The notes under the pieces are model-generated. The model searched no databases. It saw nothing but the letters and a program-made list of their open reading frames with translations, and had not been told where the DNA came from. Positions 1-64,000 of a stretch of DNA of 64,000 nt are shown one piece after another; positions within the stretch are counted from its first letter, which is position 1, and the number at the start of each line of letters is the position of its first letter. The translations under genes and the position numbers were made by a program. The stretch covers positions 37,231-101,230 of the IMG/VR virus record IMGVR_UViG_3300028634_000502. One strand, written 5' to 3'. This DNA comes from a virus (lineage: Duplodnaviria; Caudoviricetes).

Positions 1-170
1 ATCTCTTCCTCTATTTTATCTTCATCATCCACACGGCTAATGCTCCTGTTATGGTTTTTATCTCCAAATATTTGGCAGATATCTTTTCCAACAAACCAAG
101 GTGCATCATTAATTAGCAGGCTCCTAACATCACCAAATTCTTGGCTGCTAAAAATTTGTAATTTGCTCAT
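1..170 (-). CDS. BRO-N domain phage antirepressor (5' part; runs off the window)
   Basis: Manual translation MSKLQIFSSQEFGDVRSLLINDAPWFVGKDICQIFG, a typical BRO-N start; ATG overlaps the upstream gene's stop (ATGA). Confidence 0.85.
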   Translation of the reverse strand, partial: MSKLQIFSSQEFGDVRSLLINDAPWFVGKDICQIFGDKNHNRSISRVDDEDKIEEE

Positions 171-598
171 TTTTCGCCTCCCGCTAATACTTGCTTCATA
201 AAACTACACGCCATTTCCGAATCTCGCTCGATGCGTTTGGTTTCATCCAAAAGATAAATATCTTTAGGCATTTCGTTTAGAACTTGTTGTAAGGAGATAG
301 CAAACAATTCTGTATTTCCTCTTTGATAATCACTGAAATGTCGATGCAGTATTAGTTCATTTCCCCAGTAATTTGTGTGTCCTTGGCTTAATGCCAAATC
401 TCCAACAGCTGCGCTTCCATACCTTTCAGCCTGCCTCTTTAAAGCCATCAACCTACGATACGGATTCTTGGTGCTGCCGATTTTTACCGCATCACCCCAC
501 TCGAGGATGTAGAAGAAACCAATATAGTCACTGCTTCTTGACTTTTCGATCTCTTTCAAATGGCCAAACTCTGCATTTTTGTAAATTTGTAATTCCAC
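167..598 (-). CDS. GIY-YIG-like (T5orf172/MUG113-type) protein
   Basis: GFFYILE...VKIGSTKNPYRRL...ELILHRHF...ELF motif pattern. Confidence 0.7.
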   Translation of the reverse strand: MELQIYKNAEFGHLKEIEKSRSSDYIGFFYILEWGDAVKIGSTKNPYRRLMALKRQAERYGSAAVGDLALSQGHTNYWGNELILHRHFSDYQRGNTELFAISLQQVLNEMPKDIYLLDETKRIERDSEMACSFMKQVLAGGEK

Positions 599-662
599 TA
601 GAATTACCTCCTTAATAATTTTTGGAGGTCTTGACCTCCTACCTGGTAGCCACAGGAGTTGG

Positions 663-1211
663 TCAAATCTGATGGTTTTCTAAAAATTCTTTAAGTTTTT
701 TCTCTGCACGCTTTAACTTTTGGCTGATGTTATTTTCGTCAGCATCGATAGAGCGAGCATATTCACGGATTGGTATGCCATCAATGCGTACTGCGATGAA
801 CATATCCGCCCAATCTTTCTTTTTACCAAGTGCCTTATGTATCCATTGGCAAATATCTTCATACTCGTAGAGGCGATTACGCTCAGCCTCCTGTGAATCA
901 TCAGCGAAGGTATCCATTACATCCGTTTCATCTTCAGATTCATCATCCTTGCGATAAGGAGTCTTCGGATCGCCAAGATGCCTATGAAACTTGCGCCAGT
1001 TGTTGTATTCCTTACTGTTCATAAGGTCTAACATTTCCTGTACAGTCTCACAACGCTTTACTTCTGCCTTCTTTTCTGGCCTTGCCTCTGCAAGACGCTG
1101 CTCATAGTCGATATCCAGCATGATGCTGTAATCATCATCCGGAATATCAATTGTGGTGTAGAACTTGTGGCCGTTTTTGATGTTTTCTTCGTACAAAACT
1201 CGAATCTTCAT
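663..1211 (-). CDS. Phage sigma-70 region 4-like/HTH transcription regulator
   Basis: Start MKIRVLYE after GGAAAGGAA; C-terminal HTH (IREYARSIDADENNISQKLKRA); paralogous to 53287-53859. Confidence 0.75.
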   Translation of the reverse strand: MKIRVLYEENIKNGHKFYTTIDIPDDDYSIMLDIDYEQRLAEARPEKKAEVKRCETVQEMLDLMNSKEYNNWRKFHRHLGDPKTPYRKDDESEDETDVMDTFADDSQEAERNRLYEYEDICQWIHKALGKKKDWADMFIAVRIDGIPIREYARSIDADENNISQKLKRAEKKLKEFLENHQI

Positions 1212-1412
1212 TAAGTATTCCTTTCCGTCCCGGCATTGGGCGGCGGAATACAAAAGAGCCTGCGGTGAAGATGACCACAGACTCCGCTTGTCCTTAAAAT
1301 GGGCGCACGAAATCACGGTGGGTGCATCTTCATTCCAAACACAGTCTTTATCACTGTGTTCTGAACTCTTATGCATCCCGCCGTCCTAATGCGCATCTCG
1401 GACATTGAGATT
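1201..1412 (-). ncRNA. Conserved structured 5' leader (copy 1), putative attenuator/antisense-type RNA
   Basis: Near-identical to 53849-54062; long stem 1316-1383, terminator-like hairpin with U-run 1252-1284, RBS-occluding hairpin 1215-1251. Confidence 0.65.
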
Positions 1413-1661
1413 TTATTGGTTTATAGAGAGAAAATTGATTTTTAGCGAGGAAAAATTCACATCCGCATAAAAAACTTTAGAGAATGTGTAGAAATTTACA
1501 AAATTTTCTGATATACTGGACTTGCTATAGATTTCCAATTTATTTCCTCGTAATCTCTTACTCTCTACTATTAAACTTATAGTAGATACAGTTACCTGCA
1601 AGAGCCTTCAACGGTTACTTTAGTTGATATAGTTACTATTTTTTGAAAAGGAGGGCTATGG

Positions 1662-2537
1662 ATGACTATGAAGAATAATCCGTATCTTTGCGGTGGCACC
1701 TTTTTTGTTCTTTTATTACAAGCAAAAAGGTTAAGACGCAAAGCACGAGATAAATTTCAAGGCGGCACAGATGGCCTTAATGATACAGATGTCATGAAGG
1801 GCCTTATTTATGTAGTCACAGGACAAGCTGTAGACCCATACAACGATTCATTTAAGAAGAACACCTCAGAATATAAGTCCTGTAAATACAATGGCGGTAC
1901 ATACATTCCATTCAATGAAGTTTCCACAATTAATAGCTTTGATAATGCTGTAAAAAACAAATACTCCGACACCCTGGATAGAATGTCGGAGTTCGCAAAC
2001 GACTATTTGATTGTTGAGAATTCAGAAAAAAGAGAATGGCTTATAAAGGCTTTGCTCGATGTCATTGAGCAAGATGTGGAAATCAAAGATGGCGATTTAT
2101 TTTATATTTCCAGCAATGGTGATGCCGTTTCAAGGTCTGCACTATCCGAGATTTCAAACATTGAATTTGAACCGTTCCTTGTAGGAGTACTACACTATAT
2201 CTTATTGAACCGTAAAAACAATGCACTTGGTCGCAGCACATTTGAGTCCTGGCACACCAGGCAATCACCTCATTCAGAATGGGATTTTGTCAGTGATATT
2301 GGCTGCGGGATTACACGCCCGATAACAGTATTCCTAATGGCTGTTAAAAAAGAGGATTATGCTGATTTTGAAGAAACAAATGCAGAAGAAGCACCAGAAC
2401 CGGAAGTAATAATAGAAGATGCTTCAGCTGGATCATCAACACAGAACGTAACGCAGATAGTGAATAACCCCACAATTGTAAATCAGTACGGAGAAAAGAA
2501 TATTCACATAGATCGGGTAGACACTTTAAATCTTTAA
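1662..2537 (+). CDS. Hypothetical protein with acidic linker and C-terminal Q/N-rich motif shared with the next gene
   Basis: 291 aa; RBS AAGGAGGG; ends NNPTIVNQYGEKNIHIDRVDTLNL. Confidence 0.85.
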   Translation: MTMKNNPYLCGGTFFVLLLQAKRLRRKARDKFQGGTDGLNDTDVMKGLIYVVTGQAVDPYNDSFKKNTSEYKSCKYNGGTYIPFNEVSTINSFDNAVKNKYSDTLDRMSEFANDYLIVENSEKREWLIKALLDVIEQDVEIKDGDLFYISSNGDAVSRSALSEISNIEFEPFLVGVLHYILLNRKNNALGRSTFESWHTRQSPHSEWDFVSDIGCGITRPITVFLMAVKKEDYADFEETNAEEAPEPEVIIEDASAGSSTQNVTQIVNNPTIVNQYGEKNIHIDRVDTLNL

Positions 2538-2552
2538 AAGGAGGTGCAATAA

Positions 2553-3194
2553 TTGAAAAATGAACTACAACAGGCACCTTCAAGCATTGTGCCTGCTAAT
2601 CCTACTACTGTTAATCAATATGGTGAGAAGAACGTCCACATAGAACACGCTGATAATATCCATCAGACAGTTAACTATAATTTAACATTCATAGATCGAA
2701 GTCCTAATGGAAGAAGAGAAAATGTCACCCAAAAGATAAATACAGACTACTACAACCTATTCGTTATAAGCGGCGAAACTTTTATGCATGATCATTTTCT
2801 TGTTCCAAAAGACCGTGCCTTAGTCAAGGGAACCATATCCGATGACTTATTTGAAAGATTGGCTGCTCTTACACCGGAAGCTATAGAGGAAATAAAGACA
2901 TTTCCTGCACTATTTGCAAGTGAAAATACGGATTATTGGGGAAAGACAGACCCTGAACAGCAAACCATATATGGACTTGTAAGAGAAATAAGAACCCAAG
3001 ATAACGGAATCATGATTTATTACAAAGATTTAAGTTTCATACCACAACAAAAAATTAATGAGATTTCTTTCGAACTCGGAATGGGTCAATCAAGGGCCAT
3101 AACTTCTTTAAATACAACCCGATGGACAATAAAGAAAATTAATCTCATTGAAGCATTAACCGATGCCGGAATCAGCGTTCTGGCACCAACTTAA
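2553..3194 (+). CDS. Hypothetical protein with N-terminal copy of the shared motif and a globular domain (YNLFV...FPALFASE...TRWTIKKINL)
   Basis: 213 aa; TTG start after AAGGAGGT; N-terminal NPTTVNQYGEKNVHIEHAD. Confidence 0.85.
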   Translation: MKNELQQAPSSIVPANPTTVNQYGEKNVHIEHADNIHQTVNYNLTFIDRSPNGRRENVTQKINTDYYNLFVISGETFMHDHFLVPKDRALVKGTISDDLFERLAALTPEAIEEIKTFPALFASENTDYWGKTDPEQQTIYGLVREIRTQDNGIMIYYKDLSFIPQQKINEISFELGMGQSRAITSLNTTRWTIKKINLIEALTDAGISVLAPT

Positions 3195-3216
3195 TTAAAG
3201 AAAAGGAGGCGGTACA

Positions 3217-5502
3217 ATGCAACCTAAAGTACCTTCTGAAATCACACAGATTTCTCTTAATGATGCCACCTATAAAGACTGTGGTGTTTCCATTCAACCT
3301 ACTCTTGTGAATTTTTTCTTTGGAAATAATGGCACGGGGAAATCTACTATAGCAAAAGCTATAAAAGCCGATACCGGCACAACCTGGAGAACAGGAAAGT
3401 TATCTACAGATTACAACATCCACGTATACAACCAGGACTTCATTAACGCCAATTTGCAGAATTATCACAATATGCCTGGGGTTTTTACTGTAAATGAAGT
3501 TAATATTGAAATTCAAAAACAGATTGAAGATAAAACCACAGAAAAAGAAACGGCGTCTACAGCTTTAGGTATTGCAACTGAGGAAAAAAAGAAAAAAGAA
3601 GGAGCCAATACTGCCTTGTTTTCTATCTTCCAAGATGAATGTTGGGAGAAAACAAAAGACCTCCGTGAGACATTTGACGGAACCCAAACAGGCAAGAAAA
3701 GAAAACAGCAGTTTGCAGAGGCTATCCTTGAGATAAAAACTCCAAAAGAACATGACCGAGCAGCTTTGAAAAGATTATATGATGCTGCTTATGCCTCCGA
3801 TTCCAAAAAATATGATGAGTTTAAAACAATAGCTGATACTTCTGTTCTTGATAAGCTTGGTGGAATCGATATTCTTGGCAAATCTATTGTAAGTAGTGCA
3901 ACTACTCCATTTGCTGAATTCATCAAGGCATTAAATGCAACTGCCTGGGTTCGTCAAGGTCATGAACAATACCGCGAAACTCCCGATAGTAAATGCCCAT
4001 ACTGTCAGCAGAAACTTCCTGAGAAGTTTGAGGATGATATAAAAGCCTGTTTTGATGCTCAGTACCAGAATGATATTATTGCACTTAAGGATTTCTATGA
4101 CACATATAAGCAAAAGGCAAATGAAATATTTGCTCCGCTACAGTCAGTTCCGCAAGACCTTTATCCTGAAATCGAAATTATGCCGTACAATGATAAACTT
4201 GCGGCTTTAAAAGGTATCATCTCCTCAAATCTTCAGCAAATCTCGGCTAAAATTGCTGATCCTTCCATTATTATTAGCATTGATGATACCGAACCTACAC
4301 TTAAAGAACTTAATGACATAATAAATGGATTCAATAAATTAATCAGTGAAAATAACGCTGTCATTGCCGCCAAACCAAAGAAACAGGCTGAATGTAAGAT
4401 AAGTGTATGGGAGTTACTAGCTTTTACTGTTAAAGACGAAGTTAATCGCTATAACACAAGCAAAACAGCATTGGAAAAAGAAATAACTACTTTTTCAACA
4501 CAGATTACTACTAACAAAAGTACTGTTCAGCGTATTACTGGTGAGATTTCAGATCTCAATAGACAAATAGTAAGTACTAAAGCAACCATTGACAGTGTGA
4601 ATACTCTTTTGCGTGATTCCGGGTTTCAAGGGTTTAGTATAAGAGAAAAATTTGACACACCTAATGTATATGAGGTTATTCGACCCAATGGAAGTATTGC
4701 TGAAAATTTGAGCGAGGGAGAACGTAATTTTATAGCCTTCCTATATTTCTATCACCTTGTTCGAGGTAGCGAAACTGCCGACGGGGGTCTTAGAGATAAA
4801 ATTGTAGTCATTGACGACCCTGTTTCCAGTATGGATAGCAGCTCCCTGTTTATTGTGAGTGCTCTTGTTCGTGAAATGATAGATATTTGCCATAACAATG
4901 CTGAAGAAAGAGTGCCTATTGTACAAGGTAACTTTATAAAGCAAATTTTCATTCTGACTCACAATGCCTATTTTCATAGGGAGATTACATACAATCAAGT
5001 AAAGCACTATCAATATGTAAACTTTTATCTCATCTGTAAAGTAGACAATAAATCATCTATTAGACTGTGCGAAAGGCAGAACCCGGACATCCCAACAGAA
5101 AAGATAAATGTTAATCCCGTTCAAAATTCTTATGCTGCATTGTGGGACGAGTATAAGGAGGTAACATCAGCCATACCATTGATGAATGTTATCCGCCGCA
5201 TCCTGGAATATTACTTTTTGCAGTTATGCGGATATGATGGTGCAATACTCCGCAAACGCATCTTAATGGATCACAAAGATAACTTCATAACTCACAAGGA
5301 AGATGGCAGCGAAGATACTACTCAATATCAAATGGCATCTGCAATGCTTTCTTATATTAGTGCAAATTCTATTGGTATTAATGATGGAATGAACTATGTA
5401 GATGACTGCATCGATGTAGTGCAGAGCCGAGAAACATTTGAGATGATATTTACATTTATGAATCAAGAACAGCATTACAAAATGATGATGGGCATCAAAT
5501 AG
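3217..5502 (+). CDS. RloC-like (AAA_13) Rad50/SMC-type ABC ATPase with zinc hook and degenerate HEPN-like C-terminus
   Basis: Walker A GNNGTGKST, coiled coils, CPYC hook, LSEGE signature, Walker B VVIDDP, LTHN H-loop, NVIRRILEYYF. Confidence 0.85.
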   Translation: MQPKVPSEITQISLNDATYKDCGVSIQPTLVNFFFGNNGTGKSTIAKAIKADTGTTWRTGKLSTDYNIHVYNQDFINANLQNYHNMPGVFTVNEVNIEIQKQIEDKTTEKETASTALGIATEEKKKKEGANTALFSIFQDECWEKTKDLRETFDGTQTGKKRKQQFAEAILEIKTPKEHDRAALKRLYDAAYASDSKKYDEFKTIADTSVLDKLGGIDILGKSIVSSATTPFAEFIKALNATAWVRQGHEQYRETPDSKCPYCQQKLPEKFEDDIKACFDAQYQNDIIALKDFYDTYKQKANEIFAPLQSVPQDLYPEIEIMPYNDKLAALKGIISSNLQQISAKIADPSIIISIDDTEPTLKELNDIINGFNKLISENNAVIAAKPKKQAECKISVWELLAFTVKDEVNRYNTSKTALEKEITTFSTQITTNKSTVQRITGEISDLNRQIVSTKATIDSVNTLLRDSGFQGFSIREKFDTPNVYEVIRPNGSIAENLSEGERNFIAFLYFYHLVRGSETADGGLRDKIVVIDDPVSSMDSSSLFIVSALVREMIDICHNNAEERVPIVQGNFIKQIFILTHNAYFHREITYNQVKHYQYVNFYLICKVDNKSSIRLCERQNPDIPTEKINVNPVQNSYAALWDEYKEVTSAIPLMNVIRRILEYYFLQLCGYDGAILRKRILMDHKDNFITHKEDGSEDTTQYQMASAMLSYISANSIGINDGMNYVDDCIDVVQSRETFEMIFTFMNQEQHYKMMMGIK

Positions 5503-5528
5503 ATTTTCTAAAGACTGGAGGTTACAAA

Positions 5529-5732
5529 ATGCGTATCAGCTATAATAAGCTATGGAAGATGCTAATCGACAAAAACATGAATAAGCAGGATTTAAAAGAA
5601 TTAAGTGGCGTAAGTGCCGCCTCCATTGCCAAGTTAGGGAAAGGCGAAAATATCACTACCGATGTCCTTCTTAAAATTTGTGAGGCCATGGATTGTCGCC
5701 TGGAAGATATTTTAGAAACTATTGACGATTAA
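5529..5732 (+). CDS. Xre/Cro-C1 HTH regulator (HTH_26-like)
   Basis: MRISYNKLWKMLID...SIAKLGKGENI; close paralogue of 57246-57467. Confidence 0.9.
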   Translation: MRISYNKLWKMLIDKNMNKQDLKELSGVSAASIAKLGKGENITTDVLLKICEAMDCRLEDILETIDD

Positions 5733-5752
5733 ACACTAAGGGGAATATTTAA

Positions 5753-6715
5753 ATGGCAATTAAAACTTTTTTTGACTTCTGCTCCGGAATTGGGGGTGGC
5801 AGAATCGGTCTTGAGCAAAACGGGCTAGAATGTGTAGGCCACTCCGACACCAGCAGGTTAGCAGATACAACATATCGATTAATGAACGATAACGAAGATA
5901 AAAACTATGGCAACCTTAAAAAATTATCAAAAGAGAAACTACCAGATTTTGATGTTCTTATTGCTGGGTTTCCATGTCAATCTTTTTCGGTTATAGGCAG
6001 AAAAGATGGTTTTTCAGATAATCGTGGTCAAATAATCTTTCATCTGTCTAGGATTATAAATGAAACAAAACCGAAATGTTTCATTCTTGAAAATGTAAAA
6101 GGGCTTGTAACTCATGACAAGAAAAAAACCATCAAGGTTATTATGGACGAATTAACCGGATGCGGCTATCTTGTAGATTTTAAAGTTCTAACGAGTCTCG
6201 ACTATGGCGTCCCCCAAATGAGGCAAAGGGTATATTTCGTTGGTTTTAGAAATGATTTACCGATAGATATTACTGAATTTGAGTGGCCAGAAACTGTTCC
6301 TATGCCAGATTTAAAAAATTACTTAATTGATGAAAACTTAGCTTCTGAAGAACGATTAGAAATTCTTCAATACTACCTCAATAATCCTACAAATCAAGGA
6401 AAGTACACAGTATCCGACATAAGTCAAATGGAAGGAAAAATCATCGATACTCGTATGAATGACCTTCGAATTTATGATGGGAAATGCCCGACTCTGCGTG
6501 CTCAACGTGATGGGATTTTATATGTTAAAAATAAAAAAATATATCAATTAACAGGCTATGAAGCTCTTTTACTGCAGGGATTTCCAAAAGAACATGCTGA
6601 AAGAGTTAAAGACGTTGTTTCCGACCGTCACCTTCTTATGCAAGCAGGAAATGCGATGACAGTGGATGTCATTAGGGCGTTAGGATTCAGTATAAAGAAA
6701 TTTTTAGATTGTTAA
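5753..6715 (+). CDS. DNA cytosine-5 methyltransferase (specificity unknown)
   Basis: FCSGIGG, GFPCQ, ENVKG, QxRxR and GNA motifs. Confidence 0.93.
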   Translation: MAIKTFFDFCSGIGGGRIGLEQNGLECVGHSDTSRLADTTYRLMNDNEDKNYGNLKKLSKEKLPDFDVLIAGFPCQSFSVIGRKDGFSDNRGQIIFHLSRIINETKPKCFILENVKGLVTHDKKKTIKVIMDELTGCGYLVDFKVLTSLDYGVPQMRQRVYFVGFRNDLPIDITEFEWPETVPMPDLKNYLIDENLASEERLEILQYYLNNPTNQGKYTVSDISQMEGKIIDTRMNDLRIYDGKCPTLRAQRDGILYVKNKKIYQLTGYEALLLQGFPKEHAERVKDVVSDRHLLMQAGNAMTVDVIRALGFSIKKFLDC

Positions 6716-6737
6716 TAAAGGGGGGTGTTTATGACAT

Positions 6738-7292
6738 ATGAGCTATTCATATAACGATTATGTGGGAGCTTTCTCAGATTCCTTCAAAAGAGTAAAGGTC
6801 GAACAAGATTATGCTAACCGCATTTCTGAGTTTGTTAAAGAACTAATAGCAGCAAAAGCAGTAGAGGAACATCATCAAAGGGATAATTTAAATGAAATCA
6901 AAAGATTTACAACCGGGTATTTAGGCGAAGCTGCTCTTGAAAAACTATTAGGAATCCAAATTATTGACTGGACAATAGGATATTCAGGATTGTATCACCA
7001 TCCAGATATTCCTGGCTATTCTGTAGGAATAAAAACAGTTGAACAAGGTAAGTTTCCTATTATTTTTAAAGAAAACTATTATCCACAAATTATCTGCATT
7101 CGAAGTTCGAAAATACCAAATCTTATCTTTGTTTGTGGACTTGCCACTAAAGACGTTCTTAATACATATCAGGATACGAACTTGATTTTAGATAGTAATC
7201 TGAGAGCACGAGGAACCAAAACAGGATTTTATGGTTTTCAACATTTGAAACCATTTACATCACTAAATGATATTGAAAAATATAAAAAATAA
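6738..7292 (+). CDS. Hypothetical protein, possible PD-(D/E)XK-like nuclease
   Basis: GEAA...PDI...GIKT pattern; lies between an MTase and an REase. Confidence 0.45.
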   Translation: MSYSYNDYVGAFSDSFKRVKVEQDYANRISEFVKELIAAKAVEEHHQRDNLNEIKRFTTGYLGEAALEKLLGIQIIDWTIGYSGLYHHPDIPGYSVGIKTVEQGKFPIIFKENYYPQIICIRSSKIPNLIFVCGLATKDVLNTYQDTNLILDSNLRARGTKTGFYGFQHLKPFTSLNDIEKYKK

Positions 7293-7310
7293 AATAGGAG
7301 GAACATATTT

Positions 7311-8096
7311 ATGGCTGTATGGGAAGATTTTGAAATAGAATGCACTGAATATTTAAATAAAACTTTTGGGAAGTACGCAAATTTCGTTCATCAAGGAGGT
7401 TCGGACTCAACAGTCCCTGACATTCTGGTAAAAACTAATAAAGGCACATCGTTTTATATCGATGCCAAACATTGTCCTGCCCAATGTGGCCAGTTTGTTT
7501 TATTACCAGACATTTCAACGAATACCTTCGAATATAGCAGATTAAACTCTACCCGTATCAACGTGTATGCACAAAAGATTATGAACCATATGAACATCTA
7601 TTTCGAGGATTTCAAAGAAGCAGGTACAGGCGGAAAAGAAATTGTTTTGGATGACGGCGATGACACATTTGCAAAATGGATTATCAGTACATACAAAAGT
7701 AATGGGGTAAAATATTTTATTACCAATGATTATGTAATTTTGCCGGTAGATGATTTCCAAAGGCATTTTAACGTGTCCGCAAAATACCGTATAAAAAGAA
7801 GTGGATCAAGTAACACTGGCAGAGCACGCATTGTAGAAATAATTAACTACATTCGTTCTCATGGCTATGCAATATCGGATACTCGTACCGTTGGCGATAA
7901 GCTGTTTGTAAGATCACAAGTAGCTCTTCATAATAAACGATTTATTTATCAGGGTTATGAATATATGTTTTCATTAAGAGATAATGAATTTGAAATACGA
8001 AAACTTTCCAATACCTTTAATGCGAATGTTATTTTTTCAATTAATAAAAAACGAGCATCAGGGCTTACGCGGGAACAATTTGCTAAAGAACTTTAA
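7311..8096 (+). CDS. HhaI-like type II restriction endonuclease (probably GCGC)
   Basis: WEDFE..C..YLNKT, SDST.PDIL, FYIDAK, QCGQFVL, YRIKRSGS and LSNTFNANVIFSI match R.HhaI as recalled; convergent with an M.HhaI-like gene. Confidence 0.8.
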   Translation: MAVWEDFEIECTEYLNKTFGKYANFVHQGGSDSTVPDILVKTNKGTSFYIDAKHCPAQCGQFVLLPDISTNTFEYSRLNSTRINVYAQKIMNHMNIYFEDFKEAGTGGKEIVLDDGDDTFAKWIISTYKSNGVKYFITNDYVILPVDDFQRHFNVSAKYRIKRSGSSNTGRARIVEIINYIRSHGYAISDTRTVGDKLFVRSQVALHNKRFIYQGYEYMFSLRDNEFEIRKLSNTFNANVIFSINKKRASGLTREQFAKEL

Positions 8097-8101
8097 AAAT
8101 A

Positions 8102-8139
8102 AAAAATAGGGCAAGCCTAATATGACTTGCCCTATTTTT
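8102..8139. terminator. Bidirectional intrinsic terminator
   Basis: AAAAATAGGGCAAG-N10-CTTGCCCTATTTTT between convergent genes. Confidence 0.85.
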
Positions 8140-8428
8140 AATGTTCTTCAAGAAATTGAATGTAGGTACGTAATGCATAACGATACACACTCAACGTATA
8201 CTGCCCAATGGGCAAATTCACAGATCCATACTGTTTCATGGTATCATTAATACCCTTGTTTTCAAATGCTTTAAAAAGTGTCTCACATTTATCATTGCTA
8301 TACTCTGCATCAAGGTCGCAATTTCCAATTTCACGCTGAATTGCTTTTAATCGTGAAACAATATCACTTTGAACTTTTTTGCTCTTATCAGATTTTGCAA
8401 GCCAATTTCTAAAGTCAACTTCGTTCAT
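8138..8428 (-). CDS. Small hypothetical helical protein coupled to the MTase
   Basis: 96-aa ORF whose start overlaps the MTase stop. Confidence 0.7.
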   Translation of the reverse strand: MNEVDFRNWLAKSDKSKKVQSDIVSRLKAIQREIGNCDLDAEYSNDKCETLFKAFENKGINDTMKQYGSVNLPIGQYTLSVYRYALRTYIQFLEEH

Positions 8429-9411
8429 TACTTTTCCTCCATTGCTTTTCCAATTTGCTGTGCAATAAGTTGCAAAACATCAATTACAACGGAGTTTCCA
8501 AACTGCTTGTATGCTTGGTTCATGCTATTGCATATCTTATAGCTATCAGGATATCCCATTAATCTTGCACACTCTCTCGGATGCAATTTTCTTGCTTTAC
8601 CATTAATTAAATACCCTCCTGTTTTAGCAAATATACCACCACCGTTTGCTGATAGAGTTATTGCAATACCTTTTGTACTGTAAATCCTTTCTCCCTGTCC
8701 GCCTTTGTTTACTATGCCAAGCCTGATAGATGTTTTGTTGCTATATTTGTCGTCTTTATTCCCATTATAATATGTATCGGGTCTATCCACATATAAATCT
8801 TTGACTAATTCTTCATCTTCCAACAAGAAATTTTCAACATGCTTAGTAAGCTTGAATGGTTTTGGAAATTCAAACCCATTAACATTCAAGTCATTTCTAA
8901 AACAAATCATATAAATTCTTTCTCTTTTCTGCGGCACTCCGTAATCAACCGCATTTAAAACTTTTTGAGTAAAGGTATATCCCAGTTCTTCCATTGTCGC
9001 TTTAACGACTTCAAGTGTACGGCCATCATCATGTGTTGCGAAATTTTTCACATTTTCCATAAATACTATTTTTGGTTTTTTTGCTTTAACTATTCTTGAA
9101 ACATCAAAAAACAGAGTTCCCCGGCTATCTTCAAACCCACGTTGCTTGCCGCTTATCGAGAATGCTTGGCATGGGAATCCAGCACATAAAATATCATGAG
9201 ATGGAATGGTATTTTCATCTACTTTGGTAATGTCACCCTCTGGCATGTCCCCAAAATTATCCTCATAAACTTTTTGCACGTGCTCATCCCATTCATTAGA
9301 ATAAACACACTTTGCTCCAAGTGACTCTAATGCAATTCTAAATCCTCCTAAGCCTGCAAAAAGATCTATAAACGTATAACCCTTTAAATATTGTTTTTCT
9401 ACTTCAATCAT
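8428..9411 (-). CDS. M.HhaI-like DNA cytosine-5 methyltransferase (GCGC)
   Basis: 327 aa; FIDLFAGLGG, GFPCQAFSISGKQ; target-recognition region KGGQGERIYSTKGIAITLSANGGGIFAKTGGY nearly as in M.HhaI. Confidence 0.92.
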   Translation of the reverse strand: MIEVEKQYLKGYTFIDLFAGLGGFRIALESLGAKCVYSNEWDEHVQKVYEDNFGDMPEGDITKVDENTIPSHDILCAGFPCQAFSISGKQRGFEDSRGTLFFDVSRIVKAKKPKIVFMENVKNFATHDDGRTLEVVKATMEELGYTFTQKVLNAVDYGVPQKRERIYMICFRNDLNVNGFEFPKPFKLTKHVENFLLEDEELVKDLYVDRPDTYYNGNKDDKYSNKTSIRLGIVNKGGQGERIYSTKGIAITLSANGGGIFAKTGGYLINGKARKLHPRECARLMGYPDSYKICNSMNQAYKQFGNSVVIDVLQLIAQQIGKAMEEK

Positions 9412-9446
9412 TTCTGTATGCTCCTTTTACCCGTTGATATTAATAT

Positions 9447-9475
9447 ATTATAGCGCACTGCGCTATAAAAATCAA
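9447..9475 (-). promoter_or_regulatory. sigmaA promoter of the HhaI-like MTase with two GCGC sites in the spacer
   Basis: TTGATT-17 bp-TATAAT; perfect inverted repeat TTATAGCGCA-C-TGCGCTATAA at 9448-9468. Confidence 0.8.
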
Positions 9476-9737
9476 TAGGTGCAACAGATATTCCTCATTC
9501 TAATTTATTAAATAATCTTGTTAAATCGCTCTGATTGTTACAGTAATTTTATCAACTCGCCACCTCTTTGACAGTAATATCGTCAACTCAGTAGACAAAA
9601 AGTAATAATATCCACACAACCTTGCTTTTTTATGGCTTTAGATATGTTCTTACAATAAAAATTCCGTGACCTGGAACCCAATTGGAATACGAGTTCAAAA
9701 TCACGGAAATCCCTTTATATCAAGCACTTTTACACTT

Positions 9738-9779
9738 TTATTTATCAACCCTTGACATCAATACAACCGTCTCAACGTG
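9738..9779 (-). repeat. att-associated copy of the rlmD/rumA 3' end (HVETVVLMSRVDK*)
   Basis: 9748-9779 is 29/32 identical to 62928-62959; encodes the conserved C-terminal motif of 23S rRNA m5U methyltransferases. Confidence 0.85.
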
Positions 9780-10082
9780 CCATGAGTAGATAAAAATGAT
9801 GTCTTGAAGACCCACTTGTTCCTTGGCGGAGGGTGATTTGTCCATACATGATCGAAATCAAACTTTCTTGAAAAATGCCTTTATTCTGCTTTTCAAACTT
9901 AACTTATATCATGCCATTTTTATGACTTGAGTCGAAAATTGCGCTATGACTTTGATTGAATCCCAATTCCCTTTTGTATATTCAGCTGCACCGCTTGAGA
10001 GATACTCCATTAGTGATATATCCGTAACATTCTTCTTAAAAAAAGATCTAATCCGCAAGTTGAATATTCAAAGAGTGTTTCG

Positions 10083-11192
10083 TTAAAACGATTTATTACC
10101 TTTGCATCCAAACCATTTGCAGGGGTTCAAATACTCTCTGTACTTGCTTACTGCTTGTTTTCCTACAATAGCGACCCCAAACCACCAAACAATTTCACCC
10201 ATTATAATGAATGCAGGGATTACGGCTGCTTTAAACGCAATCGATAAAGGTGCAAGAGGAGTTAACATTGCTAATCCGTAAAATACAAAGGAAAGGATAA
10301 CAAGTATCAAAGCAATTCTAGTCATCATAAGACTCGGTGTCCCAGCTTTTACAACTATGCGATCTTCTTGATGAGTTGCATCTAGGTCACCGTATAGGTA
10401 TTCTTTTAACATTTTTCCGTACTTCTTCATAGTAATAGCATCTGCCAATCTTGGCATTACTGAATTTACTTTTGCGAAGAATACTGTAATTCTTCCGCCC
10501 ATAATCCCTATGTTTCTTTTCTTTTCATAAGTTTTTATTAACTCATCAGCTACATTTTCAACAGGTACGATTTTAATCCCCATTTTTTCCCACAATCTGT
10601 GGAAGGGCCGCTCAGCTTCAGTTTCTGTTGGACTTGGACAGAAATACGTTACTCGAATTTGCTTACCCTCAAGCTCCATTTCTCTATTTATTGATTCTAT
10701 AAAAGAGTACACACCAGCTCTCGTCGCTACATCAACAGAATAGTACGGAAAAGCCATTCGTCCATCAGCAAATCCACCAATATGGAGTATTGTACTTCCT
10801 TTTTTATCTTTCAAATTATTTATCAACATTTTTGTAATCAGTATTGTTCCTAAAAGGTTAATATCAATTTGCTTTTGTACGTCTTCTAAGCTATGATCTT
10901 CAAGTGATTTTCTAACATCAAAACCTGTTGCATTAATTATTAAGTCAACTTCAGATGACCACTGTCTAATTGTTTTTGACAGTTCTTCTAGCTCAATGAA
11001 ATCAGTTACATTGGAGATTGCCAAATCAACATCACCATTTAAGCTATTTTTAACGTAAATGAGCTTCTCTTCGTTTCTACCAACCAACAGTAGTTTAGCA
11101 CCTTTTTCTGAAAAGGATTTAGCGAAACCTGACCCCAATCCTCCGCTTGCGCCAATTATTACAACTGATTTACCTTCTAGTTTCTTCGACAT
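10083..11192 (-). CDS. SDR-family oxidoreductase fused to a C-terminal two-TM domain
   Basis: IGASGGLG Rossmann motif, INATG; hydrophobic C-terminal helices. Confidence 0.85.
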   Translation of the reverse strand: MSKKLEGKSVVIIGASGGLGSGFAKSFSEKGAKLLLVGRNEEKLIYVKNSLNGDVDLAISNVTDFIELEELSKTIRQWSSEVDLIINATGFDVRKSLEDHSLEDVQKQIDINLLGTILITKMLINNLKDKKGSTILHIGGFADGRMAFPYYSVDVATRAGVYSFIESINREMELEGKQIRVTYFCPSPTETEAERPFHRLWEKMGIKIVPVENVADELIKTYEKKRNIGIMGGRITVFFAKVNSVMPRLADAITMKKYGKMLKEYLYGDLDATHQEDRIVVKAGTPSLMMTRIALILVILSFVFYGLAMLTPLAPLSIAFKAAVIPAFIIMGEIVWWFGVAIVGKQAVSKYREYLNPCKWFGCKGNKSF

Positions 11193-11234
11193 TTAATACC
11201 TCCTTAACTTCAAAATCATGTTCAATTTTAACCA

Positions 11235-11660
11235 CTAAAGATTATTCGCTAATTGCAAAAGAACTTTCTCGATTAACTTATAATTGCTTTCATCAACAAT
11301 AGTACTTTTTATCAATGTCTCTATACGATCGTATAAGGCTTCATCTCCTTCAACAATCTTCTTCCCTTTATCTGTTAAATGTAAATAATGCATTCTCTTG
11401 TCATCCACAGATTGAATTTTATTTACTAATCCCATACAGGACAACTTATTTACCATTGCAGAAATTGCAGGTTTTGTTAGATTCAATCGCTCTGCTACCT
11501 CTGAAAAATTAGGGCCATTCATATAATAAATAGTTGTTAGATAGTAATAATCCTGACTACTGAATTTTCTAACTTCTGTCTCACTGAGTTGATTATTAAT
11601 ATTTTTTATTGAGTGCAACCAAAGTTGGTTTGCTATAAGTGCAATCGAGTTCTTTATCAT
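11235..11660 (-). CDS. MarR-family transcriptional regulator
   Basis: SEVAERLNLTKPAISAMVNKL...DDKR...LTDKG; start at 11660 after GGAGGA. Confidence 0.9.
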   Translation of the reverse strand: MIKNSIALIANQLWLHSIKNINNQLSETEVRKFSSQDYYYLTTIYYMNGPNFSEVAERLNLTKPAISAMVNKLSCMGLVNKIQSVDDKRMHYLHLTDKGKKIVEGDEALYDRIETLIKSTIVDESNYKLIEKVLLQLANNL

Positions 11661-11678
11661 AGAATAAATCCTCCGGAT

Positions 11679-11716
11679 TATAGTTAAAAACATTTAATTA
11701 AATGTTTTTAACTATA
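11679..11716. promoter_or_regulatory. 38-bp perfect palindrome, probable MarR operator
   Basis: TATAGTTAAAAACATTTAA/TTAAATGTTTTTAACTATA between the RBS and a TTGACA-17-TAATAT promoter. Confidence 0.75.
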
Positions 11717-12057
11717 TTAACATCAACTGACTACTCTGTCAATCGAAATCGGCAATCCTACAATTACAAGCAATCAATCTATAAATCTGAGCTACTGTAG
11801 CCAGCATACTACCTTGCTATGTAAGTGTTCTTGCCATTTGGTAGATGGCATAGACATCAATATTAATACTGCTTAGATTCATTATCTTAAAATACAACTT
11901 TCAGCATAAACATGTTCCTTCGCAGCAGACCAGAGTTTATCATCAGCTGATAATAAAAATAAAACCGGCCAGATGGATCGGACTTCTATCTTAGACTGGT
12001 ATCTCTTGTAGGTGACACACTGAATAAAATCTCGATCTGTGTGTTGGGCTCACCCAA

Positions 12058-12363
12058 TCAGTTTCTAATCAAATAATCAAGGCGACTTTGAAGCCGGTGC
12101 GACTTACACTCATGAAAGCAACTTAAAATGAATCGATCATAGGATGCACATCTACCATTACTTTTCAGACATCCAATATCTAAATCAAATCCAAATTGCT
12201 CTGGTAAGATTGGCAAGACCTCTTCTTCTTTTTCTTGTGCATCTACCTTTCCAAATCCGTGTACCACAATTATTTCTCTACCCCTTGGTAAGAAATATGG
12301 AACCAACATCATTAACCGCTCTAGCTCTTGAAGTTCTGAATCAATCTTAAAACACTTTGACAT
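12058..12363 (-). CDS. Hypothetical protein
   Basis: 101-aa ORF with AGAGGA RBS; no recognisable motif. Confidence 0.5.
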   Translation of the reverse strand: MSKCFKIDSELQELERLMMLVPYFLPRGREIIVVHGFGKVDAQEKEEEVLPILPEQFGFDLDIGCLKSNGRCASYDRFILSCFHECKSHRLQSRLDYLIRN

Positions 12364-12730
12364 CTTTTTTTCCTCTTTCTAATTCTTGAGCATAAAAATG
12401 AGGCAATGCTCATTGGTCATTTTAATAAACCCTTAAACTTTGCCTCATAATTATTCATTACTTAAATATTCATTTGTGTTATCAAAACTAATGCAAAACC
12501 ATCATTTTTATCGATTTTAACCAATGTCATCTATATTTTTGCCCTTTTTTAGGGGTCAAAAAACGTCATTTTTTCGTCTGTTTTTTGCCCAAAATTCAGG
12601 CCAAAACCACTATATGTTGTGGTCAACCGCTACTTTTTCTCGCCCGAACCACTACGCGTCATCAGAATTATCGCTTCTACGTGCCCCGAGTTGGCCTAAA
12701 TGATGTCTACCGCCGAAATTTCGAACCATA

Positions 12731-12820
12731 CGTTAGTGGAAACAGGTCAGCCGTTTTTTAGCGTTTTCGAGGTATGTGGAAACATATCAACGGGTTCGAG
12801 GTTTTAGGGAACATATCCAC
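12731..12820 (-). repeat. Tandem att-like half-sites resembling the rlmD VDMFPxT codons
   Basis: 26-bp direct repeats 12766-12791 and 12795-12820 (21/26 identical) plus a weaker copy at 12731-12750. Confidence 0.55.
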
Positions 12821-12889
12821 TAATTAAAATGATGATACGTATTATGATCGAAATTAATCTGCTCAGGATAAGGAACAAGATACCCATCC

Positions 12890-13531
12890 TCAACTCCCAG
12901 CATAAATTAATTGCTCTAGCCCTTCTTCGGATGTTAACATTTCAAGATTATTAAATATCTTCTCTTCGTCCCAATTCCACCACTCTAACTTTAGCAAGAA
13001 TTCAACCTTTTCATCACTAAATCGCTTCTTGATAAATTTAGCTGGATTCCCACCATATATTGTGTATGCTTCAACACTTTTTACTACAGTTGAGTTAGCA
13101 GCAATAATCGCACCATCACCAATTTTAACACCTGGCATAATGGTTACATTTTGACCTATCCATACATCATTGCCAATCACTGTATCTCCCTTAAAAGGAA
13201 GCTGTTCTACTGTTGGCATGACTTTTTCCCAACCACCTGCAAAGATATTAAAGGGGTAGGTTGTTATGCCATCCATTCTATGATTTGCTCCATTCATAAT
13301 GAATTTTACTCCCTCTGCTATTGCACAAAATTTGCCTATGATTAGCTTATCACCAAGAAATTCATAATGATGCTCTATATTATCATAAAATTTCTCAGGA
13401 GACTTTTTATTATCACTATAATAAGTATATTCTCCAATTTCTACATTGAGCCGTTTTGGCAAATTACTTATATAACAAACTGTTTTTATGTTTCCATTTG
13501 GATATAGTTTTTTCTTATCTGGTCCTAGCAT
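12890..13531 (-). CDS. vat: Vat-family streptogramin A O-acetyltransferase
   Basis: GEYTYY, DKLIIGKFCAIA, GANH.MDGITTYPF, KGDTVIGNDVWIG hexapeptide region, GGNPAK. Confidence 0.92.
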   Translation of the reverse strand: MLGPDKKKLYPNGNIKTVCYISNLPKRLNVEIGEYTYYSDNKKSPEKFYDNIEHHYEFLGDKLIIGKFCAIAEGVKFIMNGANHRMDGITTYPFNIFAGGWEKVMPTVEQLPFKGDTVIGNDVWIGQNVTIMPGVKIGDGAIIAANSTVVKSVEAYTIYGGNPAKFIKKRFSDEKVEFLLKLEWWNWDEEKIFNNLEMLTSEEGLEQLIYAGS

Positions 13532-13579
13532 AGGATATACCTCTCTTTCATTCTTTTATATCTTTTATAATAATTCGTT

Positions 13580-13939
13580 CTAGTAGATTAACTGCCCTAT
13601 CTTATTTCCCTCCTCGGCAAACCATATAGCTCCATCCGTCCCAAGTACAAGACCATGTGGTTCTGACTCCGGTGTAGGAATTTGATATTCTATAATTTTT
13701 TCGTATAACGTAATCCTACCAGCTTTATTACTTCCCCACTCTGTAAACCAGAGATCTCCATCTTTACCTAAAGTAATTGCATGCGGTTTAGCATTTGCTG
13801 TCGATAGTGGATACTCAACAAATTTACCTGTTATAGTAATTTTTCCTATTTTGTTGCCTATTATTTCAACAAACCACAGAGCAACATCCTGACCTGCACA
13901 AATTCCTACTGTTCCAGATGTTGCAGTAGGAATATTTAT
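13580..13939 (-). pseudogene. vgb: 3' fragment of a virginiamycin B lyase (vgb)
   Basis: Start-less frame of 119 codons with repeated LWF.E...NKIG.I beta-propeller blades, KPHAIT and SEPHG motifs. Confidence 0.85.
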
Positions 13940-14000
13940 ATTTTATAATTATATTTTTAGATTTTTAGAAGAACATTTATGGCAAATTAGAACATTAAAA

Positions 14001-14558
14001 TTACCTCCTAACGGCAGTTTGACACGATAGCAAAGCATCCTTTTCTAGTTGCTTTACAAATGCATCCTTACCGGCGCAGTAGCCTTCAATATCCTCCGGG
14101 AACCGATAAGCTAGCTTCATTTTTAATTCACCATACTCTAAAGCAATGTCAGGATGTGCACGCAGAAAGTCCCTTACTGCTATATGCCTATCTATATCTT
14201 TGCGATTACTTTGCTCAAAAATATGAACCTGGTGTGTCCTGTTATCGCCGCCTTTTCGGAAATATCTCCGTCCTTCAATACCAAACTCACCCATACACTC
14301 ATATCCAATGGCTACAAATTCTTCGTTATGCTTATCAACCAAACTAATATTTGTCACTACAGGCATTATATCAATGATTGGCTTAGCGGATAACCCTTTA
14401 ACTGCTGTACTACCAATATGGTAAATCTCCACCAATATATCCTTCAATATGTTCCTTATCATCTGTGATTCATTTTCATACTCTACTTCCCAAAAGGGAT
14501 CGTACGGAACTACTCGTATTAACAATATTAACCCTCCAATCTCATTCTCAACGAACAC
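14001..14558 (-). CDS. GrpB/UPF0157-family nucleotidyltransferase-fold protein
   Basis: HIGSTAV.GL.AKPIIDI, RTHQVH, RDFLR.HP, Y..LK; true start probably a few codons downstream. Confidence 0.9.
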   Translation of the reverse strand: MFVENEIGGLILLIRVVPYDPFWEVEYENESQMIRNILKDILVEIYHIGSTAVKGLSAKPIIDIMPVVTNISLVDKHNEEFVAIGYECMGEFGIEGRRYFRKGGDNRTHQVHIFEQSNRKDIDRHIAVRDFLRAHPDIALEYGELKMKLAYRFPEDIEGYCAGKDAFVKQLEKDALLSCQTAVRR

Positions 14559-14640
14559 TATTTAGAAAAAAGTCTTTATACTTTTTAACAATGGAGCCGC
14601 CAGCCAGAACAGACTACATTGACCGGCGACTACCTTAAAT

Positions 14641-16104
14641 TTAATGTTTCAGATTTATTTTCTTATCGCTAATTTCATAAACCACGTCAGCCACATTATC
14701 GAGTAGCCGTTTGTCATGAGTGATAAATACTATAGTTCCAGCATACTCCTTCATTAATATTTCCAAAGCCTCTAAGCTTGGTATGTCAAGGAAGTTACTC
14801 GGTTCATCCATTAGCAGGATGTTATATCTACCCATAAGCATTTTAGCCAGCAACAATTTAATAATTTCTCCGCCGCTTAAAGCAGATAAGCTTTTTCCAA
14901 TATCGTTTTGTTTAAGCCCCATTGATGCTAGAACCGAACGAATTTCTGAAACATTGTATTCACAATCCTCCTGCATAAACTCCATGACTTTCTGATTACC
15001 GTTGTACTTGTAACTATTTTGTGCAAAGTAACCTATTTTTGCCTTAGGTGAAATAGAAATTCCATCTTCATGGTTTATGATCATTTGGATTAAAGTTGTT
15101 TTTCCTGTTCCATTGGCACCAGTTAGCGCCACTTTTGCTCCTAGGGGAATTTGAAAAGATGCTTTTTCAAACAGTATCTTATCCCCAAATATTTTAGTAA
15201 TTTCCGTACCGACAATAGGATATGGATTGTAGAGTGCCAATGCATCACTTTGCCTAAAACGAATCCTGCTAATATTTTCTGGAGCTTCTACATTTCCTAA
15301 GGCCGCAATCCTATGATCCAGGGACTTAGCGGCATTATGCATCTTTTTTTCCTTACTTCCTATTGATTTTTGATGAGCTAAACGCCCTCCACCTTCAGTA
15401 CCTTTTTTCTTTGAAGCACCTTTTGCCTTCTGTTCTATTTTACGAGCCTGTTTTCGCTTTTCCTCCGCAGCCCTTTCCAATCGGCCACGTTCCGCAACAA
15501 ATTGTTCGTATTCTGCTGCCTGGCTCTTGCGTTCTTCCTCTTTCTGGCGAAGAAAATCAGAATAGTTTCCCCAATACTCAGTGATTTTTCCATCTTTCAG
15601 TTCCCATATTTTATCTACTACCTCATCAAGAAAATATCGGTCATGGCTAATAACTAACAGTGCACCTGTAAAATATTTTAGCTGTCCAATTAGAAAATCA
15701 ATTCCTTCACGGTCTAAATGACTGGTAGGTTCATCGGCTAAAATACCATGTACTTGTGCTGATAAAGCCTGTGCTATTTTAAGTCTTGTTTCTTCACCAC
15801 CGCTCATGGTCTGTATATCTAATTGCTCAACACCCAGCTTGCCTACAAGTGCAAAATCTTTTTCCTCCTGCAAACTTACTTCGTCCAACTGAGGGATATA
15901 AGCAAGTTCACCCAGACGATTCATTTTACATCCTGCTGGAGTTAATTCCCCTAAAAGCACCCTGAGTAAAGTGCTTTTCCCTGCACCATTTGCTCCTACT
16001 AAACCAATACGGTCATAATCATATACTTCTAATTCATCTATATCTAAAACATCTCGCCCTGTGAATTCCACACGAATGTCTTTGGCTTTTAATATCAATT
16101 CCAT
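14641..16104 (-). CDS. msr(D): ABC-F ribosomal protection protein Msr(D)-like
   Basis: 487 aa, [14 protein letters not shown] start, two ABC domains, directly downstream of mef. Confidence 0.95.
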
Positions 16105-16181
16105 CTTATTTCCTCCTGTCTATAATCGCATGCTTTCATTTGCTTGTACGCAGGGAAAACCCTACGATTTTAGCAGGAAGA

Positions 16182-16202
16182 TTACATGAAAATAAGATAC
16201 AT
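16182..16202 (-). CDS. msrDL: msr(D) leader peptide MYLIFM
   Basis: ATG TAT CTT ATT TTC ATG TAA in the mef-msr(D) gap, preceded by GGAGG. Confidence 0.85.
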   Translation of the reverse strand: MYLIFM

Positions 16203-16218
16203 AAATACCCCTCCAATA

Positions 16219-17436
16219 TTATTTTAAATCTAATTTTCTAACCTCTGTTAGCATGGGGCAAACTATAGCAATGCCAATAATTAAAATACCTGATAGTAAA
16301 AACCAATGATTTACACCAATTCTATCAGCAAAGAATCCAGAAAGAATTAATCCAATTGGCATAGCAAATGACATAATACTTCCGGTCAAAGAAAATACAC
16401 GTCCTAAATATTCAGGCTTAATCTTCTCCTGAAAAAGAGCTGTTTGCACACCGCTATAAAATGGCACCGAAAGCCCCATTACTGCACAGCAAGCTACAAA
16501 TATAACAAATCCACTTGGAGGAAGTAATCCTGAAACGGCTAAACTGGCTCCCATTATAAAGAATGAACCTGTTATTAGTAATACACGCTTTTCAAAGTTC
16601 CCCAACCTTCCTAATAGTAGACCGCCTACTAGCATTCCAGATGCAAAAGCGATTTCGGTAATGGAAATATGCACAGGTGTTCCATTAAAGTATTCCATGC
16701 TAATTAAAGGAAATAGTGCATTAATTGGCATATACACAAACGTATATAGCGTTCCTAAGAGTAATAAGGCAAATAAGCCTTTGTTTTGTCTCAATGCGAC
16801 AATTCCTTCTTTCATTTCTCTTAAGAAATTTGGTTTCAAACTTTGCACTTGATCGCCCAGCTTAGGAATACTTACAATTGCTACCGTAATAGATGCAATC
16901 ACAGCGCCCAATACATCGATAGCAATAATTGCATTTAATTTCCAAGCGGAGTATAACAATGCTGCAGCCGCCGGACTAATAATATAGCTTATTGACTGCA
17001 CAGACTGACTATAACCTGCGCATTTCGTAAGCTGTTCTTCTGGTACTAAAAGTGGCGTAACCGCATTGAGGGCCGGAGAATGAAAAGCCGTTCCAATGCT
17101 ACGGATAAACAATACTACCATAACCATCCATACCGGTAATTCCATATACAATGCAACAATAGCTAGCATTGCCCCAGCTGCTGCGATAATTAAATCAGCA
17201 CCTATCATTATCTTTTTCCTGTCATGACGATCCACTAATACACCAATGGCAGGCCCAAAGACTGCATAGGGTAAAAAACCTACTAGTGAAGCCATAGACA
17301 AGACCATCGCAGATCCTGTTTTTTCTGTAAGATAAAAAATAATCGCCATTTGCAGTGTGGCACTAGTGATTAAAGAAACCGCCTGCCCTGCCCATATAGT
17401 ATAAAACTTAAGTTTCCAATTTATATATTTTTCCAT
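16219..17436 (-). CDS. mef: Macrolide efflux MFS transporter Mef(A)/Mef(E)-like
   Basis: 405 aa from MEKYINWKLKFYTIWAGQAVSLITS. Confidence 0.95.
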   Translation of the reverse strand: MEKYINWKLKFYTIWAGQAVSLITSATLQMAIIFYLTEKTGSAMVLSMASLVGFLPYAVFGPAIGVLVDRHDRKKIMIGADLIIAAAGAMLAIVALYMELPVWMVMVVLFIRSIGTAFHSPALNAVTPLLVPEEQLTKCAGYSQSVQSISYIISPAAAALLYSAWKLNAIIAIDVLGAVIASITVAIVSIPKLGDQVQSLKPNFLREMKEGIVALRQNKGLFALLLLGTLYTFVYMPINALFPLISMEYFNGTPVHISITEIAFASGMLVGGLLLGRLGNFEKRVLLITGSFFIMGASLAVSGLLPPSGFVIFVACCAVMGLSVPFYSGVQTALFQEKIKPEYLGRVFSLTGSIMSFAMPIGLILSGFFADRIGVNHWFLLSGILIIGIAIVCPMLTEVRKLDLK

Positions 17437-17703
17437 CTTTATTATCTCCTGCATATTATTTTTGCTTGAATTTCTATTTTAAATAGTATTCTAGGCAATA
17501 AAAAATGCAGGTCAAAATCCACAATGTGGCTTTGGTCTGCATAACATACAATATAGAAACATTCTTTAAAAAGACATAGTTAAATAAAACTATAGTAAAA
17601 TAGTTTAAATTTCACCTTAACTAATGAATGCTCAATATCGTATAAATAAGCACAACAAAAAAGCCTATCATCGGGGATAGATTCTGCCTTTTTTATTGCC
17701 AGC

Positions 17704-17730
17704 TTATCTTAAACGCATTGAGGCTGTCAT
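17704..17730 (-). CDS. mef leader peptide MTASMRLR
   Basis: ATG ACA GCC TCA ATG CGT TTA AGA TAA after AGGAGG; RLR macrolide-arrest motif. Confidence 0.88.
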   Translation of the reverse strand: MTASMRLR

Positions 17731-17770
17731 AGTTTCGGTTCCTCCTAAATCCTTATTTGTATCAGCGATT

Positions 17771-17799
17771 ATTATAACATAACGAATTGATATAATCAA
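17771..17799 (-). promoter_or_regulatory. sigmaA promoter of the mef-msr(D) operon
   Basis: TTGATT-17 bp-TATAAT with extended TG. Confidence 0.7.
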
Positions 17800-17863
17800 C
17801 ATTTAAAAGTGGAAAAACCGCCAAAGGGTGTTTGGTTCCCTCTATTGGCGGCGGCTCAATATT

Positions 17864-19444
17864 CTATATCTCTTTGTCTATTTGTATTCCAATTCCGGAC
17901 TTAAATTCAACTATGATGTGGTCGTCGTAAACCGTTATCTTTTCCAAGAGAGTCCTCACATAGTCTTCTTCATATTCAGTTAGCTCACAAGGCAGGTCGT
18001 TAAGGAAACGCATCAACTCATTAATTCGCTTTTTCATATCCTGTCGGGATGCCTGCTCGTTTTGAAGGGACTGCTTCTCATCGCGCAGCCTCCTAATCTC
18101 CAGACCAAGCTCATCACCGGTATTCTTAGAATTAACTGTTGCCATTAGCTCCTGCTGCATTGACTTCATCTGTTCATCAATCGCTGCAATCTGATTTGAG
18201 GTGACTTCCCCAAGGCTACTCTCGATATTCTCTCGTAAAAGTGGTAGGATTGCTTCCTTTTCACGGAACGCTTCGTTTATAGCTTTGATAACTACCTCCT
18301 GAAGCAATTTCTCGTGAACAGTTCTTGCCGGGCAATCAGGGCCGTCTTTTTCAACCCTGCTGACACAGCGCCAAACTGTGGACTTACACCCACGATTGTT
18401 CCATTTAATTCTGCGGAAGATGTCGCCACAGTATGCGCAGAAAACTATTCCAGATAAAGCGTAACGGCCACTATAGATTCGTTTGCGCTTTGTGGTGCCT
18501 TTGGTAAGATTTGCGCGTCTTGCGATTTCCTCCTGTACCTTTAGGAAGATATCCTTTGGAATAATTGCTTCATGGCTGTCCTCTACATAATACTTAGGAA
18601 CTTGACCCTTATTAGCTTCACGCTTCTTTTCAAGAATATCCACCGTATAGGTTTTCTGGAGCAAAGCGTCTCCGATGTACTTCTCGTTTGTGAGTATCTG
18701 CTTTATATTGCTTTCATGCCATTTTGCATTACCTGCACCGTTTAGAATTCCATCTGCTTCAAGCGACCTTTTTATCTGCAAGAAGCTCTTTCCACTAAGA
18801 TACTCCCTATAGATGCGCTTCACGACTTTAGCTTGCTCTGGATCAATGATGAGATGCCCCTCTTCATCTTTGGTATACCCCAAGAACCAGTTGTGGTTGA
18901 CCTGAACTTTTCCTTGCTGGTATCGGAACTGCAATCCAAGACGAACGTTGGCCGACAATGACTCACTTTCCTGCTGCGCAAGAGAAGCCATAATTGTCAT
19001 GAGCACTTCACCCTTAGCATCGAGCGTGTTGATATTTTCCTTTTCAAAGTAAACGCCGATATTCTTATTCTTCAGGGCTCTGGTGTAATTAAGGCAATCG
19101 ACCGTATTTCTTGCAAATCGGCTGATGGACTTGGTAATAACCATATCTATCTTGCCATCATTACAGTCGTTAATCATTCGCTGGAACTCATCACGCTTCT
19201 TAATATTCATTCCAGAGATACCGTCATCGGCATATATTCCTGCAAGCACCCAATCCGGATGACTATTGATAAATGAAGTATAATGCGCAATCTGTGTTTC
19301 GTAGCTGGTTTCCTGCTCATCACTATCAGTGGAAACTCGGCAATAAGCAGCTACTCGTGTTTTCTGGACTTTATCGGTTGTTTTCTGTGTACCGATTGTT
19401 TTCTTTGCTGGAATAACCGTAACATTGCTGGCTAAGGAAATCAT
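17864..19444 (-). CDS. Large serine recombinase
   Basis: [16 protein letters not shown], recombinase domain, Zn ribbon and coiled coil. Confidence 0.95.
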
Positions 19445-19860
19445 ACATCCACCTCACTTTCTATCAAGCTGTAGACGTATTCTGCCTGTTTAAAAGGATC
19501 ATCATATTTCATTTGCACACTTGGCATTCTAAAACCTTTAGCAACCTTGTTCTCTTTGGCTGGCTTATCATCAAATACTCTTCCAAGCTTAACCTGTCGT
19601 TTGACACGCTCGGCTTCTGCAGCTTCAAAGGTCTCATTATCAATAATCCCCGGATAATAGTCGTCTCCGAGGTAATGCTTATTTTGCATCATCTTCTTTG
19701 CACCTGTGTGGTAAAGCTTAAGTCCGGCGGCTTCTGCTGCTGGCACGTAGGCAAGGCCAGAGAGGTATGCTTTGTAGAGCTTCTTTACTTTCTCTGCTTT
19801 TTCTTCATCAATAACTGCTTTACCATTTTCAATTCTGTATCCGTATGGGACATGACTCAT
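19441..19860 (-). CDS. Small recombinase-domain-only accessory protein
   Basis: PYGY start and N..YLG motif, no catalytic domain; between two LSRs. Confidence 0.8.
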
Positions 19861-19864
19861 ATTC

Positions 19865-21424
19865 TCACAACCTTTCCTTAAGGGTTAAACCGCACTTTAG
19901 TGCGAAGCCTATTTCACTTCTGTTGTAAACAGTGATGCGGTCAACATGTGCCTCAAAGGCATCTGCATCAAATTCTGTAAGTTCTGTACTATTGTTTATA
20001 TACTTTAAGAGCCTGCTTACTGCTTCCGCATTCTCAAGCTCACCATTTACTGAGCGGTACAATACTTCCTTTTCATTTCTTAATTCCTCTGCTTCAGCTA
20101 AGAGCTCACTGTTCTGCTTGGCATAAAGTGCAGGCTCGATGTACTGCTTTGAAAGAAGGTTTGTAAGGACCTGCCTTCGGTCAAAGTTCTGTTCCAAAGC
20201 CGTCTCAAGCTCGTTAATTCGAGCAAGTGCATTAGCTTGGTCAATGCTTTTAAGGCTATTAAGGAAAGGCTGTAAAAGAACCTTTTTGCTAAAAATTAGC
20301 TTGTTCATCATATTTACAAAAGCAACCTCAAAATCCATCTCTCTGATAAAAAGCTGGCCGCACTTATTCTTCTCCTTCAGGTGAGTATTGCAGGTGTAAG
20401 CATAATATTTTACCTTACAGGCAGTATGTGTTCTTCTTTTCCAAGTAGCGCTACATTCGCCGCATATTATTTTTCCTGAGAATGGGTAACGGCTCAGGTA
20501 CTTCTCATCATCCGCTACAATATTCTTTTCTTTAGCACGCTGGACAATAAGTGTCTGCGTTGCTTCGAATTCTTCATTGCTAATTATTGCTTCATGATGA
20601 TCTTTAACATAGTACTGTGGCTTTTCACCCCGATTTGAATGTCTATCAAATTGTGAATCCGTGAATGTTTTCTGAAAGAGAGCATCGCCTGTATACTTCT
20701 CATTCTTCAGGATTTCTTTAACTGTCGTGGAGCTCCATTTGCCGCCTCGCTTTGTCGGTACCTTTTTTTCTCTAAGTGCTTTTGCTATTTTATAGCTGCC
20801 TTTTCCAGAAAGGCATTCTCTAAAAATAAACCTGACAATCTCTGCTTCTTCTTCATCAATAACCATCTTGCCATTTACGTTCTTATATCCGTATGGCGGA
20901 TATCCAATTTTGAAGGTGCCGTTTTGGAACCTTTTCTGAATGGCCCATGACTCATTCTCAGCAATGGAAACTGATTCACTCTCTGCAAGGCTACTAAAAA
21001 TCGTAAGCAGCAGCTCGCTCTCCATGTCACCGGTGTTGATGTTTTCCTTCTCAAAATAAATAAATACCTTAAGCTTTATAAGCTTTCTAACTGCCTCAAG
21101 GCACTCTGTTGTGTTTCTAGCAAAGCGGCTAATGGATTTAATAATGATGAAGTCAATCAATCCTTTCTCACAATCGGAAAGCATCTTCATAAGACCATCT
21201 CGCTTTGCCATGTTTGTACCGGAGAGTCCTTCATCGTAATAAAGGCCAACGTACTTCCAATTTGGATTGCTTTTGATATACGCTTCATAGTGTCGTTTTT
21301 GAGCTTCCAAACTGACGAGCTGTTCACGACTATCTGTTGAAACACGAGCATAGGCAGCAACACGCAGTTTTTTAGGTGCCTTCTGCAGCTTCTCATTTGC
21401 TTCAATCTTTGTTATCCGTTTCAT
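19865..21424 (-). CDS. Large serine recombinase
   Basis: [20 protein letters not shown] Zn ribbon; start MKRITKIE after AAGGAGG. Confidence 0.95.
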   Translation of the reverse strand: MKRITKIEANEKLQKAPKKLRVAAYARVSTDSREQLVSLEAQKRHYEAYIKSNPNWKYVGLYYDEGLSGTNMAKRDGLMKMLSDCEKGLIDFIIIKSISRFARNTTECLEAVRKLIKLKVFIYFEKENINTGDMESELLLTIFSSLAESESVSIAENESWAIQKRFQNGTFKIGYPPYGYKNVNGKMVIDEEEAEIVRFIFRECLSGKGSYKIAKALREKKVPTKRGGKWSSTTVKEILKNEKYTGDALFQKTFTDSQFDRHSNRGEKPQYYVKDHHEAIISNEEFEATQTLIVQRAKEKNIVADDEKYLSRYPFSGKIICGECSATWKRRTHTACKVKYYAYTCNTHLKEKNKCGQLFIREMDFEVAFVNMMNKLIFSKKVLLQPFLNSLKSIDQANALARINELETALEQNFDRRQVLTNLLSKQYIEPALYAKQNSELLAEAEELRNEKEVLYRSVNGELENAEAVSRLLKYINNSTELTEFDADAFEAHVDRITVYNRSEIGFALKCGLTLKERL

Positions 21425-21486
21425 TGTCTCAACCTCCTTTCTCGCAGTACTATACATCACTCTAAAAGCCTTATTTATCAAGTCTT

Positions 21487-21702
21487 TTAGGACATAATCT
21501 CTGCTAAAAATGGAGAGAACGTTTCACGGTTTTTGACCATTATCTTGTCAAATTCACTCTGGCTAATAAGCCCCTTTTCTAAGAGCTTCTTTGTAAGTTT
21601 TTCTGCAACCAAATAATCGTGCTCGTTCTTAAGGGAAGCCTCTGTAGGCTTTTCCGCTACATACTTTATGGAATCAACGGCTTCTAATTTTGTTAATTTC
21701 AT
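21487..21702 (-). CDS. SHOCT-like small protein of the recombinase module
   Basis: LLEKGLISQSEFDKI motif. Confidence 0.75.
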   Translation of the reverse strand: MKLTKLEAVDSIKYVAEKPTEASLKNEHDYLVAEKLTKKLLEKGLISQSEFDKIMVKNRETFSPFLAEIMS

Positions 21703-21788
21703 TTTCTCGACCTCTTTCCGAGGGAACATATCAATCAATACCCTCTAACAGTCCCAGGACAGAAATCAGCCGAATGAACGAAAAAAGC

Positions 21789-21833
21789 AAAAAAATAATG
21801 CCTACCGAAAGACGAATCTCTCGATAGGCATTA
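21789..21833 (-). terminator. Terminator after the endolysin
   Basis: TAATGCCTA...TAGGCATTA stem followed by a U-run on the minus strand. Confidence 0.75.
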
Positions 21834-21842
21834 AATTAATTG

Positions 21843-22547
21843 TTATTCGCTGTATTTAATAAAGGCATCGGTGAACCCAGCTGCTTTGACCTTGCTGAGC
21901 ATGGTCTCTGCATTTGTCTTAATAGAAAAGGCTCCAATCTGGACGCGGTAGTATTTCTTGGGTGCAGCCGTCTCGACCGGATCAGCAGAGGCAAGACCGG
22001 ATTTTACATCGGAGCGGAAGGTATCCATCGACTTGCCATGTTTAGGAAACCAATGCATTACATCACCATGATTGCTGGCGATGCCTTGCTTATATCCTTC
22101 GCTATGGCAAATAATATCTTTTTCAGTTAGACCAAACTCCTTACATAGATAGACACAAAGTTCAACGGCCTCCCGGTACACCTTGTTGAAATAGGTGCTG
22201 TCCGAAAGACCATCCTCGCAAATCTCAAAGCCAATATGTGTGTCGTTTGCTTTTCCTCCGGCGTGCCAGCCTCGGTGGTTCCATGGCAAAGTCTGATATG
22301 TGGCGATTGTTCCATCTGCCAGCTTACCGATGAAGGCATGAATGCATACCTGACGACCGCCGGGCTTTTCTTGATTCCAATGATTGTTGTATTGGTTCTT
22401 TCCGAGCAAGCCATCATCCGGGCCAACATAGCGCTTCAACCATGGGTTATCTGCCCCGGTAGAGTGTACCATGATTCCTTTTGGTTTAATGGTACGGGCT
22501 GCCTTGTAGCAGGCGTTGTTGGTTAATATAAGCTTATGCAGTTTCAT
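21843..22547 (-). CDS. Endolysin: N-acetylmuramoyl-L-alanine amidase with SPOR domain
   Basis: VHSTG, WHAGG, FEICE, ICHSE; C-terminal YRVQIGAFS. Confidence 0.92.
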   Translation of the reverse strand: MKLHKLILTNNACYKAARTIKPKGIMVHSTGADNPWLKRYVGPDDGLLGKNQYNNHWNQEKPGGRQVCIHAFIGKLADGTIATYQTLPWNHRGWHAGGKANDTHIGFEICEDGLSDSTYFNKVYREAVELCVYLCKEFGLTEKDIICHSEGYKQGIASNHGDVMHWFPKHGKSMDTFRSDVKSGLASADPVETAAPKKYYRVQIGAFSIKTNAETMLSKVKAAGFTDAFIKYSE

Positions 22548-22949
22548 TTATTTATCCTCCTTGTTTAGCTGCCCTAAGACCGCTTTTAACTTTTCTGGAA
22601 TAGGGAGCCCAATCCTGGCAGCATTCTCAATAATGCTGATCCCTTCATTAGACAAATAAAAGAAAATGACGGCGGTTCGCACGACACTGCCCGTTTGAAT
22701 AAGGTGGGAATCGATGATATGGGCAATGGCTACAAGTGAGAAAATCAGCACTTTTTTGAAAATTCCCCGGAAGCCCACTTCACTTGAGAGCTTTCTCTCA
22801 AGAACAGCCACCATTATGCCTGTGAGATAGTCAATCACGACAAAAGCGATCAGCGCATAGAGAAATCCGTCAAGTCCTCCCAAGAAATATCCAACAGCTC
22901 CGCCAATCGCGGCGACAATGATTTGTACTGTATTAATAATGTCCTTCAT
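22548..22949 (-). CDS. Phage holin (holin_4/TcdE-like)
   Basis: DYLTG, LSS.VGFRG..KK, NEG.SI.EN...G.PIP. Confidence 0.9.
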   Translation of the reverse strand: MKDIINTVQIIVAAIGGAVGYFLGGLDGFLYALIAFVVIDYLTGIMVAVLERKLSSEVGFRGIFKKVLIFSLVAIAHIIDSHLIQTGSVVRTAVIFFYLSNEGISIIENAARIGLPIPEKLKAVLGQLNKEDK

Positions 22950-23011
22950 GTATCCATCCTCCTTTGTTTCAAATAAAAATAGAGCCCTTGGGCTCATAAA
23001 AATTCTTTGAT

Positions 23012-23275
23012 TTACTTTGAGATTAGTTCTTTCTTTAGCCTTTCTATTTCAAATTCCAAGGCTTCAATTTTCTCCTCCGTTGCCAGCATGGTAGTAGGCT
23101 CCGGCTCCTTGATCCTTTCATCTACTTCAGACCATTTGTTCATCGTTTCTCCTGTTGGGATGAATACTTGTTTCGTTCTTGCGATCTCTGCGCCTCCCGC
23201 TATCAAAACAAGCTCCTTACCGGTATCTGCTTCTAATTCATAGCCATAGTCTAATTCACGTTTGACCATCGTCAC
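23012..23275 (-). CDS. Hypothetical phage protein
   Basis: ORF with RBS between tail and lysis genes. Confidence 0.65.
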   Translation of the reverse strand: MTMVKRELDYGYELEADTGKELVLIAGGAEIARTKQVFIPTGETMNKWSEVDERIKEPEPTTMLATEEKIEALEFEIERLKKELISK

Positions 23276-23281
23276 TCCTCC

Positions 23282-24526
23282 TTAACAGTATACTTCGACT
23301 TCATAGGTGACAGTCATGCCATACCCAGGAGGCCGGTCCGGCGCGTCATTGGGCAGCTTGTATGCTGCAATGGCAATGGCAGCGCAGGGGAAATTATTTG
23401 TTCCGTTATAAACATCCATCGGGTATTCCACAAGAGCTCCAAACTCACTTCCTATAAGGGGCGAACCTCCATACCCGTTATACCATTTATAGTTGCCCCA
23501 GTATCCCAATCTTCCTGCCAGTTCATCCGTTGACATATCAAATATAATACCGCTTTGCCCGTAGCGTGTATCAGAAGCGGCATGAGCCAGATACTTGCCG
23601 GAGCAGCCTACCGAGGAAAAATTGGTGTAACCTCCGATATCCAAGATATCCGAAGTATTTACTGTAAAAACCACAGGCACCGTATTACTGGCAAAGTTGC
23701 TTTTTATAATCGTGTTATAAGAAACGATGGCATAGGCGCAATTGCCATATACATAGAAATTCTCACTTCTGTTGTCATTGGAGGTGGGATAGATATTAAG
23801 CAGATTTCCAAAGGTCCCATCTGAGAATTCATACATGCTTCGATTTGCAGGAGTTGTTCCATCAAATTTTCGAACGTACAATCGCCCATTAATCTGATTG
23901 CAACCAATCTTAACATTCACCGTCCCTACAATGGAGCTTATATCAATCGTTGTCGCGATCCTGCTTTTTAGATGGCGTTTCGTCACAACGCCTGAAGCAA
24001 TGGAATAGAAATTGGTTCCATCGGATGCCCCCGCCGTGGAGGGTGTTCCGTAATTATTCCAGTTCGTATTGGATTTTCTGACAAAAAAAGTCCGCCTTGG
24101 GTTATCATACTGTTCCGTTAATCCGATGGACTTGACCGGGGAAGGAACCTGCAGGGGAGTAAAGTCAAAGGCAAGCTTTGAGGATACTCCTGATGCACTT
24201 ACGGACTGCAAAAAACTATAGGTAGTGTTCCAGGCACCTTTAAATGTTCCAGAACCCAAAGCACCAATTGCGCCGTATCCAACGGGGTTCCCCAAAAGAT
24301 ACGGAAAGCCGGCATCAATCTCTCTGGTGCTGTCCGTCATGACTAGTCTGACCGATCCGAGCATTTCCCACCAAGCTGGATGCTGAAACCAGGCATCGGC
24401 AAACACATGGTTTTTCCCTTTGATCTGTTCTTTCACCTTGTGGTTAATGGGATCGGTATAGTTGATGCATACTCTACCTTCTGCTCCATAAGGTCTCAGG
24501 TTTTTTATATGGATAATTTCCTTCAT
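23282..24526 (-). CDS. Putative tail/receptor-binding protein
   Basis: Beta-rich (G/S/T/Y/N) 414 aa at the distal tail position. Confidence 0.55.
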   Translation of the reverse strand: MKEIIHIKNLRPYGAEGRVCINYTDPINHKVKEQIKGKNHVFADAWFQHPAWWEMLGSVRLVMTDSTREIDAGFPYLLGNPVGYGAIGALGSGTFKGAWNTTYSFLQSVSASGVSSKLAFDFTPLQVPSPVKSIGLTEQYDNPRRTFFVRKSNTNWNNYGTPSTAGASDGTNFYSIASGVVTKRHLKSRIATTIDISSIVGTVNVKIGCNQINGRLYVRKFDGTTPANRSMYEFSDGTFGNLLNIYPTSNDNRSENFYVYGNCAYAIVSYNTIIKSNFASNTVPVVFTVNTSDILDIGGYTNFSSVGCSGKYLAHAASDTRYGQSGIIFDMSTDELAGRLGYWGNYKWYNGYGGSPLIGSEFGALVEYPMDVYNGTNNFPCAAIAIAAYKLPNDAPDRPPGYGMTVTYEVEVYC

Positions 24527-24537
24527 GAATTGTCCTC

Positions 24538-25104
24538 CTAAACACCCCAGTAGGATATGTCTGGTGTTTCACTCGTAGTTAAGCTATCGTCGACAATGAT
24601 TGCAGCCCCCTCCCTGACCGAAGTATCAAGATAATCTTGATAGTAAACGATGGGAGCTTCTAAAGTCCCTCGCCGGCTTGGGATAAGTAGGGCTGCGGTT
24701 TCATATGCATAGGCTTTCCTAATGATTGAGGCTAAGCCTGCCACATAAAACATGACTGAAAAGGCTGGGACAAAACTCTTATTGGCAAAGACCAACAAGG
24801 ATGACTTTTTATTGATTACCGTTACTCCTTTTGTCTTGTCCGAAATATTGCAGAAAACTTTATATACACTGTCGGACACCTTCTCAAAGTTTAAAAGTTC
24901 TATTCCCTCACTGTCATAAATGATTAGACTCTCCTTTAGCATTCCAACAGAAAAGGTTTCAATTGGTAGCTTAAAGTCGATGTAGAAATAGCTATAAATG
25001 CCAATATCATTCCAGATGTTTGGCCTATAGAACTGGCCGCTTCTAGTCAATCCTTTCGTTGCCATGCCGCATATAAATCCGTTATCAAAATCAATGCTAC
25101 TCAT
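24538..25104 (-). CDS. Hypothetical tail-associated protein
   Basis: Position; start MSSIDFDNG. Confidence 0.6.
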   Translation of the reverse strand: MSSIDFDNGFICGMATKGLTRSGQFYRPNIWNDIGIYSYFYIDFKLPIETFSVGMLKESLIIYDSEGIELLNFEKVSDSVYKVFCNISDKTKGVTVINKKSSLLVFANKSFVPAFSVMFYVAGLASIIRKAYAYETAALLIPSRRGTLEAPIVYYQDYLDTSVREGAAIIVDDSLTTSETPDISYWGV

Positions 25105-25117
25105 TTCTTCACTTCCT

Positions 25118-26836
25118 TTAATGCCAGGTAACTGGGATGCTGACATTGTCATCTGTTGTCAGTGATGTTATTTTGCCGCTTCCATCCTTGGTCCAGGTCC
25201 ATGCATAGGTTATTCCTGAATATTTTGCGGAGAAGCCGGTGGAATAAAAATCAAGCTGTTCAAGGTCATATGGTGTTATAAATACACCATCATCGCTGAG
25301 TTTGATCTGTCTTAATGTTCCATCCTGAGAATCGTAATAATTGATCTCATAACCGAAAGCCGACTTATAGATATAAGTTTTGCCCCAGTCCGGGTGCTCC
25401 TCCGGGTAGGAGCCAAGCCCTACTATTTCTGCCGGTGTATACAGACCGTCTCGCATTTCAAAGCCAATCTGACGTTTGATGAATTCTGTGTACTTATAGA
25501 TTGTGATGGGATAATTCGTAGCTTCAGTGGTTGGGTTTTTAAATGTATCGTCCTCCCAATAAAGCTGCCCGCCGTCCCTGTTATACACATACTCTGTTTC
25601 TATACCATCCGTAGTTGCGGTGATGAATTGCAGCCATTGGTCATAGATCCTGATGTAATTTACATCCGTTGTGTCCTCGGCTAGGTACTTGGCAATTTTA
25701 TCGTGGGTTTGCAGTTCATCAACAGTCAGTTCTGCAATATTGGCTTTCTCCGCATAAAGGTTCGGCGTAATAAGGGATTGCAAGGCGGTAATTGTATCAG
25801 CTGATAAATCACCATCAAAGATATACTTCGCTGCAATCGGATCGAAGTAAAGCTTATTGATCCAGTTGTCCCCACTGCCATCACCTGACTGAAGAGCAAA
25901 GGTATCCGAGTTGAATATACCCCTAGCCATGTTGTCATTTCGGATGCTTTCAAAGCCAAGTTCAGGACTGATCCTTATCCCATGATAAAGCTTATCCTTG
26001 ACCACAGTGTCCCGCTGTATCTTCGTTACCGTATCCGTGAAAAGCTCGATATGGTTTGCTATCTCAAGCGAGGTGTTGATCGACCGGATCGGATTGTAGA
26101 TTCGTTTAATCACCTTATTGGCCACATCAAGTCCCATTACCTCATCAACTATCCGGATAGTATCGCCTTCTTCAATAGTTTCAAGGTTTTCAAACCCAGC
26201 AAAGCCCAGATGGCTTTTTAGCTCAATAATATCCACGGAATAACAGGTCAAGTTATTTCGCCTGTCAAATATCTTTTTAACCCCTGTAATGTTCTTTCCA
26301 AACCGAGCTACAAATCCTCGGTCCTGGCCGATGGTGTTTTTTAGGTTGATCTTAAAGCCGTCAAAGTCGATTTCAGCAGGAATAGTATTAGCAAGAAGCT
26401 GCACCAGTCCCAGTTTATTTGTCTCCTCGTGTACAGCAAAGGTGATCACATCTGTCTTATCTACGACTCCCGGCAAAAGCTCAGTGCCAGATAGGATATC
26501 CGATAAAATCTGCGCCGGTGTCCCATCAAAGGTATAGTAGGGCACATCATGGCTGATCAGCCGGTAGCTTACATGTTCGCATTCCATTTGGTAAGTTAGG
26601 ATATCGGAATGCTGCTTCTCAATATATACGATATCAAAGAGGTATCCATCGGCCATCACATAGACTTCATCCTGAAAATATTCACTTTTCAGGTCGGCTT
26701 CCAGCGCCTCAAACTTTAAGGTAAACTCCCCATTGATCTGCCGGGATATGCTGATGCTATCATTTATGATAATGTCATCCAGAAGTGCCAGCCTTTTGTT
26801 AGTGCTTTTCCCATACAGTTCTATCAAAGCCGTCAC
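25118..26836 (-). CDS. Phage tail hub/spike (Tal-like) protein
   Basis: Follows Dit; INGEFTLKF, CEHVSY, FGKNITG motifs. Confidence 0.8.
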   Translation of the reverse strand: MTALIELYGKSTNKRLALLDDIIINDSISISRQINGEFTLKFEALEADLKSEYFQDEVYVMADGYLFDIVYIEKQHSDILTYQMECEHVSYRLISHDVPYYTFDGTPAQILSDILSGTELLPGVVDKTDVITFAVHEETNKLGLVQLLANTIPAEIDFDGFKINLKNTIGQDRGFVARFGKNITGVKKIFDRRNNLTCYSVDIIELKSHLGFAGFENLETIEEGDTIRIVDEVMGLDVANKVIKRIYNPIRSINTSLEIANHIELFTDTVTKIQRDTVVKDKLYHGIRISPELGFESIRNDNMARGIFNSDTFALQSGDGSGDNWINKLYFDPIAAKYIFDGDLSADTITALQSLITPNLYAEKANIAELTVDELQTHDKIAKYLAEDTTDVNYIRIYDQWLQFITATTDGIETEYVYNRDGGQLYWEDDTFKNPTTEATNYPITIYKYTEFIKRQIGFEMRDGLYTPAEIVGLGSYPEEHPDWGKTYIYKSAFGYEINYYDSQDGTLRQIKLSDDGVFITPYDLEQLDFYSTGFSAKYSGITYAWTWTKDGSGKITSLTTDDNVSIPVTWH

Positions 26837-26839
26837 CCC

Positions 26840-27544
26840 CTAAAGATACGTGTCATTAAATTGGACGGATATATTGGAAACAGTACCGGTTACAGAGATA
26901 TTGTTGAGCCCAGGAGCCAGTTTGATAAAGCCTCCAGAGTGAATGTGCATTCGATTCTCTACGAGGTCGGTATAAACAAGCATTCGCTTACTATCAAGAT
27001 TAACTTTTTCAGTCATGCCAGCCAGTATAAAGGACTGGTCTCCGCAGGAAACCGCAACATTTCCAGTTCCGATAACCGATATGACGGTTTCCGCATTCGC
27101 AGTTCCGTTATGGGTAATAGAAAGCGAAGTGGGATTATCCGTTGAAATCGTCTGCAGACTTCCATATTGAAAGGGCTCAACCTCGAAAACAAGGTTAAAC
27201 TCATCAACCACCTGCGAAATGGAAAGGGAAATATCGCTGACCACCCGGTCCACTTTGTAAACCTTATTCTTTTCATGATCAAGGACTAGGTCACCTGTGC
27301 CGGAAAGCCAGGCTGCAACTTCTCTGGCTTTAATCCTTCTTTGCGGTATATTTCCCTTTGATAAGGCACATTTGAACTCCAATACCTTGTTCTCAAATCC
27401 ATTCTCAAACACATAGCTGCCATCCCGGCCGGGTATACTTACTCGGTGCATCTTTGTTGCCGCCAGAAGTGGATTGTTCACTGTTCTCACTACCAATCCA
27501 GTGAATTCACTTGAATGGGTGCCTCGAAATCGAAAACCTAACAT
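26840..27544 (-). CDS. Distal tail protein (Dit)
   Basis: IPGRDG, EPFQYG and L.PG.N.I motifs; follows the tape measure. Confidence 0.82.
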   Translation of the reverse strand: MLGFRFRGTHSSEFTGLVVRTVNNPLLAATKMHRVSIPGRDGSYVFENGFENKVLEFKCALSKGNIPQRRIKAREVAAWLSGTGDLVLDHEKNKVYKVDRVVSDISLSISQVVDEFNLVFEVEPFQYGSLQTISTDNPTSLSITHNGTANAETVISVIGTGNVAVSCGDQSFILAGMTEKVNLDSKRMLVYTDLVENRMHIHSGGFIKLAPGLNNISVTGTVSNISVQFNDTYL

Positions 27545-29709
27545 TATATTGCATACCCCCTATCCGTTCTACGCTGGAGCAGGTAAAGCTCGCGAGCGAT
27601 GTTTTTGATGTCGTCATTGTTTCTGACTACCATGCTTGCAATATTAAAATTATTGGTAGCCACCCCGGTTCCTCTGTTCTTAAGACTGTTTGCCCAATTA
27701 ACATCAAAATCAGTTGGGATAGCATTCTGGATATCCTCTGAAACCTTGTTCATCGATTTATCAAAACCTTGCCCTAGACCGATGGCCATATTGTCACCGA
27801 TGCTAGCAAAAACGGTAGAAGGGGAGTGGATACCAAGCAGGCCCTTAACGTTTTTGACGATACCTCCAACGAAATCACTCACTTTACTCCTAATCCAGCT
27901 CGTCATGGAATTGATGCCATTCCAAAGGCCTTGGACAATATTCTTGCCTATTTCGACTATTGAACCAGCGGCTTTTCCAATGCCCGTAACGATGGCAGAA
28001 ACAATCTGTGGCAAGTTTACGACCAGCTGAGGAATTGCTCTAATGAGCCCTGCTGCAAGCTGCACAGTAAGCGTCATACCCATGCTAATAATGGCAGGGA
28101 GGTTCTCTGTAATAAAATTTGTGATGCTTGAGATGATCTGGGGCAGTGCCTCAATCAACTGAGGTAGAGCATTTAGCAGACCTTCCGCCAGACCTTTTAT
28201 GATAGCAAAGGCTGCCTCAAGGATTTCATCCATGCTATTAAGCAGCCCCTGCACAATGGTGACAATGGCCTCCACCGCCGCCGGAATGAGTTCAGGAAGC
28301 GCGAGTCCGATGCCTTCTACGAGTGCTGTTACCAATTGCACTGCTGCATCAAAAAGTTGAGGAAGGTTGTCAATGAGGGCATTTACAATTGTCATAACGG
28401 CAGCTACTGTCGCAGGGATGAGTTCAGGCAAAAGACTTAGGAGCGTTTCCAGCACCTGAGTAAACAATTCCGTGACAGTATCAAGAAGCGCAGGAAGCAA
28501 ATCACCGATTGCCGATAAAATGGCATCCATTGCTGTAGGGAGGGCAACCACTATGTTCTCAATCACAGGCACGATGTTTTTAACTACCGCTTCAAAAGCC
28601 TCAACAAGATTCTGCGTCAGATTCGTCATATCGGCATTAGCGTTACCAAGTCCCGCTGTAAAAGAACCAAGTGCGGCCTGCATTAGTCCGATGGAACCGG
28701 ATATGGTCTGGGTTGATTCTTTTGCGAAGTTCCCGGCATATTGTTGGGTATTCTCAAAAAACATCTGCATGGCCACTTCAGCTTTTTCCGCTTGCGTGGC
28801 AGTATTCCAAGTGAAGTCCAGACCCTTAGCGAGGGCATATGCTTCAATGTTAGTAGCATTCATGGCAACACCCAGATTGTCCATCATGGTAAAATTGCCC
28901 TTAGCAGCTCCCGTGACTGCCTCCATGGCCATCGACATATCAATTCCCATGACAGATGCCATGTCTGCGGATCTTTGCATTGCTTTCTCAGTTAGTTCCA
29001 GGGACTTTTGCTGTTCGATACCGGAGCCTTGAAACAGAGCACCCATCTTATTGGCGGTGGCCAGGTAATCGCTTTGGGAAAGACCGAGATTTTTATATGC
29101 TTCTTCACCTGTCTTTTGGATGGAATCAGCATACTTTCCAAAGACCGCCTCTGATCCGCCAAGGTTCTGCTCCAGTTCACCGAATTGCTCGATAACCTCT
29201 TTTCCCAGTTTAAAAGCAGCAACTCCTGCGGCAACGGAGGCGGCGCCCATCGATGCGCCGACACCCTTGAGGACACCGCCCAGTTTATCAAACTTACCGC
29301 TGGCATCGTCAGCACTTTTAGCTGAATCCTGAAGTTCATCGCCGAGTTTGTCTGCACTATCTGCCGATTGCTCTAATTCACGCTCCATACCGTTGAGTTC
29401 AGCTTTAGCGTTGTTAAGCTGAATTGCCCAGTTTTGGGTACGGCGGTCATTTTCGCCAAACGATGAGGATGCATTCTCAAGTGCTTTACGCAAGGTTTCG
29501 ATTTTGTCCTTCTGAGCATCGATTTGCTTGGTGAGCACCTCATTCTTGGAGGTGAGGGACTGGACGCTATTTTCGTTTTTGCCAAATTCGGACTCGACTA
29601 GCTTCATTTCAGAGCCGAGCACCTTGAAAGACTGATTGATATCAGAAAGGGCCCTTTTGAACTCTTTTTCACCCTCGACGCCTATTTTTAGACCGAAGTT
29701 ATCTGCCAT
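27544..29709 (-). CDS. Tail tape measure protein
   Basis: MADNFGLKIGVEGEKEFK, coiled coil, Ala/Leu-rich repeats, GIHSPS. Confidence 0.92.
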   Translation of the reverse strand: MADNFGLKIGVEGEKEFKRALSDINQSFKVLGSEMKLVESEFGKNENSVQSLTSKNEVLTKQIDAQKDKIETLRKALENASSSFGENDRRTQNWAIQLNNAKAELNGMERELEQSADSADKLGDELQDSAKSADDASGKFDKLGGVLKGVGASMGAASVAAGVAAFKLGKEVIEQFGELEQNLGGSEAVFGKYADSIQKTGEEAYKNLGLSQSDYLATANKMGALFQGSGIEQQKSLELTEKAMQRSADMASVMGIDMSMAMEAVTGAAKGNFTMMDNLGVAMNATNIEAYALAKGLDFTWNTATQAEKAEVAMQMFFENTQQYAGNFAKESTQTISGSIGLMQAALGSFTAGLGNANADMTNLTQNLVEAFEAVVKNIVPVIENIVVALPTAMDAILSAIGDLLPALLDTVTELFTQVLETLLSLLPELIPATVAAVMTIVNALIDNLPQLFDAAVQLVTALVEGIGLALPELIPAAVEAIVTIVQGLLNSMDEILEAAFAIIKGLAEGLLNALPQLIEALPQIISSITNFITENLPAIISMGMTLTVQLAAGLIRAIPQLVVNLPQIVSAIVTGIGKAAGSIVEIGKNIVQGLWNGINSMTSWIRSKVSDFVGGIVKNVKGLLGIHSPSTVFASIGDNMAIGLGQGFDKSMNKVSEDIQNAIPTDFDVNWANSLKNRGTGVATNNFNIASMVVRNNDDIKNIARELYLLQRRTDRGYAI

Positions 29710-29724
29710 GTTCCCATCACCTCC

Positions 29725-29934
29725 TTAAATGCCGTTTGGTATGATTTCATCGATGTAATACTCACGGGCTGCCTTAGCAAGTCCGTTGAACTGCTTGTAT
29801 ATCTCCCACTGGTCGAGCAAATGCCCGATTGGCATCAGCCAAACTTCCTGCTCAGACCGATGAAGGAGGGATACACCATAAAATATTAGTCGGGCAAACA
29901 ACTCATCGTCGCTTACCCGACCTGTGCGTTTTTT
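29725..29934 (-). CDS. Tail assembly chaperone T segment, reached by -1 frameshift
   Basis: Open -1 frame after the A AAA AAC heptamer at 29928-29934, running to the tape-measure RBS. Confidence 0.75.
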   Translation of the reverse strand, partial: KKRTGRVSDDELFARLIFYGVSLLHRSEQEVWLMPIGHLLDQWEIYKQFNGLAKAAREYYIDEIIPNGI

Positions 29935-30299
29935 GATGGTTCATCCTCGCTTTCAACATGGCGCTTCGTTCCTTTATACATGGCGTCCATGATGGCGTTT
30001 TTATACTCCGCGAGCTCGAAGGGAGAGGTGAGAAGCTCAACGGTATCTTCAGTAAGCAGATCCCGCTTTTTTGAAGGATTCTGCAAGTTGTGGACCAGTA
30101 CCGATTGATTGGCCAGAAGAGTGATAAGCCAAACAACCTCATCTAGTGCTAGCTCAAAGTTCTCCGTTTTCATGAGCTTTTCGCCCAAATTAGAAAGACC
30201 GCCATATCTCTTGGCGATCTCCTTCGTTGCTTTGGTCGTCAGGAGCATTTCATATTCCTGGCTACCTATTTCAATGATTGCACTTCTTTCATTATCCAT
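29913..30299 (-). CDS. Tail assembly chaperone (gpG-like)
   Basis: Between the major tail and tape measure genes; ends with slippery SKN codons. Confidence 0.8.
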   Translation of the reverse strand: MDNERSAIIEIGSQEYEMLLTTKATKEIAKRYGGLSNLGEKLMKTENFELALDEVVWLITLLANQSVLVHNLQNPSKKRDLLTEDTVELLTSPFELAEYKNAIMDAMYKGTKRHVESEDEPSKNAQVG

Positions 30300-30313
30300 C
30301 GTTATACCCTCCA

Positions 30314-30904
30314 TTACGGTGTGACCGTGAATACAGGTTCATAAACCTGCGTGTACCAGCCGGTGATAACGGATGCCGGAACGCTCACGTCGTCCTCGTT
30401 GACTTCTGATTTCCACGGATGCTTGCCGTTGCCATCAAGCTTATTTCTTCGCACCACAGTTCCTTCGATGGTCGGGGTGGAAAAGGTGATGCTGTCGCCC
30501 TTGGTGGCGAGGTTGGTTGCCGGGATGCCAAAGACAACACGGTAAAGCCAGAAGTATCTGTAATTGCCGTTTGATTTCTTAGCCCTGAACCCAACAGCCA
30601 CAGGGGAACCGCCATCCTCACTGCCGGAAACCACGACATGGTTGTCGTCAAGCTTTGCTCCGGTCAAATCCCCAGCCGCCAGCGCACCGATATCGTCAAT
30701 TCCAAGGGAAAGGGTCCCGCTCTTGAATTCCTTCACAATTTCAGCAGGTCCATCATCGGCATATAATGTTGCTTCCGCAAGCTCTACGGACAAGTCTGCC
30801 TTCATCGCTTTTGCAAGTTGGATGGGCGTGCCGTAGGTTTCATTTCCGCTCAAGTCCTCTGTGATTTTGGCGTAATACAGTTTATCTAATCCGATAGTCG
30901 CCAT
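30314..30904 (-). CDS. Major tail protein (phi13 family)
   Basis: IGLDKLYYA, LYADD, YRYFWLY. Confidence 0.92.
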   Translation of the reverse strand: MATIGLDKLYYAKITEDLSGNETYGTPIQLAKAMKADLSVELAEATLYADDGPAEIVKEFKSGTLSLGIDDIGALAAGDLTGAKLDDNHVVVSGSEDGGSPVAVGFRAKKSNGNYRYFWLYRVVFGIPATNLATKGDSITFSTPTIEGTVVRRNKLDGNGKHPWKSEVNEDDVSVPASVITGWYTQVYEPVFTVTP

Positions 30905-30907
30905 TTG

Positions 30908-31246
30908 TTAATCCTCCAATTCGTAGTTTTTCGCCACATCAATGGCGTAATGGAAATAGCCGGTGTCATCCTCGTGTCCGATGTACCGGCGGTCGGTTAT
31001 GATGAAATCCGCTTCCAGAAGGAGTCGGACAATTAGGTTTTTGAGAGTCGTATAGCTTCCCTTGTCAAACAGGGATATCCGCGCCTCCTGGATTTCATGC
31101 CGTGGTTTATCGTCGGTAAAAAGCTCGAACGTATCAACCATCGGCGTGATCACAGCATATCTATCTGGTGCTGGCTCAGAAAACACGCCTGTCTCCAAAG
31201 GAACGAGGGGTGAGATGATGGTGTTCAGTTCACTGAGAAGGCTCAT
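30908..31246 (-). CDS. Putative tail terminator/completion protein
   Basis: Position; EDDTGYFHY motif. Confidence 0.7.
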   Translation of the reverse strand: MSLLSELNTIISPLVPLETGVFSEPAPDRYAVITPMVDTFELFTDDKPRHEIQEARISLFDKGSYTTLKNLIVRLLLEADFIITDRRYIGHEDDTGYFHYAIDVAKNYELED

Positions 31247-31674
31247 AATTTCTCAACCTCCTCCTCAAACGTCGCAATCATCGCGTCCACACAGGCCTTT
31301 TTACTTACTGTTTTCGCAGGCTTCAGAAAAGGTTTAGGAGACTGTCCATGTTTGCCGTATTCCAAAACACCTGCAACCATAGCGTTACTTTTGCCATCCT
31401 TTCGAGGTTCAGAAAAACCGACCTTGACGTTGAAATTTCCTTCTTTGTCTTGTCTGGCAGAGGAGACGCCAAGGGCTGAAACGAGCTCACCAGTGGATTT
31501 GCTATCTTCCTTTGTGCCATTTCCAATAACACTCTGGAGATTACTTTTCACTCTAGCGCAGGCAACCTCGCCGCCTGCTTTCAGTATGCGGGGAATGATT
31601 TCATCCGTTTTCTCGCCAAGCCTTGAGAGTTTCATCAGGAAGTCGTCCGGCATTTTTAATGTTGCTTTAGCCAC
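31243..31674 (-). CDS. HK97 gp10-like tail component
   Basis: TGEL, LEYG, PKPFLKPA. Confidence 0.88.
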   Translation of the reverse strand: MAKATLKMPDDFLMKLSRLGEKTDEIIPRILKAGGEVACARVKSNLQSVIGNGTKEDSKSTGELVSALGVSSARQDKEGNFNVKVGFSEPRKDGKSNAMVAGVLEYGKHGQSPKPFLKPAKTVSKKACVDAMIATFEEEVEKL

Positions 31675-31999
31675 TGGGTTTCACCTCCTTGGCAAGAACC
31701 TCAATATACATGCCGCGTCCCTTGACATCCTCTACCGAGGTGATTTCAAAACGCCCATTTTTGTTCACTACAACCATCGAAGTTGTGACAATTACATTCG
31801 GGATGCGGCGAAAACGGAAAAGGTCGGTGGCTTCAGAGAAGCTGGCTCTGTTTGCCCATTTCTCGTTGCCGTGCCGACCCTCCCGATACGCTTTGACAGA
31901 GGCTATGGTGTTGTCGACTTCCGTCCTGAAACCCTCCTGATCTTTGGTGGTCACTTTTTCCACGATGTCGATGAATGTATTCATCTTTCCATAGCTCAT
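31667..31999 (-). CDS. Head-tail adaptor/head closure protein
   Basis: Start MSYGKMN; position and size. Confidence 0.8.
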   Translation of the reverse strand: MSYGKMNTFIDIVEKVTTKDQEGFRTEVDNTIASVKAYREGRHGNEKWANRASFSEATDLFRFRRIPNVIVTTSMVVVNKNGRFEITSVEDVKGRGMYIEVLAKEVKPSG

Positions 32000-32001
32000 A
32001 A

Positions 32002-32310
32002 TCACACCTTCCAATCTCGGTCCAGCCGGAGTAAAAGGTTGACGGTATTCCACACTTGCTGTCCAGCCTGGACATTGTCCGCAAAAAAGCCGCCCGTGCT
32101 GCCATCCCTTGATTCGTAGAAGTGTGACGACAGCATGATGATGGCTTGCTCAGTTGTGGCTGGCATTGTGGTTTCGGCATAGGCACCTTCGGGAAGATGC
32201 TGGTAGCTCTCGGCATAGCTGATGGCAGCGGTTACGTACAGCTGCAGAAGTTCATCGTCTACCGAGTGTTCTAAAATGAGATTTGCTTTGACTTTTTCAA
32301 GCAGTGTCAT
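32002..32310 (-). CDS. Head-tail connector (gp6/gp15-like)
   Basis: LEKVKANL...DDELL...HFYESR. Confidence 0.88.
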   Translation of the reverse strand: MTLLEKVKANLILEHSVDDELLQLYVTAAISYAESYQHLPEGAYAETTMPATTEQAIIMLSSHFYESRDGSTGGFFADNVQAGQQVWNTVNLLLRLDRDWKV

Positions 32311-32334
32311 ACCGTCACCATCCTTTCATCAACC

Positions 32335-32697
32335 TTATGCGTCCGGTGCCATCAAGCCAGCAGTCTTTAGTTTGACCAGCAGTGCGTTAAAATCAACAAC
32401 AAGTCCGGCAATAGTTGTAGCGGTTGAGTCTGCCTGGTTTTCGGCTATGGACGGCTCTGGCACACTGGGATAAGTTTGAACATAAAGGATTCCATCCGTT
32501 CCGACTTTTGCAGGAACGGTATCCGTTTCCGTTTTAGTAGCTGCCTTGATCCCACCCAGCGTGGTTTCAGTAGCGATGGACACGGAAGCAGAAGGAAGCC
32601 CCGTTACCGAGGCTCCCTCCAAGATTTCCAGTGTGCCACCGATGACGGTTTTCTCGCCGCCCTGTTCGGTATAGTTCTTTGCGTTATATTCGCTCAT
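32335..32697 (-). CDS. Head fibre/decoration protein
   Basis: YNAKNYTEQGG, LGGIK, DFNALL.KLK.AG; follows the capsid gene. Confidence 0.7.
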   Translation of the reverse strand: MSEYNAKNYTEQGGEKTVIGGTLEILEGASVTGLPSASVSIATETTLGGIKAATKTETDTVPAKVGTDGILYVQTYPSVPEPSIAENQADSTATTIAGLVVDFNALLVKLKTAGLMAPDA

Positions 32698-32712
32698 TAT
32701 CTCGTCCTCCTT

Positions 32713-33894
32713 TTAGGCGTGCTGCTTCAGGAGCTTAATGCCCTCTGGCAGCACGGTCTTAGCGTCCACACGCTGGAAAGCGTAGAAGCCAGTCTGAAGG
32801 TTGGCGATGTGCAGTTCATCCGCACGGCGCACGGTTCTGCCGCTTCGGTCGGCAATCCAGTAGTTCTGGAAGTCACCGAAAGCGACGGTGTAGGCGCTTG
32901 CCGCGATGGTCGGCGCATACTGTGAGACATATACCGGGAAACCAAGCAGTCTGTCGGGCTGACCTGCCTGCAGCGACGGCTGCCACATATAGGCACCGTT
33001 ACCATCCTTCAGCTTTCGGATACCCGCGAGGGTAGCGCTGCTCAAAATAAACGCTGCATTTTTCTTGTAGCCGTCCTTGAGTGAATACGTCAGGTCAATG
33101 AGTTCATCCGCCTTGATATCCGCTGCCGTTGCAGTGGTCACGCCGACGTTGCCGCCGTTCGCGGTGAAAATACCAGTTGGCTGGCCGCTACCGGTGCCGA
33201 TGCAGAAAGCCTGCTCTTCTTTTGCCGCAAAAGCGCGAGCAAAATTGTCGATGAGGTAAGCTTCCAGATCGAACATGGAGTCCTGAAGCAGTTCCTCCGA
33301 CACCAGTGCTGCCGCACGGAGCGTAAATGCGTCAAGTGAGAGCTGATTGAAGGTGGGCGTGCTGGGCGTAAATACGCCGCTTTCTGCCACCCAGTCGGCG
33401 GATACATCCGTCAGTGCGACGTTAATCCTGTGTGGTGCCGCGGTCGTGATGACCTTGGCCAGAGAACGAATGACATTCTCACGGGCAAGCGCCTGGACGA
33501 GTGCACTATCAAATTCCACAGGAACGAGATAGCCTCCGGTGGATGAAGTGCCTTGCTCCATAACATTGTGAATAGGACGCTTACCGCGCACGAGGTTCAA
33601 GAAATCCTCACGGTATTCGGCGGTTGCTCTGACAATGACTGGCTTACCGTTTTGTGCGTTGGGCTTTCCCGTAATGGGCAAGCTTGTCGGCTGCGCCATT
33701 GCCGCGTCTCTTGCTACACGGTCTTCCTCAATGGAAATCTGATGTGCCATCGAGTCCACATCCGCGAGCATTTTGTCATAGGTTGCGTTGTCTTCAGGAG
33801 AAAGGACACCTTCCTTTGCTCGCGTGTCGAGAAAAGCTTTCGCTGCGTCCCATGCTTTTGCGCGTCTTTCGCGCATTTCCAGTACCTTTTTCAT
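32713..33894 (-). CDS. Major capsid protein, HK97 fold
   Basis: GGYLVP, SEELLQDS, GTGSGQPTGI, LKD.NG.Y.W, FGDF. Confidence 0.95.
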   Translation of the reverse strand: MKKVLEMRERRAKAWDAAKAFLDTRAKEGVLSPEDNATYDKMLADVDSMAHQISIEEDRVARDAAMAQPTSLPITGKPNAQNGKPVIVRATAEYREDFLNLVRGKRPIHNVMEQGTSSTGGYLVPVEFDSALVQALARENVIRSLAKVITTAAPHRINVALTDVSADWVAESGVFTPSTPTFNQLSLDAFTLRAAALVSEELLQDSMFDLEAYLIDNFARAFAAKEEQAFCIGTGSGQPTGIFTANGGNVGVTTATAADIKADELIDLTYSLKDGYKKNAAFILSSATLAGIRKLKDGNGAYMWQPSLQAGQPDRLLGFPVYVSQYAPTIAASAYTVAFGDFQNYWIADRSGRTVRRADELHIANLQTGFYAFQRVDAKTVLPEGIKLLKQHA

Positions 33895-33908
33895 AATCAA
33901 TTCCTCCA

Positions 33909-34685
33909 TTAAATGTATTTGCGGGCTTGCAGTTTCTGCATAGCCGCTTCGATGGAAACGCCAGTCGGCGCCTCCTGCTTCTGTTCTTCCGCCTTAGCAG
34001 CGGGTTGCGAGATGAGTTTATTCATTAGCGAATTGGTCACCGCCCTGCGGCTAAACGCAAAGACCACATCTTCGGTTTGGCCGCGCTTAGCATCCTCCAA
34101 GACACCGTCAGCGAAGCCCAGCTCGATTGCCTTGTTCGCGTTCATCCACGTTTCACCGTCCATGAGATGCGAGATTTTCGCCCTCGACTGGCCGGTCTTG
34201 ATTTCATAGGCGTTGATGATGGATTCTTTCACTTCGTCTAGCATGGCGATGGCTTTCTGCATTTCCTCGGTATCGCCAATAGCGACGGACATCGGGTTGT
34301 GGATCATGAGCAGTGCTGTTGGCGCCATGAGCACCTCGGTTCCCGCCATAGCGATGACTGATGCCGCGCTTGCCGCCAGACCGTCAATTTTTACGGTGAC
34401 ATTTCCGGGATAATCCATGAGCATGGCGTAGATTTGTGAAGCCGCTACACAGTCCCCGCCAGGCGAGTTGATCCACATGACGATGTCACCGCTGCCGGAA
34501 AGCAGCTCATCCTTGAACATTCGTGGCGTGATCTCATCACCCCACCAGCTTTCGTCCGCAATGGTACCGTCGAGGTATAGGGTGCGGACGCCCAGTGCCT
34601 CGTCATTTCCCCAGTTCCAGAAGTGCTTATCACGCACCCTGCCGAGGGACTTGTTTGGACTTGCTGCCCGTTTTGGTTGGTCCAT
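33909..34685 (-). CDS. Prohead maturation protease (ClpP-like)
   Basis: INSPGGD, AASAAS, MIHNP, ETWM.A..A...GFAD. Confidence 0.93.
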   Translation of the reverse strand: MDQPKRAASPNKSLGRVRDKHFWNWGNDEALGVRTLYLDGTIADESWWGDEITPRMFKDELLSGSGDIVMWINSPGGDCVAASQIYAMLMDYPGNVTVKIDGLAASAASVIAMAGTEVLMAPTALLMIHNPMSVAIGDTEEMQKAIAMLDEVKESIINAYEIKTGQSRAKISHLMDGETWMNANKAIELGFADGVLEDAKRGQTEDVVFAFSRRAVTNSLMNKLISQPAAKAEEQKQEAPTGVSIEAAMQKLQARKYI

Positions 34686-35946
34686 CTGAGGTTTCCTCCG
34701 TTTCTGTTGTATTTCTATTTGCAAACGCACCTGCGTCCTGCAATTTGGTCATTGCTCCATTAATGAGGTACAAATCCCCGCCAAGCTCCACTGGTATTCG
34801 GTCGAGGTTCTCAAGCTGCCGGATGTCGTTTGCGCTCATCCAGCCGTTTTGCCGAGCCGTAGCATAGCCGGTCATACGACTGGCATAGTCGCCACGAAGC
34901 AGTCCGTCCACATTGAATTTGGTATAAACATTGCGTTTTTCGCTTTCGAGTAGCAGCGACTTGTTCATCGCCTGTTCCCAGCGGATAACCCAGGGATCGA
35001 GTGTGTATTTCACGAATTCCAGCGACTGCTGCTCGATGTTGGAAAACGAGGATTTCTCCAAGTCAGCCAGCATATGCGGCGGCACCCTGAAAATACGGGC
35101 GATTTCATTGATCTGAAACTTACGAGTTTCTAAAAACTGTGCCTGCTCGGGAGAGATGGCAATCGGCGTATATTTGAGCCCTTCCTCCAGCACCGCGATT
35201 TTGTTGCTGTTAGCGCTGCCGCCAAACGTGGACTGCCAGCTTTGTCGAATGCGCTCCGGGTCTTTTATCGTGCCGGGGTGCTCGAGGACGCCGCTTGGCG
35301 CAGCGCCGTTGGCAAAGAATTTTGCTCCGTATTCCTCGGCGGCAATGGCAAGCCCTACGGCATTTTTCGCCATCGTAATCGGCGAGTACCCCACAAGACC
35401 GTCGAAGCCCAGACCGAGAATGTGGAGCACATCGCTGGGTGCGAGAATCACATCGCTTTGCTTGTTTTTGCCAACTTCCGGTGCGTCGTCAATGTTTCTC
35501 CGGTATCGGTAATACAGTCGTCCCTGTGAATCTCTGTCCACATTCATGCGATCAGGCATAAGCGGATACAGCGCCACAACCTCGCCACGCGCATTTCGTA
35601 TAATTTGTGCGTAGGCATTACCCGTCAGCAGCAGGTGGTTCATCATGGTTTCTCGGAACACAAACGAGGTCATCTCGGGGTTTGGTTCGTCGTGCAGCAC
35701 CCGCCAAAGCGGATGGTCAAGATATTTTTCCTTGCTTCCGTCACTGCCGTATTGATACACGAACAGCGGCAGGCCCGCGATGGCTTCCGATAAGATGCGG
35801 ATGCAGGAATAGACCGCCGTCATCTGCATAGCCGTCTTTTCATTTACGACCTTACCTGATGACGAGCTTCCCCATAAAAAACTGCTCCCGCCGCCTAAGT
35901 TTTTAGGCTTGTCGCGGGCTTTGAATATTCCCTGAAATATGTTCAT
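34630..35946 (-). CDS. Portal protein (HK97 family)
   Basis: AVYSCI, PNP.MT, GNAYA, FRVPP, SNIEQQ. Confidence 0.95.
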   Translation of the reverse strand: MNIFQGIFKARDKPKNLGGGSSFLWGSSSSGKVVNEKTAMQMTAVYSCIRILSEAIAGLPLFVYQYGSDGSKEKYLDHPLWRVLHDEPNPEMTSFVFRETMMNHLLLTGNAYAQIIRNARGEVVALYPLMPDRMNVDRDSQGRLYYRYRRNIDDAPEVGKNKQSDVILAPSDVLHILGLGFDGLVGYSPITMAKNAVGLAIAAEEYGAKFFANGAAPSGVLEHPGTIKDPERIRQSWQSTFGGSANSNKIAVLEEGLKYTPIAISPEQAQFLETRKFQINEIARIFRVPPHMLADLEKSSFSNIEQQSLEFVKYTLDPWVIRWEQAMNKSLLLESEKRNVYTKFNVDGLLRGDYASRMTGYATARQNGWMSANDIRQLENLDRIPVELGGDLYLINGAMTKLQDAGAFANRNTTETEETSDGPTKTGSKSKQVPRQGA

Positions 35947-35962
35947 AGGCAATTACCTCCAA

Positions 35963-37564
35963 TCAAAAAACGAGCAGTCCACGTGTGTCATACACGCTTT
36001 CGCCCGAGTCGTTACCGCACCGAATTGCGCGGTCCAATGCCATAATCGTCGCAACCGCACCATCGATCTTTTCTGTGGACTTTTCCTTGTCGGCCTTGAT
36101 GTTTCCGGCAGGATCGGTTCGAATAAAAATGTTATCCATCATCCACCGAAGGACCGGATGGCCACCGTGCGCGATTTTTTCTTCAAATGTAAGTTTCATT
36201 AGCTCTTTTGTCGGCGGAGACATATCCTTGAAGCCCTGCCCAAACGGGATGACCGAAAAGCCGAGATTCTCCAAATTCTGTGTCATCTGGACCGCGCCCC
36301 AGCGGTCGAAGGCGATCTCGCGGATGTTATACTTCGTGCCCAGCTGTTCAATGAACGCTTCAATGAAGCCGTAATGCACCACATTCCCTTCGGTAGTTAA
36401 CAAAAACCCTTGTTTCTGCCAAACGTCATAATTCACATGATCGCGCCGGACACGGAGGTCAATGTTGTCCTCCGGTATCCAGAAGAACGGGAGCACACTG
36501 TATTTGTCCTCCTCATCGAGTGGCGGGAAAACCAGCACGAACGCTGTTATATCCGTACTGCTAGAGAGGTCGAGTCCGCCGTAGCAGACCCGCCCTTCGA
36601 GAGCGGCTTCGTTCACGGGAAAAGCGCATTGATCCCATCTGTCCATAGGCATCCAGCGCACCGCCTGCTTGACCCACTGGTTCAGTCGAAGCTGCCTGAA
36701 GCTATTCTCCTCGGCGGGGTTTTGCCTTGCTGATTCAAACGCTGCTTTAACTTTGTCCATGCTGACGGTGATGCCAAGTGATGGATTCGCCTTTTTCCAC
36801 ACCTTCGGATCAGACCAGTCATCCTCGGAAGCTGCCCCGAAAATCACTGGGTAGAAGGTGGGATCGTTCTTTCTGCCGTCGATGATATCCAGTGCTTTTT
36901 GATGCACTTCCCAGCAGATGCTGTTTTGGTTATCACCGGCAGTGGTGATCAGGAAATACAGTGGCTGCATCCTGGCGTCGCCGCTGCCTTTGGTCATGAC
37001 ATCAAACAGTTTTCGATTGGGCTGGGTGTGCAGTTCATCAAACACGACGCCGTGGGTATTGAAACCGTGCTTGTTTCCCACATCAGCAGACAAGACCTGG
37101 TAGATGCTGCCGGTTGGCAGAAATATGAGCCGTTTCTGTGAATCAAGGATTTTCACCCGCTTGGATAGTGCCGGGCACATGCGCACCATATCCGCCGCTA
37201 CGTTAAAAACGATCGAGGCCTGATTGCGGTCTGCAGCGCAGCCATAAACCTCGGCGCGTTCCTCGTTGTCACCGCAGGTCAGCAGCAACGCTACAGCGGC
37301 GGCGAGCTCTGATTTCCCCATTTTCTTAGGTATCTCTACATACGCGGTGTTAAACTGCCGATAGCCATTGGGTTTTAGGGTACCGAACACGTCTCGGATA
37401 ATCTGTTCCTGCCAATCAATCAGCTCGAAGGGTTTTCCTGCCCAGGTGCCTTTGGTATGGGAAAGTGCCTCGATGAATGCGACTGCATAGTCGGCCGTCT
37501 CTTTGCTGTAGTAAGCGTCCTTCGCTATAAAAGTAGTCGGTTTGTATTTTTTGAGTTTTCGGAT
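35963..37564 (-). CDS. terL: Terminase large subunit (probable non-canonical ATC start)
   Basis: KKMGKSEL Walker A, FDELH, DLSS..D, KIDG; frame open for 58 codons upstream of the ORF-track start, to an ATC just after AAGGAGGTGA. Confidence 0.9.
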   Translation of the reverse strand: MRKLKKYKPTTFIAKDAYYSKETADYAVAFIEALSHTKGTWAGKPFELIDWQEQIIRDVFGTLKPNGYRQFNTAYVEIPKKMGKSELAAAVALLLTCGDNEERAEVYGCAADRNQASIVFNVAADMVRMCPALSKRVKILDSQKRLIFLPTGSIYQVLSADVGNKHGFNTHGVVFDELHTQPNRKLFDVMTKGSGDARMQPLYFLITTAGDNQNSICWEVHQKALDIIDGRKNDPTFYPVIFGAASEDDWSDPKVWKKANPSLGITVSMDKVKAAFESARQNPAEENSFRQLRLNQWVKQAVRWMPMDRWDQCAFPVNEAALEGRVCYGGLDLSSSTDITAFVLVFPPLDEEDKYSVLPFFWIPEDNIDLRVRRDHVNYDVWQKQGFLLTTEGNVVHYGFIEAFIEQLGTKYNIREIAFDRWGAVQMTQNLENLGFSVIPFGQGFKDMSPPTKELMKLTFEEKIAHGGHPVLRWMMDNIFIRTDPAGNIKADKEKSTEKIDGAVATIMALDRAIRCGNDSGESVYDTRGLLVF

Positions 37565-37671
37565 ATGCAGTCACCTCCTTCAAAAGGGCATAAAAAATAG
37601 ACCACAATGGGTCTTTCTTAACGAGGAACAGAGCCGCAAGGCTCCATTCCGGGATTTGATTTTTTATCGGG

Positions 37672-37902
37672 TTAGTTGTGTTCTTTCATCAGGATTGCAA
37701 GAGCAATCTCTGCATCGGAATCGAGCGGTTCTATGTCCCAACCTCTGTCGTAGTTGGCGATGATCTCACCATCGCGTTTTAGCATGAGTTTGGAAATGCG
37801 GCCCTTCTCGATGCCGTACTGCGATCCTTCTTCAAAACACTTCACCCAGTAGTGAATGATGCTGCTTCCAACTTTGATGCTTCCTTCTTTCCACATGGTC
37901 AT
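37672..37902 (-). CDS. Small hypothetical phage protein
   Basis: S.YGI..GRISKL and NYDRGWD motifs. Confidence 0.8.
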   Translation of the reverse strand: MTMWKEGSIKVGSSIIHYWVKCFEEGSQYGIEKGRISKLMLKRDGEIIANYDRGWDIEPLDSDAEIALAILMKEHN

Positions 37903-37929
37903 GTTCTCCCTTCGTTTTGTATGTGTATG

Positions 37930-38106
37930 TTATTCCTCGCCGGTCAGGATGAAATAGACATATTCCTTACGCTTCTCCTCGAGGTACACGACCAGCTCAT
38001 AGAAGCCCCTGTCGTTTGCGATACGCTGCACCGCCACCACATCAAACATATTCGTCAGCCCCGTGTCGCGAATAGCCAGGATCTGCTTACGCACTTTATC
38101 TGTCAT
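37930..38106 (-). CDS. DUF5049-like protein
   Basis: QILAIRDTGLTNMFD. Confidence 0.75.
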   Translation of the reverse strand: MTDKVRKQILAIRDTGLTNMFDVVAVQRIANDRGFYELVVYLEEKRKEYVYFILTGEE

Positions 38107-38332
38107 CGTCGCACCTCCGGCAAAGGTCCTCACCATAAACCACATTCAGTCCACTACCGTTGTCCCAGTTAACCATCACGGAGCCAGTGTCGTCAACGCC
38201 AATCACAGTGCCTTTCGTGCCAAGGGGCGGAGCCTGCACATCATCCATACGAAGAAGCTCTACGCGGCAACCAACCGGAAACTGGCGGCGAATGCGCTCG
38301 ACGATTTCTTTCGAAGGGAAATTATTCTTCAT
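38096..38332 (-). CDS. DUF4314-like protein
   Basis: P.G.RVEL..MDD...P.GT.GTV..VDD.G. Confidence 0.8.
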   Translation of the reverse strand: MKNNFPSKEIVERIRRQFPVGCRVELLRMDDVQAPPLGTKGTVIGVDDTGSVMVNWDNGSGLNVVYGEDLCRRCDDDR

Positions 38333-39239
38333 CCTCAGTTCCTCCCAATGTTGCTTTGACCTCTGCGTGTTCATCGGAGCCTGATTTTGCTTGATCAAGC
38401 TCCTCCTGTGAAATGCTATTTTTCTGTCCAGTTTTGAAAGCCGAGCTGCCTGAGAGATTCTGTAGGAGGATTTTACGCACATCTTTATATTCATCTCCGA
38501 TAAATCCAAGTCGCAATAGAAAGCACCTGAAAGCGTACTTCTCATTGTCCGTTTCCTTTTCCTTTGCTGTCACGCGCTTCTGCCTTTTAGCTGCTGCACA
38601 AAGAGCACCAATGAAGCGTGAATAGGCTGCTACCTTATTGCCTTCAGCAGGAAACTTAAACCAAGGAAATTTGAGTGTGGTTTCGGTTCGTTCGATATGA
38701 AGATCCTCTACACCGAGTGCCTTTTTAATCAGTTCCGCTTTGCTGGCAATCATCTTTTCAAGATTATTGAGTCCTTCCTCGGTCATGAATGCAAGCGGCA
38801 TTTCAATGGCTAGTTGGTCTGGCATCGTTGATTCAGTCGCATCACTCTTTAGGTCCTCGAAGCCAAGAACCTCATCTAGTTGTCTTTGCATGGCGTCGGT
38901 AATGGGCATATCGGGATTAGCATACTGTCCGGGGTGGTGCTGGTCAATGTCTGGAATCTCATCAACTGCCCCCATTCCGCCAAGCCCACTCTCATAGGTA
39001 TCAGGTTCATCGTACGCGCGACTTTCGCCTTCTGCGTCAAAGCCAACTTGATGGAGCGAATCCTCTAGGTCGAGGTTGTCGGGACCTGTAAGTGTTCCGG
39101 TCTTGTCGACGTGGTAAGCGCCGATCTCATAGACGAAGGTTGGTGCTCCGAGGTATTTGGTCGGGGTATTCAGCGCTGCGCTGATAGCTCCAACCAGTGA
39201 CTTACGCTCGCTGCCTGTAACATTGTAGTTGAGTTTCAT
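38322..39239 (-). CDS. Phage 'virulence-related' hypothetical protein
   Basis: RK.LV.AIS...Y.GAPTF and NEKYAFRCFLLRLGFIG motifs. Confidence 0.75.
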   Translation of the reverse strand: MKLNYNVTGSERKSLVGAISAALNTPTKYLGAPTFVYEIGAYHVDKTGTLTGPDNLDLEDSLHQVGFDAEGESRAYDEPDTYESGLGGMGAVDEIPDIDQHHPGQYANPDMPITDAMQRQLDEVLGFEDLKSDATESTMPDQLAIEMPLAFMTEEGLNNLEKMIASKAELIKKALGVEDLHIERTETTLKFPWFKFPAEGNKVAAYSRFIGALCAAAKRQKRVTAKEKETDNEKYAFRCFLLRLGFIGDEYKDVRKILLQNLSGSSAFKTGQKNSISQEELDQAKSGSDEHAEVKATLGGTEDEE

Positions 39240-39361
39240 TTTTTCAAACCACCTTTCTTTTTTCGGTATTACATTCATCACTCTAAACCGATTAAATAGC
39301 AACGATTTTATGTGATTTTTGTAGAGATTCTGTACCGAATATTCGGTGGTTTAACTTGAGG

Positions 39362-40594
39362 CTATTTATCAACACTCACATCCGCAAAGGAGTAAAGCAG
39401 ACCTTCACGCTGGACAGAAACCTTGTCAGCCGTGCCGACCTGTTCGATGTAACGCTTGACGATAACATCGCAGAATTTCTCATCGAGCTCGATGGTATAA
39501 CAGGAGCGGTCAGACTGTTCGCAGGCGATAAGCGTTGAACCGCTGCCACCAAAGGGATCGAGGACCAGCGTGTTGCTCATGCTGCTATTCATAATCGGGT
39601 ATGCCAGAAGCGGAACCGGCTTCATGGTCGGGTGATCGCCGTTTTTCTTAGGCTTATCGAACTCCCAGATGGTGGTCTCCTTGCGACCGGTATACCACTG
39701 ATGCTTTCCGGTTTTCTTCCAACCGTAGAGCACAGGCTCGTGCTGCCATTGGTATGGAGAGCGCCCCAGCACCAGTGACTGCTTCTTCCAGATGCAGCAA
39801 CCGGACAAATAAAAACCGGCATCCACAAAGGCTCTCCTGAAATTCAGTCCTTCGGTGTCGGCGTGGAAAACATAGATGCTGGCGTCATTCGCCATGACGG
39901 ATGCGGTGTTTGTAAAAGCATCGAACAGGAAGTTGTAGAAGGCATCATTTCCCATATTGTCGTTCTTGATTTTTCCGGCACTGCCTTCGTAGTTGACGTT
40001 GTAAGGCGGGTCCGTGATCACGAGGTTTGCTTTAGCTCCGGCCATCAGCAGGTCAAGGGTCTCCGCCTTAGTACTGTCGCCGCAGACCAGCCGGTGCCGA
40101 CCGAGCGCCCAGAGGTCACCGAGCTTGGTGATCGGCGGTTCCTTTAGCTCTGCTTCCACATCGAAATCATCATCGTGGATGCCGTCTTTGATACTGTCCT
40201 TGAAGAGGTCATCTAGTTCGGCGGGGTCAAAGCCTGTGAGTGACACGTCGAAGTCAGCGCCCTGTAAATCTGCTATGAGCAGTGCTAGCTTTTCCTTATC
40301 CCATTCGCCGGAAATCTTGTTCAGCGCGATGTTGAGTGCCTTTTCCTTTTCGGCATCCATCTCAACCACCACACACTCGACTTCGGTGATGCCCATATCG
40401 ATGAGCACCTTCAATCGTTGATGCCCACCTACAACACGGCCTGTCACCTTATTCCAGATGACCGGCTCGACATATCCGAATTGTTCAATGGAGCGCTTCA
40501 GCTTATCGTATTCAGCATCGCCAGGCTTCAGGTCCTTGCGGGGATTATAATCCGCAGGTAGAAGCTCGGCGGTATTCTTTTTCTCAATCAACAT
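39362..40594 (-). CDS. ParB-N domain plus N6/N4 DNA methyltransferase
   Basis: YNPR...GGHQR ParB; TDPPY, HPTMKP, DPFGGSGST. Confidence 0.92.
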   Translation of the reverse strand: MLIEKKNTAELLPADYNPRKDLKPGDAEYDKLKRSIEQFGYVEPVIWNKVTGRVVGGHQRLKVLIDMGITEVECVVVEMDAEKEKALNIALNKISGEWDKEKLALLIADLQGADFDVSLTGFDPAELDDLFKDSIKDGIHDDDFDVEAELKEPPITKLGDLWALGRHRLVCGDSTKAETLDLLMAGAKANLVITDPPYNVNYEGSAGKIKNDNMGNDAFYNFLFDAFTNTASVMANDASIYVFHADTEGLNFRRAFVDAGFYLSGCCIWKKQSLVLGRSPYQWQHEPVLYGWKKTGKHQWYTGRKETTIWEFDKPKKNGDHPTMKPVPLLAYPIMNSSMSNTLVLDPFGGSGSTLIACEQSDRSCYTIELDEKFCDVIVKRYIEQVGTADKVSVQREGLLYSFADVSVDK

Positions 40595-41747
40595 ATTTCT
40601 TTACCGCCTCCCGTAGTTCTTTATACCGGTCCAGCCATTCCCAGCGAGAGAGTGTCCCGCTGAAATGTCCGTAAGTTGCTGTATCTGCATAGATGGCGTC
40701 ATGCAAACTCAATGCTTCGATGATCGCTGCTGGACGCAGGCTAAACACATCAAGTACTGCTTTTCTGAGTACGTCATCAGGGACAGTCCCGGTGCCGAAG
40801 GTGTCAATCTCAACTGCAACGGGGTCAGCCTTACCGATAGCATAGGAGATGGCCACCTGACAGCGTTTGGCATAATCACACCAGACGATGTTCTTTGCGA
40901 TGGCCCTTGCCATGTAGGCACCGGAGCGGTCAACCTTTGTTGGGTCTTTACCGGAGAACGCGCCGCCGCCATGAGCAGCAAGGCCGCCATAGCTATCGAC
41001 CATAATCTTTCGACCGGTCAAACCGGTGTCAGCAGCAGGCCCACCCTCGACAAAACGACCGGAAGGATTGACGAGAATTTCAGTGTCATCATCAAATGGA
41101 AATTTCTCAAACACCGGCCACAGCACTTGGGAGATGATCTCACTACGGAGAACCTCCAAATCCTTGTCAGCACGGTGCTGCACAGAAACAATAATCGTTT
41201 TAATGCGCTTGGGCTTGTCATCCTCATATTCAACCGTGACCTGGGCTTTTCCATCGGGACCGATGCCTTTGATGACGCCATTCTTCATAGTGCTATCGAG
41301 CTTCCGGCAAATGGCATGAGCGAATACGAGAGGAAGCGGTAGCTTCTCAACCGTTTCATCTGTGGCGTAACCATAAACGGTGCCTTGGTCGCCAGCGCCA
41401 AGCATGGAATACCAGGAGGTATCTCCAGCGCGGGACTCCATAGCCCGATCCACGCCACCGGAGATGTCCTTACTTTGCTGGTGGACAAACACAAACACCA
41501 TAAACTTCCACGGGCTGTAGCCGACGTCCTCAAGGACTCTGCGGACCACCCAGCGGATGTCCACCTTCTTCGAGCAGGTGATTTCGCCCGCTACGATGAT
41601 TTTGCCTTTGGTAGCCATGACCTCGCAGGCCACACGGGAAGATTTATCTTTGCGAAGACACGCATCGAGAATGCTGTCAGCAATCAGGTCGCAGAGTTTA
41701 TCCGGGTGACCCTTACAGACACTTTCAGAGGTTTTGTATTTTTCCAT
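40584..41747 (-). CDS. metK: S-adenosylmethionine synthetase
   Basis: ESV..GHPDK, GAGDQG, GGGAFSGKD. Confidence 0.95.
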   Translation of the reverse strand: MEKYKTSESVCKGHPDKLCDLIADSILDACLRKDKSSRVACEVMATKGKIIVAGEITCSKKVDIRWVVRRVLEDVGYSPWKFMVFVFVHQQSKDISGGVDRAMESRAGDTSWYSMLGAGDQGTVYGYATDETVEKLPLPLVFAHAICRKLDSTMKNGVIKGIGPDGKAQVTVEYEDDKPKRIKTIIVSVQHRADKDLEVLRSEIISQVLWPVFEKFPFDDDTEILVNPSGRFVEGGPAADTGLTGRKIMVDSYGGLAAHGGGAFSGKDPTKVDRSGAYMARAIAKNIVWCDYAKRCQVAISYAIGKADPVAVEIDTFGTGTVPDDVLRKAVLDVFSLRPAAIIEALSLHDAIYADTATYGHFSGTLSRWEWLDRYKELREAVKKYVD

Positions 41748-41748
41748 A

Positions 41749-42300
41749 TCATTTTCCTTTCCGGGCGGTTAAGAGCCGCTCCATCACATCGTCCTGCGGA
41801 TTCGCACCGCTGTATTCGCCGGTACAGTTTTCTTTTACGATCTGAAAAATCTCCATCCACAGCCGGTTTGTCTGGTTCATATAGTTCTGGCCCATCGCCA
41901 CATAGGGGCTTTGGATGGCATTTCCCGTTGTTGGATGCTTCGCCAGAAAGCCGTATTCTGTGACTGCTTCCTCGCACTGAATCCATCGGGCTACGCTCAT
42001 GGCATATCGCTCCAAAAGCTGTGGCGACACAAGCACTGCACAGCCGCGCTCGTTCAGCCACGTCCATGTTGATTTATATATTTCGCTCGCGACGAGTGCC
42101 TTCCCGTCCTTCTGTATCGCTTCGAGCATCTTTGCTGGTTCCGGCATCACTTGACCGTTAAGGTCTGCCGTATCGGTAAACTCCATCACGGTCAGTTTTC
42201 TGCCGCCGGGATTACCTTCGGCAATTTTGTCGGCTAATGGCTTCTTTTTCGCGCCCGCGCCGACACGAGCGCCGCCACGATTGGTACCGTCTTTTGCCAA
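41749..42300 (-). CDS. terS: Terminase small subunit (P27-like)
   Basis: DGTNRGG.R.GAG, GNPG.R, SPYV; TTG start after AAGGAGGT. Confidence 0.82.
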   Translation of the reverse strand: MAKDGTNRGGARVGAGAKKKPLADKIAEGNPGGRKLTVMEFTDTADLNGQVMPEPAKMLEAIQKDGKALVASEIYKSTWTWLNERGCAVLVSPQLLERYAMSVARWIQCEEAVTEYGFLAKHPTTGNAIQSPYVAMGQNYMNQTNRLWMEIFQIVKENCTGEYSGANPQDDVMERLLTARKGK

Positions 42301-42394
42301 ACAGCACACCTCCTTATTGGGCGAGGGCTATACCCCCGTTTGAATATGCGTTTTTCAACACGAAGCCCCACGCCGCTGTCCGCTTGAATGGGTT

Positions 42395-42763
42395 TTAGAG
42401 ATTTGACCTCCCCCACCGGTCACCGCTCTCGGCAGTGATACTGGAGTGGCAGGACTTGCACAGAGCCATGAGATTGCTCGTTTCGTTGCCCCCGCCACGG
42501 GAGAGCGGACGGATGTGGTGTACCTCTACTGCAGGTGTTAGTCTGCCTTGCTTCTGGCACTCCTCGCACAGAGGATGCGACTTGATGAATCTGTCACGGA
42601 TCCTCTTCCAGGAACGGCCGTAGCGTTTACTCGATGCGGGATCTCGTTCGTACTGGTTGTAGTGTTTGTCCATAGCTTTCTTATGCTCGTCGCAGTATTG
42701 CTCGTGTTCAGCAAGCAGACCGCAGCCGGGGTAAGCACAGGGACGTTTGGGTTTGTAGGGCAT
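42395..42763 (-). CDS. Terminase-associated HNH endonuclease
   Basis: CEEC, VHHI, N..LCKSCH. Confidence 0.92.
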   Translation of the reverse strand: MPYKPKRPCAYPGCGLLAEHEQYCDEHKKAMDKHYNQYERDPASSKRYGRSWKRIRDRFIKSHPLCEECQKQGRLTPAVEVHHIRPLSRGGGNETSNLMALCKSCHSSITAESGDRWGRSNL

Positions 42764-42873
42764 TGGTTCACATCCTTTCAGGCATAAGAAAAACCACCGC
42801 AGATTTCTCCAGGGTGGCCTTCAGTATTCTATTTCTCTATTGTAATGGTATCAAAAGAAGCTATGAACATCTA

Positions 42874-43302
42874 CTAACATATCCTATCATCTTTTCTTGC
42901 GGGTATAGAAATCGTTGCTAGAGCCTTGTCCCTTATACGATAGATATGCTGAATACTGTAATCCATATCAACGGCGATCTGCTCCCAAGTCTCAAAGCAA
43001 AGGTAACGTTTCTCAAGCAATGTTTGGTATTCCGTGTTGTCCACTGTTTTTATGACCGCTACGATTTCACGCTTGAGGTCAACGAGGTGGTCGATATCAC
43101 GGTTTATTTCCGCCTGCAGGTCGATGATTTTCCCAATGGCATCCGCCATAGTGGAGGTTGCACGATTGGGGTTTTTCGGCATGCCTGTAAGGGTAGATGT
43201 CGCTTTGGTGGCAAGGTCGTTCAGCGAAGACACTTGCCCCAGCTTGCTGTTTATGCGTTGGTCAAGGCGGTAAGCCTGCCCGAGATAATCTTTTACCGTC
43301 AT
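42874..43302 (-). CDS. DUF1492/RinA-like late transcription activator
   Basis: LLEKRY...WEQIAVDMDYS HTH at the end of the early region. Confidence 0.75.
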   Translation of the reverse strand: MTVKDYLGQAYRLDQRINSKLGQVSSLNDLATKATSTLTGMPKNPNRATSTMADAIGKIIDLQAEINRDIDHLVDLKREIVAVIKTVDNTEYQTLLEKRYLCFETWEQIAVDMDYSIQHIYRIRDKALATISIPARKDDRIC

Positions 43303-43520
43303 CGTATGACCTCCTCGTTGAGTTTTTTTATAAGCATTTCCGGTTCAACTGCAGTAAGCGATGCGTACCATTCGGAGCGGAAGAACCGCTCAACCTCAAG
43401 TTTCGTATATAAGGCCGAATCATTGCGAGGGTGTTTCTCCAGTCTTTTCAGGGCAAATCGGTAATTCTTGACCGCCTGCAATACAATGGCATTTGCCAGT
43501 TTTTCATAACCATCTATCAT
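43299..43520 (-). CDS. Hypothetical phage protein
   Basis: LANAIV.QAV, ERFF.S.W. Confidence 0.75.
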   Translation of the reverse strand: MIDGYEKLANAIVLQAVKNYRFALKRLEKHPRNDSALYTKLEVERFFRSEWYASLTAVEPEMLIKKLNEEVIR

Positions 43521-44878
43521 ACAGCCTCCCTCGCCTTCCTTAAGTTCACTTTGACCGCATTGATGAGGTCGGACTGCGTTTTTTCCTTTCGTTTCAAAGC
43601 GCTCATGACATCCTCGTCAATCGTTTCTTTTGCAACGATGTGGTGGATGACCACCGTTTCATTCTGGCCTTGCCTCCAAAGCCTCGCGTTCGTCTGCTGA
43701 TAGAGTTCGAGACTCCAGGTAAATCCAAACCATATCAAGGTAGATCCTCCGCTTTGCAAGTTCAGGCCATGCCCGGCTGACGCCGGATGGATGACCGCCA
43801 CAGGAATTTCTCCGTTGTTCCAGTCCTTAATATCCTTGGAGGTCTTGATTTCAGAAACTTTGAATCTTGCTTTGATGCGCTCCAGATCATGATTGAACCA
43901 GTATGCAATAAGGACAGGCTTTCCGTTTGCTCCTTCGATCAAATCCTCAAGTGCATCCAGCTTGCGGTCATGTATGAAATGGGTATTTTTATCTTGATCA
44001 TAGATAGCGCCGTTTGCCATCTGAAGGAGCTTGCCTGAAAGGACGGCTGCGTTCATGGCATCAATCTCCTCTTCTGCAAGTTCAAGAACCATTTTCTCTC
44101 GAAAGCTCTCGTAAACAGACAGCTCTTTTTCGCTTAGATACACAGGCACTTCATTGATCACGCATTCTGGCATTTTCAGAAAATCAATCGACTTCATGGA
44201 AATCGTAATATCGGAAATGAGCCTGTATATCGTATGTTCCGCGCTTGGCAGTGGCTTATATGAAAACACCATCTGCTGATTGCGTTTATCTGGAGTAAAG
44301 AAGGAACTGCGATAGTGGGTTATATACCTGCCCAGTCTTACACCCATATCCAGGATACGAAACTCCGCCCACAAATCCATCAAGCCGTTGCTGGACGGCG
44401 TTCCGGTTAGGCCCACGATTCGTTTTGCCTGAGGCCGAACTTTAAGCAGGCTTTTGAACCTTTTTGCCCCATAGGACTTAAAAGACGAGAGTTCATCAAT
44501 GACCACCATTTCAAAATCAAAGGCGATACCGCTTTTGTTTATCAGCCAATCCACATTTTCCCTGTTTATCAGATAAACGCTTGCAGGTTTTCGTAATGCT
44601 GTCAATCGATCCTGCTCAGTACCGATCGCCACGGAAAACTCCAGGCCTTTTAAGTGATCCCACTTGTTTATTTCAGCCGGCCAGGTATCCCTTGCTACCC
44701 TGAGCGGGGCAATGACCAGAACCTTGCCTATCTCAAAGCTGTCCAGGCATAAATCGAAGATAGCCGTTAACGTGATCACACTCTTGCCAAGACCCATCTC
44801 CAAAAATACTGCAGCGGTGGGATGCTCTAATATAAAGTTCGTCGCATAGGTCTGATATTTATGAGCATTGTATTTCAT
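43517..44878 (-). CDS. SNF2-like helicase
   Basis: MGLGKS, IDELS, LTGTP, GLNLQ, ARL.RQGQ. Confidence 0.92.
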   Translation of the reverse strand: MKYNAHKYQTYATNFILEHPTAAVFLEMGLGKSVITLTAIFDLCLDSFEIGKVLVIAPLRVARDTWPAEINKWDHLKGLEFSVAIGTEQDRLTALRKPASVYLINRENVDWLINKSGIAFDFEMVVIDELSSFKSYGAKRFKSLLKVRPQAKRIVGLTGTPSSNGLMDLWAEFRILDMGVRLGRYITHYRSSFFTPDKRNQQMVFSYKPLPSAEHTIYRLISDITISMKSIDFLKMPECVINEVPVYLSEKELSVYESFREKMVLELAEEEIDAMNAAVLSGKLLQMANGAIYDQDKNTHFIHDRKLDALEDLIEGANGKPVLIAYWFNHDLERIKARFKVSEIKTSKDIKDWNNGEIPVAVIHPASAGHGLNLQSGGSTLIWFGFTWSLELYQQTNARLWRQGQNETVVIHHIVAKETIDEDVMSALKRKEKTQSDLINAVKVNLRKAREAV

Positions 44879-45140
44879 CGAGTATCCCTCCAATCTGAGC
44901 ATCTGTGTCAATTACGTAGCATTCAAAACCAAGCTTCCGTAATTGCTTTATCCTTCTAATCTGAAGCGGCCGCGGTTTCTTTCCCGGAGCTTTTAGTTCC
45001 GCAAATGCGATTTTCCCATTTGGCAAAAGCACCAGGCGGTCCGGCATCCCATCCAAGCCTGGACTTACGAACTTTGCCGCAATGCCTCCCATCTTTTTCA
45101 CCGCTGCCACCAATTTCTTTTCAATATGTTTTTCTAGCAT
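44859..45140 (-). CDS. VRR-NUC nuclease
   Basis: E..IE, G.PDR, ELKAP. Confidence 0.9.
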   Translation of the reverse strand: MLEKHIEKKLVAAVKKMGGIAAKFVSPGLDGMPDRLVLLPNGKIAFAELKAPGKKPRPLQIRRIKQLRKLGFECYVIDTDAQIGGILDEIQCS

Positions 45141-45357
45141 AAACGCCTCCTATATTAAGACTCGGAACAAGAAGACAACTAAAACCAATTTTTCCTATAC
45201 GCGCGCATAAGTGTGTATGCACAGGCTGCAATTCCTCTTTTTTGTTATTTATAAGCCTATAGGTTAAATCTTGTTCCACTTGTTCCTTACCGCTGATTTT
45301 TCTTTATTTGCAGGCTTTCCCGCAAGAACAGGCATAGGAACAAAGCATGGAACAACT

Positions 45358-47724
45358 TCAGCTTTGTTCCTCCTCCCGGGAATAAGCGCGCTGCTTCCCG
45401 TAGACAGGAAAGGTCACAACCCCATTCTTGTTCCCGGTGTACTTGTTCCAATCGCCGATCTTTCTCATGATAGCGCCGATGGCATAGGAGTCGGATGTTT
45501 TCATGGAAGAGGCGTCCTTTCCAAAACACTCGCTCCAAATCTCCATGTTGCAGACAAGGGTTCTTTTTACCGTTCCAACACGGACGCCTCCGCCAAATTC
45601 GCTGCCGCCGAGGAAATTTCTACGCTCGTACAAAGACATGGTGGCCCAATCCTCCGGCATAAGCATGTCTAAATATGTGCGGACCAGTCCTTCACGCTCA
45701 TCGGTTTCCATGGCATCAGCCTGCTCGCCGATTGCAAGGGAGACATCATCGCCTTCAAGGTAGAGTTTTTCGCCCTTCTCATAAAGCATCAATGTTTCTG
45801 CCCAAATCTGCTTAACTTCCTCTTTTGTAATCTGCCAGGCTTTGTCCTTACCATTGCCGCTGATCCGTACTGGCCAGAACCTGCGGTTTCCTGTTATGTC
45901 TCGTAGGAAACCGCTCTCTGCATTGGTGGAACCCACAATGACGCACTGGCGGGGATGGCTTTCTACGTTGACTCCATAGCTTGCACGATACTTGTCATCA
46001 GACCTTGATATGAATGACTTTACAACTTCCACGTCCGTCTTACGCATTCCGGCAAGTTCCCCAAGTTCGAGCATCCAATATCCCTGCAGCTTTTCAGGAC
46101 CGGCTTTGTCCTTCATGTCCGTAATGGTCAAACTATCTGAGAACCAGTCGCCGGCAAGTTTCGCAAAGAAGGTGGACTTGCCGATGCCTTGTGGTCCGTT
46201 TAAGATAAGGACGCTGTCAAACTTCGTACCGGGTCTATAAATGCGGGCTACCGCCGCTACCATCGTTTTGCGAATGACTGCTTTTGTATAGGAATTATCC
46301 GCTGCTCCGAAATAATCAATGAGAAGATTTTCAACGCGGCTTATGCCGTCCCATTTTGGCAGCGAGTTGAGATACTCTTTAATCGGGTGGTATGCTCTTT
46401 CCGAAGCTACCGCAAGCACGGCGTCCTTGGTCTTAGTGGGAGAATACACACCATAAATGCTGCTTAAGTACACCTTTAAAAGCGCGTTGTCCGCGTCATT
46501 CCAGCCGCCTTTGATCTGCTCCCAGGGCAAGCCGCCTTTGGAGTCAATGCCGTCGCGATGGCAGTTGAATGCAATGTGCCGAAGCTCTTTATCCTGCCTT
46601 AAAATGAGAACGATGTTATCCAGGGTATCCTTCACCCGTCCCTGCTTATCCAGTTCCAATCCGGTCTGCCAATCATCCCCTCCAAACTCCTCCTCGGCCT
46701 GTTCCAGCCTTTCCTTCGCAAACTCCGCTTTCACAGTTTCATCTTTAATGGCAAGCTCGCACATTGCCGCAAAAGACGGCATCTTGCCCGAAGCCGCATC
46801 CATGGCCACCTTATCATCGAGAGAACCGAATTTATGGATCCTAACAAGGTCAAATGCGTTGAGGAGCATACCGCTTGCCGGGTCGGTGGCATGATGGCTG
46901 TATGCGAATTTATCATCATAAATGATCAGACCTGCGCTGCTGTCAGCCGGGATATAGTCATACCTCCCTTCCATAGCAGATGGAGCATAGACTGCACTGA
47001 GGAATTTCTCAATCGCCTCACGAACCGAGTAAGCACGGCAGAATGTTCCCACCATGCCCTCTTTAGAAAGCGGGTCAGCCTGTTCCTTCAAATTGCGATG
47101 AATGACTTCCGATTGGCGGGTGGATACCGGCCAGGTGCTGGTATCGTGCCAGTTATCGTATTTGGCAAGGTATACATCCGGGTCAAGCAGATTGCCCTCG
47201 TTTTCCTCATAGACAAATACTCCGTTTGAGGATGTGGACGGCCAATACATAAGACGGTGGGCCTCATATGTCGTATCATCGAAAAGGTCAATGCCGACTT
47301 CCTTTGCCACCATACGACCGACGGCCGCATATTCCTCTTCGCTTATTTCACGGGCAAGGGGAATGATCAGGCGCAGCCTCGGGTGTTCCGGCGTATGCTT
47401 GTGCGTGGAGTACATACAGCATTTGAAATCAAAAAGCAAGGTGATCTGATCCCAGATATCCGGTGTGCCGTAATCCATATCAAGTGTAAGTAAGGAACGG
47501 CATAGGACATTGCCTTTCTTTCGTCTGCCCTCATTCAGATGCCCTCCGACAAATCCGCCCACATCCTTGATATCATCCTGCTGGCCTCTTTTCAGTTTGC
47601 GGTGTTCTTCCATAGTTTCAGTGGTGCGCTGCGTAGTCTTCACTCGGGAGCAGAAAGCCTCCCAAGAAATATCACGGTTTTTCCATTTTCTATCCTTGCG
47701 GCTGTTGCCGACTGCGATTTTCAT
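45358..47724 (-). CDS. VirE/VapE-family primase-helicase
   Basis: N-terminal primase-like (LDMD, STHKH, PRLR); GPQGIGKST; TGNRRFWP. Confidence 0.9.
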   Translation of the reverse strand: MKIAVGNSRKDRKWKNRDISWEAFCSRVKTTQRTTETMEEHRKLKRGQQDDIKDVGGFVGGHLNEGRRKKGNVLCRSLLTLDMDYGTPDIWDQITLLFDFKCCMYSTHKHTPEHPRLRLIIPLAREISEEEYAAVGRMVAKEVGIDLFDDTTYEAHRLMYWPSTSSNGVFVYEENEGNLLDPDVYLAKYDNWHDTSTWPVSTRQSEVIHRNLKEQADPLSKEGMVGTFCRAYSVREAIEKFLSAVYAPSAMEGRYDYIPADSSAGLIIYDDKFAYSHHATDPASGMLLNAFDLVRIHKFGSLDDKVAMDAASGKMPSFAAMCELAIKDETVKAEFAKERLEQAEEEFGGDDWQTGLELDKQGRVKDTLDNIVLILRQDKELRHIAFNCHRDGIDSKGGLPWEQIKGGWNDADNALLKVYLSSIYGVYSPTKTKDAVLAVASERAYHPIKEYLNSLPKWDGISRVENLLIDYFGAADNSYTKAVIRKTMVAAVARIYRPGTKFDSVLILNGPQGIGKSTFFAKLAGDWFSDSLTITDMKDKAGPEKLQGYWMLELGELAGMRKTDVEVVKSFISRSDDKYRASYGVNVESHPRQCVIVGSTNAESGFLRDITGNRRFWPVRISGNGKDKAWQITKEEVKQIWAETLMLYEKGEKLYLEGDDVSLAIGEQADAMETDEREGLVRTYLDMLMPEDWATMSLYERRNFLGGSEFGGGVRVGTVKRTLVCNMEIWSECFGKDASSMKTSDSYAIGAIMRKIGDWNKYTGNKNGVVTFPVYGKQRAYSREEEQS

Positions 47725-48158
47725 AGACCTTCGACCTCCTCAAACCCTGCGTTGAAATATCTGACCGTCTGTTTGCGTTTCCCGGCTTTTTCAATCTCAG
47801 TTGCCATACCGCTTGAGATGGTGTTGCCAAGCACCCAGACCTCGGTGCATTTGCCCATCAGCACGATATCCATAAACATAGCAAGTTCCCTTTCCTTTGG
47901 GTTTGACTCATCCATAAATTGAGGAAACATAAGGTGCGGTGCAATGGGGATATAGTTTTGCTCCAAGGCAAACCTGCAGAAGGCACGGGCCTTATTCACA
48001 TTCTCATCCACATCGCCGGAATACGGGGAACAGATATACACAAGAGGTTTGAAGGCGGATGTCTTCTCCGCCTTCTCCTTTTTCATAATGTTGGTCAGCG
48101 CTTCATAGGGAGTCGGGTCATAGTATCCTTCGGAATTGTATTTGTTGATTCCCATCAA
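47721..48158 (-). CDS. DUF4406/nucleoside deoxyribosyltransferase-like protein
   Basis: YICSPY.G, APHL, S.GM..EI. Confidence 0.7.
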   Translation of the reverse strand: MMGINKYNSEGYYDPTPYEALTNIMKKEKAEKTSAFKPLVYICSPYSGDVDENVNKARAFCRFALEQNYIPIAPHLMFPQFMDESNPKERELAMFMDIVLMGKCTEVWVLGNTISSGMATEIEKAGKRKQTVRYFNAGFEEVEGL

Positions 48159-48907
48159 ACAGCCTCCATTTCAATTTGAGGCAGTATACCGCCTGACTTC
48201 ATCAATTCGTAGATGAAGAGTCTACCTTTCTGCGTCCAATAGGTATGAACCTTAGTGTGTTGTTCACCGCCCGTGCCAAGGTAGCTGTGCGTCTTGGTTC
48301 TGGTATAGCCTCTTTCCGCATACTTTTGGTATAAAAGCCAGATGTCGCCCTGTTTGAACTGGATGCCCTTCTCATGAAGATAGCGGTTCATCCAGATCGC
48401 AGACTTGCCATAATCCTTGGCAATCGCTGAAGTGGAAATAAGATCTTTGCAGTTAAGCACCACATCGTAATAAGATGCCTTCGGTTTCATTTCTGTGATT
48501 TGCTGATTCTGAACGGCAATTGCACCTTCAAGCAGTTTATTTTGATGCCTTGCTTGAGTCAGCTGCTGATTGGCATACTGAAGTGCCCTGGCCATGATTG
48601 CCTCCGGGGAATTCCATGCTTTTTCGATGTCAAGGAAGTACCTGCGGCATTGCTTTCCCTTTTCAGTGCGTTGGATCATACACAGTTCTTTTGCCATGTC
48701 GATGGTCAGCTCATGATCCACGCCTGGCCTGCCTCCGGTGCTTTCGCTCAAAAATGAGCTAAAGTCTGTCCCTTCCACAAATCCGTACTCACACATTCTT
48801 GGAAACCAGTCTTTATAGGCTGTCTTTACTTCCAAGGCTGCATGCAAATCACGGCCAAGCACTGTGGGGTGGTCATTTTCAAATTTGATTCTTACTAATT
48901 CGTCCAT
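48155..48907 (-). CDS. Phage antirepressor (AntA/AntB plus KilA-C/ANT)
   Basis: GRDLH, MAKEL.M, R.YF..IE, IAKDYG, WTQKG. Confidence 0.9.
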   Translation of the reverse strand: MDELVRIKFENDHPTVLGRDLHAALEVKTAYKDWFPRMCEYGFVEGTDFSSFLSESTGGRPGVDHELTIDMAKELCMIQRTEKGKQCRRYFLDIEKAWNSPEAIMARALQYANQQLTQARHQNKLLEGAIAVQNQQITEMKPKASYYDVVLNCKDLISTSAIAKDYGKSAIWMNRYLHEKGIQFKQGDIWLLYQKYAERGYTRTKTHSYLGTGGEQHTKVHTYWTQKGRLFIYELMKSGGILPQIEMEAV

Positions 48908-48944
48908 ACGAATTACCTCCTGCTCTATATTCAGAGAGAATGGT

Positions 48945-48984
48945 CCCTCTTCCTAATAGCCGCAGGAGATAATGTAAGTTGAGG
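48945..48984 (-). promoter_or_regulatory. Putative phage-sigma promoter motif (copy)
   Basis: CCTCAACTT-N14-GGCTA-N2-RGGWAGAGGG, also at 53276-53315. Confidence 0.55.
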
Positions 48985-49001
48985 ATTTTTGAAAAGTATA
49001 G

Positions 49002-50942
49002 TTAATCCTTTTTATAAAACCGGCACTCGTACCCATCCGCACTGAGCAGCAACCCTTTTGCCCAGGATGGCGTTCTTCCCATCTGTTCGCAGACGGAAGA
49101 TGGCGGCATCCCCATATCCGCCTCGATGATGATTTCATCGTGCACATGAGCCACAATGGAACAATCCTTTAATGTCTGCATGGCAAAGCACAAAATGTCC
49201 CGGCTTATTGCCTGGACTATGTTTTCTACAAACTTGGGGCCGTAGCTTTCGATTCTTTCCCATTTTTTCGTTCCGCCGATGCCTTCGTAGGTAACAGACT
49301 CGCCGCCGAACACATTCTCGCCCATGCGGGGTTTCACATAGGCAAGTCGTCTGCCGGAAGGAAGGGCAATAAAAAGCATCCCACTTTGATAGGTGAACTT
49401 GATACCGTGTGTCTCTGTGGGTGTTTTCTGCTTGACGCAGGTTTTTACGGCACGATCAACGTCCCACCAGAGTCTAGTGATATTGGGGTTGGTCTGTCTC
49501 CATGCTGTTACCAGAGGCTGAAGCTCATCTTCAGAAAGTCCCATCTCTAGTGCACCCATCGCTTTCAATGCTCCGACAGATCCGCCATAACCAAGGGCAA
49601 GTTCCGCGATTTTGCCTTTCTGACGCAGGTGGCCGTTCACACCGTGTTTCTCTACTGGTATATGGAACATCTGAGATGCACTGGCGCAGTAGATGTCTCC
49701 GCCGTTTTGGAACACTTCCGTTCTCCATTTTTCGCCCGCAAGCCAGGCAATAACGCGAGCCTCGATTGCTGAAAAGTCCGCAACGATGAACTTCCTGCCA
49801 TCAAGCGGTACGAAGGCAGTGCGGATCAGTTCCGACAGCACCTCCGGCACAGAATCATAGAGCAACGCAAGTGCATCAAAGTTACCAATTCGAACCAAGG
49901 CACGAGCTTGTTCTAAATCGGGCATATGGTTCTGCGGGAGGTTCTGCAATTGAATCAGCCTGCCGGAAAACCTACCGGTTCTGTTAGCTCCGTAAAACTG
50001 GAACATCCCCCTGGCACGGCTGTCATGACAAACCACGTTTTCCATCGCCGTATATTTTTTGACCGACGATTTGGCAAGCTGCTGGCGAAGTTCCAAGACG
50101 GCACCCAGCATATCTGGTGCTGTCTTTAACATCTCTACAACCGCTTTTTTGCCAAGGGTGTCAGTTTCCAGTCCGTTATCGGCAAGCCAGCCTCTCATCT
50201 GCTGTACGGAGTTCGGATTATCAAGGTCCGTCATGTCCTGCATGAGAGCCGTCAGCTTTACGCGGGAACGATCATCTATGGCAACAGCCTGTTTCACAAA
50301 TGTCCTATCAATTGCGATTCCCCGGTCATTGATTTCCTGGTCGAGATGATATTCCTCCCACACATTATCCGGTACCGGAAAGTTGCCCAGTTTCTTCTGT
50401 ATCGACATCTCGGTTTCCACATCCCGGATGTTGTATGATTTGAATCGGACCCACTTTTCCATATCATGTTCCGGCAGATTACGGATACGACCTCCGTTTG
50501 ATTTGGTGGAAGAACAAGGCATGCAGAAATATCTGACGAGGTCTTTGCCCTCTGCCAGCTTTTGTTTTTCCAATCCTAAAACGGCGCCAACCCCCTCAAG
50601 GGAAAGAGGAAGTCCCAAATATGCCGACCATATCATGGAGCATTTCCATGATGCGGGATCAAGATATTCTCCAGAGGGAAGTTTAAACCATTTTGATAAA
50701 CAAACACGCTCGAACATCGCATTGAATGCCCATTTGGTAACGGAATCGTCCATAAGGGCATCGATAATTTCGTTTGGTATTTTCTCACCGCAGGCAAGGT
50801 CGACCAACTGCACTTCGCCGCCATCAATCGAATATCCAAATAGCAGAATTTCAAAATCAACGCTTTCGGCATAACGGTAAACACCGGATTTCTGAAGATT
50901 GACACTCGAAAAAGTTTCTATATCAATAGAAATAGATTCCAT
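49002..50942 (-). CDS. Phage family A DNA polymerase
   Basis: DIET exonuclease, DFSAIEAR, K..L..GYG, HVHDE. Confidence 0.95.
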   Translation of the reverse strand: MESISIDIETFSSVNLQKSGVYRYAESVDFEILLFGYSIDGGEVQLVDLACGEKIPNEIIDALMDDSVTKWAFNAMFERVCLSKWFKLPSGEYLDPASWKCSMIWSAYLGLPLSLEGVGAVLGLEKQKLAEGKDLVRYFCMPCSSTKSNGGRIRNLPEHDMEKWVRFKSYNIRDVETEMSIQKKLGNFPVPDNVWEEYHLDQEINDRGIAIDRTFVKQAVAIDDRSRVKLTALMQDMTDLDNPNSVQQMRGWLADNGLETDTLGKKAVVEMLKTAPDMLGAVLELRQQLAKSSVKKYTAMENVVCHDSRARGMFQFYGANRTGRFSGRLIQLQNLPQNHMPDLEQARALVRIGNFDALALLYDSVPEVLSELIRTAFVPLDGRKFIVADFSAIEARVIAWLAGEKWRTEVFQNGGDIYCASASQMFHIPVEKHGVNGHLRQKGKIAELALGYGGSVGALKAMGALEMGLSEDELQPLVTAWRQTNPNITRLWWDVDRAVKTCVKQKTPTETHGIKFTYQSGMLFIALPSGRRLAYVKPRMGENVFGGESVTYEGIGGTKKWERIESYGPKFVENIVQAISRDILCFAMQTLKDCSIVAHVHDEIIIEADMGMPPSSVCEQMGRTPSWAKGLLLSADGYECRFYKKD

Positions 50943-51023
50943 ATATTAAATACCGTCCTTTCCAAAGCAAACAAGGTGGCGAAGAACAACCTCCGCCACC
51001 TCGCCTTTTTAGTTATTCAGCTG

Positions 51024-51572
51024 TTATCCCAAGAAATCTTCATCAACAACAGTGATGAAATCATCAGCCGCATTGGTTCTGCCGCCTAAAGACTCTCCAT
51101 CCTTGATTTTCTGTATGTTGCCAAGTCCACAGGCCACACCTTTGTTGCCGTTGGAGTTGAAAGCATAGAAATTCAAGGATACCCTTGCATAGCAACCGCT
51201 GTATACCTCGCCGCGGTCCAAGATAGGCCTGACCGCTTTGTCAACAATCTGAGGTGCGGTATTGCTGTTGGCATTTACAAAATAATGACCCTTGTAAGCC
51301 TCATCGTCACGTTCCACATCACCATCACGAAGCGGAATCTTTATTGTGGCTTTATTGGGTTTCTTGCCACCGAACTTGGCAATGCCCTCCTCGATTGCCG
51401 CATCGATTGCCTCATTTATTGCGTTGATGGTCTCCGTGTCAGTCTTTGGAATCAGCACGGACACACTGTATTTTTCAGTTCCGCCGTTTATGGACACTGG
51501 TTCCCATCCGTGGAAGTAACTCAATCGGCTGTTGACGCTTGTAATCACCTTGGTTTTGTTCTGATCGTTCAT
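51024..51572 (-). CDS. DUF2815 ssDNA-binding protein
   Basis: RLSY, KYSVS..IPK, VYSGCY, acidic tail. Confidence 0.88.
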   Translation of the reverse strand: MNDQNKTKVITSVNSRLSYFHGWEPVSINGGTEKYSVSVLIPKTDTETINAINEAIDAAIEEGIAKFGGKKPNKATIKIPLRDGDVERDDEAYKGHYFVNANSNTAPQIVDKAVRPILDRGEVYSGCYARVSLNFYAFNSNGNKGVACGLGNIQKIKDGESLGGRTNAADDFITVVDEDFLG

Positions 51573-51576
51573 ATTC

Positions 51577-52713
51577 TTAATCCTCCATTATTTCGTTAAA
51601 TTCGTTTTTTACGTTTGATACGTTCATTGCCGGGCGCTTATCCGAAGTTGGTGCCAGAGTCGGCTTGCCCGGTGGTTTATATATGAGATCCCCGAGGATT
51701 TCTTCGAATTTTGTCTTGCCCATCAGCTTCTGCATTTCAGTAAGAGTAATGAGACTCTGACGGAAGATATCCTTGTAGCCGTTAATCCTTGCTGCTTCTG
51801 CAACAGCAAACTCATCCTTGTATTTGCGGATAGAACGGCCTTCTACTACCTTAAACCCGCTCCACTCCTTGCCATGGTTGATGGCTGCGTCCGTAGCATA
51901 AGCCACGATTTCATTTGCCCACCTGGTAAGGTCCTGCAGCTTGCTGAGAACCTCTTCAATTTCTGGGTCCGTAAGCAAAGGCGGCATCTTAAATTCCCAC
52001 TGGGCGAGTTTCAACTTTTCTTCCGCTCTTGCCCGGCATTTTACCGCCGCGCGGCAGAAGGTACACCACTCTCCGGCGAGATACTCACCCTCGCCGTCAT
52101 ATGCTTTCTGCGCTTTTGGTTTCAGTTCATATTCCGCCCAGCTCCTTAATTCATCCACTGGAATCGTCCAGGTGCTGACATTCTCCCTGCGCGGCTGGAA
52201 TATAGTCAGGGAAATCTCATTAATGTCATACAGGCTGTCGTAGATTTCCAGAGCCCCAAGCGCATACAATTTCATCTGCGGATTTTCTACCACATCCACC
52301 AATATCCCCATGCCGTACTTGAAGTCGATAATATGCAGACTTTTGTCCGCAATGATGATGCAGTCGCCGGTTCCAAACCCCTGGGGCACATAACAGGAAA
52401 AATCAAGTTGTTGTTCGATTAGTATCAGAGGATCCCTGCAGCTTTGCTTTGCCGTTTCAAGCTGTTCCATTACAAACTCCACATAGGCATCGCTGTGTTC
52501 TTCCATCTCATCGCTGTTATAATCCGAAACAGGACGCTTGCTCCTCATGTGAAGCACCTTGCGAAGTTTATGCTCGCATAAAGCATGTGCGGCGGTACCT
52601 TCGGCGGCTGCATTGGATTCGCTATTTGCAAACTCCAGTTCTAATCTCGCAGATGGATGGCAATTGAGCCATCTATGCGACCCGGATGCGGAAAGTACTG
52701 CGTGGTTACCCAT
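51577..52713 (-). CDS. DUF2800 PD-(D/E)XK (Cas4-like) nuclease
   Basis: LSASGSHRW, GTAAH, FGTGD, DFKYG, C.FC...C. Confidence 0.88.
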   Translation of the reverse strand: MGNHAVLSASGSHRWLNCHPSARLELEFANSESNAAAEGTAAHALCEHKLRKVLHMRSKRPVSDYNSDEMEEHSDAYVEFVMEQLETAKQSCRDPLILIEQQLDFSCYVPQGFGTGDCIIIADKSLHIIDFKYGMGILVDVVENPQMKLYALGALEIYDSLYDINEISLTIFQPRRENVSTWTIPVDELRSWAEYELKPKAQKAYDGEGEYLAGEWCTFCRAAVKCRARAEEKLKLAQWEFKMPPLLTDPEIEEVLSKLQDLTRWANEIVAYATDAAINHGKEWSGFKVVEGRSIRKYKDEFAVAEAARINGYKDIFRQSLITLTEMQKLMGKTKFEEILGDLIYKPPGKPTLAPTSDKRPAMNVSNVKNEFNEIMED

Positions 52714-53047
52714 TGCCAAGTACCTCCGCATCTTTCAAGATATTTGCGTAATGCTCCGGCGCAATTTCGCTCAGTTTTGAGCCGCCATATTTTTGAATGA
52801 TTTCTCTCACTTCAGCAGTAAGACCGGCTTGGCTCTTCACGGCAAGTGCGGCTCTGACTTCCTCCAGCGTGGTTTCCTTCTTCTTTGATTTTTCCGTTTT
52901 TACCGGCTCAGGCTTCTTTGCAGGTACGGTCTGCTCTGTTGTTTCAGCAGGTTCATTTTCCTCCAATGCATTTGCAACCATTTGAAGGCTGTCTGCCAAA
53001 GAGCGCATATCCGAAACCACATCAAGGAGCAACTTGGTTTTGCTCAT
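52706..53047 (-). CDS. Hypothetical phage protein
   Basis: Start MSKTKLL; LEEVRA...KLSEI motif. Confidence 0.75.
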   Translation of the reverse strand: MSKTKLLLDVVSDMRSLADSLQMVANALEENEPAETTEQTVPAKKPEPVKTEKSKKKETTLEEVRAALAVKSQAGLTAEVREIIQKYGGSKLSEIAPEHYANILKDAEVLGNG

Positions 53048-53249
53048 GGCTTGTCCCTCCTTCCTTGGTCTCGCAGATAGCAAGTTCCTGAACCGTGTCT
53101 CCTGGAACAAGGATAGTCAATTTCTGCATGTCACCCAGGAAGAAACGAAGGAAACGCTCCCTTATGTTGACATTGCGGCAAGTCACTATCCCGCCGGTCT
53201 GCGGATGCTTAGAAACACTGATTTTCAGATTGTGTTTCATATTGTTCAC
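53022..53249 (-). CDS. Hypothetical phage protein
   Basis: Coupled ORF in the early operon. Confidence 0.7.
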   Translation of the reverse strand: MNNMKHNLKISVSKHPQTGGIVTCRNVNIRERFLRFFLGDMQKLTILVPGDTVQELAICETKEGGTSHEQNQVAP

Positions 53250-53275
53250 CTCTTTCCGAGAGCGTTTATTTGCTG

Positions 53276-53315
53276 CCCTCTACCCATTAGCCTTGAGAAG
53301 AGGTGAAAGTTGAGG
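53276..53315 (-). promoter_or_regulatory. Putative phage-sigma promoter motif at the 3' end of the sigma-like gene
   Basis: Same motif and spacing as 48945-48984. Confidence 0.55.
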
Positions 53316-53859
53316 ATTCCGGAAAAACCTTTTTGAAATTTTTTATTGCGGTTTCCATACGGTGCGATATGGCGCTGACAGAAACACCCTCGCGCTCTGC
53401 ATACTCAGTCACTGACATGCCGTCCAATACGATGGCTATCAGCATTTTCGCCTGTTTTGCTTTTAGAGTCTTACGAATGCTATTACAGATGCATTCATAT
53501 TCCAGATGTTTTTCACAGTTCTCTTCATCTGAGTTATCAGGGAATAATTCAATTGCATTTTCCTTTTCACTTTTATCATCATCAGCATCATTGATTACTT
53601 TTGCATAACCCCTTTTCCCATTAAGTTTCTTGGGTGGAGTAATAGCAGCTGAATGCCTGTCAAACTTATGCCAGTTGTTGTACTCCGGCTTGTTGAAACG
53701 CTCGTCCATAATTTCCTGCACAGTACGCCGGGTTAAGGTTTCATTGTCATCAGCGGCGGATAGCCTGTCCTCATAATCCGCATCGATCATTACTGAGCAT
53801 TCCTCGTCCGGTACCTCCAGGTAGGTTGGCTTGTTGTCATACAGAATTCGAATCTTCAT
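53287..53859 (-). CDS. Phage sigma-70 region 4-like regulator
   Basis: Start MKIRILYD; C-terminal HTH VTEYAEREGVSVSAISHR; paralogue of 663-1211. Confidence 0.8.
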   Translation of the reverse strand: MKIRILYDNKPTYLEVPDEECSVMIDADYEDRLSAADDNETLTRRTVQEIMDERFNKPEYNNWHKFDRHSAAITPPKKLNGKRGYAKVINDADDDKSEKENAIELFPDNSDEENCEKHLEYECICNSIRKTLKAKQAKMLIAIVLDGMSVTEYAEREGVSVSAISHRMETAIKNFKKVFPESSTFTSSQG

Positions 53860-54062
53860 TAAGTATTCCTTTCCGTCCTGGCATTGGGCGGCGGAATACA
53901 AAAAGAGCCTGAGGTGAAGATGTCCACAGACTCCGCTTGTCCTCAAAATTGGCGCGCGAAATCACGGTGGGTGCATCTTCATTCCAAACACAGTCTTGGT
54001 TACTGTGCTCTGAACTCTCTATGCATCCCGCCGTCCTAATGCGCATCTCGGACATTGAGATT
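53849..54062 (-). ncRNA. Conserved structured 5' leader (copy 2)
   Basis: Near-identical to 1201-1412, with differences concentrated in loops and linkers. Confidence 0.65.
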
Positions 54063-54262
54063 ATTTTCGAATGGTTCCGTTTGCGGTTGAAATATCTGTT
54101 TTCACGAACAATAAATTGTTTTATGCAGATATTTGTGATATACTGGGAAATAAATTACTTTCCAGTCAATTCTTTGGAACACTTTTCAATTTTTATTATA
54201 AAGGTTCCGCTTGGTATCCCTCGGTACGCTCGGATATGTTTGGATATGAAGGAGGCTTAAAT

Positions 54263-55390
54263 TTGAAGTTCACTCAATTTGCAAAGTTAATGTTTGCGGT
54301 TGCGGGTGCCGGAAACAGTACTAGTGCTTATACGCGCACACTCTTCCTTTCAATCGTTATGTACGAGGATGAGGAACTGAATCCGATTTATGATCACAAA
54401 GATTCGACCTTTAAGGCTTACTATAATGGGACAAATGACATCACAAAGTTAGCGCGAAGAATCAGCACATACATCGAACCGGAAGAATTTATTTCTTATA
54501 TTGAAAGCCTACCTGATGCCGCAGTCGAAGCTTTGTGTACATCCTTTGCTCCTTACATTCCAAGTATTAATTTGTACTCCGCCGCAGCTGATTTGGCTGA
54601 TTTATTTAAATCAATTATCATTGAGGCCTCGTCAACAGATAAAAAAATCGCCCCAGCAAATGCTGTAGGCGAAATTGCAATTCAAAGTGATAAGCTGGAT
54701 AGGATCTTCGGTACTAGGCTACTCGTAGAGACAAAGGGGCTATGTCCTAATGACAACTGTTGCAAGCATCTTTATTTGGATACTAACGGTCAGACAACAA
54801 TGAACTATACCATTATACAAATTGATCCTACCGCTAAAGAAAACCAGATAAATAATGCAATAGCACTATGCCCAGAATGTGGCAAGAAATATATCTTGAC
54901 GCGCAATGCCGACAGCATTGCCCGTATGAAAGAGATCAAAGAACAACTGCTAAGAGAATCAGACGCAATTGATACCTTGTCAAATACTAATGTAGAAGAA
55001 GGTGTTGAGCGTGTTCTTCGCAAGATAGCGGATCCTTTGGTTCAGCTTATACCTCTCAACTATGATCCTGTCGAGCTGAAACAAAAGATACTCCCTGAAA
55101 ACCGACCGCTATATATAAAAACAAAGGGCTATGTAATTGAATATTATTCTGCTGTTCATGGCACCTTTCAACAATTAAGTAAGGAAGGTAAGTTGCGGTT
55201 CACTCCGTTTTGTATGCAGATAAAACTTAATTATTTAAATTTGCGAGATCGTGGGTTATCTCAGCTTGAAATCTTCGATGCAATGGCATCTTGGCTTGCA
55301 TCTAACACCAATGACAGAAAAGACTTGTGTGAAATAGTGATTTCCTATTTTGTGCAGAAATGCGAGGTGTTCGATGCAATTACCGAATAA
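54263..55390 (+). CDS. LmuA/ABC-3C effector-like protein: N-terminal helical domain, degenerate HNH, CTD
   Basis: TTG start after AAGGAGG; CPNDNC...N...CPEC; C-terminal ISYFVQKCEVF typical of ABC-3C CTDs. Confidence 0.75.
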   Translation: MKFTQFAKLMFAVAGAGNSTSAYTRTLFLSIVMYEDEELNPIYDHKDSTFKAYYNGTNDITKLARRISTYIEPEEFISYIESLPDAAVEALCTSFAPYIPSINLYSAAADLADLFKSIIIEASSTDKKIAPANAVGEIAIQSDKLDRIFGTRLLVETKGLCPNDNCCKHLYLDTNGQTTMNYTIIQIDPTAKENQINNAIALCPECGKKYILTRNADSIARMKEIKEQLLRESDAIDTLSNTNVEEGVERVLRKIADPLVQLIPLNYDPVELKQKILPENRPLYIKTKGYVIEYYSAVHGTFQQLSKEGKLRFTPFCMQIKLNYLNLRDRGLSQLEIFDAMASWLASNTNDRKDLCEIVISYFVQKCEVFDAITE

Positions 55391-55601
55391 ATTATTTACA
55401 TACGGCGAAAGTATTCTATCAAAATTTTCACCCGTCTTGAAGGCATTAGAAAACGAATGCTTACCCGCAGGTGTTCTCTACACCAAGCTAATACAACATT
55501 TTGAAGATATTAATGAGTTTATAGAAGTACTTGATGCCTTATATGCTCTCAATAAAATCGACTATGATGATGAAAAGGAGGTCTTGTTATATGTTGTATG
55601 A
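55374..55601 (+). CDS. ABC-3C middle component / LmuC-like
   Basis: MQLPNKLFTYGES...LDALYALNKI; overlaps both neighbours. Confidence 0.75.
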   Translation: MQLPNKLFTYGESILSKFSPVLKALENECLPAGVLYTKLIQHFEDINEFIEVLDALYALNKIDYDDEKEVLLYVV

Positions 55602-57228
55602 AATCAGATGTGACAGATTTATGTCACAAGGAAAACTAAGACCACCGATTCGTTTTCACGAAGGCCTGAACACAATACTTGGTGGCAAAGCCGCCGATAA
55701 TTCTGTTGGAAAATCAACATTCATGCTAATTATAGATTACGCTTTCGGAGGTGAAACATATAAGGACTCTGACGCAGCGCATCATCTTGGAAATCATGTT
55801 ATACAATTTGCTTTCAATTTTGTAGACGGTATGCACTACTACTCCAGGGATATCGTAAATAGTAATGAAGTCAATATCTGTGATGAAAAATATAACATTA
55901 TCAAGACCATTCGGTTAGATGCTTTTCGCGGCTTACTTTTTAAGTCCTACGGATTATCATTACCATGTATTTCATTCCGCGATATTGTTGGTCGCTATGC
56001 ACGTATTCATGGCAAGGGAAATGTTTCTAGCACTCGCCCGCTTGAGTCATTTCCGGGTGAAAGCGCAGAGAAAGGCATTATTGCACTTGAGAAGCTATTT
56101 AATGTCTATTGGAAAATTGAGCAGTATCGCGAGGCATACAACAAAAAGGCTGAACTACAGAAGTTTTACCGGCAAGGCAAAAAGGTCGAGTTTATTCCTT
56201 TTTCTACTCGTACCCAGAAACAATTTAAAAGCAACGAGAAAGAAATAGAGCAATTAAAAGAAGAACTCAATCAGCTTGTTGGAAGGACAGACCAAGACTT
56301 ATCACAAAGCGACCTCACTCACGCAGATGAGGCATCTGGAATCAAAGGCAAGCTTACTTCACTCCGCAGACAAAGAAGCCGTTATAAATCACAGTTGGAA
56401 TCAGTAAAAGTAAGCATAAACGGAGGATTTACTCAAACGGCTATTGATCTCGCCGAACTTGCAGAATTTTTTCCTGACATAGATATGCATAAGCTTAGTG
56501 AAATTGAGCAATTTCACGGTAAGCTACAAAATATATTAAGTGACGAGTTGGTTGATGAAGCAGAACGTCTTGGGATCTTAATAGAGTTAATAACTGAAGA
56601 AATAATAGTCCTTGAAGAACAACAACGTCAGCTTGGTATTCCCACAACGGTGCCCAAATCCTTTCTAGATAGCTACGCTGCTTTACGAAGAAGAATAGAT
56701 GACTTGACAAGCCAGAATTCTGCATATATAGATTCAAACACTTTAGTTGCTGATGTTAAAGTTGCTCGCCAAGACTTGATCACTGCACAAGAGGTTGAAC
56801 TTCGCAATATCGAAGCGGCAGTCAATGCTCAAATGGTTCGCTATAATGATGCTGTGTACCACGGCACTCGAAAAGCACCAGTTATTAACCTCGTGGATGG
56901 AACTAAATACGAATTTGTAACACCAGATGACAGCGGAACCGGAACATCTTATAAGAGCCTTATTGTGTTCGATTTAAGCATTCTGAAGCTCACAGAATTG
57001 CCTGCACTTGTCCACGACTCTTTAATTTTCAAAAATATAGCAGATGCACCCATCTCCGAAATAATTAAGCTATATGCTGACAGCAAAAAACAAGTTTTCA
57101 TTTCTTTCGACAAGGAAGAAGCTTATGGCGAAGAAACAAGCAATCTTCTGAACGACACCGCTGTTCTTCATTTAAACGAAGGTGGTAACGAACTGTTTGG
57201 CTATTGTTGGGGAAAAATAGACATATAG
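55591..57228 (+). CDS. DUF2326 SMC-like ABC ATPase / LmuB-like
   Basis: GLNTILG...NSVGKST, coiled coil, SGTG, LVHDS, KQVFISFD. Confidence 0.85.
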   Translation: MLYEIRCDRFMSQGKLRPPIRFHEGLNTILGGKAADNSVGKSTFMLIIDYAFGGETYKDSDAAHHLGNHVIQFAFNFVDGMHYYSRDIVNSNEVNICDEKYNIIKTIRLDAFRGLLFKSYGLSLPCISFRDIVGRYARIHGKGNVSSTRPLESFPGESAEKGIIALEKLFNVYWKIEQYREAYNKKAELQKFYRQGKKVEFIPFSTRTQKQFKSNEKEIEQLKEELNQLVGRTDQDLSQSDLTHADEASGIKGKLTSLRRQRSRYKSQLESVKVSINGGFTQTAIDLAELAEFFPDIDMHKLSEIEQFHGKLQNILSDELVDEAERLGILIELITEEIIVLEEQQRQLGIPTTVPKSFLDSYAALRRRIDDLTSQNSAYIDSNTLVADVKVARQDLITAQEVELRNIEAAVNAQMVRYNDAVYHGTRKAPVINLVDGTKYEFVTPDDSGTGTSYKSLIVFDLSILKLTELPALVHDSLIFKNIADAPISEIIKLYADSKKQVFISFDKEEAYGEETSNLLNDTAVLHLNEGGNELFGYCWGKIDI

Positions 57229-57245
57229 GTTATTAGGAGGCTCTA

Positions 57246-57467
57246 ATGAGATTTAGTTATAACAAGCTATGGAAATTACTGATTGACAGAAATATGAATA
57301 AGCAGGACTTGAAACGAATTAGCGGAATTAGTTCAGCTTCTGTCGCAAAGCTTGGCAAGGGTGCTAATATTACTACAGATATACTATTAAATATCTGCGA
57401 GGCCTTGGATTGCGACATCTCTGATATCATGGAAGTTGAAAAGAACAAACCGCAAAATAAGGAGTGA
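57246..57467 (+). CDS. Xre/Cro-C1 HTH regulator (HTH_26-like)
   Basis: Paralogue of 5529-5732. Confidence 0.9.
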   Translation: MRFSYNKLWKLLIDRNMNKQDLKRISGISSASVAKLGKGANITTDILLNICEALDCDISDIMEVEKNKPQNKE

Positions 57468-57471
57468 AAAG

Positions 57472-58632
57472 ATGAAGCTTTTATATTCAAACATGCTTCC
57501 ACTCAGCACAACAGAGGAGCAGGAAACCATAATTGACTGCGTCAACCGACAGATTGCCGAATCAGATAGAATAGAAATTGCCGTTGGATATATATCACGT
57601 GCTTCTCTAGACGAAATCGATAGGCTGGTGGAGCAGTTCAATATCCAAAGCATAACTATCACAATAGGAATGTATTACATCGAAGGAATGCCTGAAGGTT
57701 CTTATCGTGTTGCTATTGAATTAAATCGAAAGTGGCAAGAACTTGGTATTGGAGAAATACGTCTTATCCGTGCATTTAAATATCACGGAAAGCTTTATTG
57801 TTTCTACAAAGATGGTCAGGTGTTTTCTGCTATTATTGGCTCTGCAAATATGGGGGTTTTGAAATTAGATGCAAACAACCGTAGACAATATGAAATATCA
57901 TGCCTGGTAACTGAAGAGAATGAAAAAAATGAAATAGCAACATTTATTGAGCAGTTGAAAACATCAAATTGTTCAGCAAATATTGCGCTTGTACAAGGCA
58001 TGACTCTTATCAGAGAAGTCAATGTTTCTTTAAATGGTATTGACACTGTTACCCAGCTGCCACCAACCGGAGTTCAGCTTTATATGCAGCACAAAACAAC
58101 AGTATCTTTTGTACTCCCAATTAAGGTACCCTCGTTTGATGAGCGTTTTATGGACGATAATAGACATTATACAAAATCAAATATAAATGTCTGTTATGCG
58201 GCACCCAGAAGCCGCAGAAAATCGCGTGATTGGTATGAAACGCAAATGACAGTTGCAAAAGAGATTGCTCGTCAGGTAGGATACCCAGAAAAAAATGTAA
58301 CCTTTTTTGTGGTAACGGATGACGGATATTGGTTTAAGGCACACACTACAAGTGACGGAAATAAGCAGTTTAGTGCAGTTGGAGACGAGTTGATTCTTGG
58401 GCGATGGATTAAAGGCCGCCTTGCAGCTGCCGGCCTCGTTAAACCAGTAAACGATACACAAATTGATGCCGATAGACGCGGAATGATTACTAAAGAAATG
58501 TTAGCTTCATACGGTTGTGACAGCTTGTTACTTACCAAAACAGATCAAAAGGCTTTGGATGAAGATAGTAATGAACTTGATGTTTGGATTCTTTCTTTTG
58601 AGGCAACCGCCGAAGAAAACGGAGGTCAATGA
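57472..58632 (+). CDS. NgoFVII/CglI-type PLD restriction endonuclease subunit
   Basis: YHGKLY...GSAN...YE PLD motif plus C-terminal DNA-binding domain. Confidence 0.88.
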   Translation: MKLLYSNMLPLSTTEEQETIIDCVNRQIAESDRIEIAVGYISRASLDEIDRLVEQFNIQSITITIGMYYIEGMPEGSYRVAIELNRKWQELGIGEIRLIRAFKYHGKLYCFYKDGQVFSAIIGSANMGVLKLDANNRRQYEISCLVTEENEKNEIATFIEQLKTSNCSANIALVQGMTLIREVNVSLNGIDTVTQLPPTGVQLYMQHKTTVSFVLPIKVPSFDERFMDDNRHYTKSNINVCYAAPRSRRKSRDWYETQMTVAKEIARQVGYPEKNVTFFVVTDDGYWFKAHTTSDGNKQFSAVGDELILGRWIKGRLAAAGLVKPVNDTQIDADRRGMITKEMLASYGCDSLLLTKTDQKALDEDSNELDVWILSFEATAEENGGQ

Positions 58633-60476
58633 TGCAATACCTAAAGACATACCTTGAAAAAGTTACTGACCGAGGAAACACTAATCTCGCCAATTCCATC
58701 CAAAGAACTGCAGAGGAAGTTGGGAATTTACATATTAAAGGTTTCTCCTTTACGAGCCATGAAATTGGCCTTCTCTTTGGAAATGTGCAATCGGGAAAAA
58801 CTGGCCAAATGTTTGGTATTCTATGCAAAGCGGCTGACCTTGGCTTCCCAGCCTTTGTTTTGCTAACTACTGACAATGTAGTTCTTCATCAACAAACCCT
58901 GGATAGAGTTAAAGCCGATTTAGATGGATTTTGCATTTGTGGCGAAAATGATTCAGGGTTGTTTATAGAAAACAGCCTTATAAAACCAGCCATCGTTGTA
59001 TTGAAGAAAAATTTCAGAACGCTTCGTCTTTGGGCAAATGTCTTTAACACTACAGGTTTTATGAGGGGGAATCCTCTCTTTATAATTGATGATGAGGCTG
59101 ATACCGCTTCTCTAAATACTCTTATTAACAGAAGCAGACAATCCTCCATTAACAGATATCTTGACTCGATTAAGGACGGTGCATCAAGCAGTCTGTACTT
59201 GCAAGTAACTGGAACCCCGCAGGCAATATTTCTTCAAACGATTGCTTCTGGGTGGCATCCGTTGTTCACATATTACTTTAAGCCCGGAAACGGCTATCTT
59301 GGCGGGGATTTCTTCTTCCCCGAAACGGGTACACCCTCCTGCATTAGTATTCTTAACACTATTCAACGTCCTGCTCGTAATGTTGTAATACGTCATTTGG
59401 CAGTATCTGCTCAGATACTTGCTTCTGGCGGGGAGGTATCAAATTGCCTAATTCATCCAAGTATAAGACAGGCAGTCCATCAGCATTCTGCAGGCGACGT
59501 TGAAAAAGAACTAAACTGGTGCGTTGAAAACATTACGGGTGATTTTGTAACCGAACTTCAGATTCAATATGACTCTTATGAACCATCAAAGAATGGCAAG
59601 CTTCCTTTTAATACAATTGTTGAAAAAGCGCAGAATCTTTTGACTAATGGCGGTATTAAAATTCTTATTATGAACGGAAAAACGGATGTAGACAGTGATG
59701 CGTACTCCGTAGGGTGTAATTTCGTAGTTGGCGGTAATACACTTGGCCGAGGAGTCACATTCCCACAGTTACAAACAATTTACTACACAAGGACTTCAAA
59801 GAAACCCCAAGCAGATACAATGTGGCAGCACAGTCGGATGTTTGGATATGATCGAGATCCTGGAATGATGAAGGTGTTCATTGATGAGCATCTCTACAAG
59901 TTGTTTGCGGATATCAATGCTACCAACAACTCGATAATTTCCCAGATTGAGCAAGGCATCGAGAATGTAAAAATTTATTATCCAGAAGGACTCAATCCCA
60001 CTAGAGCAAATGTGCTTGATAATGATCATGTGGAAGCTATTTCTGGAGGTACCAATTATTATCCTTACAATCCGAAGAATGATACCATAGAGCAGATTTC
60101 AGAACTTTTACAAGCTTTCTCTGAGGATGAACCGTATTATCAAGTTAATCTTCGTTTTGTAAAAGAACTGCTTAGCCATATCATACCAAGTCCAGATTTT
60201 AAGTTGTTATCTTTCAAATCGATTATCGACACTATGCTTTCCGAAGCACCCGCCGGGCAAGGAATACTTATTGTCCGAAGACGCAGAGATATCACTCAGG
60301 GAACAGGTGCATTACTGTCACCTAACGATTGGCAACTTGGCGGGAGATTTATGGACAAGGTAGTTCTAACCATGTACCAAGTTACTGGTGCAAAAGGCTG
60401 GGGAGGACAACCGCTTTGGGTGCCGAACATCAAACTGCCCCATGGCACTTTATATTATGATGTTACTGAGGACTAG
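58629..60476 (+). CDS. DEAD-Z1 helicase/ATPase subunit of a CglI/NgoAVII-type R-M system
   Basis: GNVQSGKT, IDDEAD, TGTP, GGNTLGRG, Q..RMFGY. Confidence 0.9.
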   Translation: MMQYLKTYLEKVTDRGNTNLANSIQRTAEEVGNLHIKGFSFTSHEIGLLFGNVQSGKTGQMFGILCKAADLGFPAFVLLTTDNVVLHQQTLDRVKADLDGFCICGENDSGLFIENSLIKPAIVVLKKNFRTLRLWANVFNTTGFMRGNPLFIIDDEADTASLNTLINRSRQSSINRYLDSIKDGASSSLYLQVTGTPQAIFLQTIASGWHPLFTYYFKPGNGYLGGDFFFPETGTPSCISILNTIQRPARNVVIRHLAVSAQILASGGEVSNCLIHPSIRQAVHQHSAGDVEKELNWCVENITGDFVTELQIQYDSYEPSKNGKLPFNTIVEKAQNLLTNGGIKILIMNGKTDVDSDAYSVGCNFVVGGNTLGRGVTFPQLQTIYYTRTSKKPQADTMWQHSRMFGYDRDPGMMKVFIDEHLYKLFADINATNNSIISQIEQGIENVKIYYPEGLNPTRANVLDNDHVEAISGGTNYYPYNPKNDTIEQISELLQAFSEDEPYYQVNLRFVKELLSHIIPSPDFKLLSFKSIIDTMLSEAPAGQGILIVRRRRDITQGTGALLSPNDWQLGGRFMDKVVLTMYQVTGAKGWGGQPLWVPNIKLPHGTLYYDVTED

Positions 60477-60494
60477 GCAAACACTTATAAGGAG

Positions 60495-60923
60495 GTGATT
60501 GTCATGGCGGATAATCACTCCAAGGAAATACGAAGTAAAAATATGTCTCACATTCGCAGTATAAATTCTAAGCCGGAAGAAAAGGTGCGAAAATATCTAT
60601 TCAAACGCGGGCTTCGCTATAGGAAAAATGTTCGCAATTTGCCCGGATGTCCTGACATCGTCCTTCCAAAATATAAAACCGTTATTTTTATAAATGGTTG
60701 TTTTTGGCATCATCATGACTGCGGATGCTTCGTTTGGCCGTCTTCAAACGAAGAATACTGGCATAATAAAATCGAACGCAATGTAGAACGTGACACTGAA
60801 AATACACTTTTACTTAGACAACAAGGTTGGCGTGTTCTTGTCATATGGGAATGTCAGCTTAGGAAGGTTGTTGCAGAAAATAGTTTAAATTCTCTGTACG
60901 AAAGTATAATTACCAACGAATAA
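60495..60923 (+). CDS. vsr: Very short patch repair endonuclease
   Basis: RSKNMSHI, LPG.PDIV, FINGCFWH.H, WEC. Confidence 0.93.
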   Translation: MIVMADNHSKEIRSKNMSHIRSINSKPEEKVRKYLFKRGLRYRKNVRNLPGCPDIVLPKYKTVIFINGCFWHHHDCGCFVWPSSNEEYWHNKIERNVERDTENTLLLRQQGWRVLVIWECQLRKVVAENSLNSLYESIITNE

Positions 60924-60975
60924 AAAGTAGCCAAGTATATCATCATGTGAATATGATATTGCTTGGCTACTTTTT
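60922..60975. terminator. Bidirectional terminator
   Basis: AAAAAGTAGCCAAG...CTTGGCTACTTTTT between convergent genes. Confidence 0.82.
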
Positions 60976-62026
60976 ATTCGTTTATATTTGCATCTATTGC
61001 TGGATAATCAATACCTGCAAAACAGCGAAGAATTGATTCGAAAATAATTTGGGCACCTCTGCATGGCACTGCCATTCCTATTTGCTTTCTAACGCTTTCT
61101 TTACTTCCAATAAATTCATAGTCGTCAGGAAATGTTTGCAACCTTGCTCTTTCTCTGTTGGTTAATGCTCTTGGCTCTTCCCAATGATAAATATGAGTTC
61201 CACCGCCGCCACTACCAGTAACCGTATAAGATGGGCGATTTGGGTCAAGTCTCTTGTAAATTTGACTGATTCTTGCTCCTCTAATATTGAGTTGCAGCTC
61301 TACAGGCAAATTTGCAGTAAAAGCATTCTGACCGGGCAGAGTATGCTGAAGTCTCTGTACAACAGTTGGTGACTGTCTTGTCAGTTCGTTATTAAAGGCA
61401 TTTGCAGGAATTGGAGGAACTTCAATCGCTGTCCTGCAGGAATTATCAATATTAGCATATGGTTCTGTTGACGGAACTCTGTATTCCACATCGATGTCAT
61501 CACGAATTCCAACTATTATTAATCTGTGTCTTGCCTGCGGTATTCCGTACTCCTCAAACTTATAAAAGTGAGGCGTAATATCATATCCTGCTCCTCTCAG
61601 CTCTGCTAGTATCCTTGTAAGAGCAGAACCTTCATTTGCACTTCTTAAACCGCCGACATTTTCTGCTACGAACCAATGTGGTCTGAAAATTCTTAAAGCT
61701 CTGATTCCATAAGAATACAGGGGGCCGAATTCTCCATCCATTCCTCTCTGTTCTCCGACAACGCTATAGTCATTACATGGAAAGCCAAATGCTAACGCAT
61801 CTATTGGTGCGAGCTGACCCAAATCAAATGTGCGAATATCCCCATGATAAACCGTCTCCGGTGCATCGGGGCAGATGTTATGTCTGTATGTCTCGCAGGT
61901 GTTAGCATCATAATCGTTTGCCCATTGATGTACAATTGAAAATTCGGGGTTTCCTATATCTGCGTGCGTAGCACCCCATGCGATCCCTCCTGGACCGCAG
62001 AACAACTCCCCTAATCTAAATGGCAT
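60974..62026 (-). CDS. DNA cytosine-5 methyltransferase of the CglI-like system
   Basis: LFCGPGG, GFPCND, ENVGG, QARHR. Confidence 0.93.
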   Translation of the reverse strand: MPFRLGELFCGPGGIAWGATHADIGNPEFSIVHQWANDYDANTCETYRHNICPDAPETVYHGDIRTFDLGQLAPIDALAFGFPCNDYSVVGEQRGMDGEFGPLYSYGIRALRIFRPHWFVAENVGGLRSANEGSALTRILAELRGAGYDITPHFYKFEEYGIPQARHRLIIVGIRDDIDVEYRVPSTEPYANIDNSCRTAIEVPPIPANAFNNELTRQSPTVVQRLQHTLPGQNAFTANLPVELQLNIRGARISQIYKRLDPNRPSYTVTGSGGGGTHIYHWEEPRALTNRERARLQTFPDDYEFIGSKESVRKQIGMAVPCRGAQIIFESILRCFAGIDYPAIDANINE

Positions 62027-62028
62027 AA

Positions 62029-62379
62029 TTACAACCCTCCTTCTGAAATTCTATCGGTATTTTTTCTAGATAACATGAAGTCTATAAGGAGTTGCAAATA
62101 TTCCATATCATTATTGCTTAATTTCTCCAGACCACGAAGTTGTACACTTGGATGAATATCATTTTCTGAAATATATCCTGCCGCTAACAGTAGTTTAAAT
62201 GGATGGAAATTTAGTGCTTGAGCAATCTTGCACAGATTCTCCCAGTTCGGTTTCTTACGAACACCACTCTCAATTTTCATTATCTCACTGTCGCTTAATC
62301 CACAGGCGTTTCCTAATTTTTTCTGAGACAACCCAACCGCTTCTCTTGAATTTTTTATTAGCTTACCTACATTGAGCAT
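62029..62379 (-). CDS. Xre-family HTH regulator upstream of the MTase
   Basis: GLSQKKLG...IESG.RK.P. Confidence 0.88.
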   Translation of the reverse strand: MLNVGKLIKNSREAVGLSQKKLGNACGLSDSEIMKIESGVRKKPNWENLCKIAQALNFHPFKLLLAAGYISENDIHPSVQLRGLEKLSNNDMEYLQLLIDFMLSRKNTDRISEGGL

Positions 62380-62397
62380 AATCTCACCTCGTAAACC

Positions 62398-62459
62398 ATT
62401 CTAGCATTATCGCTGCTTATTGTCAATGTTTTTCTAAATTTTCGCTGCCGAAAAGCAGC
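62398..62459 (-). promoter_or_regulatory. sigmaA promoter of the xre-MTase operon with three GCWGC sites
   Basis: TTGACA-17 bp-TAGAAT; GCWGC at 62412, 62444 and 62455. Confidence 0.7.
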
Positions 62460-62917
62460 ACATATATGTTACTGGCTTGAGACGATTCAGGTACATACTT
62501 GGACGCGATTATGCCGAACTTGGGCACCTTTGTACAAAAAATAAACCCACAAATTATTCTTCCTAACTCTTTATTTTTCTTCCGTTACAGAAAAGGTGGG
62601 CACAAAATCCTATTACCGAAAACTCGAGGATATCCCGGAAAAAGAAAAGCGAGATAGGCTGAGTTCATATTCGAGCCCACTATCTCGTTTTTACAGTATT
62701 CAATAGGCTTATCGCAGAATAATTAAAAGAAGTCGAGTTCCAAACTACAATAGACCGTTATAACACTTCTATCTCCTCAACCTATCAGAAATCTATCTGT
62801 CTACCAAACTATCCTAATTGACCAATTCCCGTAAACAACTGATTTTTCAACAGGTTTTGCCACAATGCAAGATACCTTAAATAGCTAACACCTTTGTTTT
62901 CTACACTTTTCAGCGGT

Positions 62918-62959
62918 TTACTTCTTCACCCTTGACATCAATGCAACTGCCTCAACGTG
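62918..62959 (-). repeat. att-associated copy of the rlmD/rumA 3' end (HVEAVALMSRVKK*)
   Basis: Direct repeat of 9748-9779 (29/32). Confidence 0.85.
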
Positions 62960-63076
62960 AATTTTTTAGGCTATTTCATATTTTTGAAAAATGCAGTAAA
63001 AATGCTGTATTTATGCTGGTTTGATGTCTATCCTGTCCTCTCGACAAACTATTTTCAATTAGGCTATTTTGGATTT

Positions 63077-64000
63077 TCACTTCTTCGAACTGTATTTTTT
63101 ACTTTTTCTCTGGCTGCCATCTTCGCCACTTATAACATTACTTCGGTGCTGTTTTTCAATCTGCACCGCTTGAAACATTTCCTTGGATATGATAGTCGGG
63201 TTATTACCCTCTGCAAGATAATATGAATCATGTTTCCCGTTATCCAATAGACGCACATTACCAATGTATTTTTCATTACTAAGCATAACATCAATTGTCC
63301 GCTTAGCCCACTTGCCTTTGCCGGTAGGAGATTTAATTTCAAGTCGTTCCAGTTCTTTCAAAATACCTAAAACGCTCTTGCCCTGAAGATAGAGGTCAAA
63401 TATCATATGGACATTTTTTGTTTCATTATTATTAATAACCAGCTTACCATCAGCACCATTGGTATATCCATAGCATTTTCTGTTATAGAGCTTTGAAGTA
63501 CCTTGTGCGGCACGTTGTTTGATGCCCCATTTGATATTATCGCTTCGGGATTCATTCTCTGCCTGAGCAATTGACTCAATTATTGAAATCATAAGATTGC
63601 TGTCTGTATCAGCAGTATCCAGTTGCTCCTGTTCAAATATGACACGAATGCCGAGAACTTTTAACTGGTTCAATGCGTCGAGGATTTCCACCGTGTCTCG
63701 CCCAAATCTACTGATGCTTTTGGTAAGGATAATCTCTAAATCATGTGACTGACAATCCTTCAGCATACGAGTAAACTCTTTACGAGAAGAACCTGTCTTG
63801 CTTGAACCAATATCTAAATAAACGTCAACTAATAACCATTTGGCATTAACTGCTGTTAATCTCGTTAACGCCGATACTTGGGCGGTTAGACTTTTCAGCT
63901 GATCAGCACTGTTTGTACTCACACGGCAGTAAATGCCAACTCGTTTCTCTCTCTTTGGTGGCTTTGCTGGAATATATTCAATTCGTTTATTTTCAGCCAC
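63077..64000 (-). CDS. Serine recombinase (catalytic and recombinase domains, no Zn ribbon/coiled coil) of a third adjacent element
   Basis: IYCRVST, KSISRFGR, NEKYIG; 307 aa; start lies at the window edge. Confidence 0.88.
   Translation of the reverse strand: MAENKRIEYIPAKPPKREKRVGIYCRVSTNSADQLKSLTAQVSALTRLTAVNAKWLLVDVYLDIGSSKTGSSRKEFTRMLKDCQSHDLEIILTKSISRFGRDTVEILDALNQLKVLGIRVIFEQEQLDTADTDSNLMISIIESIAQAENESRSDNIKWGIKQRAAQGTSKLYNRKCYGYTNGADGKLVINNNETKNVHMIFDLYLQGKSVLGILKELERLEIKSPTGKGKWAKRTIDVMLSNEKYIGNVRLLDNGKHDSYYLAEGNNPTIISKEMFQAVQIEKQHRSNVISGEDGSQRKSKKYSSKK

Follow-up and report, generated by a model that had tools for sequence, protein, structure and literature searches.

The first gene of a lytic gene train in the phage DNA analysed here is preceded by a non-coding leader of about 200 nt, which is a real and widespread structured RNA outside the described Rfam families. 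In silico, this RNA adopts two mutually exclusive folds, hereafter OFF and ON, each of which is conserved and shows covariation. As judged from these predicted folds, the leader probably acts in cis as a default-off attenuator combined with a translational switch, gating the first gene and the lytic train. The window, as the term is used below, is the whole stretch of 64,000 nucleotides analysed (positions 37,231 to 101,230 of the IMG/VR record IMGVR_UViG_3300028634_000502).

The window contains two copies of the leader, both on the minus strand. Copy A extends from AAUCUCAAUG to the start codon (1209–1412; covariance-model score 252.8 bits, E = 3e-56), and copy B, also recovered by alignment to copy A, lies at 53857–54062 (241.8 bits). 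The first-pass annotation had described a near-identical pair with unrelated DNA upstream and less similar proteins downstream, and this description holds: 194 of 206 aligned columns (94%) are identical, the similarity starts abruptly at AAUCUCAAUG (1411 and 54061, respectively) and ends about 25 nt inside the ORFs, the upstream DNA gives no alignment, and the downstream sigma-region-4-like proteins share 38% identity. The gene regulated by copy A (663–1211, minus strand) encodes 182 aa with a C-terminal sigma-region-4-type helix-turn-helix (phrog_11138). Its counterpart behind copy B (53287–53859, minus strand) encodes a 190-aa sigma-region-4-like protein and is the first gene of a co-directional train that runs to position 17864. 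The copies differ by 1-nt indels, and the alignment shows both of the differences noticed previously, namely unlike apical loops of the long stem and one A-U pair that becomes G-U in copy B; moreover, the terminator stem of copy B has a U·U mismatch. The two leaders fold more stably than chance would predict, with z-scores of −6.8 and −5.6.

Beyond the window, the leader was found directly upstream of the sigma-region-4-like gene at 101 distinct loci of viral and genome collections searched with the covariance model, in hosts belonging to the Clostridia, Bacilli, Erysipelotrichia and Negativicutes. The alignment of these 101 leaders comprises covariance-model matches at E ≤ 5e-5, with reverse-strand partial matches to the symmetric hairpin excluded. 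Six loci were reached only through the RNA model; five of them continue with this gene and the sixth with a different sigma-region-4-like gene. The incidence of the leader was around 7% among the sampled species-representative genomes of one Lachnospiraceae-type family, and one member of the prophage lineage that carries it has been assigned to Candidatus Heliusvirales, a phage group that is very common in the human gut. The leader heads a one-strand train of replication, packaging, head and tail genes, with the integrases last.

Database searches did not assign the leader to any known family. Rfam 15, run over the entire window at gathering thresholds, returned a sole match, sRNA_1300 at 17498–17727, and none on the leader. 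With E values up to 10, the region 1100–1700 gave chance snoRNA matches only, with at most 19 bits, and five divergent leader loci had no match at E up to 0.1. The families covered include the C4 antisense RNA, T-box, EAR and the phage-associated motifs of Weinberg et al. (2017), among them DUF2800, to which a match had been suggested from the sequence; none was found. A BLAST search of plasmids was likewise without a match, a literature search found no paper on this leader RNA, and the Heliusvirales paper does not mention it.

The OFF fold consists of a long hairpin with the pairing X:Y, an intrinsic terminator (T5′:T3′) and a hairpin, Z:W, that buries the Shine-Dalgarno (SD) sequence, all encoded on the minus strand. 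In the minimum-energy and consensus folds, the 5′ domain of copy A is a long interrupted hairpin of helices P1–P4 with X:Y as the middle helix (1290–1404; X at 1365–1393, Y at 1308–1332), and helices 1–5 show compensatory changes. The presence of this long stem had been recognized correctly, but it extends well beyond the positions 1316–1383 first given. In copy B, the domain occupies 53939–54054, with X at 54013–54043 and Y at 53957–53981. The terminator hairpin of copy A (1252–1285) has 12 bp, a 7-nt loop containing CAUCUUC and a U-tract at 1252–1255; the terminator scan called it at 1255–1285, where a terminator-like hairpin with a U-run had been described. For the hairpin and U-tract of copy B (53900–53934), the scan made no call because of the U·U mismatch in the stem. 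Segment Z, extended over the U-tract and the terminator base, covers 1232–1260 in copy A and 53880–53909 in copy B. The SD-sequestering hairpin GUAUUCC...GGAAUAC was found in copy A exactly as annotated, at 1215–1251 with the SD sequence GAAAGGA at 1219–1225, and corresponds in copy B to 53863–53899 (SD at 53867–53873, start codon at 53857–53859).

Across the 101 leaders, 93.9% of the cells are paired in the OFF fold, compared to 32–53% with the partners slid, and compensatory changes occur at 40 of 57 pairs, a number reached by 0 of 500 shuffles, whereby the alignment was fitted to the OFF structure itself and the leaders are phylogenetically related, so that shuffle counts are not probabilities. 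The structure seen in the first reading thus has covariation support over 101 homologues. X:Y is supported as helix 3, which is the competing helix (anti-antiterminator), Z:W as helices 7–8 with the SD sequence paired, and the terminator as helix 6, paired in 98.6% of the cells. At least four U are present among the 8 nt after the terminator in all 101 leaders, which places a G+C-rich hairpin with a U-tract upstream of the regulated ORF, and GAAAGG stands 7–8 nt ahead of the start codon in 95 of them. G-U pairs make up 9.9% of the cells and A-C only 1.6%, a strand signal for RNA. This strand-specific excess, the helices kept by compensatory changes in lineages of different sequence and the conserved U-tract and SD geometry make it barely conceivable that the leader is an element of the DNA level only, such as a recombination anchor or protein-binding site between exchangeable modules without any RNA function, even if the very high nucleotide identity across hosts with diverged flanking genes and the unrelated cargo immediately upstream would suit such an element.

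In the ON fold, X pairs with Z in a long-range helix of 20–27 bp, and Y, as antiterminator, pairs with the 5′ arm and loop of the terminator. Here 84% of the cells are paired, compared to 35–48% with the partners slid, and 12 pairs show compensatory changes, the alignment having been built without fitting to the ON structure. The X:Z duplexes of 14 diverged lineages have energies of −23 to −40 kcal/mol, and for 12 of these lineages none of 200 shuffles was as stable. In copy A, 1365–1393 pairs with 1232–1260 at −38.9 kcal/mol, compared to −19.1 ± 3.1 kcal/mol for shuffled sequences (0 of 200 shuffles reach it), so the complementarity between the 5′ segment and the SD hairpin is real and longer than originally claimed; the duplex of copy B has −39.9 kcal/mol. 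The Y:T5′ duplexes (−15 to −23.5 kcal/mol in the 14 lineages) covary and are present even in lineages with unrelated sequence, e.g., L141 and L157. Likewise, the pairing of UGAAGAUG in the long stem with CAUCUUCA in the terminator loop, also proposed previously, turned out to cover the entire 5′ arm of the terminator. The ON pairings are therefore retained across 14 diverged lineages, even with wholly different sequence, and an antiterminator (Y:T5′, in the 14 lineages) is accompanied by an anti-antiterminator (X:Y, helix 3). Since X:Z takes Z away from W and leaves GAAAGGA unpaired, the SD sequence is paired in one conserved fold (Z:W) and free in the other (X:Z). The first-pass annotation had inferred that an RNA switch controls the first lytic gene; of this claim, the non-coding nature, the place at the start of the lytic train and the mutually exclusive pairings, which are conserved and covary, are supported, while the analogy drawn with the immunity RNAs P4 CI and P1 C4 is not supported, given that X:Z frees the SD sequence and Rfam has no C4 match here.

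Predicted folding depended on transcript length. All 101 leaders contain the terminator in the minimum-energy fold when cut at the U-tract. With the cut placed behind Z, 81 of the 101 show X:Z, and 5 do so when the complete leader is folded. About 96 of the 101 complete leaders have OFF as their ground state, with a mean ddG(ON-OFF) of +5.5 kcal/mol (sd 5.1; 101 leaders), whereby the error of nearest-neighbour energies for 200-nt RNAs is several kcal/mol and comparable to the gap between OFF and ON. In silico, ON is favoured only between the synthesis of Z and the synthesis of W, and the hairpin with X:Y has formed before T5′ emerges. Since transcription has already passed the termination point when Z appears, X:Z cannot itself decide termination, and, with the X:Y hairpin preceding T5′, antitermination requires an additional input.

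The reading that we consider probable treats the leader RNA of about 205 nt as a partner chain of six segments, W-Z-X-Y-T5′-T3′. In the lysogen, leaky transcripts would end at T, giving an RNA of about 170 nt, and read-through mRNA would be translationally silent. Expression would need an input that either blocks the closure of X:Y during transcription or captures the ON fold; candidates are a factor supplied by the phage or the host and a ribosome on the exposed SD sequence. Y would then pair with the terminator 5′ arm, X would be released into the X:Z helix and the SD sequence would become free, so that a single refolding would lift termination and unmask the ribosome site together. A distinctly less probable, tentative version is that the leader is an autonomous, protein-free six-segment toggle operating by toehold strand exchange, or a sensor of some signal. 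The internal-loop and hairpin-loop matches GAAG:CUUC and AAGAG:CUCUU would serve as toeholds for a strand-exchange cascade running from the terminator to the ribosome site, and the RNA would be a threshold or timing device for prophage induction.

A search for an effector rejected all candidates (leader peptide, temperature and a small basic ORF). Of the 101 leaders, 65 have an AUG within X and 36 lack it; the resulting leader-peptide ORFs have 8, 27 or other codon numbers or no stop and, compared with the main ORF, occupy each of the three frames. As to a thermosensor, ddG(ON-OFF) is 5.9 kcal/mol at 15 °C and still 4.1 kcal/mol at 55 °C. The small basic ORF (phrog_5079), considered as an N-like effector, precedes 23 of the 101 leaders and neither copy in the window. 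In a comparison by eye, base pairs between the 5′ tail and the first codons were not conserved from class to class.

The absence of an effector from this search, together with the predominance of OFF as ground state (about 96 of 101 leaders), fits an arrangement that is not a regulated switch, in which the terminator and the SD hairpin are a constitutive fail-safe damping leaky transcription and X:Z is a substrate for an RNase III-type cut that would mature or destabilize the read-through mRNA. The lambda N leader is handled in this way, by RNase III-type processing, and the near-perfect 20–27 bp of X:Z are of sufficient length for RNase III. Such processing leaves unexplained, however, why Y:T5′ is conserved and covaries and why, in lineage after lineage, only a few kcal/mol separate the two folds, and we consider it rather unlikely.

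Two further explanations assign the decisive role to the 5′ domain. It might bind a small molecule or a protein that stabilizes X:Y, making the leader an OFF riboswitch or a protein-mediated attenuator. Indeed, riboswitch expression platforms share this arrangement of anti-antiterminator, antiterminator and terminator, and a few unpaired stretches conserved between classes, such as CAUUUU and the GAAG internal loop, suit a binding site, those like CAUUUU being unaccounted for by alternative pairing. Against this, the domain is one long hairpin without a multi-helix junction, its apical part is free to vary in sequence and length, the second pairing partner accounts for most conserved bases, and the hairpin, which has no Rfam match, is already very stable ligand-free; an aptamer is, on balance, improbable. 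The position of a structured RNA just before a terminator, heading a one-direction gene train of about 36 kb, also recalls processive antitermination of the HK022 put or EAR type, in which the 5′ domain would modify its own polymerase for read-through of T and later terminators. But such elements do not need covarying alternative pairings, and the leader matches neither EAR nor any other Rfam family, which renders this mode of action very unlikely.

The 1413–1661 region between the leader of copy A and a divergent defence operon appears to be a variable control region. It contains an imperfect GCGG...CTCGC palindrome and a predicted leftward promoter (plus strand, 1489–1517), while a consensus scan detected no clear rightward promoter of the sigma-70 type upstream of either copy in the window. 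Reading the upstream palindromes and −10-like boxes as control sites is speculative. A possible antisense promoter inside the leader (ATGACC-18-TAAAAT, plus strand, 1271–1300) overlaps the conserved CAUUUU and was judged to be due to chance because its counterpart in other classes, e.g., CUCUUUUUCAGG, is not −10-like.

The sequences of X and Z are identical in copies A and B, so that X of one copy pairs with Z of the other as strongly as with its own Z. Cross-talk between the two copies would hence be physically possible. The terminated RNA of about 170 nt, which is itself predicted, might then act in trans, pairing via X with Z, or via other segments, on transcripts from its own phage or from a second phage resident in the cell, with immunity or cross-talk as the outcome, as in P4 CI or P1 C4. 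Several observations make such action in trans unlikely. Pairing of X with Z frees the SD sequence and would lead to activation, not repression; each mRNA already has an X in cis; no site complementary to X or Y exists in the window outside the two leaders; and the C4 family of Rfam gives no match. Moreover, the leaders are near-identical across phages with unrelated upstream control regions, and since this holds for class I leaders despite unrelated operator-like regions, the leader cannot carry immunity specificity. The P4 CI and P1/P7 C4 RNAs resemble the leader in preceding, as phage leaders, an operon with antirepressor-type genes and in their long-range complementarity to sites near the ribosome site. 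They are, however, processed from their leaders into stable RNAs of about 70–80 nt with a tRNA-like fold, a fold not predicted for the present leader, and pairing with their targets blocks the ribosome site or terminates, whereas in the leader, which occurs in Gram-positive hosts and has no match to the Rfam model, the SD sequence is exposed.

Closer to the cis-acting switch that we favour are the attenuators with an intrinsic terminator, such as riboswitch platforms, trp and pyr of B. subtilis and repC/repR of pT181/pIP501. They share with the leader three mutually exclusive tiers of helices around the terminator, termination by default and the placement in the 5′ leader of the regulated gene. 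In contrast to these systems, no ligand, protein, tRNA, leader peptide or countertranscript has been identified for the leader, and the freed X gains a partner, Z, beyond the terminator, with the SD sequence unmasked. Because X released by antitermination pairs with Z, one refolding would couple transcriptional and translational control. The hok mRNA of hok/sok, with its tac, tic and fbi elements, is likewise a self-contained mRNA with several mutually exclusive, covarying long-range pairings, in which the order of transcription sets the fold and a 5′ element displaces the element blocking the SD sequence and so activates translation. The leader differs from it in belonging to a phage regulator and not a toxin and in having a terminator in the chain, and it has no antisense partner, 3′-end processing signal or sequence kinship with hok. 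The lambda N leader with nutL, HK022 put and EAR are similarly structured leaders of about 100–200 nt between an early promoter and the first regulator or terminator; in the present leader, however, alternative pairings dominate the conservation, and Rfam shows no match.

Overall, the leader stands where the lytic programme has its only entry, in a prophage lineage that occurs across Clostridia, Bacilli, Erysipelotrichia and Negativicutes. Prophages of this lineage have no classical divergent cI/cro pair beside the lytic operon, which makes the leader RNA a testable candidate for part of the lysis-lysogeny control. It also provides a practical marker of the border between exchangeable defence cargo and the lytic genes. 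For RNA biology, it represents a natural family in which both global folds are under selection, with several divergent classes and no fewer than 100 distinct sequences, and is useful for studies of co-transcriptional folding and of the coupling between termination and translation. If the tentative reading as an autonomous toggle were true, the RNA itself would time prophage induction, or set its threshold, in one of the most widespread lineages of Bacillota and gut phages.

The leaders of copy A (1209-1412, minus strand; gene 663-1211) and copy B (53857-54062, minus strand; gene 53287-53859) were identical in 194 of 206 alignment columns. The similarity sets in abruptly at AAUCUCAAUG and fades within ~25 nt of the start codons. 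No alignment was obtained between the sequences upstream of the two leaders, and the proteins encoded downstream share 38% identity. The first-pass annotation had described just such a near-identical leader between unrelated upstream DNA and moderately similar proteins. Exactly two copies are present in the 101-kb IMG/VR provirus record holding the window, with fold z-scores against dinucleotide shuffles of -6.8 and -5.6.

Outside this record, BLAST matched the leader in three phage-collection records, namely Erysipelothrix phage phi1605 (91% identity), Streptococcus phage Javan630 (92%) and a Ruminococcus phage classified under Ca. Heliusvirales (76%). Together with 160 loci that the downstream protein had located in IMG/VR and GTDB genomes, these made up a set of 163 loci (numbered with L), 149 of which carried the leader according to nhmmer, in 105 distinct sequences; 101 full-length leaders were recovered with the covariance model R1. 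The named hosts belong to Clostridia, Bacilli (Enterococcus, Heyndrickxia, Oceanobacillus, Lacticigenium), Erysipelotrichia and Negativicutes (Propionispora, Megasphaera, Pelosinus). Searching whole genomes with R1 alone yielded the leader in 2 of 134 species genomes of the Enterococcus lemanii family and 11 of 151 of the Lacrimispora family, and the same sigma-region-4-like gene followed in five of the six model-only loci fetched. The sixth, a remote variant (L168:1501-1691, minus strand, 34.6 bits), resembles the others in its long hairpin and Shine-Dalgarno (SD) hairpin; no clear terminator was predicted in its fold, and the small sigma-region-4-like gene that follows is a different one. 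In addition to its functional-looking leader (982-1203), locus L126 has a second, diverged copy (408-627, 80 bits) lying ~350 nt further upstream; the start codon of this copy is not followed by an ORF of at least 30 aa, and the copy is probably a decayed tandem duplicate. Leaders of class I, the sequence class of the window copies, were also present with their gene (74-76% protein identity) on contigs L104, L108 and L097 from Methanolobus, Thermotogaceae and Dissulfurispiraceae MAGs, host assignments that probably reflect binning contamination.

The leader opens at its 5′ end with a short, A-rich tail, followed by P1-P4, a long interrupted hairpin in whose middle helix segment X (GGACGGCGGGAUGCA) is paired with Y (AUGCACCCACCGU). 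Next come hairpin T, which is G+C-rich, has 12 bp and the loop UCAUCUUCA and is followed by U4-5, and a hairpin of Z (UGUAUUCCGCCGCCC) and W (GGGACGGAAAGGAAUAC) with the SD inside W; the start codon lies 8 nt past the SD. All structural features listed in the first-pass annotation were recovered, albeit the long stem, at 1290-1404, was drawn too short there, and the two long-range complementarities, although real, both extend further than it had them. The fold combining X:Y, T and Z:W (OFF) accounted for standard pairs in 93.9% of the cells of the 101-sequence alignment, compared with 32-53% when partners were slid by 1-3 columns. In the same alignment, 40 of 57 pairs had changed on both sides, and none of 500 shuffles reached the observed values; as the alignment was fitted to the OFF structure and the sequences are related, these counts are to be read as support and not as probabilities. 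Independently of the alignment, single-sequence minimum-energy folds of very different classes (loci L141, L063, L134, L156, L159 and L157) had the same architecture.

X is complementary to Z as well, and Y to the 5′ arm (T5′) and loop of T. Because X cannot pair with Y and Z together, nor T5′ with its 3′ arm (T3′) and Y together, the segments form a chain W-Z-X-Y-T5′-T3′ with two global matchings, which substantiates the earlier claim of mutually exclusive pairings. In the alternative matching (ON: X:Z and Y:T5′), 84% of cells were paired in the 101-sequence alignment, which was not fitted to the ON helices, versus 35-48% in slid controls, with compensatory changes in 12 pairs. An alignment-free test on 14 diverged lineages gave cognate X:Z duplexes of 20-27 bp at -23 to -40 kcal/mol, whereas composition-preserving shuffles stayed at -10 to -21 kcal/mol, with none of 200 reaching the observed value for 12 of these lineages; the Y:T5′ duplexes in this test had -15 to -23.5 kcal/mol. 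The sequences diverge across lineages while both complementarities are retained: X and Z read GGACGGCGGGAUGCA and UGUAUUCCGCCGCCC in class I, GGACGAUGGAAGCA and UGUGUCCCAUCGUCC in locus L003, and GGGCAAAGGAUACA and UGUAUCCUUUGCC in class II, and Y faces the T loop and 5′ arm as GAAGAUG with CAUCUUC (class I), GAAGUAC with GUACUUC (class II) and GGUGCCUGA with UCAGGCA(U)C (locus L157). In class I, the X:Z helix continues through the U-tract and includes the base of T (AAGAG:CUCUU). Both global folds are conserved and covarying; the SD is sequestered in the one, which has an intrinsic terminator, and accessible in the other, in which that terminator is broken up.

Three features speak for an RNA made from this strand. 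G-U occupied 9.9% of cells and A-C, which the opposite strand would require in those positions, 1.6%. The U-tract after T was present in all 101 leaders, and in 95 of them the start codon follows GAAAGG at a distance of 7-8 nt. A coding role for the leader was considered and rejected: the AUG in X is missing from 36 of 101 sequences, and elsewhere the length and frame of the ORF vary. The ORF 663-1376 reported in copy A exists because the AUG inside X is in frame with the main ORF; copy B differs from copy A by 1-nt indels.

Minimum-energy folds of RNAs cut at the U-tract contained the terminator hairpin in 101 of 101 cases and X:Z in none, Z not yet being made. Cut after Z and before W, 43 had the terminator hairpin and 81 X:Z; at full length, the numbers were 98 and 5. 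ON was less stable than OFF by a mean of 5.5 kcal/mol (sd 5.1) across the 101 leaders, about half of them lying within 5 kcal/mol, and the gap hardly shifted from 15 to 55 °C. The predicted ground state of copy A is OFF (-87.3 kcal/mol) and that of copy B is ON (-84.6 kcal/mol), a shift toward ON of ~12 kcal/mol. The T stem of copy B (53900-53934) has a U·U mismatch (CCGCAG in A, CCUCAG in B), a state found at this pair in 4 of 101 sequences, and its T hairpin was not called by a terminator scan.

Stepwise folding into OFF would be the default path. Since the hairpin with X:Y has fully formed by the time T5′ emerges, transcription is expected to stop at T in most cases, leaving an RNA of ~170 nt, and any read-through RNA should be translationally silent; these two layers together would hold back the first lytic gene. 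Expression would then require either that X be kept off Y during transcription, leaving Y free for T5′, or that the ON fold be captured after read-through, for instance by a 30S ribosomal subunit on the SD before Z:W closes. X:Z itself cannot decide termination because Z lies downstream of the termination point. In the OFF fold, the internal loop between P3 and P4 leaves AAGA (5′ side) and GAAG (3′ side) single-stranded. AAGA is complementary to UCUU of the T tail and GAAG to CUUC of the T loop; that they serve as toeholds for strand exchange is speculation.

Beyond the conserved block, the upstream DNA is of several unrelated types, most of which have a short G+C-rich hairpin and then an A-rich stretch right before P1. 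Many of these regions, although otherwise unrelated, have operator-like palindromes in common (e.g., at L092, L141, L079 and L038). One type carries GGACA-N5-TGTCC, and one group of regions GGACA(T/C)G-N2-4-(C/G)TGTCC; the type of copy A carries TGCGA-N14-16-TCGCA with an AT-rich centre, imperfect in copy A itself (1440-1470). A predicted leftward promoter (plus strand, 1489-1517) is conserved in the latter type. The block TGTAAATTTCTACA ... AGTATATCA found there in copy A and in loci L087, L117, L054, L126, L159 and L133 reads on the opposite strand as a good extended -10 promoter (TAGAAA-17-TATACT with TG) toward the divergent cargo genes. These features fit a generic leader to which a variable, immunity-specific promoter/operator module is attached. 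A promoter scan identified no rightward promoter at either window copy. A lysine- and serine-rich ORF of 42-47 aa (phrog_5079) with a strong SD and the conserved C-terminus KSVAGSALSQTRPSKKK ends ~90 nt upstream in 23 of 101 loci (L002:3531-3674, L001:3781-3909 and 21 others), and the leader is intercistronic in those phages; the ORF is absent at both window copies. Small basic proteins placed there, such as the phrog_5079 product, could bind RNA.

Copy B heads a gene train confined to the minus strand, in this order: the sigma-like gene, exonuclease, DNA polymerase, primase-helicase, helicase, large terminase, portal, major head protein, tape measure and two serine integrases (17864-21481, minus strand). 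The only recognisable domain of the regulated protein is a C-terminal helix-turn-helix of sigma-region-4 type, with weak Pfam matches to Sigma70_r4_2/ECF and assignment to phrog_11138. Its AlphaFold model is confident at residues 106-180 only; this part could be superposed on the region 4 of ECF sigma factors, with weak Foldseek E-values and TM-scores, normalised by target length, of ~0.65-0.76 against region-4-only chains. Mutually unrelated defence-type cassettes lie upstream and divergent, AAA_13/RloC-like at copy A and ABC-3C CTD11/DUF2326 at copy B, and a small Xre gene (5529-5732) encodes a Cro/C1-type HTH (Pfam). The Enterococcus Rfam family sRNA_1300 matched at 17498-17727 (minus strand, 200.9 bits), in the stretch that separates the integrase end of prophage B from the cargo of prophage A. 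The match immediately precedes an MFS transporter gene (16219-17454, minus strand, 411 aa) and an ABC-F gene (14641-16104, minus strand, 487 aa), with SDR, MarR, hexapeptide acetyltransferase and GrpB genes around them. In size and order, the two genes and the match resemble a macrolide-resistance pair of the mef/msr(D) type and its leader.

The Rfam search suggested in the first-pass annotation matched no Rfam 15 family at curated or permissive thresholds, either for class I or for divergent classes, and a literature search found nothing on the leader RNA. The proposed kinship with the P4 CI/P1 C4 immunity RNAs did not hold: that model was unmatched, the leader's pairing exposes rather than masks the ribosome site, and near-identical leaders stand in phages with unrelated control regions, which places it outside this family. 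It would work like a terminator/antiterminator/anti-antiterminator attenuator coupled with an SD-sequestering translational switch, and its closest conceptual parallel is the hok mRNA, with covariation-supported alternative folds dependent on transcription order. Overall, the leader is a real, widespread and strongly structured feature and, as judged from sequence comparison and structure modelling, represents a new RNA family; the kind of regulation predicted for it is known, and its coupled design is unusual.

Follow-up and report, generated by a model that had tools for sequence, protein, structure and literature searches.

The analysed stretch of 64,000 nucleotides (termed the window in the following) stems from a provirus record and carries a cassette of adjacent plus-strand genes: (i) the gene of a 291-residue protein (UP, 1662–2537), recognised as an ORF preceded by a GGAGGG ribosome-binding site (1650–1655), (ii) the ORF of a 213-residue protein (MC, 2553–3194) with a TTG start codon and a GGAGG at 2540–2544, (iii) the gene of a 761-residue AAA_13/RloC-like ABC ATPase with a coiled-coil insert (3217–5502; Pfam, PADLOC), and (iv) a small gene for an Xre-type HTH protein (5529–5732; Pfam HTH_26, E 9.6e-20), which closes the cassette and is also found after the ATPase gene in loci L071 and L072. 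The cassette occupies a variable defence slot, the conserved left border of which is a divergent sigma-like gene on the minus strand (663–1376; weak Sigma70_r4_2 match, phrog_1740 sigma factor) with equivalents upstream in locus L007 and at 53287–53946 of the window. In the equivalent slot, a sister element within the same window harbours an ABC-3C/Lamassu cassette, and restriction-modification (R-M) genes adjoin the cassette studied here. Promoter and terminator scans yielded sites not above those in shuffled sequence, so that the operon limits are not defined by these scans. Members of the family occur in prophages from Clostridia and streptococci, the hosts being Bacillota.

UP displays an effector-type architecture composed of an all-alpha N-terminal domain (LCGG domain; residues 1–228, 1662–2345, AF2 model), an acidic linker (residues 229–268, 2346–2465) and a C-terminal tag (residues 269–291, 2466–2534). 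The acidic low-complexity linker noted in the preliminary description is real, and this segment is disordered in the model (pLDDT < 50); among homologues its acidic character is kept, its sequence is not. MC carries the matching copy as N-terminal tag (residues 16–42, 2598–2678), followed by a beta-rich globular domain (residues 41–213, 2673–3191). The shared peptide comprises about 22 residues rich in asparagine, glutamine and glycine, and includes several charged residues. The motif itself spans residues 269–287 in UP (2466–2522; four further residues precede the stop codon) and residues 16–34 in MC (2598–2654). Of its first 15 residues 13 are identical, with synonymous differences in 9 of these 13 codons; these coordinates and counts agree on rereading with those given initially. 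In a six-frame search of the 101-kb record with MC, the UP tail was the single other match (E 1.1e-5), and the likeness of the two tags is therefore not due to chance. The initial view of the flanking segments as similar is upheld in part: they are each conserved within their own protein family, but those of UP and MC do not align in register.

Recent duplication or gene conversion as origin of the tags was rejected, because same-codon use at shared residues is not above chance: at 362 shared-residue positions, the same codon was observed 157 times compared to 166 times expected from codon usage. This codon pattern indicates that selection acts on the tag peptide rather than on the DNA, as had been proposed from the single gene pair.

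Co-variation of the two copies within loci, proposed beforehand as a test, was found in two independent sets. Among 36 non-redundant genome loci, the mean score of cognate tails and N-termini was 56.7 versus 32.2 for non-cognate combinations (permutation p < 5e-5), and 27 non-redundant viral loci replicated this result (56.0 versus 31.5, p < 5e-5). Pooling yielded 45 non-redundant loci with a Mantel r of 0.78 (p <= 0.0005), the tags of which fall into about 11–17 motif classes. Copies belonging to one gene pair resemble each other more than they resemble those of other pairs: on comparing loci two by two, the two paralogous (within-locus) scores both exceeded the two orthologous (between-locus) scores in 366 of 630 cases. 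The peptide sequences of the two tags evolve in a concerted fashion. A shared localisation or degradation signal was rejected as explanation, since signals fixed by host machinery would not be expected to diversify into matched classes.

The terminal position of the motif is a general property. In 80 motif-bearing protein clusters, drawn from a profile search of 1.84 billion proteins, the motif is C-terminal in 59 (finishing not more than 3 residues from the last residue) and N-terminal (within the first ~25 residues) in 19. The tail is also portable: it occurs on two unrelated N-terminal domain families among the loci, and two more singleton N-domains carry it according to profile matches.

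For UP, 113 homologues were retrieved and no match was obtained in Pfam (including CTD1-12 of ABC-3C effectors), PADLOC, NCBIfam or PHROGs; homology to the CTD11-type effector encoded by the sister element was likewise not found. The invariant residues of the LCGG domain include C10, G11, G12, C74 and D138, and its model is predicted with pLDDT mostly > 90. This fold was matched neither by Foldseek against the PDB, nor in a wide VIA search (best Z 3.1), nor in a structure atlas (TM <= 0.34 by shape; 0.78 by features), and by sequence none of the proteins UP, MC and ATPase has a relative in the PDB. The same domain is located N-terminally to NACHT+SNaCT14 in P0316 and P0320, N-terminally to NB-ARC+TPR in P0318, and is fused to the ABC-3C domain CTD6 in P0214. 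An effector domain that is also fused to an NLR-type NTPase constitutes the classical argument for amyloid-signalling pairs. The layout of such pairs, recognised at the outset from terminal motifs in adjacent genes, is supported, and the fusions to NACHT and NB-ARC come in addition. Taken together, UP most likely represents a candidate effector of the cell-killing type.

The 274 homologues of MC include none with a name; 70 genome loci and 69 viral loci with MC were collected. Neither MC nor six of its relatives matched any Pfam model, MC1-8 included, even at E up to 10, and MC contains no P-loop and no NB-ARC or NACHT module. In case of the globular domain, structural comparison of the AF2 model (pTM 0.70) gave matches of moderate quality: the best 17 VIA matches are all PUA-like, with middling Z of 4.8–7.2 over 105–123 aligned residues, and Foldseek returned weak YTH and Lon-N rows (E 0.009 or weaker). 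A sequence-profile match for this assignment was not obtained. Based on the model, MC probably contains a PUA-like (EVE/YTH/ASCH-type) beta-barrel and may function as a putative nucleic-acid reader.

The assignment of the third gene product as Rad50-like ATPase holds, considering its match to Pfam AAA_13 (E 2.3e-128; not DUF2326) and a CPYC zinc-hook motif (residues 260–263, 3994–4005), the equivalent of which (CP[YF]C near residue 260) is kept in all 19 loci examined. The protein further matches phrog_2801 and, as best PADLOC model, PDC-S06 (E 1.9e-213), whereas LmuB is reached at just E 2.5e-16. The orthologue in Javan105 is labelled RloC in GenBank; the conserved C-terminal motifs of the ATPase were listed and are not matched to a catalytic (anticodon-nuclease) signature. 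The triad postulated previously is upheld in most loci, since the ATPase gene comes after that of MC in 55 of the 70 loci from genomes and in 47 of 63 from viruses, but not in all of them: about 15 % of the loci with enough downstream sequence contain the matched pair, with intact genes, and no AAA_13 gene. Gene neighbourhoods thereby mark the ATPase as a frequent but dispensable third partner.

This distribution also bears on the question of what the tags bind. Rather than recognising each other, both could dock at one and the same site of a third protein (e.g., on the two halves of an ATPase dimer) or compete for it as mimics, which would suit a dimer-type SMC/Rad50-like ATPase following the pair in most loci. 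Yet the pair persists in the loci devoid of AAA_13 and is also associated with a different partner set. Locus L144 has the gene order LCGG-tail, tag-CTD6, MC2 and LmuB-like ABC ATPase, i.e., that of a canonical ABC-3C operon, in which the tags accompany a CTD6 adaptor. A third protein that is present in every context, and to which 11–17 matched classes could be attributed, does not exist among these loci, rendering third-protein binding highly improbable. Since the matched pair alone is constant across receptor contexts, the tags should recognise each other, and it is likely that they mediate direct coupling of effector and receptor. Complex prediction of MC with UP residues 240–291 yielded an ipSAE of 0.00 in both runs, which were performed without controls and give no verdict either way.

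The nature of this coupling may be considered from the relation of the tags to known amyloid motifs. Tails of a sister motif class resemble Pfam Ses_B (fungal sigma, PF17046) with E 4.7e-4, 1.9e-3 and 0.053 (20.4, 18.5 and 13.9 bits, all below the curated cut-off of 23.2 bits), and the MC partners of these tails bear the matching variant; for RHIM, this class reaches E 1.4. The tag of the window itself matched none of the Pfam models RHIM, HET-s and Ses_B, and receptor-side copies of six classes matched no Pfam model at E up to 10, Ses_B included. Amyloid-like templating as the mode of coupling, as opposed to a fixed 1:1 tether, is a possibility rated slightly below even odds. In case of such a tether, the tags would form a soluble, pseudo-homodimeric beta-zipper holding the effector on MC, and activation would proceed by release or conformational change and not by polymerisation. 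This would agree with the interchangeability of split L144 and fused P0214, where the tag pair replaces a peptide bond; on comparison of both architectures, the pair in L144 stands in for the covalent effector-CTD6 fusion. It would also agree with the resting state of Lamassu, since in solved complexes the effector LmuA is held via its CTD and LmuC and is freed on activation, and co-variation that keeps the two tags identical is expected to the same degree from a symmetric interface. The several charged residues of the motif also count against templating. On the other hand, the strongly N/Q/G-rich composition of the tags is prion-like, the monomer models of UP and MC show no ordered structure for either tag, one tag class shows the above sub-threshold resemblance to the sigma amyloid motif, and the LCGG domain resides on NLR-type proteins, the known split versions of which use amyloid motifs. 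The fixed tether is accordingly regarded as unlikely, albeit worth serious consideration.

Overall, the locus is best explained as a prophage defence-type cassette in which a homotypic tag joins an effector to a sensor, probably in a cross-beta, amyloid-like manner; the probability of this reading is estimated at roughly 0.6. UP would provide the effector, with its all-alpha domain on an acidic flexible linker ending in an N/Q/G-rich tag of ~22–30 residues, and the sensor side would be formed by MC, with the cognate tag and the PUA-like domain, together with the RloC/Rad50-like zinc-hook ATPase. The PUA-like domain could be triggered by a phage nucleic acid; alternatively, the ATPase could sense DNA ends or damage. 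Clustering of receptor molecules by the triggered sensor would allow the N-terminal tags to adopt a cross-beta fold, which in turn would recruit and template the effector tails. The effector domains may thereby be brought together and switched on, leading to abortive infection.

The position of the cassette between the sigma-like gene plus replication module and the Xre gene, and the winged-helix Trans_reg_C domain found in some tail carriers (P0299), would also be compatible with a regulatory or replication-control module of the prophage (a lysogeny or superinfection switch) employing a dimerisation tag. Such a role outside immunity has very little probability, considering that the effector domain is common to NACHT proteins, NB-ARC proteins and ABC-3C effectors, that the ATPase matches models of defence candidates, and that the same slot carries a Lamassu cassette in the sister element and is adjoined by R-M systems.

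Should the tags of the proposed defence cassette work as inferred, matched-motif signalling would extend beyond NLR/TPR receptors to SMC/Rad50-like systems, Lamassu among them, and the 11–17 natural orthogonal tag pairs would represent a toolkit of short, specific coupling peptides. Roles would also be assigned to many prophage genes labelled hypothetical (~270 clusters of MC and ~110 of UP) for which Pfam, PHROGs and PADLOC have no entry, UP as a new-fold effector and MC as a probable nucleic-acid reader. The tag family is moreover a clean test object for distinguishing cross-beta templating from a simple zipper as the meaning of concerted peptide evolution. More tentatively, and with some doubt, one may speculate that Bacillota prophages possess related immune switches: dozens of mutually orthogonal tags of the amyloid type would connect interchangeable effectors with a receptor of novel type, composed of a PUA-like nucleic-acid reader and a zinc-hook ABC ATPase, and such tags could moreover separate Lamassu effectors from the CTD. 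If this were true, the effectors would include a new all-alpha death-type domain common to bacterial NLRs, and amyloid signalling, beyond its use by NLRs, would also serve SMC-like defence machines and occur in unicellular Firmicutes.

With respect to known systems, the ATPase shares AAA_13, the coiled-coil insert and the CxxC zinc hook with RloC/PrrC (PADLOC candidate PDC-S06). RloC, however, is described as a single-protein tRNase, while a conserved pair of tag-linked genes lies upstream of the ATPase of the window.

Bacterial BASS1-10 and the fungal HRAM, sigma and PP motifs (Dyrka et al., bioRxiv 10.1101/2020.01.06.895854) resemble UP/MC in having paired terminal motifs in adjacent genes. 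The resemblance further includes residue identity within a pair, a large number of orthogonal families of motifs and an effector domain (Bell/HeLo there, LCGG here) which is alternatively fused to an NTPase; the fungal sigma motif is approached, below threshold, by one UP/MC tag class. In contrast, the receptors of these pairs are NLRs, and MC lacks NB-ARC and NACHT. The pairs were reported chiefly from Actinobacteria and Cyanobacteria that are multicellular, and as rare or absent in Firmicutes (bioRxiv 10.1101/2020.01.06.895854), differing from the prophages of Clostridia and streptococci that carry the UP/MC family. Closer in receptor type is Bab/Agp (BASS11, E. coli ECOR25), where the receptor is not an NLR and abortive infection depends on a matched amyloid motif (Ibarlosa et al., bioRxiv 10.1101/2024.11.07.622273). 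In both systems the genes are adjacent and located in a prophage hotspot, a motif of ~20 residues is placed at the effector C-terminus and at the N-terminus of the non-NLR receptor, and the effector-type domain is also found on antiphage NLRs. The two systems differ in motif sequence, in the effector (a Bell-type mini-domain in Bab/Agp versus a domain of ~230 residues without fold match in UP), in the Bacillota hosts of UP/MC, and in that amyloid behaviour of the UP/MC tag is a prediction.

The likeness to ABC-3C and type II Lamassu (LmuA-LmuC-LmuB; DdmABC) comprises the order of effector, small middle protein and SMC/Rad50-like ABC ATPase, the exchangeability of the cassette, within one prophage slot, for a genuine Lamassu cassette, and the presence of the same tag pair inside the CTD6/MC2 operon L144. 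Differences are the lack of a CTD1-12 domain in UP, the position of MC outside the MC1-8 families and its PUA-like appearance, and the AAA_13 ATPase with zinc hook, which is LmuB-like just distantly. ABC-3C reportedly originates from Krishnan et al. 2020; a literature search retrieved no paper joining amyloid signalling with Lamassu, and an earlier mention of such tags in the ABC-3C source is possible. The view expressed in the preliminary description that no described system has this composition does not stand, given the ABC-3C/Lamassu gene order, the occurrence of the pair in L144 and the non-NLR receptor precedent of Bab/Agp. Rather, the cassette extends two known kinds, i.e., signalling of the BASS and Bab/Agp type and ABC-3C.

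The 101-kb IMG/VR provirus record from which the window is taken has a completeness estimate of 95 % and carries three co-directional genes: (i) that of the 291-aa effector-type protein (UP, 1662-2537), (ii) that of the 213-aa product of the next gene (MC, 2553-3194; TTG start), and (iii) that of a 761-aa ATPase (3217-5502). The preliminary description had reported a matched peptide at the C-terminus of UP and the N-terminus of MC, and re-reading of the sequence confirmed its position, identity and codon differences: the tail of UP contains a 19-residue stretch (nt 2466-2522) followed by four residues to the end, its counterpart in MC lies at nt 2598-2654, and 13 of the first 15 residues are identical, with synonymous codon differences at 9 of these 13. 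When MC was used as six-frame query against the whole record, the only matches were MC itself and the tail of UP (E 1.1e-5).

Co-variation of both motif copies within loci, proposed earlier as a check, was found in the genome as well as in the viral locus set. Homologous clusters numbered 274 for MC and 113 for UP, and the locus sets comprised 70 genome loci, most of them from Clostridia, together with 69 viral contigs. Among 36 non-redundant genome loci, the mean tail/N-terminus score was 56.7 for cognate versus 32.2 for non-cognate combinations (p < 5e-5), the independent viral set yielding 56.0 versus 31.5 (p < 5e-5). In 45 pooled loci the similarity matrices tail-tail and N-terminus-N-terminus correlated with r 0.78 (p <= 0.0005). 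These loci comprise 11-17 distinguishable motif classes, which are scarcely alignable with one another (cores, e.g., NQYGEKN, IPNYGTxNIN, AEKIVN, ISGGNN), and without exception UP and MC of a locus carry the same class. Concerted evolution is indicated by 366 of 630 locus pairs, in which both within-locus scores exceeded both orthologous scores. Since the same codon is used at 157 of 362 tag positions with a shared residue, compared to 166 expected from codon usage, this co-evolution does not take place at the DNA level. By these comparisons, the two terminal tags evidently co-evolve directly, specifically and at the peptide level.

Searching 1.84 billion proteins with a profile built from the motif class of the window retrieved 80 clusters, with the motif at the very C-terminus in 59 and within the first ~25 residues in 19; the remaining two are a spurious repeat protein and a fragment. 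N-domains joined to the C-terminal tag fall into two or more unrelated families, besides singletons. Further tail carriers with other N-terminal parts are P0299 (400 aa), P0267 and P0270, one of which possesses an OmpR-type winged-helix Trans_reg_C domain (E 4.3e-8), the other two being singletons without family. The N-terminal tag occurs in the MC family and in adaptors composed of tag and ABC-3C CTD6 (Pfam, E 4.7e-28). Such an adaptor is encoded on a contig of just 2.5 kb (L144:119-2489), in the order effector with tail and the N-terminal all-alpha domain of UP (LCGG domain), tag-CTD6 adaptor, MC2 and start of a P-loop ABC ATPase that is cut off by the contig end; this is a canonical ABC-3C operon with the effector split in two. 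In another homologous protein (P0214), the LCGG domain is covalently fused to CTD6. Split and fused form, taken together, mean that the tag pair substitutes for a peptide bond, and comparison of the two architectures shows it to be interchangeable with a covalent link. Physical association of the two tags thus has strong comparative evidence on its side. Binding of both tags to a common third partner is unlikely instead, because no third protein is present in all contexts.

The ATPase belongs to Pfam AAA_13 (E 2.3e-128). Among PADLOC models it corresponds to the candidate PDC-S06 (E 1.9e-213), its resemblance to LmuB being distant (E 2.5e-16); a zinc hook CP[YF]C near residue 260 is present in 19 of 19 orthologues examined. 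The triad of UP, MC and ATPase assumed in the preliminary description holds for most loci but is not obligatory: an AAA_13 gene is located 3' of MC in 55 genome loci (n = 70) and 47 viral loci (n = 63). An AAA_13 match is lacking in 15 genome loci; roughly twelve of them, and six viral loci, extend far enough downstream of the pair to be judged, and in these UP and MC are intact and the AAA_13 gene is absent, the pair being followed by an HTH gene, SNF2 helicase, DUF4391 and methylase. Because the pair persists without AAA_13, the matched UP/MC pair represents the conserved core, with the ATPase as a frequent but dispensable companion. Loci of this kind (L007:6674-12639; also L018, L024 and L060) continue after the intact pair with a small HTH gene, a 1077-aa SNF2-type helicase, DUF4391, a further gene and an N6_N4 methylase, which may constitute a separate defence/modification module or an alternative partner of the pair.

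Many loci contain a small HTH_17/VrlI-like gene (65-76 aa) between MC and ATPase (e.g., L014:6589-6819, L146:5191-5385), which is missing from the window, where an Xre (HTH_26) gene is found 3' of the ATPase instead. Streptococcus prophage Javan105 (L146, genes 0053-0056) has all four genes of the system and a matched motif class of its own, with the ATPase annotated as "RloC" and the rest as "hypothetical protein"; Javan105 is a deposited prophage record with a named host strain.

The UP/MC pair always adjoins a divergent sigma-like gene and a DUF2800/DNA polymerase replication module. A second, related element of the window (51577-60923), with DUF2800 nuclease (51577-52731, minus strand) and sigma-like gene (53287-53946, minus strand), harbours a canonical ABC-3C/Lamassu cassette at the position taken by the UP/MC cassette. 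It consists of a CTD11 effector (54071-55390) and a DUF2326/AAA_23 ATPase (55531-57228) separated by just 140 nt, the middle-component gene being absent. Genes for an NgoFVII-type endonuclease, a Z1-domain protein and Vsr are located 3' of this cassette. The UP/MC cassette sits in a defence-type slot of the prophage. Upstream of its sigma-like gene, the minus strand at 3-598 contains two typical prophage accessory genes, a Bro-N-like antirepressor fragment (3-170) and a gene (167-598) whose 143-aa product has weak homing-endonuclease-type PHROG matches. Directly 3' of the Xre gene, the ORF list places a restriction-modification cassette (5753-9411) with two C5-cytosine methyltransferase-like genes (5753-6715, plus strand; 8428-9411, minus strand) and two unassigned ORFs in between (6738-7292, 7311-8096).

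Neither UP nor MC matched Pfam, NCBIfam, PADLOC or PHROGs, nor was a relative of solved structure found by sequence. The predicted structure of UP comprises a confident all-alpha domain (residues 1-228), for which fold searches returned no match, a disordered acidic linker and the tail. Its buried hydrophobic first helix, the subsequent basic stretch and two invariant cysteines are compatible with membrane targeting as well as with an enzymatic function, neither being preferred. In the model of MC, a disordered N-terminal segment (residues 1-40) precedes a beta-rich domain, whose 17 best structural matches are all PUA-like readers (Z 4.8-7.2; EVE, ASCH, YTH, McrB N-domain, VcaM4I, DrmA N-terminal region), so that this globular domain probably has a PUA-like fold.

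The LCGG domain also forms the N-terminus of NACHT+SNaCT14 and NB-ARC+TPR proteins. Such duality, with a domain either fused to an NTPase or alone with a terminal motif, has served as the argument for defining amyloid signalling pairs of fungi and bacteria. The domain of UP is effector-type in nature. Tails of one class, with a GVQIG-type core, match the sigma amyloid motif of fungi (Pfam Ses_B) at E-values of 4.7e-4, 1.9e-3 and 0.053, which do not reach the curated cut-off, and RHIM only with E 1.4; their own MC partners carry the matching motif variant. The window's own motif class has no Ses_B or RHIM match in Pfam. The amyloid-signalling interpretation put forward previously is partly supported, gaining from co-variation and from the NLR-domain link.

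One may envisage that infection is sensed on the receptor side, by the zinc-hook ATPase, the PUA-like domain or the two together, and that receptor molecules then cluster. By analogy to Bab/Agp (BASS11; bioRxiv 10.1101/2024.11.07.622273), an abortive-infection pair with non-NLR receptor, and to HET-S/NWD2, their tags would nucleate a cross-beta assembly recruiting effector tails, and the effector would be activated by proximity or refolding. In the main rival reading, the tags would form a permanent 1:1 zipper, akin to the hold on the LmuA CTD in resting Lamassu; as this reading predicts identity-preserving co-variation just as templating does, the two cannot be separated by sequence data.

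Paired amyloid-type motifs (BASS1-11, fungal motifs), ABC-3C/Lamassu systems and the ATPase as candidate defence gene are already known. Provisionally, and as far as the literature was searched, new aspects are (i) a motif family with many orthogonal classes, (ii) the effector fold, (iii) carriage by prophages of unicellular Bacillota, (iv) the combination of the tag with an AAA_13 ATPase and a middle protein of PUA-like type, and (v) the separation of a Lamassu effector from its CTD by means of the tag.
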